Source of the DNA: Crassostrea angulata
Taxonomy: Eukaryota
Assembly: GCF_025612915.1 (NCBI RefSeq)
Contig: NC_069115.1
Coordinates: 25,791,757-25,855,756, forward strand
Length of the DNA stretch: 64,000 bases
Direction of reading: 5' to 3'
Shown here one piece after another: positions 1-64,000 of the stretch. Both the position numbers and the translations under genes were made by a program. The notes under the pieces are model-generated. The model ran no database searches. It was not told the origin of the DNA and worked only from the letters and a program-made list of their open reading frames with translations. The stretch's first letter is position 1. Each line of letters opens with the position of its first letter.

Positions 1-869
1 AATGGGAGGTTGAAGTTTTACATAGAAATATATAGAATAAATCTTTAAAAATCTTCTTCTCAGAAACCAATTGACTTGAAGACTGAAACTTGTGTCACAC
101 TCAATGTCGAACTCCTCTGCCTTTTTCCGTTTCTGCATGTTAACAGACAAAAAAATTTAACATTTCTTACAGTGGACATTTTTAAATGCAGTTGAAAACT
201 TGTTTTAGAGCAGTTGATTTCAAAACACGAGGAAATTCTGGTTCTGTAGCTGCATGTTTGATAAAACAGTAAGATCTCATATTTTCATTTAAGACATGTA
301 CAGACTATTTTCAAATAATATTTGATATCAATTTGTTCAAGTTGATGCTGTTTAAAAATTTTATTACTAAGTATGTAATAAATATAAAATAAAATACCCT
401 TTTCCATATTAAAGCCTGTATCAGCCATCGACCAATATCATCCCTCGGGCTGATATTGGAGTTTCAGGCTGATACTGGCTGTGATATGGAAAAGGGTATG
501 TATTATTCTCTATTGACATGATAGGTGTAGGTTAGGGGATATGACTTTCAAATGTTTATTGAATATCAAGGTGATATGGGACACCTTCATATTGTGACTA
601 CCGGTACCTGCCTTTTGAAATAAACAGTAAAACCAACACTATATTTCTTTCCAAAAATTGTTAATTATCAGAGTAGTTAGCAAATTATCAAACAGTGAAA
701 GTATTGTGATTATGACGAAATTTTATTAACATTATAGACATACCTCCTTAAATGTTTATGTGTTGTAGATAAATCATAGTTTTATTAAATTTTTATGAAT
801 TTCAAAATGTAATTGCTAATTTAATTAATTACATCTGCAGAGTAATTGTAATTTAATTAATTACATTTG

Positions 870-2445
870 AAAACTTTTGTAATGGTAATGTTATGCTTTT
901 ATACGAAATATGTACAAAGGAATAAAATCTAAGATATGTATGAACGGTATGTCATCTGATTTTTTCTGTTGTAATATAGGTGTGCGTCAAGGAGAAAATT
1001 TATCTCCTTTTTTATTTTCATTGTATATTAATGACTTCGAAGATTTTTTATTAGATAAAAATATTGTTGGGTTACAAAGTATTAGTTCTTCCATTGAAGA
1101 TGAGTTGATGTTATACTTGAAACTGTGCCTATTATTTTATGCAGACGATACGGTTATTATGTCTGAGACCGCTGATGATCTCCAGAAAGCACTAGATGAA
1201 TTCCATGTGTACTGTTCCCAATGGAAACTAAATGTCAATGTAGAAAAAACAAAGATATTAGTTTTTTCAAAAGGCCCTAAGCCAAAAAACATTTTTTATT
1301 ATAATAATAACGTTGTTGAAATTGTGAGTGAATTCAAATATTTGGGTACTGTATTTTCCAGAAGTGGATCTTTTTGTAAAGCAAAAAAACACTTAGTTGA
1401 GCAAGCACAGAAAGCTATGTATAGTATTATAAGAAAAATAAGACTTTTTAATCTACCCATGGAGCAACAGTTTGATTTGTTTGATAAAGTAGTAGTGCCG
1501 GTTTTGCTCTATGCTTGTGAAATCTGGGGTTACGAGAATATAGATATTATTGAAAAAATCCATTTGAAATTTTTAAAATATGTTCTATGTATGAAAAGTA
1601 GTACTCCGTCGTATATGGTCTATGGTGAATCAGGTCGTTATCCTTTATACGTAACTGTATATTCTCGAATGATTTCTTATTGGACAAAAATGATCCAAGG
1701 TCAAGACAATAAGATTGTGTTTACTGTTTACAAATATTTAGCAAACCAATATATGTATAATAATGACTGTGTAAATCCATGGACTGATTTTATACGACAT
1801 ATTTTAGACTCATGTGGGTCCTCTAATATCTGGACAGAACAATGTACTGCAATAGTTAATGATAAGTGGATTTCTGCCGCCATCAAACAAAGATTGCAGG
1901 ACCAGTTCATTCAGAAATGGGCAAAAGATATAGATAATTCATCTAAAGGTCAAATATATAAAATTTATAAACAAAAGTTTGGTTTTGAAAAATACTTAGG
2001 CATTCTTACTAAAAAATTTTGGAAACCACTTATTAAATTCAGAACAGCAAATCACCGTTTACCGATTGAAACCGGTAGATGGTATGGAATTCCTGTAAAT
2101 GACAGAAGCTGCACACTCTGTAATAGTGGTAAATTAGCGGACGAATACCATTTTATTCTTGAATGTAAATTTTTTTTAACTTTACGTAAGCAATTTCTAT
2201 GTACCAAGTATTTTCAAAAGCCAAGTACATTAAAATTTAGGGAACTGCTGATGACAACGAACATCAAAACATTGAAAAAATTAAGCTCTTTTATATTGAA
2301 TATCCAAGAGCAATTCTGCTGTCCAGCCTAAACTATATTAGCATTTATTATTATTATTACTCTCCGCGTATTGAACACCAATGAAACATTGTATTAAATT
2401 TTTATATGATGATCTATTTTTTTTTTTTTTTTTTTTCTACCACTT
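870..2445 (+). mobile_element. 5'-truncated non-LTR (LINE) retrotransposon fragment. The ORF at 910-2331 encodes the C-terminal two-thirds of the RT plus a Cys-His tail.
   Basis: RT motifs GVRQGENLSPFLF and FYADDTVI. Also present are FKYLG and a CX2CX9HX4C tail (CTLCNSGKLADEYHFILEC). There is no N-terminal endonuclease. T-rich and ATT-rich sequence at 2340-2441. The fragment is flanked by a 24-bp direct repeat agtaattgtaatttaattaattac at 843-866 and 2664-2687. Confidence 0.75.
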
Positions 2446-3089
2446 TTTGTATTATTACTATTTTTTTTTCTCTTACTTACTTATGCTTACTAACACATGT
2501 AATACTATGTTGTATTATAATTTATATATAATTTATTAGACCCTTGACATCACAATTTAATGTAAATATGTTATTGTACCTCATGTACCATTGTATGATA
2601 ATGGTTTGAGAGAATAAATAAATTGAATTGGTAATGGTAATTTAATTGAAGAATTTAAGCAAGTAATTGTAATTTAATTAATTACTTTCCATTGTAATTG
2701 ACCTCATCCCTGCTTGTGTGGAAGCATTCTCAGGTAGGGTAGCTGCAAGTTCGTTCAAATAATGACCCTGGGGGTAGGGTGGGGTCACAAGATCCAGGGG
2801 GAGACGCAAAAATTTATTTAGGAATATATGGGGAAAATCCTTAAAAATCTTTTTTCTAAAAAAAATATTTTCCTAAGAAAGCTGAAACTTAATTGAAAGC
2901 AATCTCAGATAATGTAGATTCAAATGTGTTCAAATCAAAATCTTGAGTAGGGTAGGGCCATATTTGGGATCCAGTATTACAAAGGAACACATTTTAAATG
3001 TTCACAAAAGCTGAAATGTTATATTATATATTTTTACTTAATATATGCAATCATTTTGACATTTGTTGAGAATTTGGCTCTTAGACAAT

Positions 3090-3399
3090 ACTGGGACCTC
3101 ACAAGGGGTTCAGAGTTTGATGAAGGTTTATATCCTATATATAAACAATTGTTTAGGATCTTTTTGAGAACTGCAATGCTCAACATGTGATATGACTAAA
3201 AAATCATTTTGTTAGAAAAGGGAATAATGATAATAAACATAAGGATATCCAGAGGAAAAATGTATTTTTTTTATACATGATTTACATGTATTATACTAAA
3301 TTGTTTACTAGATAGTTTGTATTTAGACTACATTAAGCTGATTTTATCATATCTATTGTTCCTTAGATGAGCAATGAGGCCCATGGGCCTCTTGTTGAA
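3090..3399 (+). mobile_element. Family B non-autonomous element (about 310 bp) with the same 3' terminus as family A. It is an intact empty site for the family A insertion.
   Basis: ...cacaaggggttcagagtttgat...ggatcttttt|gagaactgcaatgctcaac...gagcaatgaggcccatgggcctcttgtt. Confidence 0.6.
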
Positions 3400-3776
3400 A
3401 GTTAACATACCTGGGGGAAAATACTTTGTATGGAAGCTGTGCACCTTTTCAGTAGTATGTCATAAACTCTGAAACAGCCATAGGTACTGTGCTAAACTAT
3501 AGGATTAAGAGTCCTTTCCAAATGAATTCAGACAGGGGGAAACTGAATTAAATGCATTTATGAGACTCCTCCACAATTTCATGTATGGGCTATGGTACTC
3601 ATGCCTATTGGCCTCTTGTTTTTACAATATTCTAGATTATTATTTAATTTGAATCAGAAAGATTTATGATTCAACAACTTTAGTTACTTTAATTCATATT
3701 TGTTCCATTTGAAATTTGCCTTGTGGGAGTCCCATTAGGAAAGTTCTATCTACTTTAATTTTGTAGAAATGGAGGT

Positions 3777-3846
3777 GGATTGGGAACAGGTGATATACGG
3801 AAGATGGCTTACTTTGAACAATCAATTGATCCTCAAAACCTTTCGG
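3777..3846 (+). CDS. MVP: MVP exon, phase-2 start. Encodes xNGGGLGTGDIRKMAYFEQSIDPQNLS, corresponding to human MVP LNKGQDPLADRGEKDTAKSLQPLAP
   Basis: Acceptor tttgtag and donor GTAACT. Reading frame continues into the next exon. Moderate similarity to MVP. Confidence 0.5.
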
Positions 3847-3985
3847 TAACTACAAGGATATTATCAAATGAAAATACATTTTTATGAATACAAGTCATAA
3901 GAACAAATGTAATAGACTAAGTATGATATTTAGGTTTTAACTTTTTTCATTTGATATTCAAGGTAATATTTTTGTTTATTTACAG

Positions 3986-4139
3986 GGAAGAGATAAGACA
4001 AGGGTCGTGACTTACCGTTGCCCATGTAACACAGCTGTACAAGTTTATAATTACCTGGAGAAAACTGCACGAGTGGTGTTTGGTCCTGATCTAATCATAT
4101 TGGGACCACATGAAAATTTTAATGTCCTCAGTCTCAGTG
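3986..4139 (+). CDS. MVP: MVP exon. Encodes [51 protein letters not shown], corresponding to human [50 protein letters not shown]
   Basis: Strong residue-level match to MVP. Acceptor ttatttacag and donor GTAAAT. Exon ends in phase 1. Confidence 0.85.
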
Positions 4140-4267
4140 GTAAATCAGTCAGGTTTCTTTGCAAAACTAATATCTATTGTGGTGTAAATGAAAATTTTCT
4201 TTTAAAGTAAAATTTCAAGGGATTTAAAATCTTCTTAGCCGTACAAATTTGAAAAAATTCATGTTAC

Positions 4268-4312
4268 CACACACACACACACACACACATATATATACAT
4301 ATATATATAAGA
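4268..4312. repeat. (CA)n microsatellite followed by (TA)n
   Basis: Visible directly in the sequence. Confidence 0.95.
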
Positions 4313-4346
4313 AGCACTAGCAAACCAACAACACTCGTTATCTAAA

Positions 4347-5519
4347 GTGTCGGATCAAAAGATACAAGGTTATAAGATGAGATATAAAAAAGCACTAAAA
4401 ATAACCAACGACACGAACAATAAAGTAAAATATTGTCAAATTTTCGGGACAACCCGTCCCTTCTTGGTTGACAACAGAAACAACCTCGATGATTTTATTA
4501 CCTTTGTCAATTCTTTCCATCATTCTATCAAATTTACGACTGAAATTTCCTCATTCAACAACACGTTTCTTGACACTACTTCAACTTTAGTCGATGGTAA
4601 ACTCGATTTCAATCTTCATACTAAACCTACAGATTCCCACCTCTATTTAATGACGTCTAGCTGCCACCCACCTCATACGTTTAGAGGCATACTAAAAGGC
4701 CTAGCCACCAGAGTCAGACGTATTTGTTCAACTCAAGAACTATACTCTGAGCAAAGTCAACTCCTAAAATCCCACTTATGTGCCAGGGGCTACAGCTTGC
4801 ACTCTGTACAGAATGCAATTGATGATTTAGCTAAAGAGGATCGTTTATCCCTTCTGAAATATAAACCCAAAAACGAAGACAACAAGGTCCCATTTGTCAC
4901 TACTTACCACCCTGTCCTTAGGGGCCTAAATGCAGTCCTAAAGAAGAACCTACCAATCCTTTACAGTAATGATAAAATGGTTGAGGTTTTCAAAAACCCC
5001 CCGATGGCAGCTTTCAAGCGCCCTAGAAACCTTAAGGACATGGTGGTAAGAACCAAACTAAAGAACCCTCTGCCTAATGGTGGCTTTAGAACTTGTTCTG
5101 ACACCAGATGTCTGTTGTGCAAACACAGCTCTGATGCAGACGACTTCTCTAGCCCCATTACTGGCCGTACTTACAAAATTTTCGCAAATACTTCTTGTCG
5201 TACGGACAATTGTGTATATCTTATCAATTGTAAATTTTGTCACAAACAATACGTAGGGGAAACAGGAGACCTCCGCAGGCGCATCAATAATCATCGTTCC
5301 ACCATCAAAACTAAGAAAATTAAAGAACCCGTCGGGGAACATTTTAATTTAGATGATCACAAATGGGAGGACATGATGGTTTTGGTCATTGATCACAACC
5401 CTAACTGGACAGATGCGGAGAGAAAAAATAAAGAAAAATTTTGGATGCATAGACTGAAGTCATTCCGCCCTGACGGCATTAACAAATTAAGTGACTTCAC
5501 CAAAATGAACATCAACTAA
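4347..5519 (+). CDS. PLE ORF: RT C-terminal remnant plus linker plus GIY-YIG endonuclease
   Basis: GIY-YIG motifs and CCHH-like finger, as described for the PLE above. Confidence 0.7.
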
Positions 5520-5989
5520 GTACTGATTTGTTTTCGTAGCAATATCACCATCTTCATCTTTTTCGGTCCATGTACAAACTATTAATCATGTTATTTATTC
5601 AAATTATTAGCTATTTCCTTAATCGGTTTTGTTCTTTTGCTTTATTTCACTTCCATTAGTTTTTACATTCATGATTATTTATGTGGTCTTTTACAGGGCC
5701 AATCTTCCCTACAAACTTTCACTACGAATTATCTTAATAGTACAACTTAATTAACAGCAACCCCCAATTAGCAAGTTAATTCGTTCGCGTTATCTTTCAG
5801 CACTTCTTCACAGACCGTCCGCTGCGTCGGACGGGATTTTTCTTTCTCGGGCTCGTATTCTTAAATATAAAGATGTAGCTGCCACGTGTTGATCCGGTGT
5901 TTAAACATTATCTAGTTTTTATATATTATTTAGTTTAGTTTAGTGCTAGTTTTGTAGATGTTTTTCTTCTTTCTTATGTAGTTTTTATT

Positions 5990-6073
5990 TTGTTGTCCTG
6001 AAGAAGGGACGGGTTGTCCCGAAAATTTGACAATATTTTACTTTATTGTTCGTGTCGTTGGTTATTTTTAGTG

Positions 6074-6084
<11 letters not shown>
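5990..6084 (-). repeat. Inverted copy of the PLE 5' region (4378-4475)
   Basis: The reverse complement of 6001-6080 equals 4384-4463 apart from a 2-nt indel. Confidence 0.85.

Positions 6085-6142
<58 letters not shown>
6078..6142. repeat. (TA)32 microsatellite
   Basis: Visible directly in the sequence. Confidence 0.95.
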
Positions 6143-6144
<2 letters not shown>

Positions 6145-7470
6145 ATGTCATGATACTACTAGCAGTAATTAAAATTAATTAAAAAGCGGTTAAAACAGGA
6201 CACTTGACTGCCGGAGATATTTCTATGTCCAGCTGGTGAGAATTTATATTCAGCACTGCGTTTGACATACTTATCAACATTTCATATTATTTAATACTAA
6301 GACTGCTCTGTAAATGTTCTTTTTGTTTTGAAATGACTTTAAAATTAGAGTAGTTGCCCTTTGAAACTATGTCATGTGCACCATGTTGTGTCTGGAGCAG
6401 AATAAAATGGCAGTGTCAAGATCGGGAGATTTGGTCAGACCTCTGCGGAGAGAAAGGAGAGAAAATGTTTAAAATTAAAAACAAAATTGAAAGTGAATGC
6501 AGCAAAGATTTTCAAGACTTTTTGAAAGGTGTAAGATGAGGATGAGAATTTTTAACCGGGTTTTCCAACGGAAAAATCCGGTTATTGAAATGGTGAAAAT
6601 GGCGGGTGGGCGGGCTGCTTCCAAAAGGGTACCCTCATTATATGGATAACTACTCCTACAGGATATGAAGTTCTTTAGCAGCACAATTTTACATATATAT
6701 TAGTAGCGTGCATATTGCTAGGATTTGGATTTCTGATAATTTATGAAAAAAAAATACCAGCTTTTGAACTTAGCTATTTTTTGGCAAAATATTGCATACA
6801 GCAGGCTTGGGGTAATTCTAAATGTAATGGTAATGCATTGCAATGCATTTGATGTTTTCAAAGTAATGCTAGTAATGTGTTAAGCCATAAATTTAGCATT
6901 ACAAGTAATGGTAATGTAATGCATTACTTTCCAAAACCTAGTGTAATGCTGGCATTACATGGCATTACTTTGCATTACTACGCTTTTCTATGCATGTTCA
7001 TTTTTAAAATTGTGATGAATTGAATAATGAATGGTATTTGATAAAAAATTGTTCCAAAGAAGAAAAAGTCATTCTTGAGATAAAGATATTTTGGTTGTAT
7101 CTTAAATTGTCAATATAACTAGCTGTAACAACACAATTTCATAACATTTTAAGAGTGTATTATTAAGAATTTTATATCATTTGGAAAATTTACTTCAATT
7201 AGTTGTGCATTGAATGAATTCTTTACTTTACTTGCCCCCAGGACAATCTAAGTTGTATCAAAACATTCCATTGTTTGAAGAGGTGCTAAACACCCCCAAT
7301 GACCACCCTTCTCTTGGCTGTGTTCCATTAGAATAGAGAACAGACATACACCCTTAAAAGCAAAAAAAAAAGAAGAAGAATGCATTAAAACTAATGCACT
7401 GTCCAACCATACTCTCTGAAAGCTTGAAAATAATCATTCAGTATTATTACCCGTTTGAAAATAATTTTTA

Positions 7471-7476
<6 letters not shown>

Positions 7477-7516
<40 letters not shown>
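7477..7516. repeat. (CT)20 microsatellite
   Basis: Visible directly in the sequence. Confidence 0.95.
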
Positions 7517-7517
<1 letters not shown>

Positions 7518-8898
7518 GAAATTGAGAAATTTTCAAAAACTCTTCTAAAAAACCATTAGGCCAGGAAAGCTGAAACTTGTGTGGAAGCATCATCAGGTAG
7601 TGTAGATTCAAAGTTGTGAAAATCATTACCCTTGGGGAAAGAGTAGTGCCACAATGGAGGGTCGAAGTTTTACATAAGAATATATAGATCAGTAAATCTT
7701 TAAAAATATTCTTCTCAAAAACTAATCAGCCAGGAAAGCTAAAACTTGTGTGAAAGCATCCTCAAGTAGTGTTGCTTCAAGTTGATAACACCATGACCCC
7801 CAAGGTGTAGGGTAGGGCCACAATGTGGGGGAGGGGGGGAGGTTGAAGTTTTACAAAGGAATATATAGGGTAAATCTTTAGAAATCTTCTTCTCAGAAAC
7901 CATTAGGCCAGGAAAGCTCAAACTTGTGTGGAAGCATCCGCAGGGAGTGTAGATTTAAAGTTGATAACATCATGATCCCCAAGGTGTAGGGTTGGGCCAC
8001 AATGGTGGTGGTCTAAGTTTAAGATATATAATATGTAGAATAAATCTTTAAAAATTTTCATCTCAAAAACTAGTCAGCCAGGAAAGCTGAAACTTGTGTG
8101 GAAGAGTTCTCGGGTAGTTTAGATATAAAGTTGAAAAAAATCATGACCCCCAGGGGTAGGGTGAGGCCAAAATTGGAGATCTATTTTTACATAGGAATTT
8201 ATAGAGTAAATCTGTGAAAATCTTCTCAGAAACCAATTGGCTAGAAAAGCTGAAACTTGTGTGGAAGAATTCTCAGGAAGTCGTGAAAACCATGACCCCC
8301 GGGGATAGGGTGGGGCAACAATGGGGGGGGGGGGTTAAGTTTTACATAGAAAAATATATAGAGTAATCTTTTCTTCTCAGAATCTAATCAGCCAGGAAAG
8401 CTGACCGTGGGGGTAGGGTGGGGCCACAATGGGGTGGGGTCAAAGTTTTACATAGGAATATATAGAGTAACTCTTTAAAAGTCTTCTCCTCAAGAACCAT
8501 TTTGCCAGGAAAGCTGAAACTTGTGTGGGAGCATCCTCAGGTAGTGTAGATTCAAAGTTGTTAAAATCATGATCCCCAGAGGTAGGGTGGAACATAATTG
8601 GGGGGGGGGGGTTGGTTGAAGTTTTACATAGGAATATATATTGTAAATCTTTAAAAATCTTCTTCTCAGAAACTAGGAAAGCTGAAACTTGTGTGGAAGC
8701 ATCCTCAGGTAGTGTAGATTCAAAGTTGTAAAAATCTTGATCCCCGGGTTAGGGTTGGGCCACAATGGGGGTGTTGAAGTTTAACATACTTATTAGGAAT
8801 ATGTAGAGTAAATCTTTAAAAATCCTCTTCTAAGAAACTAGGAAAGCTGAAACTTGGAAGCATCCTTAGGTAGTGTAGATTCAAAGTTGTAAAAATCT
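7517..8898 (+). repeat. Family A satellite array of about 8 monomers of 165-170 bp, preceded by (CT)n. It continues at 9803-10010 after a 904 bp insertion.
   Basis: Repeated aaagctgaaacttgtgtggaagcatcctcaggtagtgtagattcaaagttg...cccgggggtagggtggggccacaatggggg...ttttacataggaatatatagag. Confidence 0.85.
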
Positions 8899-9802
8899 TG
8901 CGCGGGCATGTTAAGGCTTCCCGATGGATTTTACAGCGATGTGTAGAAAGTGACTTGTCTGTACTTCATACGATATGACGTCATATATAACTTTGACGTC
9001 ACGATCTGCATTTCTGTCGATAGTTCCCAGGGAATGTATTTCAACGTTAAAAGTGAATTACATCAAACCACTATAAAACCGCATGTTTCCTTTACATAGA
9101 TGCCGCCGTTAATGCTGGACGTACAGAATTCATTCATATTAAAAACCAGTATCAAATAATCGGCAGTTGTAAAGCTTCGTTATAAGTAAAAGACAATTTA
9201 TAAACTAGTGGTTTGGAGACTCTCCCTGCTACGTGTAAACAACTGAATAAAGAAATTTTAATGCATGTAAAAACAGCTTGGCACAGGTGAAAGATCAACA
9301 TAATTTTAGAATATTTTACGTAAAATTGGTAGAGAATATAAGTACCAATGTGAATCGTGCTACGGAAACCTACGAATTAACCCCAATTTTTTGTAAATCG
9401 CTTTTGATTAGTAAAAATGTGCATTATTTTGATGATTTTCTGGAATGTTTTAACAATATCTTCGATAAACAAAATATCTATTTCTTTCCTGAGCAATAAC
9501 TTCAAAGTATATGACTTAACAAAGAATTTTTCTTAAAAATATGTTTGATTTAATGTCATTAATCACCTGCGCCGATGCGATTTAAAAAGATCATTTGCAA
9601 TACTAGGATTCGCCCGTCACGTGATTACAAAGAACATATGACGTCACAAAATGCATCAAATAATAATGTTTAACATCGGTGTCAATAAACGTAACATAGA
9701 TTTTAAGAAATACTCCCGGTCAAAGTATTTTTGCGATGATTCAAATAATATCGTTTTCAAGCCGTATTTTAGCATCGGGACGCCTTAACATTGCTGCGTG
9801 AT
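8899..9802. other. 904 bp non-repeat insertion that interrupts the satellite array at a precise point within a monomer
   Basis: The monomer sequence gtaaaaatcttg|atccccggg is split. The insert contains TGACGTCA at 8975, 8993 and 9639, and CACGTG at about 9618. Confidence 0.6.
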
Positions 9803-10310
9803 CCCCGGGTTAGGGTTGGGCCACAATGGGGATGTTGAAGTTTTACAAAGTAACGTATAGAGTAATTCTTTAAAAATCGTCTTTTAAGAATCTATTCAGC
9901 CAGGAAAGCTTAAACTTGTGTGGAAGCATTCTCACGTAGTGTAGATTCAAAGTTGTAAAAATCAGATCCCCGGAGGTAGGTTTGGCTACAAGGGGGGGGG
10001 GGGGGGGGATCTAGCACCAAAAAGACAGTTTAAATTCATTAACTAGATCTTTACCTAACTAGGCGTTCATAATATTGTAGAAATGATCCCTAAATTATTT
10101 CAAATCGGCAATTCTAAAATAACAAAATGCATATTTGAATGTTTATGTCTTATTGAATTCTGATTTTTTTTGGGGGGGGGGGGCGATTTGCCCTTCCCTT
10201 TCTTTTTGCTTTGTTTCTGCAATTTCTTTCATAATGATTTTGCTTAGTTCCTGCAATTTCTCTCATAATGATTTACATGGAGATAACAAAATAAATTGTT
10301 TTCATTTTAG

Positions 10311-10390
10311 CTGGTAAACCAAAAAGATCCAATTCATTGAAAACCCTTTGTCTTATGTTGGGACCTGACTTCATAACAGATATTTTAGAG
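10311..10390 (+). CDS. MVP: MVP exon. Encodes AGKPKRSNSLKTLCLMLGPDFITDILE, corresponding to human [29 protein letters not shown]
   Basis: Acceptor ttcattttag and donor GTACAT. Phase is consistent with the upstream exon. Confidence 0.8.
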
Positions 10391-10541
10391 GTACATGTTT
10401 ATTTAAAACAAACTTCGTTTTGAACACGATTTTCCAAACAAAAAAATGTGGAAAACTTTCAATATATGTTTTGAAATGTCTTTTTAACTTTGAAATCATG
10501 TGTTTTTTAATGTGTTAATGAGATGAATTCTTGTTATGCAG

Positions 10542-10601
10542 GTGGAAACATCAGACCATGCACGTTTAAGAATACAAGTGGCATTTAACAATCATTTTGA
10601 G
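10542..10601 (+). CDS. MVP: MVP exon. Encodes VETSDHARLRIQVAFNNHFE, corresponding to human [20 protein letters not shown]
   Basis: Acceptor tgttatgcag and donor GTAGTT. Exon is exactly 20 codons. Confidence 0.8.
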
Positions 10602-11479
10602 GTAGTTATTTTAATGTTGGCAATTACAGTTTATATCTGATCTACAAAATGAGATAATATTATGAGGTTTAGTCACATTTTAAGTTCACAGTGCACACTT
10701 TTTATGCCCCTGCCATTAAATGGTGTTCTAACATTCCGTCATTCCGTCATCATTCACTTTCCGATCATTATAAATCATTATCTATAAACCGTTACACACA
10801 TCCAACTCAGATTTGATGTATGGATGTATCCTATTAATATACAGGCTCGAATTTGGTTTCGGTGTAACCGGACAAAAAGTGACTCCCGTATAATATTGAT
10901 CTGGGGGTCAAATTTCTACGGAGAAAACTGACCCAGGGTCAGTTATTGTATTCTATGACTAGTAGGGTCCTTTTTCTACAGTAGAAAACCATTCCATACC
11001 TGTAGATCTACAACCCCCACACGTTGAAAACTGACCCCCATAGAATTTTACCTCACCTATAAACTTCATAAAAATAATTGAAATTAAAGGCGATACATTT
11101 AGCAGTCATGTTAAGTGGTGTCCCGGGGGTGGGGGCAGCGAAAGCATGTGAAAGATTAGACAGAACTACCATTTTACCCTTTTACATAATATAACATCAT
11201 TTTGAACAAAGCGATGTCTGTGTTGATCTTGAAGTACTTGTCAGCTTGCCTTGTGGCCTTGCCCCTTTACTAAGCCTTTTTAAGGTGGTATACCCCTGAG
11301 GTATATGCATTATGGTGTGCTCGCATGTGCTTCCTTTTTGCATTGTGCTGGTTTTGCTAAATAGGCCCTATTATTATAGTAGGTGATTTAATAGACAAAC
11401 CCTAATTTAATGACTCGAATTGCATATTTTTAGAAGAAAAAACCCAGAAGACACATGTGACAAAAAATAATGTATAATT

Positions 11480-11574
11480 TAGCTCACCTGAGCTGAAAGT
11501 TTAAGTGAGCTTTTCTTATCATATTTTGTCTGTCGTCTGTAAACTTTTCACATTTTCACATCTTCTCAAGAACT

Positions 11575-11606
<32 letters not shown>

Positions 11607-11896
11607 TCATCGTTAGGCAAAGGGGATTCAAAGTTGTCAAAATTAAGGACCATGCCCTTTTTTGAGGGGAGATAATTAAAAATTAATGAGAAATTTTTAA
11701 AAATCTTCTTCTCAAGAATCATAAAGCCAGGAAAGCTTGTGTGGAAGCATCCTCTGGTAGTGTAGATTGAAAGTTGTGAAAATCATGACCCCCGGGGGTA
11801 AGATGGGGCCACATTGGGGGAGGGGGTGGTTAAAGTTTTACATAGGAATATATAGAGTAAATCTTTAAAAATCTTCTTCTCAGAAACTAATCAGCC
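11480..11896 (+). mobile_element. Family A element with head plus about 1.5 monomers, 3'-truncated by the adjacent TIR element
   Basis: Head at 11480. Ends abruptly at 11896 and has no tail. Confidence 0.6.
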
Positions 11897-11914
11897 AGAT
11901 GATTCTTTATTATT

Positions 11915-12775
11915 GTTAAAGCTGACATGAATTCATAAAAGCATTTGGTCGCCATATTAGTTTAGATCGCTTCTTTACTGCCACTGGGGTATATATACTG
12001 GTTGAGAAAGTTACGGTCGGTTGCTTTCCGATCGAGGCATTCACGTTGCACGGACTTCTAAATGCATGAACTACACATTGTTTATGTAGTAAAATGTAGT
12101 AATAAAGAATAAAGAAAACAACAATCAATGAAAAACCAAATATATTTTATTCTTAGAAAGGATGTCCAAGGTATCTGTATTATTTTGCACAGACAGTGCT
12201 GCCTTACCTCGCATGCACATCGAACATGTGTGTCGTTCATACAGAGTGCATAACGTCTGCATCTTCTTGAAAACTCTGGCGACACTACATCCAACACAGT
12301 AGCTAAATGATAGTAAATCCAAGAAAGTAACAACGTTTCTATCCGTTCCTACAAAAACTCCCCGTTTATAAAATCCATGCGATAATTGACATTGCTCGAT
12401 CTGTCACAGTGTGTTATTTGCGCATGTGCGATGTTATAACATACACAAGAAAACGGTCTACAATTATCGAGGAATTTCTGAAGTATCTGCGCCTGGATAT
12501 CAGTCTGTCTTGTTTCGTCGTTTATTGGATATATCTTGCCAGTGAAGTGGTTGTCATATTATTTTTGTTCAAAACACGTTTCACGAGTCTTTTCGTCCAA
12601 GGTAACGTGTTCGGGTGTATGAAATTCCTGAATGCGGTGAAGCATGACGAGGGCTCTCGGCCTTATATAGGGGGTGTGTAGCGATGAGCAGAACATAAAA
12701 ATCGACAACTAATATGGCAGTAGTCGGAGAAAAAAGGGAAGTAGTGCGTATTTATGAATTCATGTCAGCTTTAAG
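11915..12775. mobile_element. TIR element of about 860 bp with about 45 bp imperfect terminal inverted repeats (ttaaagctgacatgaattcataaa...gccatatt)
   Basis: The reverse complement of 12748-12771 equals 11918-11941. Both arms continue to gccatatt. Confidence 0.5.
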
Positions 12776-12874
12776 ACTTTGTCTCCAGGACAATTCTTTT
12801 GCCTCACAATTTAGAAGGTTCAGAGTTTGATGTAGCTTTATATCCCATATATAAACAATTGTTAAGGATCTTTT

Positions 12875-12890
12875 TAGCTCACCTGAGCCA

Positions 12891-12922
<32 letters not shown>

Positions 12923-13631
12923 GTCCGTTGTCTGTTGTTGTCGGCGTAGTCATCGTCGTCGTCGTTGTCGTCATCATAAACTTTTCACATTTTCATCTTC
13001 TAATCAAGAACCACTGGGCAGATCTTAAACAAATTTGGCACAAAGCACCACTAGGTAAAGGGGATTCAAGTTTGTTCAAATCATGGTCCCCGGGGGTAGG
13101 GTGGGGCCACAATTGGGGGATAAATTTTTATACAGGAATATATGGAGAAAATCTTTAAAAATCTTCTTTTTAAAGACTATTTGGCCAGAAAAGCTTAAAC
13201 TTGTGTAGAGGCATCATCGGGTAGTGTAAATTCAAGTTTTCAAAATCACAGTCCCTAGTGGTAGGGCGGGGCTGTGATGGCGGTTTTACATAGGAATATA
13301 TCGAGAAAATTTTTAAAAATATTCTGGGAAAGTTTTGCAGATTTATGTTTGATTGAACCATGATTCCCTAGAGAAAAGTGGGGCCATGAAATGAGGGGGG
13401 GGGGGGGGGGGGTATATAGGAATAGAGAAAAATCTTCTTACAGGTACAACAAAAGGGGCTTGGTATTTACCAAAAAAAAGGAGGTGGATAAAAATTGGCA
13501 GATTTTCAAATTTTTTAAGAAAGATCTACTGTACTAAGTTGTCAAGATATTTTGATACTGTAATGCTAATTTGATCTGAATTTAGGCAATTGTTGCTCAG
13601 GTGAGCGATGTGGCCCTTGGGCCTCTTGTTT
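12875..13631 (+). mobile_element. Family A composite element (pearl or Helentron-like): head, (GTCR)n-like tract, about 4 satellite monomers, then a tail. It is inserted into a family B element.
   Basis: Head is tagctcacctgagccaaaggctcaagtgagcttttctgatcac. Tail is ...gttgctcaggtgagcgatgtggcccttgggcctcttgtt. Empty paralogous sites at 3161-3166 and 41241-41246 show a precise insertion without target-site duplication. Confidence 0.7.
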
Positions 13632-13831
13632 GAGAACTGCAATACTCAACATGTGATATGATTATAAAATCATCCTATTAGAAAAGGGACTAATAACTAT
13701 AAACATAAGAATATCCAGGGGGGAAAATGGATTTTATTTATACAGGATCTACATGTATTATTGTACCGGTACATTGTCCAGATTGTTTGTATTATGACTC
13801 CATTAAACTGATTTTATCATACCTATTGTAC

Positions 13832-13863
<32 letters not shown>

Positions 13864-14299
13864 ATTTTAGTATCTGTTGTATTTGGTAACACTGAATGTC
13901 TGACAACCAAACATAACACCGTCAAACCAACAGACTTATCTTACAGGTACACAGAAGACAGCAACTCGCGTGTAAATTCGGAATTTCGGATTTATCACGA
14001 TTGCGCTAACATTACAAAAAATATAACTTTAAATTCAAACTCTGCATTGCTGCCATTATATATGCACAGTAAAGTTGTTAAGTACAGGCATGTAGCATCG
14101 TTTTTTAAAGGAAATAGGACAGAATAATCTGAAATCAGGACAAGCAAAAAGAAGAGACTCCTTATAAATTCAATTTTTTTTAGGTCACCCTGAATTTACT
14201 ATTGCTGTCCGTTTTCGTCCGCCGTCATGCATTAACAATTTACATTTCTAACTTCTTCTTAAAAACTACAAGGCTGATTGTTACCATTTTTGGTGTAAG

Positions 14300-15280
14300 G
14301 CATCTCTTTGGTAAGAGGAATCTAAATTGTGAAATTCATGTCTCTACCACCCCCAGGGCACCACATGTGGGGCCAAATATGCAAAAAAATAGCCAAATTT
14401 TCAAAAATCTTCTTCTCTACTCCCACACATGTGAGGAAAAAAGTGGTTACATAGTTATGATGTCCATGAATCCCTTAAACCAAAATTGTGAAATTCATGG
14501 CCCCTGGGTCAGGGGTTTTGGCTTTAGGGTGGGGCCAATATGCCCATATTGTAAAAATGTATTAAATCTTCTTCTCTACTACCAAAGATATTTGTTAAAA
14601 ACTAAATACATGATTATGATGTCCATGAAGCCTTCTACTTAAATTGTGAAATTCATGACCCTGTGTCAGGGGTTCAGGCTCGAGGAGGGGGGGGGGGGGA
14701 TATGGCCATATAGTAAAAATGTATTAATTTTTAGAAAATCTCTTCTCTACTCCCATATATATTTGTTAAAAACTAAATGCATGGTTATGATGAACATGAG
14801 GCCCTCTACCAAATTGTGAAATGCATGACCCCTGGGTCAGGGGTTCAGGCTAAAGGGTGGGGCCAATATGGCCATATAGTAAAAATGTGTTTAATCTTAG
14901 AAAATCTTCTCTACTCCCATATAACTCCACTAACTCCTCTACCTCAATTGGGAAATTCATGGCCCTTGGGTCAGGGGTTTAGAACATGAGGGGGGGGGGG
15001 CAATATGGCAATATAGTGTTAATGCATATGTTTTAAAATGTTCTTCTTTATTCTCACACATCTGTATAAAAAACTAACTTATAATTACGTTTACCAGGAA
15101 GTTCTAGTCTACTGAAATTTTAATTTTCATGTCCCCTGGAGTATGGGTTTTGACTCTAGGGCAGGGCGGAAATGGATGTAGAGCGCTAAGAGGTGTTGAT
15201 GCATATAATGTTAAAAAATTATCTTCTTTACTCCCACACACCTGAAAGGAAAACTGAATTCATGGTTTTGTAGACCAGAT
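14300..15280 (+). repeat. Family E satellite of about 7 units of roughly 150 bp, distantly related to family A
   Basis: Repeated attgtgaaattcatg.cccctgggtcaggggtt...gggtggggccaatatggccatat.gtaaaaatg...cttctctactccca. Confidence 0.75.
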
Positions 15281-16199
15281 CTTTAAGTTTTTCGCCAAAA
15301 TTATAGGTTTTACAGTTATTTTTGAAAGATTGCAGGCAGAGAGGTGGTCGTCATTACAAATTTATAATTTTTCTAATCCAGAATGAAACTTAATTAGTTA
15401 GATGCATATATGAGACTCCGCGAAAAGTTTGTGTATGGGTTATATGCTACGCAGGTGACTGTTAAGGCCAATATGCCTCTTGTTTTACTTGTAAACTTAA
15501 AAATTTTACCATTGGAGGAGAGGTTTGGAATTTGACTGCGTTGATTTAACTATAAACAAAGTGGCCAGCTATTGTAAGACAAGTTGCTGTCCTTTAAAAA
15601 AGGACTGCAATACGTGGACCATATGCATGTGTTTCCAACGAAAACGTGAAAGCCTTAAGATTATCAGATATTCCACCGACTCTAGCCGCCTACTTTTAAC
15701 CACTAAATTTGTACGTTGTATTACGTAAATGTATAACCCTGACTTTTTATCTCAGAATTTATAGGGTGCATACTACTAAAATAATTATGATCTATATTAA
15801 TGAAGATTGCATGTAAAGTATCAGGCATTCGGCGAATTCTACTATTTGCCCACACATTACGTTTCGCACTACTTTGTTTTATAAAACTATGCAGTGACAG
15901 CTTTGTGTAAATTAATTTCATATTTTGATGCATTTTTCTTGAAATTTTAACTTCTATACAGTGCCATAATTATTCAATCATCTATTATATACAGTTACAT
16001 AATTATTCAATCATACTTAAGTGCTTAAAAATTTTTAATCGGGAAGTACTTTAGCCTCGCCTACTATAAAAGTAAAGTTAAGCTACTTGTGTTATTCGGA
16101 AAACAACAAAACATTGCAAATTATGCTATTTGATGCCTGTTGTAGTAACGGCATAACATTAACTTATTTCATAATACTGACAGTTTATATCACAAGCCG

Positions 16200-19100
16200 A
16201 ACATTTCTTTAAAAGGAATTCTTTGTTTCTGTACTGTTTACCGACAACCTTACATTTACAGGTTTGAAAACATCATTCTCAAATATTGTAATATCAACAC
16301 CGTGTGAGAATGGATCGGTCTTGGACATTCTCAACCTCAGGACAAAACAATTACATCCAAAGCTAACATCAAAATTTTTTTTGAAAATGTACAGAGTTTG
16401 CTTTTTTACAAGTAATTTCACCACATCTAAGAAACCCGAAAAAAAGGCACAGGAGAACATACATTTCAACATCAGATCTAGAAATGGAGAAAAAGCTCCA
16501 TTGTCAAGTTCATGCCACAGTTGTTTCAATATACTGGCAATAATTAGGTAATCTGTTGTTAGAGACATTGTTTTGAGACTTTTTCACCCCTCGCAAAACA
16601 TACTGTAGCTGGTTAAAGTTATTCATAAAATCTCCATGACCTGCTCTAATATAGTAAAACCATTACTAAATAACCTGCTAAATACAATTTGATAGTGTCA
16701 TACTTGAGTTTTAAAACAGATTTACAATGAGTGACAAAATACATTTTAAGCAAAGTTTCATTTACTATTGGAAGACAGTAGGATTAAAACACAATTCCAC
16801 TCATAGAAATGAATGTCAGAAAACATTGTAACGCTGAACTGTAGGCCCTCTTGGTTGAACTGCTTAAGGATGCATCCCATAATTGGTTTAACTGCTCCCT
16901 CAGTCCTTCATTAGCTGCGAATGTTCCAGGCATTGTGTTGGCATCAGGTCGGCTTCTGGTGCCAGGGTTCGAAACTTCTACATCTGGTACGAGAGAGAGA
17001 GTCAGCAATAGTGTTCTTGACGCCATCAATATGAACAGCATGAATGATATAATGGTTACAGGCTGCATGAAAGGTTTAAGTTCTCATTAGTTTCATTATG
17101 CTTTTAACTTTTGAGCATCCTTTCCTAATAATGTCAACAGTTGTTTGGTTGTCACAATGAAAAAGAATGAGTTTCCTTGGCCAAGTATCACCCCACAGAA
17201 GACAGGCCATAACGATAGGATATAGCTCAAAAAGAACCATCGATGTGTTTTCCTTGGAAATGTTGTCAGGGAAATCTCCTTGAAACCACTTATTTTGGTA
17301 AAAGCCTCCAAAGGATGTAAGGGTTGCGTCTGTAAACAACTGCATATCCGCAGCCTCTGTCATGTTATCGTCGATGAAAAAGGACACTCCATTCCAGCTT
17401 TTTAAGAAATCTGACCACATAGCAAGGTTGTCCCTACACATACTGTCTAAGTGGACATGGAAATGAAGCGGCTCCTCTGTGGTTGATGAGGCTATCAGGT
17501 GAGAAATGAAAGATCGACCTGGCAGAACAACTCTGCAAGCAAAATTGAGGTGTCCCAGCAAATTGAGCAATTCTCTCTTTGTACATGATTTGCGTGTTTT
17601 GAAGGAATTACCGATAGATAAGATATGATCAATCTTCTCCGACAGTAAATGGGCTTCCATGTTCCAGGAGTCTAATATTATCCCAAGGTATTCTAGTTCT
17701 GTACAAGGTCCTTTGGTTTTCTTCTCCGATAGAGGAATCCCGAGGGTTCTAAATACCAGTATCCCCAGGAGTCTCTCCATCACTTTATGAGCATCATCAA
17801 ATAGTGGGACCACAACTAGGAAGTCATCCAACAGGTGCAGCACATTTGGTATGATATCTTGTATTTTTTCTCTGCAATCCAACACACAGCGGAAGACAGG
17901 GCATCAAAGATCTTTGGACTTGATCTGCTTCCAAAGACAAGGCGCTTGAAAAAATAGTATTTATCATCCCACTTAATTCCATGATATGGCCATAACTCTT
18001 ATGATATAGGCATGATATTGAAGGCATCAGTAATGTCGGTTTTAATAAGTGATGCTCCTTTCCCGCATAATTTAATTATAGTCTAATAGCATAATGGACC
18101 ATACAAGTAACCTAGGTTTAGTTCTTAGTTTACGATCTCTGTAACGCTGTCCGAGTTTAATGAAGCTGACTTTAGATTTTTGCATTCCAGAGAATTCTTT
18201 GGAAGATCCTGAAAGCCAGTATGAAAGCCAAAACGTAAACCATTCATAAGATATTCTGTAAATTGGGTGTCGGGATGATGTTGTAGAAGATTTTGAAGAC
18301 TGTCTATGTTGATGGGAGTTGTTACTTATTATCGAAACTGGATGTTACATCTTTTTGAAAGCCCCATTTGTGTGGGGCTGCTGGGATTTTTTGAGCTGCA
18401 ATTGTGTTAAGAGTGGTCTCCTCTGCAACTGATGCAGATGTGGGCGTTCTTGCATCTAGGTATGTGACAGCCTCTGAAGCCATTGAAGTTGTTACATATT
18501 TCTCTACCTTCATGAAATTCTCTCCGACGTCCATAAAAATCCATGTCCCCATTTCTCTTATCCCTAACTTTGTCGGTAATAGGGCAAAAGCCTGTAGAGT
18601 GCAGCGTACTGTTGCAGGTTGCACATGACTGCGGTCTGGCATTCGCAAACAAATTACAAAATAAAGTGTTATTCCACACAGACTAGTCAATGAGAATGTT
18701 ATTATACTTAAGATGTGAAGCGGCCATAAGACTGAATTGACGATGATATTCGTAGAACCCATTGCCTGTGTAGCCGGTAGCCATGTCAATGATATCCCTA
18801 TCATACAAATCTAACTCCTGTCTTCTTTGGGGATATGCTTGACACATTATATTTTTGTAAATTCCGAAAGCTTGAATGAACTCACCGATGTTTAGCAACT
18901 TCTGCAGTCGTTTATCCGGCTTCTTGTCATCTTTTTCGTCAGGGGGAGAGAAATATGGTATTAACAAGGATGCTAAATTGACATCCTTACCTGATGTAAT
19001 TTGGAGGCACAGATGAGGCGAGATGGTCTCTACCAGAAGGAGAGATTCTGCTGCGAATCCGAATCTCGTCCTCTTCAATTCCGGGCCCTGTGTTGGCAAT

Positions 19101-19480
19101 CCTGCAGCTGCCACGGAAATAGGGCAAAGGCCGTGTCCAGTGTGAAAGAAGACTAGGGATTCATTGTGGTTGTAGTTGAATTCGCCGGAGTTTGGCTTCC
19201 TTGTTCATCATTATTCCTTGCAGTCGACGATGGATGTATAGCAGTTGCATGCAACGAGTTCACTCGTGATGTAAGATGTACTACATTTTGTTGCAGCGAC
19301 TGCACTGTTGAAGATAATTTCGACTCGAGATCGATTACCGTATTTTTCCGACGATTAGTCGGTATTTTTTTCATCTGAAGCAGAGCACCCGACTTATCGT
19401 CTTGTTCGACTTGTCGTAGGCTCGTAGTCAGAAATTTTTTAAAAATAGCATTAAAAATCTTGGTTTTAATCATCTTGAGT
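16200..19480 (-). mobile_element. Degenerate DIRS-like retroelement of the tyrosine-recombinase class
   Basis: The ORF at 17076-17885 carries the RT motif LLDDFLVV, then YLGIILDS, then an RNase H segment (FTDATLTSFGG ... HCDNQTTVDIIRKG). The ORF at 16784-17068 carries a tyrosine-recombinase N-terminal motif (STKRAYSSALQCFLTF). A Gag-like ORF lies at 18683-19114, and a Cys/His knuckle (CKNAHICISCRGDH) lies at 18407-18679. The element is fragmented by frameshifts. Confidence 0.55.
17076..17885 (-). pseudogene. RT plus RNase H fragment of DIRS-like element 1
   Basis: RT and RNase H motifs as listed for the element above. Confidence 0.55.
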
Positions 19481-20711
19481 TGGCTGTGTGATTGAAAATT
19501 ACGTTGTTGAATTCACTGTTCATCTTTAATAATTATCATTTTCACTCATCTGTCAACACTTAAATACATAATAATAACAACAGTTATTAAAAAATATTAC
19601 ATTGTCGTTTATCAATTAAAAGTTTTACCGTTCCGTTTTTATAAACACATCGTCACATGGTTCTATGTATCACTAGTAGGAAGATAACATTGCGCAGTAA
19701 AATTGAAACCAAGTTTGAATGGAAGAAAATATTGCAGTAGGTCCGGGGGATGTTTTTTTAAATTTAATTATTTTATTTGTAAAGAGTTGTTAGTGGAAAG
19801 TATAAATCAGAAATATTTAATGGTCAAATTCAATCTTAAAATACGTAATCGGCAATTATCAATACTACTGTTTATACAATAGGCTGACACCGGTTGTGTT
19901 AATAATTTTGCCTTAAGGCTGAGATCTTTACGGCAATTTCACTACCTGTGTATATAAAGAGTACCGTTATAAGAGTGATTATAGTTCATTGATTATTTAT
20001 TGTCCAATTCTTTGATTATTGTTAGATAATTTTTTTAGGAAACGTATGTATGTCGTATATCGTCATTATCAAGTCGTACAAATGATCGATCTATTTCTAA
20101 CAGTGTCTATGTAAAACAATAGCGTGTAACTGCATTACTGGATACAAAGAAAACAAGTTTCATCAAATCATAGTAATTGCTAAGCTTTCTGCACTTGAGA
20201 TCCCCCTTTGAAGTCCGACACGAGACAGGTGCATGCCTATGACACCGGAAATTGTTAAACAAACATTGACCACGCGCCGAGTCAACAGGTGGCTGGTTAC
20301 GTAATGGCGAATACACTGGCGATAGTCAGAGTGGATACTTATTTTAATGCTTGGGAATAAAATATTTCTGACAAAGTAAGTTAAGTTTTGCATAACACGC
20401 GATATCGGGAATTGTTTAAAATGCAAGCGACTTTGTAGAAGTTGCCGGTATTTGAAAATTTGATGCATAAGTATAAAGCGTAATTGTTTAAATGTTAATC
20501 ATTAATAATAATTGGTAGCAATATCGGTGACATCGTGGCATCATACACTGATAATGTTACTGCAGTTTTATAGGCCATTTTGAAGTGATAAGATCGACGT
20601 ATGGTCTGAGATCGACGTATCATAGGATTTTGTTAAAATTTTGGCTAAAAATGGGCAATTCGACGAGTCGTCCGCATCGACGAGTCGTCGGGAAAATACG
20701 GTAGTACACTG

Positions 20712-20830
20712 TGATCGCCATTGTTGTTTTGGTGTAGGGCATCACGGGATTGCCTATCATTCGAGTCGCCATTGATGTTTTGGTGTGAAGGATCATGGGA
20801 ACGCGCACTATCATTCGAAGTTCTTTTTAT
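20712..20830. repeat. Tandem roughly 60 bp repeat of two copies. Short tandem motifs lie nearby (gatcgacgtat x2 and cgacgagtcgtc x2).
   Basis: cgccattg.tgttttggtgta....atca.ggga......a.tatcattcgag appears twice. Confidence 0.6.
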
Positions 20831-21586
20831 AGAACTCTCTGTACATACCAACTAACGCCGATCTTCGTGCGTTAGAGGAGTATGCGATTCCGCGAGAATC
20901 CAAAGCTTCCTTTAGTCTTGCTGCCGTCCAATTCACTGGCAAGTCTGGATTGTATGGCGCGGGTCGGGACGCTCTTTTAGGCCCCATGACTTCTTGTAAG
21001 CACAAAACTCAGTTCACAAAGTATCTCATAAGTTACGTAGTTATGTACCTCGGCAAATACACACTTACTGCATTAATCCATAATAGCACACCAGTACAAA
21101 TAGTAAAGGTAGGAGTAGATTTGAATGAAAATAATAGCTTCTTAATCAAGCATCTTCACAATTGCTTCTTCTTCTAAACAATCAACATAAATACCAGACT
21201 CCCCCCTGTAGGTATCAATCCCCTGATTACTCTTATCTAATGCATGTTATTAGTACATTGTAACACTGACCAACTTTGTAGATAGAAATATTGCCCAACA
21301 ACAGGCTAAGCATGTAATTTGATCCACGCAGCTATAATTGTTAAATCACAGATTTTGCGGACTTAAAAAAACAATAGTCAGAATGACATTTTTTTCATAT
21401 CATGGAAGAACAACGTGGTCTATCTCGCGGGCTGATTTGATTGACAGGGATAGCACGTGGACCCTGACTGCATATATTCTATCACAATTTTAGGGAAAAG
21501 GGTTCAATATAATGGAAACTATAAATCTAATCTAACTTATTACACTGAATTACAAGTAAAATGTACTTAAATTAAACTCATACTGG

Positions 21587-21592
<6 letters not shown>

Positions 21593-21632
<40 letters not shown>
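21593..21632. repeat. (CT)20 microsatellite
   Basis: Visible directly in the sequence. Confidence 0.95.
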
Positions 21633-21635
<3 letters not shown>

Positions 21636-21959
21636 ATGACGATCATTAAACAATCAAACAGTAATTATTGCAATACTGAGTAGTTTCTTGGAACACAAAT
21701 AATTTCTAAACTCAAGTTGCTATAAAGATGAAATAAAAAAATTATCAAGTACCGATCCACGGATTCTAAGCGCTATGAATATGTACCGTGCGGTACTACA
21801 TGGACAAGTACATCACACATATGTATAAAAGAAAGAAAATTTGAAAATATATTAGATATAAAGCTGTATAATTATATTATTTAGAGAAAGTACATTTGTT
21901 TTCAACAACCCATTAAATTTGTTATCGTTGAATAGAGTATAAGTGAGAAAAGATCACAG

Positions 21960-24900
21960 TTATGGTTCTATGCACTATTAAAACTGCCAAACAACAGCAA
22001 CTACGATTACTACTACGTTTAAAACGGACTGAAACAAAAACTTCTGGAACCATTTATTTAAATTTTAAAAAAGGAAAAGAAAGTGTTAGTGTTTTAATTG
22101 ATCAAACCTTTCCAGGTACTCCCCTGGAAGAGTTATTTCCCTCTCCAAACACCATTGCCAAATCTGACTTGCAAGACTTATCAACTTCTTTGATTTTGTA
22201 CCCCCAATGTTGTTTATGTATGCTATCGCTACTTTGTTGTGCGATTGCAATAGTGCGTGCTTTTTTAAAATTTTCGACTGAAAACAATGAATTGCTAAAA
22301 ATGCTGCTTTGAGCTCTAACTCGTTTATGTGCTGATCTCTTTCGTTTTCCATCCAAAGACCGCCCGTTTTTGTATTTTGACAAATTGCACCTCAACCTCT
22401 CAGGCTTGCATCTGATTTGACAATAATGTTTGGTTGGGGACGGACTAAAGCTCTCCCGTTCCATTTGCTTAGTTTTGAAGACCACCATATTAGTTCTTGT
22501 TTCGAATCCTCGTCTAATTGTACATGATGCTCGTAATTCCCTCCGGTATGCAGGGCTCTTGTTTTTAATAACTTGAGACTACTGTAATGAAGAGGTGAGG
22601 GTAGAACCCCTTGATTTGTAGCTGTCAGACGTCCTATTATTAGGGCCCCGCAAGGATTTGCGGGTGCCCTATAGTAATCACTCTGTCCGTCCGTCCTTCT
22701 GTCCGTCCGTCCGTCTGTCACTCTTCCGTCCACAAATTTCCTGTTTTTTTCTAATAACTTTTTTTATGGTTGCCCAATCAAGTTCAAATTTGGTATGGTA
22801 GTTCAGTAGGCAGAAATACATATTTTGATGCTAAGTTTGGTTCTCTATGTCTTCTGGTTTGGAGCTGGGGTGGTGGGGTAGATTCATAACTATGCATAAG
22901 AAGAATGGGCAAAGAGAGATAACTGCTGAGAATGAATGGGCAAAGAGAGATAACTGCTGAGAATGTTACCATTGTATACATGGAAGGCTGTGCAATATTT
23001 GTCCTTTGGGATTAATTAACCTTCCACAGGAAGAAAATCCTAAGCTTTATCTTTATCTGTCACATTGAGATTAATTACTGCACTGCCTGTGTCTGCAAAT
23101 GAACTTTGTTTTGAAGTTAAGGTCAATTTTGAATGATGTGTAGTATTGTGTACATTCTTTGAAATATGGATTTGAAATATAATATTCATATTTTTGGGGG
23201 TTAAAATACCGTACACAATGATTTATGATAGTTTTATTGAATAGAGGCAAAGCCTAGGTATCATTGCATTGGTATCAATTCTTTGTTTTTTTAACAAATT
23301 TTATTTCATCCCATGTTAACCCACTTTATCCCGTGGATATGACTCATTGGATATTTTTTTGATATTCCAGAGTTGTGACTTTACAATGGGATTTGCCTAG
23401 GCATAATGAAGTAAAAATAATGTAGAGTTTTATAAACAGTGTAAACATTGATTGCGGTGTATAAAATATGGGATAAATAGAATCTCATGATTTGTAGTAT
23501 AATATGATTTTTATCCAACTTGTGTGTTTTATCCCCTCACTAAGGCTCAAGAAAAAAACACTTTAATTGTTGGATGAAAATCATATCCAACTACAAATCA
23601 CGAGATCCTATATATTCCAGTTCTTTACATCTTCTGCCGGGCATTTATTTTTCATCATTGTTAATATAAAGAGGATGGAATTCAAAGTTTTTTTCACTTC
23701 TCTATATTAATTGTCATAGCGGGGCCCTTCCTGACTGGTCAGTTTTCTAGTTTGGGCTAGATCCCGAGCAGAGACAGACTGACGACTCACAAGATCTAAG
23801 CAATTCTGCTTTATCTTTATCACCTTTTCTTTTGGGAGAGAGAGGGTCATTGTTTCTGAGTTTACAGTGAATCCCAGAAATTCAGTTACATGTGAAGGGA
23901 CTAGAACTAACTTTTCCTGATTGATCAAAAACCCTAGATTCTCTAAGAGATAGACAGCTGTTGACAGATCTGATTGAATGCCTGTGAGAGGTAAACACAC
24001 GTGGTGCTATTGCAATTCCAAATGGAAGGGATGTATTAAACTCCATTATTTTGTTTTTCCAAAAAAATTTCAGAAATTTTCGAAATTTCTCTGCCACGTT
24101 TATTGTCAGGTACGCATCTTTTAAATCTAGTTTTACTAACCAATCTCCCTCTTCCATGAGATCTCTTAACAGCTGTATCCCCTCCATTTTGAAATGCTCG
24201 TAAGGGAGAAAACTGTTCAGATTTTTTAGATTTATTACAGGCCTTAACTCGCCCCCCTTCTTCATTACCAAAAATACGTTGCTGTAAAAGGAATCGCTTG
24301 TGGGAGTTGTCTCCCGTACCGCATTTTTCAACACTTAATTCTCTATTTCGGAATCTATCAAAATCTGTTTCTCTGATTTGAATTTCGATGGAATCGGAAT
24401 TTTTCCCTTGAAAGGATTTGATAATATGGGAATTTCTATCCCTTTGATTGATTGAAGGATCCAAGGATCCCGTGTAATTACTTTCCAATTCTGATAGAAA
24501 TGTTTTACACGTCCCCCAACTGGCACTGACTGGGGAATTTCTACAGCATTGAAAAACAGGAATTTTGATAGATTCCGATCGATCTCTGATAATTCTACCC
24601 GTTTTAGACTCACCTGATTCACTGAGTGACTGATTTCTTGGGAGGTACTGTATATTTCTGGTTTGCTCCCTGACCCTTGAATTGTGGGTACTTTGTGTAT
24701 CTCTGATTCTGAGTGAACTGCCTCCTGTCTGTCTGTCTGCGACCCCCATACTGGAGGCTTGATGAGGGTCTCTGTAGAAAAAACTGGCGGTTTCTGTCAG
24801 AAAACTGTCTTGTTTGTGACCAAACTTTCTTATCACTGCCATTAAACAATAGCTGTTTTAATTCTTTATTATCTTTGTTATCTTTCGCTAATTGTTTAAG

Positions 24901-25900
24901 AAAATGTTTCCCAAATAAATCACTTTTACATTTTCCCAATGATTTCTTGTACCTTTTTTCAGAAAGCACATCTACAGATTCTGGCATTGTTTTAGCTAAC
25001 ACTGCCTTACACCTATTAGTAATGAAAAGGAAATGGGCATTCCCTACAAACATAATCGCTCTTTGGACAAACTGAATAACATCAGAGGGGTCCATGCCCT
25101 TGCCTGTTTTGCTTATTCGCTCTGCCTCGCTCCTATAACAGAAAGTGGCCCTAAAGCATCTAAAATTCTCATCTGGGTATTTACTTTATTTTTCTCTAAC
25201 TTTCCATTCCATTTTTTACCCTTGAAAAATATTTTCTTGAAAAATATGTCCAAAGACAAGCCCTGAAGCTTTTTAGAATGAGGTATGGGACAAATCTTAG
25301 CAATAGCCTGTCTGTTCTTTTTGTTAATCCCTTTTGTTGCGTACGTAGTGACAAATTTCAGAATCTTTTTAGGGATTTTTGGCTTATAATTTGTGCTCTC
25401 AGAACATTAGAATAAATCAGAGTCCGAGTCAGACTCGGAACTAGAGCTTGAGGAGGAGCTAGAGGAGCTAGAACTAGAGGGACTTGAACTTGAGCTTGAA
25501 TCAGTTGATGTTTTGCTTTTCTTGCGTTTTCTAGAGCTTGAGCGTGTTCTAATAGAAACATCGCCGGACTTACTTTTTTCATTCCGAATTTGCTCTGACG
25601 ACCACTGCCGCCTTAAATCATCCTCTGTCTTATCAGCCACAGATACATGGTCTACTTCACATTGAGAGTCCTCTGACTCATCTACCTTTGTATTATCGCT
25701 CTCAACCGCCTCTGCGGGTGAGCTTTCTCTTTCGTCATGAGCCGGCGTAGCCTGTCCAGGCCCCGGCGAACGAAGTTGGGCATTAGCACTCCGAACACGT
25801 AAACATGTGTACACACTTGGCGAGCTGAATTGAAAGTCATCGATTGTATCTATCGAACGGTTAGGGTTTACCTGGGGCATGCGCATCAGGGGTTTCATAC
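21960..25900 (-). mobile_element. Degenerate DIRS-like (or LTR-type) retroelement 2, disrupted by a nested insertion at about 22641-23724
   Basis: RT motifs KLDLKDAY, LPFGIAIAPRVFT and FLGFTVNSETMTLSLPKEK at 23707-24334. RNase H motifs IVKSDASLRG and ELKAAFLAIHCF at 22086-22733. Gag-like and Ser-rich ORFs at 24619-25898. Multiple frameshifts. Confidence 0.55.
22641..23724. mobile_element. Nested non-autonomous element inside DIRS-like element 2. It carries a (GTCC)n microsatellite and has termini GGGCCCCGC and GCGGGGCCC.
   Basis: It interrupts the continuity of the RT and RNase H reading frames. The 9-bp GC-rich termini are inverted copies of each other. The (GTCC)n tract at 22681-22720 resembles the microsatellite module of the family A and family C elements. 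Confidence 0.35.
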
Positions 25901-26332
25901 CTGAGTGATTTTTATCTATTTATAGGTAGTCACACTTTAAAGAGCTGTATTTTTATTGTTGAATTGAAGGTCAATGCATTATTATATCTCACTACAATAT
26001 TTGAAATATAATTTAAAGTTATGTAAGAATATGTCTGTATTATTTACTAGATTGAAATGTCGTTTTTACATATTAGAGTTATACTCAAATGGAGTCAAAG
26101 TCAATGCCAAAGTTCTTTTTAGTGTCATTATTTCTTTGCAATTTGTACTAGCTGTTATATACCGAAGTTTGCAAGTACATTCTTAATGTCAATTTGATTA
26201 CTATAGATATTGATTTCAAATTAATGAAAAACCATTTGTAAAGTATTCTGTTTCTTGTGTTCAATTCTAAATTCAAAGTTTTAGGATTGGTGATGTTTAT
26301 ATGGTTTTAAAATCAAGCATTTATTTTTTTAC

Positions 26333-26436
26333 CTCAAGTGAGCTTTTCTGATTACATTTTGTGTGTCGTCCCTCTGTCTGTCTGTCCATCTGTCCATCTG
26401 TAAACTTTTCACATTTTCAACATCTTCTCAAGAACT

Positions 26437-26468
<32 letters not shown>

Positions 26469-26660
26469 TCATCCTTAGCCAAAGGGGTTTCAAAGTCAAA
26501 TTAAGGGCCACGCCATTTTTCAAGGGGAGATAATTAGACATAAATGAAAATTTTTGAGAAATATTAAAAAATCTTCTTCTCAAAAACCATTAAGCCAGGA
26601 AAGCTGAAACTTGTGTGGAAGCATCCTCAGGTAGTGTAGATTCAACGGTGTGAAAAAATT
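26333..26660 (+). mobile_element. Family A element: 5'-truncated head, (GTCY)n tract, one monomer
   Basis: acctcaagtgagcttttctgattac followed by ctgtctgtctgtccatctgtcc and the unit body. Confidence 0.5.
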
Positions 26661-28095
26661 AAAATCAACTCCCAAAAATAGCCTATTCTATACATCGTTC
26701 TGATGGAAAGTTGGTTCACGCATGCGCACATCCTGGCTATGATGCCTAGCTACATCATATAAAATATTATATTTATATTTTTAAGTGTCCTTTACTGTGA
26801 TAACCCAGCCCAATAATTTCATAAAAAACGAGCTACACAAAATCGGCGTGTCATACAGCATAATCGAAAAACAGTATTGGCTGCGCTGCGTAACAATACA
26901 TAGCATGTGTTATTCATTAAAAAAAACCAGTGGTTTTAGAATGTTGTTTTAAAGTGTAAAACATTACACCACCAAAGCAGGATATTATTTGTGAGAAAAG
27001 AAATTACCAAATTTGATACTGTGAGGCTGATTTGATCAGAGCTATGACTTTTGTCGATTAGGTGAGCAAAGTGGCCCTATGGCCTCTTGCGTTAATGTTG
27101 ACAGGCAAGAAATAATATCGAGAGAATATCCCCAACATTTCAATAAATTGCCTCTTATTCTTGGACAGTGACATATTTAAACCTTCCTGACTTCAAAACA
27201 AGGTGACATCATATAAGAAAATCAGTCAAAGCAAAGGACTCACAATGCGGTGGTTTGTTTGCATAACAGATACAAGAATTTGCGAATTTTTGAGAAGTAA
27301 AAATAGGAAAAGCATCTGTAGCATAATTTCTACGGGCAGTGAAGTATCACAATTGACCTTTTAATGCTGAGGGTAATGTAAATGCTGTAAAATTTGAGTT
27401 GTACATTCTTAGTTAAATTAATAAAACTTACAGCAATCTGTTTTCAAATCCTGTCTTGATTTTTGGTTTGTTTTTCATATAACAAAACAAATGATGATTG
27501 TGTTTTCAGACAACATAGCTCCCTTTGGACAAATATAGTACCCTCCACTAGGAGTTGGGCAAAATTTCATCTCTCGGGGGCTAATAAAATTAATATTGCC
27601 CTTGACGCCAGTCAATATTTGTATAATACATCATATCATATCACCAAATGCTTTTTTGTATCATTACTTGATATAATGTCATACAGTACAGTGTAATATT
27701 AACATATCATATGATAACAACTTTGAACCTTGAACGATTTTGTGTCAAACCACACTATATAATATTTTCATAAAGACTATCAACTATGATTTTCATATTG
27801 ATATGATAAAGTTGGTCTCATAACTGAAAGCCTGTCTTGGAGAATTCTGTAATCTTTGATTACCTACATGTATGTTTTATATTCTACAGTCAGTCTGATC
27901 ATCATGCATAAATTGAAACAGTATTCAATATAGTTATTCAACTTACCGGTAGTTTAAAAAAACTGATTCGACTTAGTTTTAAAAAAAAATGATGGTATAT
28001 GTCTAAAAGGTGAAATTGCATTTACATGCAAAAAGGTCAAATATACATGCATGATATCACTTTGTCTACAGTTACTGTACACAATGAAGAAATTT

Positions 28096-28177
28096 TTTTT
28101 TGCAGTATGACTTAAATGGAACAGAAGAAGAAAAAAGCAAGCTGTTTTCTGTCCCTGATTTTATTGGATTTGCTTGC
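28096..28177 (+). CDS. MVP: MVP exon. Encodes [27 protein letters not shown], corresponding to human [28 protein letters not shown]
   Basis: Acceptor tttttttgcag and donor GTAAAT. Exon ends in phase 1. Confidence 0.8.
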
Positions 28178-28429
28178 AAACGAATGGGTAAATATTAAAA
28201 GAAATAAACTATGTTGATGTAGTTGCATGATTGATACAGTTATTATTGGTAAGCCAATGCCATACATGTAACTAGCAGATTTACTATTTCAGTTAATGAA
28301 GGTCTCCCATCTTTTACAGAATGCTCTATTGTATTCAAATGGTTTCTTAATCAGATGTTCGGTCTCTTACATATTACTTTATTTTTTTGGCCTATTTTTT
28401 TTTTGCCAGGATTTTTAATAGATGGTTAA

Positions 28430-29100
28430 CAGATGGATGAAACATCAGGTTTGTTCAAATGAAGGGCCACGCCCTTTATTCCAGGGGAGAGGGTTAAGAA
28501 TTATTGAAAATTTGTTGGTATATTTCAAAAATCTTTTTCTCAAAAACCAGAAAAGACGAAACTTGTGTGGAAGCGTCCTCAGGAAGTGTAGATTCAAATT
28601 TTTTCAAATCATGATCCCCCATGGTAGGGTGGGGCCACAATTGGTGGTTAAATTTTCACATAGGAATACAAAGAGTTAATCTTTAGAAATTTTCTCAATA
28701 ACCAATCAGCCAGAAAAGCTGGTACTGGTGTGATAGCATTCTCACTTAATCATAATCCCTGTGGGTAGAGTTGGATAGGGTCATGTTTTTACATAAGATA
28801 CTATAGAGAGAACATTTTAAAATGTTTTTTACCGAAACCGGTTGGCCAGAAAAGCTTAAATTGTGTGGAAGCATCTTCAGTTAATATGGATTCAGTATAG
28901 ATTTATAGGTTCAAATCATGATCCTTGGGGTGGGGTGGGGTGGAGCCACAGTGTGTGTCAGATTACAATGGAATATATGTAGAGAAAACTCTTTAAAAAT
29001 TTGCTTCTTAGGAACCAGTTGGGCAGAAAAGCTGAACTTGTGTGGAAGCATTCTTAGGTAGGTTGGTTCAAATTTGTTCAATTCATGATTCCTCATGCAA
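28430..29100 (+). repeat. Degenerate family A array of about 4 monomers, with no head or tail
   Basis: Monomer consensus is recognisable, including ggtagggtggggccacaattgg. Confidence 0.7.
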
Positions 29101-29419
29101 TGTCAACCCATGCACGCACGGGTCAAAGTCTAGTTATATATGGAGAAAAATAATAAAATCTCTGGAACCATTTGCCTACAAGACTAATTATTAGCATTTG
29201 GATTTCAAGCAACTCTTGGAATAGGGGAATCTTAATTGTGAAATGTATGACGTTTTCTTTCCAAGGAACACATGGGCTTGACCAAATACGGTAAATATAT
29301 CATATTAGCGGTGTACAATATTTGGTGGAAATTAGTTTTTAGCTCACCAAAACAAAGTCAGGGGGAGCTTATGCTAAACCCCCCTGGCATTGGCGTCTAA
29401 ACCTAGTTAAAGTTTTTGG

Positions 29420-29990
29420 TGCAACTCCTATATCTAAGTTATTTATTTGTCCTATCTTCACCAAACTTGCATGGATGATGCATCTGAACCTACTTATGGA
29501 CTTGAAAGACTTGGATGCTGCATTTGGCCAATTAATTTGATAGCAATTTCTAATTAACTACTGGTCCTGACCTCACCAAACTTGCATGTATGGTGAGTCT
29601 TATTGTACGGATGCACCAAGCAGGTTTGAATGCTGAATCTGAGTTGTAGGTTTTGGATGCTGGAGGAGGTTAAGGTTTTCAGAGCTGGTAAAGTTTTTGG
29701 AGCAGGTGCCCTCTGCTGATTATATCTTTGTTATTACTGGTCCTAACTTCACCAAACTTGCGTAGATGGTGCATCTTATGATACTGATGCTCCTGACAGG
29801 CTTGAATGCTGAATATGAACCATAGGTTTTGGATGCTGGATGAGGTTAAGTATTTTATAGAACAGGTCACATGTTTTATGGATAATAGTACTATTTCAAA
29901 CTTGCAAAGTTGATATTTAATATCAATGAATCGCAGAGGTATCTTCAGATGCAGAGCTTGATATTTGTTGCCAAGGAAACTCCTACCTCA
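29420..29990 (+). repeat. Family F tandem repeat of about 3 units of roughly 185 bp
   Basis: Repeated ggtcctaacttcaccaaacttgc...gatgc.cc.gacaggcttgaatgctgaatctgag..taggttttggatgctgga.gaggttaaggtttt.agagctggtaaagtttttgga.caggtgccctctg.tgattatatct. Confidence 0.7.
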
Positions 29991-30295
29991 CTTAAACTTG
30001 CTTGATAGGTTTGTTTGTTGTTAAAGATTTAACATGATTCCAGTTATATACTAGTATTGTGTGATATGATACACTATTGTTTTATGTGATACAATATTAT
30101 ATCATATATTATATTTTCAAAAATTTTATGATAAGATATGATATTGTTTCAAATTCTTTGTATATCATACCAAGCAGTGGTATTTATCTAAGTAAGGGAA
30201 CGTAACCTACGCAACAGTTGTGTATTCAGAACAATAGCATGCTTTATTATCCCTTCGCACAACTTGTTGCGAAGGGGATATAAAATCGCTACCGT

Positions 30296-30352
30296 GCGTG
30301 TGTGTGTTCGTATGTGTGTGTGTATGTATGTATGTGTGTATGTGCACTCCAT
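30296..30352. repeat. Imperfect (GT)n and (GTAT)n microsatellite
   Basis: Visible directly in the sequence. Confidence 0.9.
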
Positions 30353-31319
30353 TTCAATTTTCTAGTAAATTAATAAAAAACCTTCCAATAGAATTTCCTC
30401 AACCTTTGCACAAATATATGTCTCATTGTAAAAGATTAAAACAAATGCAATGTCATATTAATTGGTCAAATTTTTATGCAAAAACTTAGATAAACTTACA
30501 CCATTGTAGATGGGGGGGGGGGGGGGGGGCATTACATTATGACAAAATTCGTTCAAAACTAAAAAATATTTATCATAGATTGCACACTTCTGTAAAATAA
30601 CAAATTAAAAATGCATGTGCCTTTCCAAACCATTAATTCTATTACAATTATTATTTCATTAAATCATTGTCATAATCAATTTTGTATACGAGTTATCAAT
30701 CGAAATTTCTGAGTAAGAGGTATCAATCTTCCGCTTCACTTCTTTGAAACCAAAGTGAAAGTAAGCAGTTCAAATCAACAACTTAATATTTTTTGGATTT
30801 AGATCTAGTACAGGTAAAGAAAATGTAGTTTTTGCAGTAATGGAGGGTTAGTAGAATGTGGTCTTCTCATTAACATAACAATATATTGCTAAATAATGCA
30901 TCCCTACACACAATAAGTCATGTCGCGAGGGGATGCTCCGCTTAGCGGTGCCCTTGTTTGATATCAATCAATGTTTAAATTATGGAGGGTATAGAGAAGG
31001 ATAGATGCCTGCTGGAACACAAGACTACTCTAAGAAAACCATATTTTTGAAAGTAAAAATTAAAAGTGGTTGAATGAATTGAAGCGTATAAATGTCCTTA
31101 TTATCGCTAACAGTAAAGACTTTGATGAATTGAATCTGACAGGAAACTTACGAAATTCAAGTGAAAAAACTTGACTTATTACAATATTGTCAAATAATGA
31201 AAATGTGTAAGATTTTATATTATTTTCCTTTTATTTTCACAGTCTTGGGAAATAAACTATATGCATTGAAATCATGTTTACAATGTCTTTGACTAAAATT
31301 GTAAAATTTACTGCCCATA

Positions 31320-31835
31320 AAGCATGGTTTGAAGCTTTTTATGCCCCATTCGAAGGAGAGGGAGAGCATATTGCTTTGCTGCTGTCCTTCTGTCTGTCTA
31401 TCAGTCTGCCGGTCGGTTGCTCCACCAATAGTTGCCGTTTATTTTCTTTGCAGAGGCTGCACATATTAAAATGAAATTTGATATACAGATTTATCATAGT
31501 TTTTTCTAGGTCAAGATCAATTTTGGTTACAATCGAGCAATTTTCGACAGATTATAGCCCCTTTGACTTCCAAATTTTTGCAGTTTCCTTCATTTTCTTC
31601 TTGAACGTTTCCAAGGGGATTGGGGGGGGGGGGGTATAAGTGTTTCACAAACATCTTTTGTTATTTGTTTGTGGGGTGGGACAAACAGGGGGGTTACAGT
31701 CAAAGTAGTCTTGGATTAGACTCCAAAATGAAGTTAGAAATACAAACATTGGACTTTCTGACAGGTCCATCTTAGGGCTATGATACTCAGGTGACCCGTC
31801 AAGGCCATCGGGCCTCTTGTGTAAACAAATTATTT
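31320..31835 (+). mobile_element. Family C non-autonomous element with a different head, a (GTCT)n-like tract and a shared hairpin 3' end
   Basis: tttatgccccattcgaaggagagggagagcatattgc...ctgtccttctgtctgtctatcagtctgcc ... ctcaggtgacccgtcaaggccatcgggcctcttgtg. Confidence 0.5.
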
Positions 31836-31920
31836 CTTCTACTCCAAAACCACTGAGCCTATTTACAAAATTCACACAAAGAATTATTGAGTGAAGATGA
31901 TTCAAGTTTGTTAAGTTAAG

Positions 31921-34900
31921 GAGAAAGCTCTCTGTAAAGCCCCTTTCACAATTGGCGCACGACCACTTTACACCACTTTGCGATTGAAATTTTTGAGCTT
32001 CGCATACGTTGCATGTGCCCTCGCTTACGTTGCATGAGATCTCGCATTCTTTACATATGTTTTTACTGGTCGCATCAAGCATGCACACTATTCAGACGCG
32101 ACCGAACGTGATCCAAATTATTGCAGTGCAATGCACGAACATTAGTACGAACATTTTACAACATTTTGTGCACTTGCAAGAGTAATACACGATTTATAAA
32201 GATCGTTAGATAAATCGCTGGTGTTTATGGGTCTGTTTTGCGACCATGAGACTGTTGCTCAACGTGTCTCATGTAATCTTGCAACGTTTTACTATCATTG
32301 CACGACTTATCAGCCTCAATATGCCATTCTTTGCTACTAGTATATATACCCTGTATAAGTATCTCTGTTTCAGAACAAAAGGACTATATATATGGTTTGA
32401 GCCTAAAATGGCCCTCTAAAATGAACATTGACATTTTACTGCAATTCTTTGTTTTATTTGTACAAAATTACATTTGAAGTTTTTTCATAATTTTTATTTT
32501 GATTTTAGTGCCCACAATTTAAAATTATGACATCACAAAGTTTACCTTTTCCCGCCATTTTCTCATTTTTAGCATAAAACGGATTGTTTTGAAGCAGTTT
32601 TTCTTCAAGGAAACATTGAGCGACTGCTTGAACAAACAAAATATTTTCACCAAAAATGTATTTTTCCAATACTTATAAGTGACAAAAAGTTTGTTCTTGT
32701 TCAAAGAGTCGCTCTATATTTTCCATTCGAAAAAAGGTAATAAAAATGTCAAATTTTGATTGATTTATAAAAATAGCGTCACTTCTGACGTCATATACTG
32801 CCAGTGAGTGCTAATAATTCAAATTAATAGGTGAAAAACATATTTCATGTCAACTCTTTTACAAGAAAACACAACAAATTAATGTACCTGAATCATTGTA
32901 AAAATAACGAATTATGGGGGCCAAATTTGACTTATATCATATATAGTTCTTTACAATATACATTTATTGCATGATGGTGAGGGAAATACATGTATGAAGA
33001 TTTCTTTTGTACTTGCACTTAACAAGAGCAATAAAAAATTTATTTTTTGCATTTGCGCTCTTGCATTACAGAAAGTCACTCCCACACAATCTGCAATATT
33101 CAACATCAAACACATCTGAAAACTTCTGAAGTTTTCATTTGACAAGCAGCTTGTCATATATGCTCAAGAGCACATTACCATTATACCGGTATACTCAATA
33201 AGAACCTTATCAAGTACTGATTACCACAACCATACACTTTAAGCTTTCCCGTGCAAAGTTTGAACGCCAGAATGAATACATATCGAACACGACTTACCTA
33301 CAAAACCTTAAGTCCCGCCCCTATCTCTTATTGGCGTTTCCACAAAAGAAAATAATTTTATTCTAATTCACCGAGTTCAACTGAAATAAATTATATTTCT
33401 TTAGTACTTGCACTTAACAAGAGCAATAAACACCAAAAACAAAATACAATATTTATTTTTTGCATTTGCGTTCTTGAATTACAGAACGAAAGAAAGGATA
33501 ATTACGAAAACATTATACTCATAAGCCTAATCTAAGTGAAACCAGTAATCTAGAATCCAGCATATCTCTGATGTAACCATCCTTCTCGTACTCCGATCTC
33601 CATCTCTCATGTCTCTTAAACATTTTATCTATCTGGCACGCCAGAATTTGCACAAACTGTTGCGCCACCTGCTCTTAAAATATGCAACCCAAACTTTGAT
33701 ATATCTGGGACAATAGATTTAAAAGCCTCAATAAACAATTTCCGCATTCTAAACATGCCAAAGGTTTGTTTACCTTTCTAATCTGATAACCCGACTTTGT
33801 TTTATTAATATTACAATAAATAAACTGCAAACCATCATTAGTAAATCCACACCATGCCAAGTACATGAACTTTTCCAAATTTTTGACAGGACTTATAATT
33901 CAGTCTGTGTCCTAGCAATTACCACATGTTGACCGTCTTTTCTCTATGAAAATAGCCATGTTAGTTTTGTTTGTTTGGTTTTTTTTTCAAAACAAACATC
34001 TGAACATCTGATGTTCAAAAACTCGCTACAATGTAAAAAGCCAGAGTATATGCAACCAAGCATGCACATATTGTTCTTTGATAATATATGTTTTAACTTT
34101 AAACAAACTTACAATGCATTTTCCGCAACATATTGAATTTATAGATTATTTTTCGTTATCTGTACAGACAAACGTCTTTTCCCTGCCTCATAAACATTCT
34201 TCACCAATTCCGAATCCGTCAGAGATGAAATACCAATAACGGAATATGCCCAGTGAATTCCATAAACAGCTGAAGATAACACACTCACTGAAACTACTTC
34301 CTGAATTAAACTTGCTAAAATCACAAATCACCAAGAGCTTCTTAGTAGACATTTTTATCGTAAATGCCATTCTTCTCCAACCACTTTACCCACTTCATGT
34401 AACTTCGGTAGTAACCTTTAGTTGTTGAACTTGCTCGACATTCTGTTAATAGTTCTGGAATTCTCTCTATATTCTCTTTTACAGATTCCGGAAGAATGGC
34501 TACACCATTTTCATATGCCTGGGAAAATACATGTAAAATAAACACACAATTAGCACGTTATTTTAGATAAATTCAATTTTCAAACATGAAATTGAAAATT
34601 TTAAATCAACGTTCCCAAACATTGAATCATAGCTTTTACTACACGTATAAAATTCTTTCTGTGTTGCGGTAGATAAACAACACCCTTAACAAATTGATAA
34701 AAATGTGTACTACCATCTGGACACAACAATGGCCAAAAACTTGCTGATTCCCACTTAAGTACCACTAAAGCACCACATACTTAATCTTCTGACATTTTAG
34801 CCAACACACTACACACAAAATAAATAGGTGGATAAAACCACCCCTTTTATTTGCCCAAGTCTCTGTAAAAGCGTCAATTCATGAACATTTCATATTCCAG

Positions 34901-36722
34901 TATCTTGAATAAAACTTATCTAATTTGTGATTACTATCACAAGCAAACCAATCAGTCTCAAAGTCTCAAATGGTCCCCATAATTCACTTATATCTTTGAA
35001 AATTTATAACGACACGCCCCAATCATCAGAATCTCTAAATTGACTAATGAAATCTGCCTTTTCATTAAGAGACCTAGGAATCCACTCCATCTCCAAATGA
35101 ATACCATTAAATAAACAATGCCTGTAAATATTCAAAGAAATATTTTGCAGATCATCTTTCATGCTACCGTTGAAAATAATACTGACTAGTATGTTCTTAT
35201 TATCAGTAAACTATTTGACCCGTTTTTCTTCAACTTCGTGATTTAAGGAAATCAAAACTCTCTGAATCGCAACCAACTCTCTCTAAGTTGAACTTTTCTC
35301 CATCTCCTCTGGACTCCACATTCCATGAGAAATTCCATGCTAAGAATTAACAACATAACCACCAAAAGCATATCCAGTAGCAATAGAAAATACATGTACA
35401 AACCTAACACATGATAGTTGAAACATCAACTGCCTGATATTGATAAAATAAATGTTATCTAACCAAAACTGAATTTGCTCACAACTTTCATGTGACCAAA
35501 CTACATAATCATTCCATGACCTTAAACTTAATATGTTAATACTCAAACACCTGGTCATGACTAACGGAGCCCAAAACTATAGACATTGAAATTATCTAAC
35601 GAATTCCATAATTTCCTCTTTTTGAAACTCTAACTCTGCAAGTTTGATATTAAGGGCTAGCTCCTCCATGCCGAAGTTCTACTCAGTCACTTGGAGCAAC
35701 TTTCCCGTGCAAAGTTTGAACGCCAGAATGAATACATATCGAACACAACTTACCTATAAAACCTTAAGCCCCGCCCCTATCTCTTATTGGCGTTTCCACA
35801 AAAGAAAATAATTTTATTTTAATTCACCGAGTTCAACCGAAATAAATTATATTTATTCCCTCAAGAAAAAGCATATCCTGAGGGCTTCGCCCGAGAGAAT
35901 TTTTTTTTTTTCAGGGGAATAAATCTTCATATTCCCTGAACATTAATGCAATAAACGTTTTATTATACCAAGCAACATATGATTACACAAAATACATTGA
36001 TTTCTAATAATGTTTGACTTTTCAACAGTCGCAACATTAACGTCGAGATTGTTTGATTTCCCATGTAACTGTCTCACTTTTCTTTCATAAATCATAAATA
36101 GTTAAGTTGGTTCTGAGATATAAAAAGAATCATAATGAATATAATATATTTACAATTTTATATTAATGTAAAATATTTTGATTTAATCATATTTGTCTAC
36201 ATCATATGCTCATGTCGGCTTTTTCATTCCTATTACATCGTCTTGTCGCGTGACTTTCTAAGACCAATCAGATATAATAGAATAATCATATTGAGGTATA
36301 ATAATAAATGCTGCTGCATATCTGTATCTTCTTGGGCGGCATCTTTTCTCGCTTTCAACTATGTCTACTGAATATGGGCGCTGTTTATACCCCCTCTGAC
36401 TCACAGGATCATTCGTACCATGGAACGCATAATCGCATGTCCAGTCACATTAGCGCACGTTCAATCGTCCGATCACTTAGTCTCTCGTGCGTTCATATTG
36501 AATTGTCTTTCAACAGTTGCTTTCATTGTACAACAGTCGCATACAGACGCAAGATATATCGCAAGATTCAATGCGTTTACATCGCACAACGCTCGCTTAG
36601 ATCGTGCGAAATTCATACAAATTTTTTTTTTCACATGCGATTATTTCGGAAACAATTGACAATTCATATCTATTTTTTTTGGTCACACGAATATTTGGTC
36701 GCTTCCGCTCGTGCGCCAATTG
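31921..36722. mobile_element. Unit of about 4.8 kb bounded by 27 bp terminal inverted repeats AAGCCCCTTTCACAATTGGCGCACGA. It is possibly a degenerate DNA transposon. Its interior contains family D repeats and a tyrosine-recombinase N-terminal-like ORF.
   Basis: 31921-31947 equals the reverse complement of 36696-36722. Flanks gtaaag and ttaaag suggest a 5-6 bp target-site duplication. Confidence 0.4.
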
Positions 36723-36726
36723 TGAA

Positions 36727-37450
36727 AGGGGCTTAAAGGGGAGATATTTTAGAATTATTGAAAATTTGTATGTATGTTAAAAAAAGTATCGAAAACATTT
36801 TTTGTTTAGAAATGTTGAAACTTGTGTGGAAGAATCTGAGGGTACTGTAGATTTAAGTTTGTTAAAGTCATGATCCTTTGGGGTAAGTTGGGGCTGCAAT
36901 GGGGGTCATATGTTTATTTAGGAACTTATAAAAACTTTTCCTCAAAGGCTAATTTGCCAGAAAAAGTTTTAATTTTGTGAAAACATCCTCTACAGGTAGT
37001 GTAGATTCAAGTTTGTTCAAATCATAATCCCCATGGGTAGGGTGGGGCTACAATGTGGGGGGGGGGGGGTCAATTTCTATATACTATTAGGACTAAATAT
37101 AGAGAAAAATCTTCTCAAAAGCCATTTAGCCAAAGAAGCTTTAACTGGTTTGAATGCATCCTCCGGTAATGTAGATTCACATTTGTTCAAAGCATGATCT
37201 CCTGGGATAGGGTGGGGCCACAATAGGGGTTTGAATTTTTACATAGGAATATATGGAAAACAATCTAACAAAATATTCACAAAAACGGAAAAGATTTAAC
37301 TATGTGGAAGCACCCTCAGGAAGTGTAGATTTAAGTTTGTTATAATTATGATCTCGGATATAGGGTCAGGCCGCACTGGAAAATGGGGGAGGGGGAGGGG
37401 GTCAAATTATTACATAGGAGTATAAAGAGAAAATCTTTTCTGAAAAATCA
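36727..37450 (+). repeat. Family A array of about 4 monomers, directly abutting the right TIR of the 4.8 kb element
   Basis: Monomer consensus present. G-run at 37064-37078. Confidence 0.7.
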
Positions 37451-37537
37451 TTCAGCCAGAAAGTCAAATGATTTGCAGCCGTACTTTTGATGTTTTATTT
37501 TTTTGGTTAATAGTTTACAAAACATTTCTACTTTCAG

Positions 37538-37680
37538 GAGCTAGGATCCGAGCTGCTGTAGCTCAGGTAATGTTTGATGATTTCCATAGACATTCCAACC
37601 AAATACTTATCACTGCAGTGTTTGGCATGAATGAAAAAGGTCAAATAAACAAGGAGGTCAGATTCAAGGAAAATAACCTG
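37538..37680 (+). CDS. MVP: MVP exon. Encodes GARIRAAVAQVMFDDFHRHSNQILITAVFGMNEKGQINKEVRFKENNL, corresponding to human [28 protein letters not shown]
   Basis: Acceptor ctactttcag and donor GTATGT. Phase is consistent with the 28177 exon. Confidence 0.85.
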
Positions 37681-37934
37681 GTATGTAACCTCAAGCTCCC
37701 TCATAACAAAGTTGTAAAGTAATGCAAATCATTAAAGAATAACACAGTTTGATGTATTAATATTATATCAAAGACTGAACAATCCTCTTATGATTTCTTA
37801 TGCAGTTTAATAAATAAGTGCAAGGTACAAACAGACTTATCTAAAAAAAATAATTATACCCACACTTTCTAAAGAAAATTCAGGTACCGGTATATTGTTG
37901 TTATCCTTTTCTGTCCCTCCGTTCATCACCTTAT

Positions 37935-37950
37935 TAGCTCACCTGAGCCA

Positions 37951-37982
<32 letters not shown>

Positions 37983-38089
37983 GTCCGTTGTCTGTCGTCG
38001 TTGTCGTTGTAAACTTTTCACATTTTAATCTTCTTCTCAAGAACCACTGGGCAGATTTCAACCAAATTTGGCATAAAGCACCACTAGGT

Positions 38090-38127
<38 letters not shown>

Positions 38128-39901
38128 CCCTCTTTAAAAGGGAGATAATTGAGAATTATTGAAAATTTGTTGGTACTTTTCAAAAATCTTCTTTTAAAAA
38201 ACTATTCGGCCTGAAAAGCTTAAACTTGTGTGGAGGCATCCTCAGGTAGTGTACATTCAAGTTTGTTCAAATCATGGTCCCAGGGGGTAGGGAAGGGCTA
38301 CAAGAGGGGGATCAAGTTTTACATAGGAATATATAGACAAAATCTTTAAAAATCTTCTTTTCAAAAACTATTTGGCCAGAAAAGCTCAAAGTAAAGTGGA
38401 AGCATCCTCAGATAGTGAAGATTCAAGTTTGTTCAAATCATGGTCCCCAGGGGTAGGGTGGGGCCACAATTAGGGGATCAAGTTTTACATAGGAATATAT
38501 AGAGAAAATCTTTAAAAATCTTCTTCTCAAAAATTATTAGGCCAGAAAAGCTCAAATTAAAGTGGAAGCATCCTCAGGTAGTGTAGATTCAAGTTTGTTC
38601 AAATCATGGTCCCCGGGGATATGGTGGGGCCACAATGGGGGAATGGATTTTTACATAGGAATATATAGAGAAAATCTTCTTCTCAAAAACTATTCAAATT
38701 AAAATGAAAGCATCTTCAGGTAGTGTAGATTCAAGTTTGTTCAGATCATTGTGCCTGGGGGTAGGGTGGGGCCACAATAGGGGGGATCAATTAAGTTTTA
38801 CATAGGAATATATAGAGGAAATCTTTAAAAATCTTCTTCTCAAAAACTTTTAGGTCAGCAAAGCTCAAATTTGAGTGGAAGCATGGATTTTTACATAGGA
38901 ATATATAGAGAAAATCTTCTTCTCAAAAACTATTCAAATTAAAATGAAAGCATCTTCAGATAGTATAGATTCAAGTTTGTTCAAATCATTGTCCCTAGGG
39001 GTAGGGTGGGGCCACAATTAGGGGATAAAGTTTTATACAACAATATATAGAGAAAATCTTTAAAAATAATTCTTTTAAAAATTATTTGCCCAAGAAAGCT
39101 CAAATTGGCGTGTAACCATCCTCAGATAATGTAGTTTCAAGTCTGTTCAAATCATGGTCCCTGGGGGTAGGGCGGGGCCACAATGGGGGATAAATTTTTA
39201 TAAATATAGAAAATCTTTAAAAATCTTCTCAAAACTATTAGGCCAGGAAAGCCCAAATTTGAGTGGAAGCATCCCCAGATCGTATAGATTCAAGTTTGTT
39301 TAAATAATAGTCCAGGGGTATGGTGAGACCACAATGGGGGATGAATTTTTACATAGGAATATATAGAGAAAATCTTTAAAAATCTTCTTTTTAAAGACTA
39401 TTTGGCCAGAAAAGCTCAACTTGTGTAGAGGCATCCTCGGGTAGTGTAAATTCAAGTTTGTAAAATCACAGTCCCTAGTGATAGGGCGGGGCCGTGATGG
39501 CGGTTTGAATTTTTACATAGGAATATATAGAAAAAATCTTTAAAAATATTCTGTGAAAGTTTTCGGTCCAAAACTCAGTATTTAGTGTGAAAGCACAGGT
39601 TATGCAAATTTAAGTTTAATGAAACCATTATTCCCTAGAGAAAAGTGGGACCACGAAATGGAGGTGGGGGGGGGGGGTATATAGGAATAGAGAAAAATCT
39701 TCTTACAGGTACAACAACAAAAGGGGCTTGGTATTTACCCAAAAAAAAAAGAGGTTGATAAAAATTGGCAGATTTTCATTTTTTTTTTTAGCAAGATCTT
39801 AGTACTTAGTTGTCAAGATATTTTGATTCTGTAATGCTAATTTGATTAGAATTAAGGCAATTGTTGCTCAGGTGAGCGATGTGGCCCCTGGGCCTCTTGT
39901 T
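37935..39901 (+). mobile_element. Family A composite element: head, about 10 monomers, tail
   Basis: Same head (37935) and tail (39860-39901) as the 12875 copy. The terminal monomer variants are shared with the copies at 12875 and 56215. Confidence 0.7.
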
Positions 39902-40142
39902 GTTTCTCATTTGATGAATTAGACTTAACATCTTTGATTCCCCAATCTTGGTTAAAAAGCAGTTCATAGTTAAATAAACTTGTACCAAAAATAATTTGAA
40001 AAATTGTTAATTCATACTTCATCTTATTTGGATTCTTTTTTTAGTTTAGTTGTTCTAAAAGTCATTAAGATTTTTATTAATCCATACTTAGAATAATTTA
40101 TGTTTTGTTCAGTCGTATCATGAATCATTCGTTTTTTTAGCT

Positions 40143-40239
40143 CACCTTAGCTGAAAGCTCCAGTGAGCTTCTCTGATCACTTTTTGTCTGGGGTCCATCG
40201 TTCTGTCTGTCTGTCCATCTGTCTGTATACTTTTTAGCC

Positions 40240-40277
<38 letters not shown>

Positions 40278-41060
40278 TTTTTGTCCTGTGTCCATCTGTC
40301 TGTCCGTCCGTCCATCTGTCTGTCTGGCTGTAAACTTTTTACATTTTCAACTTCTTCTCCAGAACCAATTGACCAATTTCAATTAAACTTGACACAAAGC
40401 ATCATTTGGTAAAGGGGATTCAAGTTTGTTAAAATGAAGGCCTTTCAAGGGGACATAATAAGGATTTATTAAAAATTTGTTGATATTTTTCATAAATCTT
40501 CTTCTCATAAACCATTTGGCAAGAAAAGCTGAAACTTGTTTTGAAGCATCATCAGATAGTGTAGATTCAAGTTTGTTCAAATCATGATCCCCGTGGGTAA
40601 GGTGGGGCCACAATGGGGGTCAAGGTTTTACATAGAATACACTGAGTAAATCTTTAAAAATCTTCTCCTCAGAAACCAATCAGCATGGAAAGCTGAAACT
40701 TGTAAGGAAGCATTCTGAGTTAGTGTAGATTTGAAGTTGTGAAAATCATGTCCCCTGGGGATAGGATGGGGCGAAAATGGGGAATCAAACTTAAACTTAG
40801 GAATATATATATTGTAAATCTTTTAAAATCTTCTTCTCAAACACCATTTGGCCAGAAAAACTAATTTATAAAAACTTGTGTGGAAGCATCCTCAATAAGT
40901 ACAAATTTAAGTTTTCTAAAAACCACTAAAGCTTCCCTAGAAAAGCTGTAACTTTACTGACAGCAACCTCAGATAGATTCAACTTTTTTCATATCAAAAT
41001 CTTGAGGAGTAGGGTGGGGCCACATTGAGTATCCAATTTTACAAAGAAAAATATTTTAAT
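40143..41060 (+). mobile_element. Family A element with a duplicated head (40143 and 40243), GTCY-rich tracts and about 4 monomers. No tail.
   Basis: Two tandem heads, ttagctcaccttagctgaaagctccagtgagc and tagcccacctgagctgaaagctcaagtgagc. Confidence 0.6.
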
Positions 41061-41149
41061 TCATAAAAACTAAAATGTTATCATATATGGTTTTATTTAT
41101 ATGCACGCATTTTAACATATTGCTGATTCTTTCAAATTGTTTAGATTTT

Positions 41150-42003
41150 GGCCCCTGGAGAATTAATGGCCCACACAAGGGGTTCAGAGTTTGATATAGG
41201 TTTATACTAGTATCCCATATATAAACATATGTTTTGGATCTTGTTGAGAACTGTAATGCTCAACATGTGATATGACTATATGTAACCCAGGCAGTAGACA
41301 GAACACCAGTGAGGGTCATACAATGTATTTATTCAATATATACAAAAAACCTGAAACATACAACATTGACTCATTTGACAATTATCTCAGAATACGGTAC
41401 AATAACTTGGATAAAGATTATTTAATATATAGCATGGAATTGTTAAATTATAAACATAGAATATATTTATAAGTAATAAATTACACAAGAATTACCAGAC
41501 ACCGGCAGCTAATCGCAGACAAAGCTTGCGCTTAATCTTCATACATACAGGTCTGTCCCCTCTCAAGGCAAGACAAAGTGTGCGCGGGCCTGGTTAGTTA
41601 GGCGGGAAGATTGGTTAGTAGAAGTTAAATTTAGAATGTTGTCAGACAGGTCAAACGGGTAGTCGAATGGTCAAATAAAAATAAACAATTACATGTGGAC
41701 AATCTCACCTGGAGATGTAAATAAAACACACACACATGCACACAGAAACAATTACGTTTACAAATAGACAAACATTATATATTAATTACTTACACTGGTT
41801 ACATATAGAATCATCCTGTTAGAAAAGGGACTTGATTATAAACATAAGAATCTCAGGGTGAAAAAAATTTGGACTTTTATTTATACAAGAGCTCCATGTA
41901 TTATTATACATTGTCCAGATAGTTTGTATTATGACTCCTTTAAACTGATTTTATCATACATATTGCTGCTCAGGTGAGCGATGTGGTCCATGGGCCTCTT
42001 GTT
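41150..42003 (+). mobile_element. Family B element interrupted by a nested TIR MITE at 41281-41803
   Basis: 5' part at 41150-41280, 3' part at 41806-42003 ending ctcaggtgagcgatgtggtccatgggcctcttgtt. Confidence 0.6.
41281..41803. mobile_element. MITE of about 520 bp with TIRs TGTAACCCAGG and CACTGGTTACA, flanked by a TA or TATA target-site duplication
   Basis: Flanks are gacta-TA|tgtaacc and ggttaca|TA-tagaatc. Uninterrupted copies of the host element read gactaaaaaatc or gattataaaatc. Confidence 0.55.
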
Positions 42004-42402
42004 TTTCTTTTTGTAAGAGTAATCTTAATTGTGAATGTACATGAAGCCCTCTACCTAAATTGTGAAATTGATTGCCCCTGGGTCAAGGGTTTATGCATGT
42101 TAATAAATCCTTTTCAGCATTTCAAAAACACAAAACTTACATCACGTGAAACAAATCAAAACTAAGAGTTGGGTAAAACTAGTAACTGTAGGTTCTGTGT
42201 GCTGGGCCCCAATTTATGTTGGAAGGTGACATTTATTTAAATTCACACATAAAAAAATGAATTTTGAACAGAACAAACTAAACCCCATTTTTGGCAGGGC
42301 ACAAATAATTATTGAAAAATTTTACAAAAAATTTCAGGAAACTAATAACATTGATAAAAATGTTGTGTTTTCACATTTTTTCTTTGATGCTCTTATTCTC
42401 AG

Positions 42403-42507
42403 ATTTTAAGCAGCATGGACATTCAGAGTATAGAACCAGTGGATGCCAAGATGAGAGACAGCCTCAGTAAATCTGTGCAACTGGCAATAGAGATATCCAC
42501 TAAGTAT
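42403..42507 (+). CDS. MVP: MVP exon. Encodes [34 protein letters not shown], corresponding to human [38 protein letters not shown]. The 3' boundary is uncertain.
   Basis: Acceptor ttctcag. Three candidate donors exist: GTATGT at 42504 (phase 2), GTCAAA at 42508 (phase 0) and GTAAAT at 42526 (phase 0). A phase-0 donor is needed for the next exon. Confidence 0.7.
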
Positions 42508-43499
42508 GTCAAAATCAAACGATCAGTAAATTCTAACTATTTCTGACTATACAAATTGCATTTATTTCATATAACAGTGGATATGATACATAAAGCAAGC
42601 TTCAGATTCTGAGCCTGATCTTGATTATCAAAGTTGTAAAGAAAATAGAACATCTTTATATGATACCAATAGAATAATAAAACTGTTTATTGTATTACTA
42701 AAATAACAAGACATTACATTTTTCTTCACATTCATCATATTATGATACACATGTATATATAGTCCACTTTGATTTGGATAAATATAATAATAATGGTCTC
42801 AAATAGTTCTCACAATGTGGGGTGGGCTCTGTAATCTTTTATTACCTGGTTGTTTTAGAAAACTGTGTAACTCTTTTTTTTTTAATTCTTCTTTTACTTC
42901 ATCTATGGGAGTCACTTCTCTGTGCATATATAGCAGACCATATTAAATTGATTTCCCATTTCACAATCATTTCCTAGCATACTGTAGGAATTGAATTGAT
43001 GCAAAATGTAGGGTCATCAGAAAATTGCTGCATAGAATTCTGTCACATAATCTAATTGTTTTTTTAAATTCAAGGAAAACTCTTTTCAAATGTAGTTAGA
43101 GGGTAAGATGAACATAAACTGTAAGTTTCATTGCTCTTGCTACATTGGGACCCTTTAGGCTGGACCAAAATAGCCAAAATTTGACAATTTAAAAGAAAAA
43201 ATAATTTATTCTTCTTCTACACTTCCGAAAATTATGAATCATTGTAATGTAGACAAATTAGGTGTAAAAGAGGTATAGCGCCTATTCCCATTATTTCGCC
43301 TACACCTGTGTTTTGACGCTAAGTATCTGTTACTAAAAATAACTTTAGGTACCAAGCTCTCCCAAAAGTATTTTCTAAACGTAAATACCGATTTTATAAT
43401 GGTGTATGTAACAACTGATTTGTCATAAATTCATGATGTCAGTTGATTCTCTGAACTGTGATAAGTTCAAGCAAAATGCAATGGATCTTATTAAGAAAT

Positions 43500-43590
43500 T
43501 AAGTACAAGTTTTTGTGAATGTTGCAGAATAACCTTTGAGGTCGAGAAATATTGTTTTGAAATATAAAAACCGAGGCGTTAGCATACCTG
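43500..43590 (+). repeat. Solo copy of the 3' end segment of the 470 bp unit, located on the opposite side of the SWIM/YqaJ ORF
   Basis: gtgaatgttgcagaataacctttgaggtcgagaaatattgttttgaaatataaaaaccgaggcgtt matches the unit ends at 47195-47265 and 47670-47730. Confidence 0.7.
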
Positions 43591-43699
43591 TTAACCATTC
43601 AAAGCTGCTATGTGGGAGAATCTCCCCCTTACCAACTTGGCTAAGGGGGAGATTTTGTGTAAACGACATTTTTTCATGTGAAATGCAAATATATATTAA

Positions 43700-44480
43700 A
43701 AATACTGTTAGATACCTTATTTTAGGTTTTTAGAGCTGGTTAAAGTTTTTGAAACAGGTGCCCTTTGATGATTATATCTTAGTTACTACTTGTCCTAACT
43801 TCACCGGACTTCTATGGATGGTGCGTCTAATGATACTTGTGCACCAGACAGGCTTGAATGCTGAATCTGAGCATAGGTTTTGGATGCTGGAGGAGGTTAA
43901 GGTTTTTAGAGCTGGTTAAAGTTTTTGAAACAGGTGCCCTCTGATGATTATATCTTAGTTCTTCCATAAAACATGTGACCTGTTCCAAAAAAAACTAAAC
44001 CTCATCCAGCATCCGAAACCTATGGCTCAGATTCAGCATTCAAGCCTGTCAGGTGCATCAGTATACATAAGATGCATCTCCATGCAAGTTTGGTGAAGTT
44101 CAGACCAGTAATAACTAAGATATCATCATCAGAGGGCACTAGCAATTAAAACCTTAACCTGCTCCAGCATCAGATTCAACATCCATGCCTGTCAAGTGCA
44201 TTTGTATCATAAGACACACCATCCTTTCAAGTTAGGTGAAGTTAGGACCTGTAATAACTAAGATATATTTTTTAGCATCCTTGATAATGGAGATCAAGCT
44301 CTGCATCTGAAGCTTCCTCTGTGATTCATTCATATTACAGTTTAATTAACTATGCAAGTTTGAAATAGTACGGTGCGTCTTATGATACTGATGCACCTGC
44401 CAGGCTTGAATGCTGAGTCTGAGCCATAGGTTTCAGATGCTGGATATGGTGAAGTTTTTGGAACAGGTCACATGTTTAAT
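43700..44480. repeat. Family F units arranged + + then - - then +, forming an inverted-repeat block
   Basis: 43720-43960 is in the + orientation. 43960-44300 is the reverse complement. 44370-44480 is + again. Confidence 0.7.
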
Positions 44481-45155
44481 AGATAATAAATAAATCACAG
44501 TAATTCGCAAATCCTTATATCCTTTATGATATGCGTTTAAAGGTGTTCCGCATACTAAGTCAGGTAGTTCTAGTTACCTCTGCAAAGAAACTCAGTGACT
44601 ACTTGATTGTTTGTGCTGCATTGGTAAATCTGCGATCTGATCTTATTAAAGATGATGATGATGAGTGACAGATGATATTTGAAAGTTTCAGTAATGTAAC
44701 AGTAAATGATGCATGATAATATTTGAAGGTTTCACTGATGTAAATGACACAAAGTTGAAACATGAATAATAGATTTGTATTAGGTTTTATATACCAGTCT
44801 AATTAAGGTCCAGTTCATGATTCCTTGAGTATATCTGCTCATAATATGACAAATAATAAATAATGTATTTTAGGCAAAGTCAATGCCATATATTGAATTA
44901 AGACTATTGTTATAAGTCTTTATTAATATGATGTGAATTAAATTCTTCATCAAAAATATTTTTTTAAAAATGTAATTGGGTTTAATTGAATATAAGAGGA
45001 TGTTGTGATAATGAACTTATTTTGAATACTCTTCATGTTCAGGAATAAATAATTAACACAGATTGAAAAATAGTTGACTGTATAATTTCAGCATTAAGTC
45101 TGAGACATCAAAAACTTCATTTAACTACATGTACATGTGTATACTCGTGTATGCA

Positions 45156-46613
45156 TCAGTTAGAAAATTTAACATATTTTTTACTAATTTTAAATCTGCC
45201 ACATTCAAAGTCATCAACTACTCTTGGTAAAAGTTTGTTGAAGTAAAAACAACATAGTCTTGAAATAGCTGCTTCACAAAACTGTTGGTCATATTGTACA
45301 TCAATGACCTTGTATTCATTAGTTGTCCAAATAACAAGTTTGCACAGCTGCATATGTGTTACATGCAAAGTTAACTGCATTTGAAGGTAATAGCCCCTTG
45401 AACTGTTATGCTTAAAATATAATGTACCATTTTGCAAGGATTTCACAACATCATATTTACCAATTGTAAATAAGCTGTCAAGTGTTTGATCATTCTTAAG
45501 TATTGGACATTTAATTTCCAAAAGACATTTTGAACCATCAGCATTGGTTACTATTCCATCTGGGGAAACACTTAGCCAGGGCTCTTCACCTTCTTGTCCA
45601 TGTCTAGTAAATTTGTTTGATGTGAAGGAAGGGTACATATGTTCTCTTAAGAAGTTATCACTATTTGTAGTGTCACGAACGGGAACCTTGTGGTGCTCAG
45701 TACTGCCAGTTATTCTTATTTTTCTACTGTTGTGCCACAATTCAGATTCACTTTGTGAAATTGTTGCCATCGATAACGATTGAATTTGGGCATCATTAAG
45801 TTTAATGTACATGTACCTGTTATAAAACGCACAACACTTTTCACAAGATAGTTCACCTGTATGCTCAGTACGAGGCTCGGATGAAGATTCGAAAAGAGAT
45901 TTGTTTATATTTGCGTGCATAGATTTACTTAAAAGTGAATTTTCTAAAAGAAATAATTCTTTAAGTTCTGAGTTTTCCACAAAATATTTAAAAGATTGAT
46001 ATGATACAAACATTGGGAAGATAGATTTTGTATTTTGTGGTTTTTCAGTATTGTTGTTAACCTCACTGCCATATTTAGGTTTTTTAAAGTCCATCTCTTC
46101 AAGAACACCTGGTTCAAGGTTTCTTGTCGCACCCTTATTCCACTGCATCTGCTCATCTGTACAAGATTTTCCCGTAAAACCTAACCTTACAGCATGCTCA
46201 ATTTTCCACAAAAGTGCGCCTACATGACTGCACGTTTTACTGTTCCCAGCCATACATGAACATCCCCCGTTTAGAATTGTGCCGATCATATCACAGAATA
46301 CCCATGCATTGTGAAACTCTGAATTTATTTTTTGTGACGGGCGCACTTCAGATTTCAGAATAACTGTATTGTGAATAACAAAATGAAGAATTTTCCCGAC
46401 AGAACCGCTTTTAAAATAATTGTAACTGTCCAATGATTTGTAATTTTTCATTTTTTCGCCGTCACATGCTCTACTTAAAATCAAATAATTGTAGATATCG
46501 CCATATTCTACTTGTGGCCACTCACGAATGTCATCCTTCCATTCACCGGTTTTGACGTCTTTTTGGGAAGAAATCATTCGATCAGTATCTTTTTTGCATT
46601 GACTCTTATCCAT
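45156..46613 (-). CDS. Intronless 485-aa ORF encoding a SWIM-type zinc finger plus a YqaJ/lambda-exonuclease-like PD-(D/E)xK nuclease
   Basis: SWIM signature CSCMAGNSKTCSHVGALLW (CxCxnCxH). YqaJ-type motifs ITGSTEHH, WLSVSPDGIV and KCLLEIKCP (motif ExK). ATG at 46611-46613 and stop at 45156. No internal stop codons over 1458 nt in an AT-rich region. TTTATT on the + strand at about 44930 would be the minus-strand poly(A) signal. Confidence 0.7.
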   Translation of the reverse strand: MDKSQCKKDTDRMISSQKDVKTGEWKDDIREWPQVEYGDIYNYLILSRACDGEKMKNYKSLDSYNYFKSGSVGKILHFVIHNTVILKSEVRPSQKINSEFHNAWVFCDMIGTILNGGCSCMAGNSKTCSHVGALLWKIEHAVRLGFTGKSCTDEQMQWNKGATRNLEPGVLEEMDFKKPKYGSEVNNNTEKPQNTKSIFPMFVSYQSFKYFVENSELKELFLLENSLLSKSMHANINKSLFESSSEPRTEHTGELSCEKCCAFYNRYMYIKLNDAQIQSLSMATISQSESELWHNSRKIRITGSTEHHKVPVRDTTNSDNFLREHMYPSFTSNKFTRHGQEGEEPWLSVSPDGIVTNADGSKCLLEIKCPILKNDQTLDSLFTIGKYDVVKSLQNGTLYFKHNSSRGYYLQMQLTLHVTHMQLCKLVIWTTNEYKVIDVQYDQQFCEAAISRLCCFYFNKLLPRVVDDFECGRFKISKKYVKFSN

Positions 46614-46800
46614 GATTTACATAAACGAAAAATATAATACAGTTTCATATAACAAAACTTTGCTAGCAAGAATTTTATGTTACCGGGGAATGGTTGCTAC
46701 CGCGTTTGTTTATCCAGCGTCACGGTTACAATGGCGGCTGTTTTCCGCGACACCTATCGGGATGAAATTTTACTAAGGGAAATAACTGAAAAAAGTCGTC

Positions 46801-48310
46801 TATTGATCAAAGGAGTCACATGCAGATGACAGAAATTTTCTTTGGATTTTTAATACTCTTCACTTATTTATAAAATATCTTTGAATCATATTCCTAATAT
46901 TTTAAGGGCAATTTAATACGATTATTACTACTACACGTTACATATTTTATTTAAAAACACGCAGTGAAAAAGTGCTAGGGAGGAGGTCCTAGGAACAGCC
47001 GCATTGATCTTTTAACAATAAACATTTGAGGCAATACACATCGTTTTGACTGGAACTAGGACTTGAAAATGACAAAGTTTTAAAACTTTTTCAATTTGAA
47101 GTTGTACTTTCATGATCAGTGCAAGAAAGGTAGGTATTTCTGATCTGATAATTTACTGATGACATTTGTGGTATATTTAAGAAATAAGGTATGAGTTATC
47201 GTGAATGTTGCAGAATAAGCTCTGAGGTTGAGAATGTTGTTTTGAAATATAAAAGCCGAGGTGATGTGTATCGATCAAAGGAATCACGTGCAGACGACAG
47301 AATTTTTTCTTGGGATTTTAATACTCTTCACTTATTTTTAAAATACCTTTGAGTTATATTCCTAATATTTTAAGGGCAATTTACGATTATTACTACTACA
47401 CGTTATATATTTTATTTTAAAAACACGCAGTGAAAAAGTGCTAGGGAGGTCATAGAAACAGCCGCATTGATCTCTTAAAAATGAACATTTGAGGCAATAC
47501 ACTTCGTTTTGACTGGAACAAACACGTGAAATTGACATGGTTTTAAATCTTTTTATGGTTTGAAGTTGTACTTTCATGATCAATGCGAGACAAAAAGGTA
47601 TTTCTGATCTGATAATTTACTGATGACGTTCGTGGTATAATTAAGAAATAAAGTACGAGTTGTCTTGAATGTTGCAGAATAACCTCCGAGGTCGAGAAAT
47701 GTTGCTTTGAAATATAAAAGCCGAGGCGTTAGCCGAGGCTTTTATATTTCAAACAACATTTCGAGACCGAGGAGGTTATCCTGCAACATTCACGAAAACA
47801 AGAACTTTATTTCTATTCTACTAAAATGTAACAGCCCAGTATTTCTATACAGTTCGTTTCTCCTATAGAGAGACGATGTAGGTCATTTTGAAGGCTGTTC
47901 CGTGTAACCCCAACGGTTTTGTTAGTAATGTTTACATGTGTATCGATCAAAGGAATCGCATGCAGACGACAGAATTTATCTTTGGATTTTTAATTCTCTT
48001 CACTTAATTGTAAAATATCTGTGAGTTATATTCCTAATATTTTAAAGGCAATTTTATACGATTATTACTACTACACGTTATATATTTTATGTAAAAACAC
48101 GCAGTGATAATGTGCTGGGGAGGTCCTAGGAACAGCCGCATTGATCTCTTAAAATTATCATTAGAGGCAATACACATCGTTTTGACTGGAACTAACACGT
48201 GAAACTGACATGGTTTTAAAACATTTTAAAGTTTGAAGTTGTACTTTCATGATCAGTGCGAGACAAATAAGTATTTCTTATCTGATAATTTACTGATGAC
48301 GTTCGTGGTA
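46801..48310 (+). repeat. Tandem repeat of three ~470 bp units. The third unit is separated by a ~200 bp spacer that contains a palindrome.
   Basis: Units start at 46801, 47272 and 47941. Each begins tcgatcaaaggartcac and ends gtgaatgttgcagaataa...aaataaaagccgagg. Confidence 0.8.
47667..47795. repeat. Head-to-head palindrome formed by the 3' end motif of the 470 bp unit. Arms are 47667-47727 and 47735-47795.
   Basis: The reverse complement of the right arm matches the left arm at about 85% identity. The centre is gccgaggc gtta gccgaggc. Confidence 0.75.
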
Positions 48311-49074
48311 TATTGGAGAATAATGTCCGCGGCATCTCTTTGATCTTGGCAATAACTGTAGTAGAATAGAGAATAATGTCCGCGGCATCTCTTTGATCTC
48401 GGCAATACTGTAGTAGAAGTGTAAATAGAGTATATGTATAGTGTTATTGAAAAGATCTGTTTATACTATTCTTTTCATGTTTCAATTAAGTAAAAACATA
48501 TTTACTACTTGGCGGATTCAATCCAGCAACCGCAAAATCTAACAGACCACCTTTGGTATTTCATCACAGGACATATTATGTCCGTAAGCTTTAATTGAAT
48601 TTTACCTAATAAGTAGTTATTGTAAAATTAATTAAAAACCTACATTCATTTTGATAAACCAACCCGAATTAGCAAAAATGAGATTAAGGTGGTGGACATG
48701 CTTTGGCGGATCCAAGTCAGTGGTAGTTTGTATCAAAATATACTCTGCATTGAAATGATATAATTGCATTATTATGTAAGAGTGAATATATATACCGGTA
48801 ACTAAATTATAGTATGACAAAAATTAAGATTTGACAAATGTTGAATAAATAAAATGCACCAATTCGTTTTTGGAATGTGCGATTTTAGTTTTGATACAAA
48901 GAACTTTCCAGTACTGGGTAACTAAGAAGGCGGTTTGACTATATAATTGTCGCAATGGCAGAAAAAGTAAGACGAAGTTTGAGGTACTTCACTACACCGA
49001 GACTTATACTTTTTGAGACAATAAGTCACAAGATGGCGATTTAAATGTTTTGTTAAACTGTTTGTATCAATCTA

Positions 49075-49160
49075 TTCAGATGTATATCGTCATAGCTTAG
49101 TGGTTAAAGTATCTGGATTGTGAACCACAAGGTCATGAGTTCGAATCCTCCTGGGGCAAT
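49075..49160 (+). repeat. tRNA-derived SINE-like segment
   Basis: tcgtcaTAGCTTAGTGGTTAAAGTatctggattgtgaaccacaaggtcatgaGTTCGAATCCtcctgggg. An A box and a canonical B box are present. No canonical anticodon stem or T stem is evident. Confidence 0.35.
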
Positions 49161-50945
49161 TTGTTCATGTTTACTGAATGAAATTTTTGAAAATATAATT
49201 TATCTATAATTGCACATTTTTTCGCTTATTAAACATATATACTTCTTATCCATCATGCTTTCTATCATAATCAAGTAATTTTCTATTTCAACTATTTCAA
49301 GGTGTAGTGAGGCACCTTAACACTCATCGGACAGCCTCCTTGGATAATGAACTTTGGTTTAGAATATGCATGCATTTGTGCTTTAAGATTACATTGCATT
49401 TTTATACCACTGAAAGATAGCTATATACATGTACATGTATATTACGTATATCAGGTTTTTTCTGCGTCATGTTTTTTCCGCGAATCGCAGCCTAGAATGG
49501 TAACTATATAAAATTTATACAAATCAAATTTGCACTATTTCAAGTCACATTGAAAATATATATAATTCACGATTGTTTAAACTTGTGAGGTAAGAGGGAA
49601 AAAGCCTCTAAAATGTTGATCTTTGTAATGAAAAATTCGGACAATGAAACCATTTTCACAATTTCCTTAATGTGAAAGTATTACCGATAATTATTTTCAG
49701 AGATGCAAACAGTCATAGATGTACTGTTACATATACTGGTAGCTCATCGGTTTGCGTAAGGAAAGCGACCGTTTTAATTAGCTTGTTAATGGATTATTCA
49801 GTAAACAACAAGGCTTACAAGGCGGGGTTCAAAGTTTAACAAAGAAATTCATAGGTAAAATGTTTAAAAATCTTCTTCTCAAGAACCACAGCACCAGAAA
49901 AATCCACACAAAAGGTTGTATATAGTGAAGATTCAAAATTGTAAAAATCTCGACCCTCGGTCCAAAACTGGGGCCCCTGGCGGGGTTAAAAGTTTATCAT
50001 AGAAATACATAAGAAAAATGTTTACAAAATTTTTGTTCCATTTATTCAACTAAATTGTGCACCAAAATACCCAAATGTGTCTCCCTGATTATTGACAACT
50101 CATTGCATAAGTATATAAGTTTGTTTAATCAAGAAATGACGGATGAATACGATAAAGTGTAAAAATTCACTAAATATTATTTTAGTTTATCGCTTACAGT
50201 TTAATTGGAGACTGTGCCGAATAAAAATAAAGATTAATATGTAAAGGACTATGTGCGGTTTGGTCAAATATCTGCCCCCAATTTTAACCAATTTTTAAAT
50301 ATTACTGTATATAAATCAAATCTTCATAAATCAATGTACAGTGGACGCCTTTCACTTTAATCTTGATTTTAGTCATCATTGCGCATTCGCTGTTTATCTA
50401 TGACGTCATCCAAATGACCTAATTCTCGCAAATGTGCAAACAATCAAAAATATTCTCATTTTTGCTTTATATTTTGCATTCGGAAATATAGAGCACAGGT
50501 CTGCTCAAGTACGATTTTAACATATGTTTTTAGGGTCTTTCGTCTTCAGCGGAAGACCCTACTATTATTCTATTGTTTCTTTTTCACTTTTTTTCTTTAT
50601 TATTAAGGTCTTCCGTTTTCAACGGAAGACCTTATTGTTTTCGTTAGGTTTCATTTGACCTATTATTTTTCTTGTTTTTTTTCCTGCACCAAATTTTTCA
50701 AAACCATATACATTAAAAACAATTCGACGGATTTTCACGAAATTTTCACAGATAAAAGGGAGTACCTAAAGCTATGCATACGCATCTTTTCGAATATGAC
50801 GTCACTTCCGTTCGTCAACGTCGTTCAATTTACTTTTTTCAAAAATTCATTTTGTCCAGCAAATATTTAAAAAATGGTTGAAGATAGAAACTTCAAATTT
50901 TCAGCGATGATAGATCTACCTTTGGAAGGATGCCCTTAGGTTAAA

Positions 50946-51229
50946 TGGTTAACGTCCGTCACTTCCGGTCGTCACCAGAAGGAAAGACAAAAAATCGTTT
51001 TTTTCAACTTTTTTCTTATTTGATATTTTTATGTAGGGTTGATAGTGACCCTTTCACTGATTCAGAATATGTAATTTGTTTTAAAATTGAACGACGCATT
51101 CTCGAGATATCTAGCATCAAAGTTTTGAAGCGAAAGTCCGAATAGCTCAGTCGTTAGAGTCGTGGACATGTGCCCAGGCGACCCGTGTTCAAGCCCCGAG
51201 TGCCGATATTTTTTTTACCGAAATTTTTG
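50946..51229 (+). repeat. Module G copy 1: stem-loop CTTCCGG-tcgtca-CCGGAAG, a body, then a tRNA-derived segment with Pol III A and B boxes followed by a T(8) run
   Basis: TAGCTCAGTCG at tRNA positions 8-18 and GTTCAAGCC at positions 52-60 of a roughly 71-nt unit. The sequence does not fold into a canonical cloverleaf. Confidence 0.5.
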
Positions 51230-52446
51230 ACATTTTCAGATCTAACTAACGATGTTTTGAACCTTAACGGAATTTTTTTTTTAGTTGATGACATCATTTC
51301 CGTTTTTGAGATATTGACATTTTAAGGAATTTTAGGGTGTTGGTTTGTGCAAGAGTGTTCTCATGACCTACTTACGATATCGATTTCAGAATTTCAAGGA
51401 TGATAAATAAAAGATTGTTAATTTGTACAAAAGCATTTATATTTGCCAAGCACAAGAATTACCAGAGCTCGGTAGGGAACGAAAATTGAGATAAAAAAGC
51501 TTTGTAATTTTGCATGCTTTTCTCGCAATTATTTTGTTGAGGCATTTTTTGAAATATTTTTATTTACAAGATCTTTTGTTTGACATCATGAAAACGGGCT
51601 TGTCACTCAAATTAGCGACCTAGAACCCTTGAAAGTTTTCACTTTATAACCAAAAACGGTTAAGATTTAGATATTGCTGTCGCTGCAAATGTTGTTCATT
51701 ATGATCTTATTAATTTCGTAACAATAATTTTTTGTTCGGGTATTGCTTAATATGAGTGTAATAAGGTTGTTACCACGTATTTTTATTTCATTTGGAAAAA
51801 ACGGGGTATTTGTGCGCTGCAAATGTTGTTCATTGAAAAAGGCGTTCTATGTGATCTTGTCTACGTCATAAAATAGTTTAATGTTGAAAAGTAAAATTCA
51901 TTTGTCGAACTTCAAACATTTGAAACCCACCACGTTGAGTGTACATTTACATAACACGGGCCGAGGAGATGCTGCGCTTGTGGACAACCGATTCAATTCA
52001 CTGTAGTTAGGACACATGCTTCTCGTGTTTATACGTTATCACACATTTGAATGTTCATTGATTCTTTATTAAATTATTTCAATTCAAAAATTAGCGTTGA
52101 TGACGTCATATCAAAATCTAAAAATCGGACGGAAGACCTCTTTGTTGCTCGCAACGAGATCGTGTCTAGTTATCATTCTTTTTTTGTCTTACAAATTTTG
52201 TGCAAGCAATTTCTCGAAGATGGCTCATTTGATTTTCTTCAAATTTTAAGGGTTGATGTGTCGGCATCTGAAGTTTGTACCGCCGTTTCAATTTTTTGAT
52301 AATCACTTCCGGTCGGAAGTTATCGTCCGTTTACGATTTTTAAAAGTCAATTTTGTCAGCTAGAGATCCAAAAAACGAATAAAGATATAGAGCTGAAATT
52401 TTCAGTGAAGATAGACATCAATTTTACCTGTTCCAACATGGTCATA

Positions 52447-52729
52447 AAAACGTCCACCGTCACTTCCGGTCGTCACCGGAAGGAAAGATAAAAAATCGAT
52501 TTTTTCAACTTTTTGCTTTTTATATATTTTTCTAACGGGTTGATAGAGACTCTTTTACTTATTCCGAATATGTAATTTGTTTTGAAATCAATTGATGTGT
52601 TCCCGAGATATTAAGCATCAAAGTCCTGAAACAAGAGTCCGAATAGCTCAGTCGTTAGAGTCGTGGACATGTGCCTAGGCGATCCGGGCTCAAGCTTCGG
52701 GTGCCAAAATTTTTTTTTCTAATTTTTTG
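52447..52729 (+). repeat. Module G copy 2, 1501 bp downstream of copy 1. Same architecture, ending in T(10).
   Basis: About 85% identical to copy 1. Confidence 0.5.
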
Positions 52730-53059
52730 AGTTGATAAACAATATAGTCTTAAAAGTGAAGGATTTTATCTCATTTACTCAAAAATCGGACAGAAGACCC
52801 ACTCGTTGCTCGCAACGAGAACGATCTAGTTCTTCATATAATTATACACGTTATACTAAAAACTGGTACTTATTAGTTACACAAAACATTTTTATTCTGA
52901 TATTTTTTGATATACGACTATTGGTACAGAAATTTAAATTTATGATATCTATATTAAAGAAAATGTCAGCTCGACGCCTTTGTGGCCGTTCCGGCCTTTG
53001 ATATGTATAGGGAAGATTCTAAAATGTAAAAATTGTGACCCTTTGACCAAAACTCAAAT

Positions 53060-53137
53060 CAGCTTCTCTGAAGCAGCTTCTCTGATCAAACTTGTCTGTC
53101 GTCCATGTGTCTGTACAAACTGTTCACATTTTCAACA

Positions 53138-53171
<34 letters not shown>

Positions 53172-53511
53172 AAGCACAAAGAATCCTTAGGCAAAGGGGA
53201 TTCAAAATTGTGAAATTAAAGGACCACAACATTTATCAAGGGAAGATCATTAGGAATTATTGAAAAATTTGAGAATTTTTTTAAAATCGTCTTTAAAAAA
53301 ACCCCATTTTGCCAGGAGAGCTGAAACTTTTATTAAGCATTCTCGGGTCGATTCAAAGCTTTGAAAATCATGACACCCCCCCCCCCCCCCTCAAGCAAGA
53401 TCTACTGTACTTATTTGTCAAGATATTTTGATTTTGAGACTGTAATGCTAATTTGATCAGAGTTAGAGATACTGTTGCTCAGGTGAGCGATGTGGCCACT
53501 GTGCCTCTTGT
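53060..53511 (+). mobile_element. Compact family A element (degenerate head, one monomer, tail), 250 bp upstream of the MVP exon at 53763
   Basis: Tail is gttgctcaggtgagcgatgtggccactgtgcctcttgtt. A C(15) homopolymer lies at 53385-53401. Confidence 0.55.
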
Positions 53512-53762
53512 TTCTATACTTATTCTATTTCTCCCAAATGGTATTTTATCAGCATAAATATTATAAGGAACTTCTTTCGTATGTTTATTTGAAGCTGATG
53601 ACTGATTTAGCATATCCCAGTAAAGCAAATAACTGATGATATCTGATTATGGTTTGGAATGGATATACGTAACAAAAGTGTCAACAAAAAAATTAAGAGA
53701 TTTATGTATTAAGAAAATAATAGAGAGCATCAATTATGTTTTGATATTAAAGTTCAATAGAG

Positions 53763-53979
53763 GCAGCAGCATCGCATGAGGCAGCCAGAAATGAACAAAT
53801 AGCCAGGGGTGAATTGGAGAGGCAAAAACTCTATAATGAAAAAGAATCTGAAAAAGAACGATGTAAACTCTTGGAACTTCAAGCCGTCACTGCTGCAGTG
53901 GAGTCTTCTGGACAGGCTAAAGCAGAGGCCCAAGCTCAGGCCGAGCGCATTATCATTGAGTGTGAGAGCGAGATTGAAG
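53763..53979 (+). CDS. MVP: MVP exon. Encodes [72 protein letters not shown], corresponding to human [68 protein letters not shown]
   Basis: The acceptor AG is ambiguous between 53759-60 and 53761-62. The donor is G|GTGAGT, giving phase 1. Strong match to the coiled-coil region of MVP. Confidence 0.8.
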
Positions 53980-54183
53980 GTGAGTTCATCCAAAGCTTAT
54001 TCATAGAAAATATGATGGTTTTAATACACTTACAAATGGTTTGAACGCAAGTTCATACAACTTATTAGGTTCTTACCATATAAAATAGGATAAATAAGAT
54101 ATGATTGTATTGTCATTTAAATCGATATCAAATTGTAAAGGTTTAAACTTCATTTTACTATCGTGTGACTTTGTCTTTTATAG

Positions 54184-54248
54184 CTGCAAAACTGAGGGCA
54201 GAAGCAGCAGGAATAGAGCATAATGCTCAGTTAACCACACAGGAAGCG
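54184..54248 (+). CDS. MVP: MVP exon. Encodes AKLRAEAAGIEHNAQLTTQEA, corresponding to human AKLKAQALAIETEAELQRVQK
   Basis: Acceptor cttttatag and donor GTGCGT. Phase 1 entering the exon, phase 0 leaving it. Confidence 0.75.
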
Positions 54249-55715
54249 GTGCGTTTTTTTAAGCAATTGGTCTTTTTAGCAATTGGTCTTCGTCCGTCGT
54301 CATGCGTTGTGCGTTAATAATACATTTTCAACTTCTCCTTGAAAACTACAAGGCCAATTGTTACCATTTGGTGTGACGCATCTCTATGGTAAGAAGAAGC
54401 TAAATTGCGTTCCCCTCATTTTTTGACTTAAAAGACTTTTAGTGTTCAGTATAAACTTCGTAAAATTATAATGCCTAAAAATGTGCATTTTAGATTATTT
54501 TGTACAAGTTCAACAGAGGGCACTATCCTTCCAAGTACACTTTATTTAACCAAATAAAATACAAAAATTCATGTATACAAAAGCAGACAAAGTGACTATA
54601 TTTTGTCTTATATTTAGTCAAAAAATATTTAAACTTCAAATATACAATAAATGATAGCATTTTCGTACTTAAGAATTACGTTTACTCAGAATGCGAAAAA
54701 ATCCCACTGATGAAAATGAAATACCATATGTTGTATGTTATAGAAATTTGTAGTGTTATTTTTAACCTAAAAACTTTTTGAGTTAATGGCCTTTGTATTA
54801 TATTTTTTTGATAATTGAAAAAGAATCCTTTAAAATTTTACAATGTGATTAAGGTTTTCTTAATTGTGAAAATAGTACATACAAATTAACTCTTTAAAAT
54901 TGAAATACTGTTAATAAAGGGCAGTGTGGCTAATTAGATACCAAGAATTATAGTTAGGTTTTGAGAACCAATTTTTAAAAAATATCCCAGTCGGAATTTT
55001 TTCTATCAATTTTGCGAACTCCACCAACATTTGATTTACCCGGTAATTTAACAAAAACTGAATGATGATAACACTAAAACATTCATAGTCATGAACTAAA
55101 TATATTGTCCTTATTTTGCTGGCATGAAATTAATACAAGGTAAATGATCAAAGTTTTTAAACATTTTAACCAGGTTTTCCTAAAGAAAAATCCATTTATT
55201 GAAATGGTGAAAATGCAATATGTGCCTCACAATTATCCAAAAGATGGTACTAGATAAAACCAAAAGAAAATATTTAAACATTATATGTGACTATTGACTA
55301 ACAGATAAAATCTTCACTTAAATTTCCTCTGTTTTACCAAACGATTATTTTTTAATTCCATAGAATAATAAAGATATCAAATGTTATGGCGAAAGATTTT
55401 CATTTGAAGAATACTGTTGTTTAAAAAAAATTTAGCTCATGATATTTAACTTTACTTCAATCGGAATTTGGCACTCAAATCCTGAGTAAACAATGTGAGA
55501 GAGAATGCATGTACATGTAATTGGAGTTTTCAATATCTTTATTTGTTATACGGTGCTCTTAAGTTCAATTAAATTATTTATTGGCAAATTGTGTCATGAG
55601 TTTTTTATTTTTGTCTTTTTTCTCGAAAGACTTTTTGAATTATGCAAATATAATTTTTAACATCTCTGATTATTTTATTTTGTAAAATTATGTGTTAAAC
55701 CTTTTTGTTCTACAG

Positions 55716-55796
55716 CTACGAAAACAAGAACTAGATTATGCGAGAAATATGAACAGACTAGAAATTCATAAGGAAAGGGAAATGACAAATATTGAG
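55716..55796 (+). CDS. MVP: MVP exon. Encodes LRKQELDYARNMNRLEIHKEREMTNIE, corresponding to human [27 protein letters not shown]
   Basis: Acceptor tgttctacag and donor GTTTGA. Exon is 27 codons. Confidence 0.75.
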
Positions 55797-56015
55797 GTTT
55801 GAATAAATAAGTAAAAATAGAGCAAGATAAATTTCATATATTTTTCAATCTTCAATTTGTAATCAATTGTATTAGAAGGTTTTGAGGAATAAAGTGCAGA
55901 AAACAATTACACGGAATTATTATGTATATTCCAAATAACATTTTGTGACAACTTAATTCCTTTAAACCATGGTCATGAAACAATAACGAAGGTACAACAA
56001 ATTCATTTAATATAG

Positions 56016-56096
56016 GTAAAGAAGTTTAAGGATATGATTTCAACTATAGGAGGAAATGTATTGGCTGCCATTGCAACTGCAGGTCCAGCAAATCAG
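56016..56096 (+). CDS. MVP: MVP exon. Encodes VKKFKDMISTIGGNVLAAIATAGPANQ, corresponding to human [27 protein letters not shown]
   Basis: Acceptor ttaatatag and donor GTAAAA. Exon is 27 codons. Confidence 0.85.
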
Positions 56097-56214
56097 GTAA
56101 AAATGATTATAATTTTTTCATTTCTCTGGAGTTTTCAGAACCATAAGAAGCATTAAAGCTAAACAACATTACACTGTACATTAGAAGTATATATATTTAA
56201 GGTAATGCCATTTA

Positions 56215-56231
56215 TTAGGTCACCTGAGCCA

Positions 56232-56263
<32 letters not shown>

Positions 56264-56291
56264 GTCCGATGTCTGTCGTTGTCGTCATCGT

Positions 56292-56322
<31 letters not shown>

Positions 56323-57758
56323 AAGAACCGCTGGGCAAATTTCAACCAAATTTGGCACAAAGCACCACTAGGTAAAGGGGATTCCAGTTTGTTTAAATGA
56401 AGGGCCACGGAAAATTATTGAAAATTTGTTGGTATTTTTCAAAAATCTTCTTCTCAAAAACTATTCGGCCTGAAAAGCTTAAACTTGTGTGGAGGCATTC
56501 TCAGGTAGTGTAGATTCAAATTTGTTCAAATCATGGTCACCGCGGGTAGGGAGGGGCCACAGGGGAGGGTCAAGTTTTACATATGAATATATAGAGAAAA
56601 TCTTTTAAAAATCTTCTTCTCAAAAACTATTAGGCCAGGAAAGCTCAAATTAAAATGGAAGCATCTTCAGGTAGTGTAGATTCAAGTTTGTTCAAATCAT
56701 GGTCTCTGTGGGTAGGGTGGGGCCACAATAGGGGGGATCAAGTTTAACATAGGAATTTATAGAGGAAATCTTTAAAAATCTTCTTCTCAAAAACTATTAG
56801 GCCAGGAAAGCTTATATTTGAGTGGAAGCATCCTCAGATAGTGTAGTTTTAAGTTTGTTACAATCATGGTCACCGGGGGTAGCGTGGGGACACAATTGGG
56901 GGATCAAGTTTTACATAGGAATATTTAGAGGAAATCTTTAAAAATCTTTTTCTCAAAAACAAGAAAGCTCAAATTGGCGTGTAACCATCCTCAGATAATG
57001 TAGATTCAAGTCTGTTCAAATCATGGTACCTGGGGGTAGGGCGGGGCCACAATGGGGGATAGTTTTTATACATAGAGAAAATCTTTAAAAATCTTCTATT
57101 AGGCCAGGAAAGCCCACATTTGAGTTGAAGCATCCCCAGATCGTATAGATTCAAGTTTGTTTAAATAACAGTCCAGGGGTACAGTAAGGCCACAATGGGG
57201 GATGAATTTTTACATAGATATATAGAGAAAATCTTTAAAAATCTTCTTTTTAAAGACTATTTGGCCAGAAAAGCTTAAACTTGTGTAGAGGCATCCTCGG
57301 GTAGTGTAAATTCAAGTGTGCAAAATCAGTCCCTAGTGATAGGGCAGGGCTTTGATGGCGGTTTGAACTTTTACATAGGAATATATAGAGAAAATCTTTA
57401 AAAATATTCTGGGAAAGTTTTCGGTCCAAAACTCAGTACTTAGTGTGAAAGCACAGGTTATGCAGATTTAAGTTTGATGAAACCATGATTCCTTAGAGAA
57501 AAGTGGGGCCACGAAATTTTGGAGGGGGGGGGGGGGTACATAGGAATAGAGAAAAATCTTCTTACAGGTAGAATAACAAAAGGGGCTTGGTATTTACCAA
57601 AAAAAAAAGAGGTTGATAAAAATTGGCAGATTTTCAATTTGTTTTAGTAAGATATACTGTACTTAGTTGTCAAGATATTTTGATACTGAAATGCTAATTT
57701 GATTTAGAATTAAGGCAATTGTTGCTCAGGTGAGCTATGTGGCCCCTGGGCCTCTTGT
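56215..57758 (+). mobile_element. Family A composite element (head, about 7 monomers, tail) inside the last MVP intron
   Basis: Head is taggtcacctgagccaaaggctcaagtgagc. Tail ends ggcccctgggcctcttgtt at 57758. Confidence 0.7.
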
Positions 57759-57926
57759 TTTTATAATTATTTTAAACACCATGTAAACTTGAAAAAGAAT
57801 CAGACTCCCATTACAAATGCTGTTCATGTAAACTCATCATGGAAAAGCATTTATTACAGACATAAACTGAAATGTGTGTTAATCACTTCTGCAAAATTGT
57901 GTTTGAAATAACAATTATTTTTTTAG

Positions 57927-58034
57927 GTAAATATGTTGAAAGCCCTTGGATTGGAGAGCGTTCTGATCACTGATGGCAACAGCCCTGTCAATCTGTTTGA
58001 CACAGCCAGTGGTCTTGTAGGACAAAATCAGTAA
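57927..58034 (+). CDS. MVP: MVP terminal coding exon. Encodes [35 protein letters not shown] followed by a stop, corresponding to human [32 protein letters not shown]
   Basis: Acceptor tattttttttag. TAA stop codon at 58032-58034. Strong match to the MVP C-terminus. Confidence 0.9.
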
Positions 58035-58293
58035 ACTCTCCCAGGAGTTATCCAAAAATAATTTGTTTCTTTGACACCAATTTTGTTTTGTAAGAGTGTT
58101 GAATGAAACATTATAATGATTTCTTAGTATTAACTTTCAAGTGTGTTTTTGTAAGTGTATCTTGATGTTTTTCACTCTCTTTAATTAGTTAACCAACTTT
58201 GCCATTTGCAATTGTGAGATTATTACGTATATTTGAATTACATAACCAAGAAATATAATTTTCAGAATAATTTATTCTATACATTCTCGTTTA

Positions 58294-58299
58294 AATAAA
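58294..58299 (+). other. AATAAA polyadenylation signal, the likely end of the MVP 3' UTR
   Basis: First AATAAA after the stop codon, about 260 nt downstream. Confidence 0.4.
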
Positions 58300-59764
58300 A
58301 TATGTAAGAGATTATTTAAGTGTTATATTGTAGATTATTTTAAAATACTATTTACTTTACATTTATAGTCAAAATATTTCTGTATCTTTGATATCTTGAT
58401 AAATTCATTAGAATTTTGATAAACATTTTCATGTTAGATATACGTTATATTTTCCACACATTCATATCGTCCACTATCTAATTTATTTTCTTGCGAAATT
58501 TTGAATATTTTTGTGATTTATAAATTTTGAAATAAATAAAACATTCGTCAAATGCATCTCTTATCTTGTTTAGTTAATTTAAATAAATGGTACTTCTGTA
58601 CTATTTAAGGAAGTTGACTTAGTTTTATAAGGTTAATTTACAATAGCATGTCCTAATTAAGAATCAAACAAATAATAGCAAACATATTTATTTTATTAAA
58701 AAATGCATGGATTTCATGCTTAATAAGAGGCCAACAGACCTTAAGGATCACATTAGTACATTGTACTTTAGCGCGTACACAGTCTTGTCAAGGAATCTCA
58801 TATTTATGCATTTAATTAAGCTTCATTCTGGAGTAAAAAAAATCTTAAATGTGTTAATGACCACCCCCCCCCCCTTCCTGAAATCTTGCAATCATCCAAA
58901 TTTTATTGGGAATGTGACAAAAGGGTAGAAATGGCACTTGGCAAGTGCACTTTCGAATAATGAAAAAACTTTTTAAAAAATTTAATATAATTTATATATA
59001 CCGGTATATAGATATTCCACCTGTCTGGTGGTTATTTTAGCGTCAACTGTCTTTGCATGCAACCTGGCAAGGAACTTTCATCTAATCACCTGGCTATTCT
59101 AACAGGTTATGTCACTTGGTCAAGCATCGGACAACAAACAACTTGACACTTTACCACTTGCATGCAACTTATCACTACAGGTTTTATTTTACTTTTTTCT
59201 CTACCAATTCTCATGTTAAACAAATCTTGCAGAATATAACAAAGTGATATTCTATATCTATGCAACACTTCTGCACTCAATATTCACCACTCTATGGAAT
59301 TTTTTACCAACAAAGCTTTAGTTTTCTTACTATCCACAACTCTCTCTATAAATATTTTAATAAAATCTACAAAAACTTTCTGTTTTGTTATGTTTTATAT
59401 AACAAAATACATGTAAAACTCTTTTAATCATTGGACTTCTTAAGTACACAATTTACATTAATTACCTATTTCATAAACAAGCAACGGAGATAACACTTTT
59501 AACCGTTTCAGTACCCCCTCCCCCTTTTTTTAAAGACTGAACTCTTGCTCAGTGGTTGAAAAGGCTTTCCTGGTTACTTAAATTTGACAGATTCTTTCAT
59601 CTTTCTAAATGTGCAATCAGATTCTATTAGTAAGTAGACCTTGAGAAGATTATTAAACATTATATACAAAAAAACACAGTATTTTTGCCACATCTTGCAG
59701 TAAAAACCCCTTCATTCCCCGAGTGTCATGAAATTAACCATTTTGATAGAAAGCTTAGAGGTTT

Positions 59765-62700
59765 GTCCAGTGCAGTTTGTTCAAATCTTGGTTCCCGGGG
59801 GTAGGGTAGGGTCACAATAGAGGGATCAAGTTTTACATAGGAATATATAGAGAAAATCTTTAAAATCTTCTTCTCAAAGCATCCTCAGGAAGTGTAGTTT
59901 CAAGTTTGTTCAAATCATGGTCCCCGGGGGTAGGGTTGGGCCACAATAGGGGGGGGGCAAGATTTACATAGGAATATATAGAGAAAATCTTTAAACTTTC
60001 TTCTCAAAAACAATTATGCAAGAAAAGCTCAAATTAAAATGGAAGTATCCTCAGGTAGTGTAGATTCTAGTTTGTTAAAATCATGGTCCCCGGGGGTAGG
60101 GTAGGGCCACAGTAGGGGGATCAAGTTTTACATAGGAATATATAGAAAAAATCTTTAAAATCTTCTTCTCAAAAATTATCCGGGGAGGAAAGCTCAAATT
60201 GAATTGGAAGCATCATCAGGAAGTGTAGTTTTAAGTTTGTTCAAATCTTGGTTCCCGGGGGTAGGGTAGGGCCACAATAGAGGGATCAAGTTTTACATAG
60301 GAATATATAGAGAACATCTTTAAAATAGAAAAGCTCAAATTAAAATTGAAGCATCCTCAGGAAGTGTATATTCAAGTTTGTTCAAATCATGGTCCCCGGG
60401 GGTAGGGTTGGGCCACAATAGGGGGGGGCAAGATTTACATAGGAATATATAGAAAAAAATCTTTAAACTTTCTTCTCAAAAACGATTACGTCAGGAAAGC
60501 TCAAATTAAAATGGAAGTATCCTCAGGTAGTGTAGATTCAAGTTTGTTCAAATCATTGTCCCCGGGGGTAGGGTAGGGCACGGTAGGGGGATCAAAATTT
60601 ACATAGGAATATATAGAGAAAATCTTTAAAATCTTCTTCTCAAAAAGTATCATGTCAATAAAGCTCATATTAAAATGGAATTATCGTCAGGTAGTGTAGA
60701 TTCTAGTTTGTTCAAATCATGGTCCCCGGGGGTAGGGTTGGGCCACAGTAGGGGGATCAAGTTTTACATAAAAATATATCGAGAAAATCTTTAAAATCTT
60801 CTTCTCAAAAAGTACCAGCGGAGGAAAGCTCAAATTGAAATAAAAGCATCATCAGGAAGTGTTGTTTCAAGTTTGTTCAAATCTTGGTTCCCAAGAATAG
60901 GGTAGGGTCACAATAGAGGGATCAAGTTTTACATAGGAATATATAGAGAAAATTTTTAAAATCTTCTTCTCAAAAATTATCAGGTTAGGAAAGATCAAAT
61001 TAAAATGGAAGCATCCTCAGGAAGTGTATATTCAAGTTTGTTCAAGTCATCGTCCCCGGGGGTAAGGTTGGGCCACAATAGGGGGGGGGGGGTCAAGATT
61101 TACATAGGAATATATTGAGAAAATCTTGAAACTTTCTTCTCAAAAACGATTACGCCAGGAAAGCTCAAATTAAAATGGAAGAATCCTCAGGTAGTGTAGA
61201 TTCAAGTTTGTTCAAATCATGGTCCCCGGGGGTAGGGTAGGGCAACAGTAGGGGGATCAAAATTTACATAGGAATATATCGAGAAAATCTTTAAAAACTT
61301 CTTCTCAAAAAGTATCATGTCAATAAAGCTCATATTAAAATGGAATTATCGTCAGGTAGTGTAGATTCTAGTTTGTTCAAATCATGGTCCCCGGGGGTAG
61401 GGTTGGGCCACAGTAGGGGGATCAAGTTTTACATAAAAATATATCGAGAAAATCTTTAAAATCTTCTTCTCAAAAAGTACCAGCGGAGGAAAGCTCAAAT
61501 TGAAATGAAAGCATCATCGTGAAGTGTAGTTTCAAGTTTGTTCAAATCTTGGTTCCCAAGAATAGGGTAGGGCCACAATAGAGGGATCAAGTTTTACATA
61601 GGAATATATAGAGACAATCTTTAAAATCTTCTTCTCAAAAATTATCAGATTAGGAAAGATCAAATTAAAATGGAAGCATCCTCAGGAAGTGTAGTTTCAA
61701 GTTTGTTCAAATCATCGTCCTCGGGGGTAAGGTTGGGCCACAATAGGGGGGGGGGGTCAAGATTTACATAGGAATATATTGAGAAAATCTTTAAACTTTC
61801 TTCTCAAAAACGATTACGCCAGGAAAGCTCAAATTAAAATGGAAGAATCCTCAGGTAGTGTAGATTCTAGTTTGTTCAAATCATGGTCCCCGGGGGTAAG
61901 GTAGGGCCACAGTAGGGGGATCAAGTTTTACATAGGAATATATAGAGAAAATCTTTAAAATCTTCTTCTCAAAAAGTATCATATCAGAAAAGCCCATATT
62001 AAAATGGAATTATCCTCAGGTAGTGTAGATTCTAGTTTGTTCAAATCATGGTCCCCGGGGGTAGGGTAGGGCCACAGTAGGGGGATCAAATTTTAAATAG
62101 GAATATATAGAGAAAATCTTTTTCTCAAAAAGTATCAGGGGAGGAAAGCTCAAATTGAAATCGAAGCATCATCAGGAAGTGTAGTATCAAGTTTGTTCAA
62201 ATCTTGGTTCCTGGGGGTAGGGTAGGGCCACAGTAGGGGGATCAAGTTTTACATAGGAATATATAGAGACAATCTTTAAAATCTTCTTCTCAAAAAGTAT
62301 CAGGGGAGGAAAGCTCAAATTGAATTGGAAGCATCATTAGGAAGTGTAGTTTAAAGTTTGTTCAAATCTTGGTTCCCGGGGGTAGGGTTGGGCCACAATA
62401 GAGGGATCAAGTTTTACATAGGAATATATAGAGAAAATCTTTAAAATCTTCTTCTCAAAAAGTATCATGTCAGAAAAGCTCAAATTAAAATGGAAGCATC
62501 CTCAGGAAGTGTAGTTTCAAGTTTGTTCAAATCATGGTCCCCGGGGGTAGGGTTGGGCCACAGTAGGGGGATCAAGATTTACATAAGAATATATCGAGAA
62601 AATCTTTAAAATCTTCTCAAAAAGTACCAGCGGAGGAAAGCTCAAATTGAATTGAAAGCATCATCAGGAAGTGTAGTTTCAAGTTTGTTTAAATCTTGGT

Positions 62701-62916
62701 TCCCGAGAATAGGGTAGAGTCACAATAGAGGGATAAAGTTTTACATAGGAATATATAGAGAAAATTTTTAATCTTCTTCTCAAAAATTATCAGGTTAGGA
62801 AAGCTCAAATTAAAATGGAAGCATCCTCAGGAAGTGTAGTTTCATGTTTGTTCAAATCATCGTCCCCAGGGGTAGGGATGGGCAACAATAGGGGGGGGGG
62901 GTCAAGTTTTACATAG
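59765..62916 (+). repeat. Family A-related satellite array in the + orientation, about 19 monomers with a roughly 665 bp four-monomer higher-order repeat
   Basis: Monomer subtypes a, b, c and d recur in the order b-c-d-a with a period of 663-666 bp (b-type at about 60429, 61095, 61758). Confidence 0.85.
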
Positions 62917-64000
62917 TTTTTGAGAAGAAAGTTTAAAGATTTTCTCTATATATTCCTATGTAAAACTTGATCCCCCTACTGTGGCCCAAACCTACCCCTG
63001 GGGACCATGATTTGAACAAACGAAAATCTACACTTCCTGAGGATGCTTCCATTTTAATTTGAGCTTTCCTGGCGTCATAGTGTTTGAGAAGAAAGTTTAC
63101 AGATTTTCTCTATATATTCCTATGTTAAACTTGATCCCCCTACTGTGGCCCAACCCTACCCCCGGGGACCATAATTTGAACAAACAAGAATATTCACTTT
63201 CTGAGAATGCATTCATTTTAATTTGAGCTTTCCTGGCGTCATAGTTTTTGAAAAGAAAGTTTACAGATTTTCTCTATATATTCCTATGTAATACTTGATC
63301 CCCCTTCTGCGGCCCAACCCTACCCCCGGGGACCATGATTTGAACAAACTAAAATCTACACTACCTGAGGATGCTTCCATTTTAATTTGAGCTTTCCTGG
63401 CGTCATAGTTTTTGAGAAGAAAGTTTAAAGATTTTCTCTATATATTCCTATGTAAAAGTTGAACCCCCAACTGTGTCCCAACCCTACCCCCGGGGACCAT
63501 GATTTGAACAAACTAAATCTACTCTACCTGAGGATGCTTCCATTTTAATTTGAGCTTTCTTGGCGTCATAGTTTTTGAGAAGAATGTTTAAAGATTTTCT
63601 GTATATATTCCTAAGTAAAACTTGGTCCCCCTCCTGTGGCCCTACCCTACATCCGGGGACCATGATTTGAACAAACAAGAATATTCACTTCCTGAGGATG
63701 CTTCCATTTTAATTTCAGCTTTCCTGGCGTCATATTTTTTGAGAAGAAAGTTGACAGATTTTCTCTATATATTCCTATGTAAAACTTGATCCCCCTACTG
63801 TGGCCCAACCCTACCCCCGGGGACCATGATTTGAACAAACTAAAATCTACACTACCTGAGGATGTTTCCATTTTAATTTGAGCTTTCCTGGCGTCATAGT
63901 TTTTTTGAAGAATGTATAAAGATTTTCTCTATATATTCCTAAGTAAAACTTGATCCCCCTACTGTGGCCCAACCCTACCCCTGGGGACCATGGTTTGAAC
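62917..64000 (-). repeat. The same satellite in the inverted orientation, running to the end of the window
   Basis: Monomers are reverse complements of the upstream array. The junction is catag|tttttgagaag. Confidence 0.85.

Follow-up and report, generated by a model that had tools for sequence, protein, structure and literature searches.

A probable old strand-switch scar in a standalone Cg170/HindIII-type satellite block of Crassostrea angulata

The 64,000-nt stretch of Crassostrea angulata DNA analysed here (the window) ends in a block of tandem satellite monomers, 162-170 nt long (TRF periods 164-165), whose orientation changes once, at 62916/62917. By TRF, BLAST and anchor-based extraction the + strand part of the block occupies 59774-62916 and comprises 20 monomers (P01-P20), 19 of which are full-length or internally deleted (internal deletions are found in P01 and P04) while the last, P20, is cut to 72 nt. 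It is followed directly by ~6.6 monomers on the - strand (M01-M07; TRF copy count 6.6), of which the first, M01, retains 106 nt, the next five (M02-M06) have their full length of 163-164 nt and the last, M07, is interrupted by the end of the window. A preliminary description had placed about 19 forward monomers at 59765-62916 and at least six reverse monomers beyond them, and apart from the small adjustments to count and left edge given above it was confirmed. The raw sequence, TRF, a BLAST of one monomer against the window and the anchor-based monomer extraction agree on the flip, and GC skew changes sign at the junction, from +0.18 to +0.32 on the forward side to -0.15 to -0.22 on the reverse side. 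The window contains 0 Ns, so the join at 62916/62917 is not a scaffold gap.

59774-62916, + strand: forward satellite array P01-P20, ~165-bp monomers attributed to the Cg170/HindIII family; standalone, with no Helentron head to the left
62917-64000, - strand: reverse satellite array M01-M07, 6.6 copies of a single monomer type, running past the window end

Copies of the family elsewhere in the window form at least 13 short arrays at positions 5-57418, all of them on the + strand in the one-monomer BLAST. Copies on the - strand are confined to the last block, which holds the single flip among at least 13 arrays in 64 kb; the change of monomer orientation takes place inside one array and gives kilobase-sized inverted sub-arrays. 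The two sides are organised differently. Between 60541 and 62916 the + array is built as a four-monomer higher-order repeat, A-B-C-D, of ~660 bp, in which counterparts are 96-98% identical (P07/P11 98%, P09/P13 98%, P06/P10 97% and P08/P12 96%) as against 82-90% between types, and this repeat reaches the junction as ...D-A-B(cut). The - arm is made of a single monomer type with a mean within-arm identity of 91% and the diagnostic CTATGACGCCAGG, and no higher-order repeat comparable to A-B-C-D was found in the reverse array.

Many of the monomers hold a short ORF of 33-74 aa starting MEASSGSV..., for example at 62815-62916 (+), 62933-63052 (-) and 63647-63871 (-). It is most likely a chance ORF, and a public gene-position index has no called gene on record for ORFs of this type. 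The same index has none on record for four short ORFs beside or inside the arrays, and the only stop-free translation across the junction (46 aa) gave no candidates in a protein search.

On sequence comparison the terminal block is assigned to the oyster Cg170/HindIII satellite family, which is related to BIV160. The consensus of either arm is ~86% identical over ~157 nt to the published C. gigas CL1 repeat (supplement of PMC7492417), and the window array at 8503-8675 is 92.5% identical to the same repeat. The CL1 consensus is in turn 93.7% identical to the Cg170 consensus (Table S3, PMC7492417, Vojvoda Zeljko et al. 2020), and the link to the latter goes through the CL1 repeat, with which the arms were compared. 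[quoted passage not shown] A full-text literature search with a monomer 17-mer returned 0 papers, and no match to the monomer was found in the supplements of the satellitome papers.

The oyster Cg170/HindIII satellite is mostly spread as the central repeats of non-autonomous Helentrons (HINE), whose left side consists of a 5' subTIR, a complementary IR and a microsatellite and whose right side consists of a 3' subTIR followed by a palindrome (PMC7492417, PMC8268682). Neighbouring arrays of the window carry this published architecture (5' subTIR, IR and microsatellite; 3' subTIR and palindrome), the left module here being TTAGCTCACCTGAGC...GCTCAAGTGAGC with (GTC/TGTC)n and the right module GCTCAGGTGAGCGATGTGGCCCCTGGGCCTCTTG. 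Heads, which start TTAGCTCACCTGAGCCAAAGGCTCAAGTGAGC and continue into the (GTC/TGTC)n microsatellite, were recognised in at least seven places (11479, 12870, 26333, 37930, 40230, 53092 and 56212), and tails finishing with the right module in at least eight (ends at 3397, 13630, 13866, 27089, 39901, 42008, 53512 and 57762), all on the + strand. Unlike these HINE-borne arrays the terminal block stands alone. No head or tail module is present in 59000-64000, which takes in both the junction and the left edge of the + array, and the last one in the window ends at 57762, which leaves none within 5 kb of the junction; the earlier observation that head and tail motifs are missing from the junction thus holds in a window where such modules are recognisable elsewhere. 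The left flank, 59100-59773 (674 bp), is unique within the window. With no HINE ends and a unique left flank, the terminal block qualifies as what Tunjic-Cvitanic et al. 2021 (PMC8268682) call a standalone array. It differs from the known members of the family also in its orientation flip, none being described for Cg170/HindIII in the oyster satellite literature examined.

Several features of the HINE copies are worth recording in their own right. All recognisable heads and tails, together with the 13 or more short arrays, lie on the + strand across ~58 kb (1-57800). Such uniform orientation would not be expected of independent insertions and may have come from local tandem or rolling-circle reinsertion, or from segmental duplication, an example for which is the pair 37931-39904 and 56212-57762 (83-88% alike). 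In the HINE left module, ahead of the array proper, lies a short piece of satellite-monomer origin (GATTCAAGTTTGTTCAAAT...), at 38098-38124 and at equivalent positions in other heads; it is reminiscent of the isolated 39-bp monomer segment that has been reported from the left flank of Cg170 arrays in C. gigas (PMC5139131). Immediately before the element at 40230, the first part of a HINE head with its TCTGTCCGTCC microsatellite is present twice in tandem, as two 97-bp copies with 88% identity at 40134-40323.

The region as a whole appears to be transposon-rich. Long ORFs lie at 910-2331, 4347-5519, 17076-17885 and 23882-25095, and some of their translations look by eye like retroelement or reverse-transcriptase sequence. 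A 485-aa ORF at 45156-46613 (-), 16 kb upstream of the junction, has only a faint match to the YqaJ family in Pfam, is directly followed at 46798-48329 by ~3 copies of a 464-bp tandem repeat, and is probably part of a transposon. An identical 485-aa protein has been called from run SRR327421 on a Logan contig of 1962 bp, which is too short and too distant to bear on the junction.

The join itself reads ...TCAAGTTTTACATAG|TTTTTGAGAAGAAAG... and contains no inserted bases. At the junction-equivalent position the forward monomers all read ...TTTTACATAG|GAATATAT..., and the monomer boundary of the reverse array, read on the + strand, is ...GGCGTCATAG|TTTTTGAGAAG... in five of the six intact copies, with CATAT in the other. 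The features of the junction and of the palindrome around it are as follows.

62845-62916, + strand: P20, last forward monomer, type B (G11 run), ending after 72 nt at ...TTTTACATAG (monomer alignment)
62869-62901, + strand: G-quadruplex-like motif GGGGTAGGGATGGGCAACAATAG11, 10 nt before the microhomology (regex scan)
62912-62916, no strand: 5-bp microhomology CATAG, common to the end of P20 (ACATAG) and the continuation of the - array (GTCATAG|TTTTTGAGAAG)
62917-62955, - strand: asymmetric spacer of 39 nt with no left-arm partner, continuous with the - array (M01) (semi-global arm alignment)
62917-63022, - strand: M01, first reverse monomer, 106 nt, 90-95% identical to other M monomers
61874-62916, + strand: left arm of the imperfect palindrome, counted up to the point where its partner leaves the window; pairs with 62956-64000
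62956-64000, - strand: right arm of the imperfect palindrome (inverted-repeat search, arm alignment)

The motif CATAG belongs to both sides, and the breakpoint may thus lie anywhere in 62912-62916. We infer the pre-event sequence of M01 from its neighbours, in which five of the six intact junctions read CATAG. In an exhaustive listing of 2.8 million joins between the intact + and - arrays, microhomology of at least 5 bp arises by chance in a fraction of 0.006 (0.6%), and 55% of random joins have none. On the - strand the sequence across the join reads ...TTTTACATAG[GAATATATAGAGAAAATCTTTAAACTTTCTTCTCAAAAA]CTATGTAAAACTTGA...; after CTCAAAAA the expected continuation of the array is CTATG(ACGCCAGG), and CTATG also complements the CATAG that lies 39 nt upstream. 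The spacer is contiguous with one arm and has the inverted microhomology CATAG/CTATG at its boundary, as would be looked for at a fold-back junction. The junction is asymmetric, as noted earlier, with 39 nt left unpaired at 62917-62955. The junction 18-mer, TACATAGTTTTTGAGAAG, occurs once in the window at 0 mismatches.

G-quadruplex-like motifs of the form G4-5 TA G3 TA/TT G3 N8 G5 are present in most monomers (13 forward on the + strand, five reverse on the - strand). In type-B monomers the last G run is expanded to 8-12 G, and the copy beside the junction has G11 at 62891-62901. G-rich sequences and tandem repeats are reported to be enriched at rearrangement breakpoints (PMC4090240). It is possible that the motif near the junction acted as a replication obstacle or otherwise contributed to the event.

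The arms on either side of the spacer bear out the earlier view of a large imperfect palindrome made of satellite monomers, 61874-62916 pairing with 62956-64000, and a search of 61800-64000 gave 57 inverted-repeat pairs 30 nt or longer. Compared with the reverse complement of the right arm, the left arm is 87.6% identical over 1027 aligned columns with 18 gaps. Identity between arms in per-monomer bins is 80-92% and has no gradient toward the centre, the innermost pair, P20/M01, being 89.6% identical. In the mirror register, where P19 is paired with M02, P18 with M03 and so on, mean identity is 85.7%, compared with 84.6-86.3% in registers shifted by 1-12 monomers. On this evidence from alignment the arms are not recent copies of each other, nor the reverse-complement copies that a recent fold-back would give, with their 87.6% identity, no mirror register and an A-B-C-D repeat that is not mirrored. 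Since there is no mirror register and the higher-order repeat is missing from the - arm, the event was not a recent fold-back.

A neighbour-joining tree of all full-length monomers extracted from the window places the P and M monomers in one clade, apart from the HINE-borne arrays of the window, which points to a shared local origin of both arms. Within it the M monomers are a clade of their own, with P type B as its sister group, and type B also includes the junction monomer P20, which is ~90% identical to the other type-B monomers P02, P05, P09 and P13.

Taken together, these observations are probably best explained as an old strand-switch scar in a standalone block of the Cg170/HindIII family, left by one microhomology-mediated join of inversion type and followed by separate evolution of the two sides. 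A single non-homologous join would have connected, by way of CATAG, a forward monomer ending at position 72 with a reverse monomer cut at position 106, most likely in an inversion-type event within one local array lineage. Thereafter homogenisation would have taken separate courses, giving the four-monomer higher-order repeat on the + side and one B-like monomer type on the - side. The evidence favours a join in which transposition was not involved. The preliminary description had suggested an origin by fold-back or inversion during replication. This stands as regards the class of event, given the cut monomers on both sides, the 5-bp microhomology, the clean join and the junction free of transposon ends. 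A recent date is not supported, the mirror register being missing.

The join could have been reached by three routes. In the first, a 3' end ...CTCAAAAACTATG on the - strand may have annealed to CATAG on a template of opposite sense and been extended, either by fold-back or by template switching during replication. In the second, a two-break inversion may have been repaired by microhomology-mediated end joining (MMEJ), with one break in each of two related sub-arrays. In the third, a deletion may have fused two pre-existing opposed arrays. The junction signature fits fold-back or template switching and equally MMEJ between two broken monomers. Routes 1 and 2 agree with the arms being sisters and with the + orientation of everything else in the window; route 3 needs no later turnover, yet it requires an opposed array to which nothing else points. 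If the fold-back was intrastrand, the arms would have been identical at birth and later overwritten by unequal exchange, and the ~12% divergence and the complete loss of mirror register require that this turnover was extensive. A reciprocal junction left by an inversion would take the form ...TATATTC(CTATG)ACGCCAGG..., that is ...GATTTTCTCAATATATTC[CTATG]ACGCCAGGAAAGCTC...; the pattern TATATTCCTATGACGCCAGG is absent within the window at up to three mismatches, and such a junction would lie downstream. We infer from the sequence of the join the repair pathway, the order of events and, indeed, the existence of the junction in the organism.

This last point bears on the possibility that the junction is an assembly artefact, in which a chimeric read or a mis-join put together two real opposed satellite blocks and no such junction exists in the organism. 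We consider this unlikely, while recognising that satellite arrays are error-prone in assemblies, that the junction is found once in the window and has no confirmation from independent sequence, and that the block sits at the window end, where part of its context is missing. It is also the case that chimeras derived from amplification can carry microhomology. Set against these considerations, there is no N gap, and overlap-based mis-joins keep the strand through the shared repeat, so that a flip within 5 bp would presumably have to occur in at least one read. The 5-bp microhomology, with its chance of 0.006, is not expected of ligation chimeras, and the two sides are each other's closest relatives among the arrays of the window, which is unexpected for a random chimera. 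Nor are the arms mirror images of the kind that missing-adapter or fold-back reads produce.

A hairpin or fold-back chimeric read was considered separately and rejected: a near-perfect mirror would be expected of it, and with 87.6% arm identity and no mirror register the arms are not mirror copies, which makes this form of artefact unlikely. Exact-pattern searches of metagenome and prokaryote-genome contigs with the junction 27-mer AGTTTTACATAGTTTTTGAGAAGAAAG, an arm-specific 34-mer and a family-wide 33-mer gave 0 matches, in collections that evidently do not hold oyster DNA of this kind.

A second alternative is that two opposed arrays, HINE-borne or otherwise separate, lost their intervening DNA and element ends in a microhomology-mediated deletion. 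The family is mostly spread by HINE (PMC7492417, PMC8268682) and the window is full of HINE, and a simple deletion would explain both the microhomology and the non-mirror arms with no need for later turnover. Yet every other array, head and tail in the window is on the + strand, the + array is free of a HINE head at its left edge as well, and the P and M monomers cluster in a clade of their own, away from the HINE-borne arrays of the window; we therefore regard such a deletion as improbable. The direct head-to-head abutment of two intact HINE elements can be ruled out, as there is no head or tail module near the join.

It is also conceivable that the flip belongs to a recurrent, conserved unit, either a macro-dyad inversion site of the kind found in Tribolium or the centre of a foldback-type transposon with inverted termini built of satellite. 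Such organisations do exist (PMC13081366), foldback elements such as Tetris being cited in PMC8268682, and the arms here are of kilobase size and built of tandem monomers. However, there is one flip only among at least 13 arrays in 64 kb, and the junction sequence is unique in the window and has 0 matches in metagenome and prokaryote contigs, which are evidently devoid of such oyster DNA. Neither terminal motifs nor a target-site duplication are visible, the right end lying beyond the window, and no terminal motif that might mark the end of a foldback transposon is recognisable at the left edge near 59774. The oyster satellite papers examined, moreover, give a uniform repeat orientation relative to the flanks, with no mention of inverted arrays. 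A recurrent unit is thus very improbable. The same low standing must be given to the bolder proposition that the flip is one copy of a conserved inversion site which organises standalone Cg170/HindIII arrays into hairpin-capable macro-dyads, the G-quadruplex-like motif promoting the switch. If this proposition were true, macro-dyad architecture, recently described only for Tribolium, would gain a molluscan example, in a satellite of transposon origin for which a centromeric location is reported.

Least credible of all is a recent fold-back inverted duplication, from a hairpin-capped break of the breakage-fusion-bridge type, giving a true and unstable palindrome: the short spacer contiguous with one arm, the 5-bp inverted microhomology (compare PMC3907307) and the folding of the single strand into a long hairpin would suit it, but it is already contradicted by arms that are 87.6% identical with 18 gaps (89.6% even in the innermost pair, P20/M01), by a mirror register no better than the shifted ones and by the unmirrored A-B-C-D repeat of the + arm.

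The folding potential of the junction is nevertheless considerable. As a single strand, 62760-63112 is predicted to fold into one long imperfect hairpin with a dG of -125.6 kcal/mol (z = -22.7 relative to shuffled sequences at -34.5 +/- 4.0 kcal/mol), the loop of which is the spacer at 62917-62955. By this folding prediction, then, the secondary-structure potential of the single-stranded junction is real. It does not follow that the site is fragile. In yeast Alu inverted repeats an increase of the spacer from 12 to 20 bp lowers recombination ~40-fold, an arm identity of 86% lowers rearrangement rates ~58-fold in wild-type cells, and inverted repeats diverged or spaced in this way regain activity only in long single-stranded regions (PMC10164571). 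By analogy with these repeats, strong cruciform fragility of the oyster junction is unlikely because of its 39-nt spacer, its arm identity of ~88% and the mismatches near its centre. The persistence of the junction for long enough to allow the arms to diverge points the same way. The characterisation of the locus as fragile and cruciform-prone was consequently overstated, in view of the spacer length and the ~12% divergence between arms as set against the yeast Alu data.

Comparison with other systems helps to place the old strand switch that we favour. Complete assemblies commonly reveal strand switches of this sort in satellite DNA. In humans, HSat3 and beta-satellite arrays contain more than 200 inversion breakpoints, with inversions also in alpha-satellite arrays (bioRxiv 10.1101/2021.07.12.452052), and the macro-dyad symmetries of Tribolium, confirmed on raw HiFi reads, are built by inversion sites that are conserved (PMC13081366). 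The oyster junction resembles these in its abrupt change of orientation within an array of one family, in the truncated or divergent monomers at the inversion point and in arms that are kilobase-scale inverted sub-arrays. It differs in that the array is short (more than 4.2 kb) and surrounded by transposons instead of forming part of a megabase centromeric block, and in that a single site is seen, with no sign that its sequence is conserved and recurs as an inversion site or that the arms match in length.

A further parallel is found in human fold-back inverted duplications, where the spacer continues directly into one arm and the inverted microhomology measures 2-8 bp (Hermetz et al. 2014, PMC3907307). 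The oyster join shares with them the inverted arms, the contiguity of the spacer with one arm and the short inverted microhomology, here 5 bp, at the boundary between spacer and inverted copy. Its spacer is 39 nt, in contrast to 766 bp to 70 kb in those junctions (PMC3907307). Unlike them, its arms are not copies of each other, and it lies in a tandem repeat, every monomer of which carries the same microhomology. The oyster flip is therefore a new instance of a well-known phenomenon, in a family for which the oyster satellite papers examined hold no report of one.

The flip alone opens no new question, lacking as it does the perfect arms and short spacer of a strong fragile site. For assembly curators it marks a position to check. 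If the junction is real, it is useful material for models of bivalve satellite turnover, as a nucleotide-resolved case of a transposon-derived satellite that has been freed from its Helentron carrier and remodelled by microhomology-mediated rearrangement, after which each side homogenises in its own way, into a higher-order repeat on one side and a single monomer type on the other.
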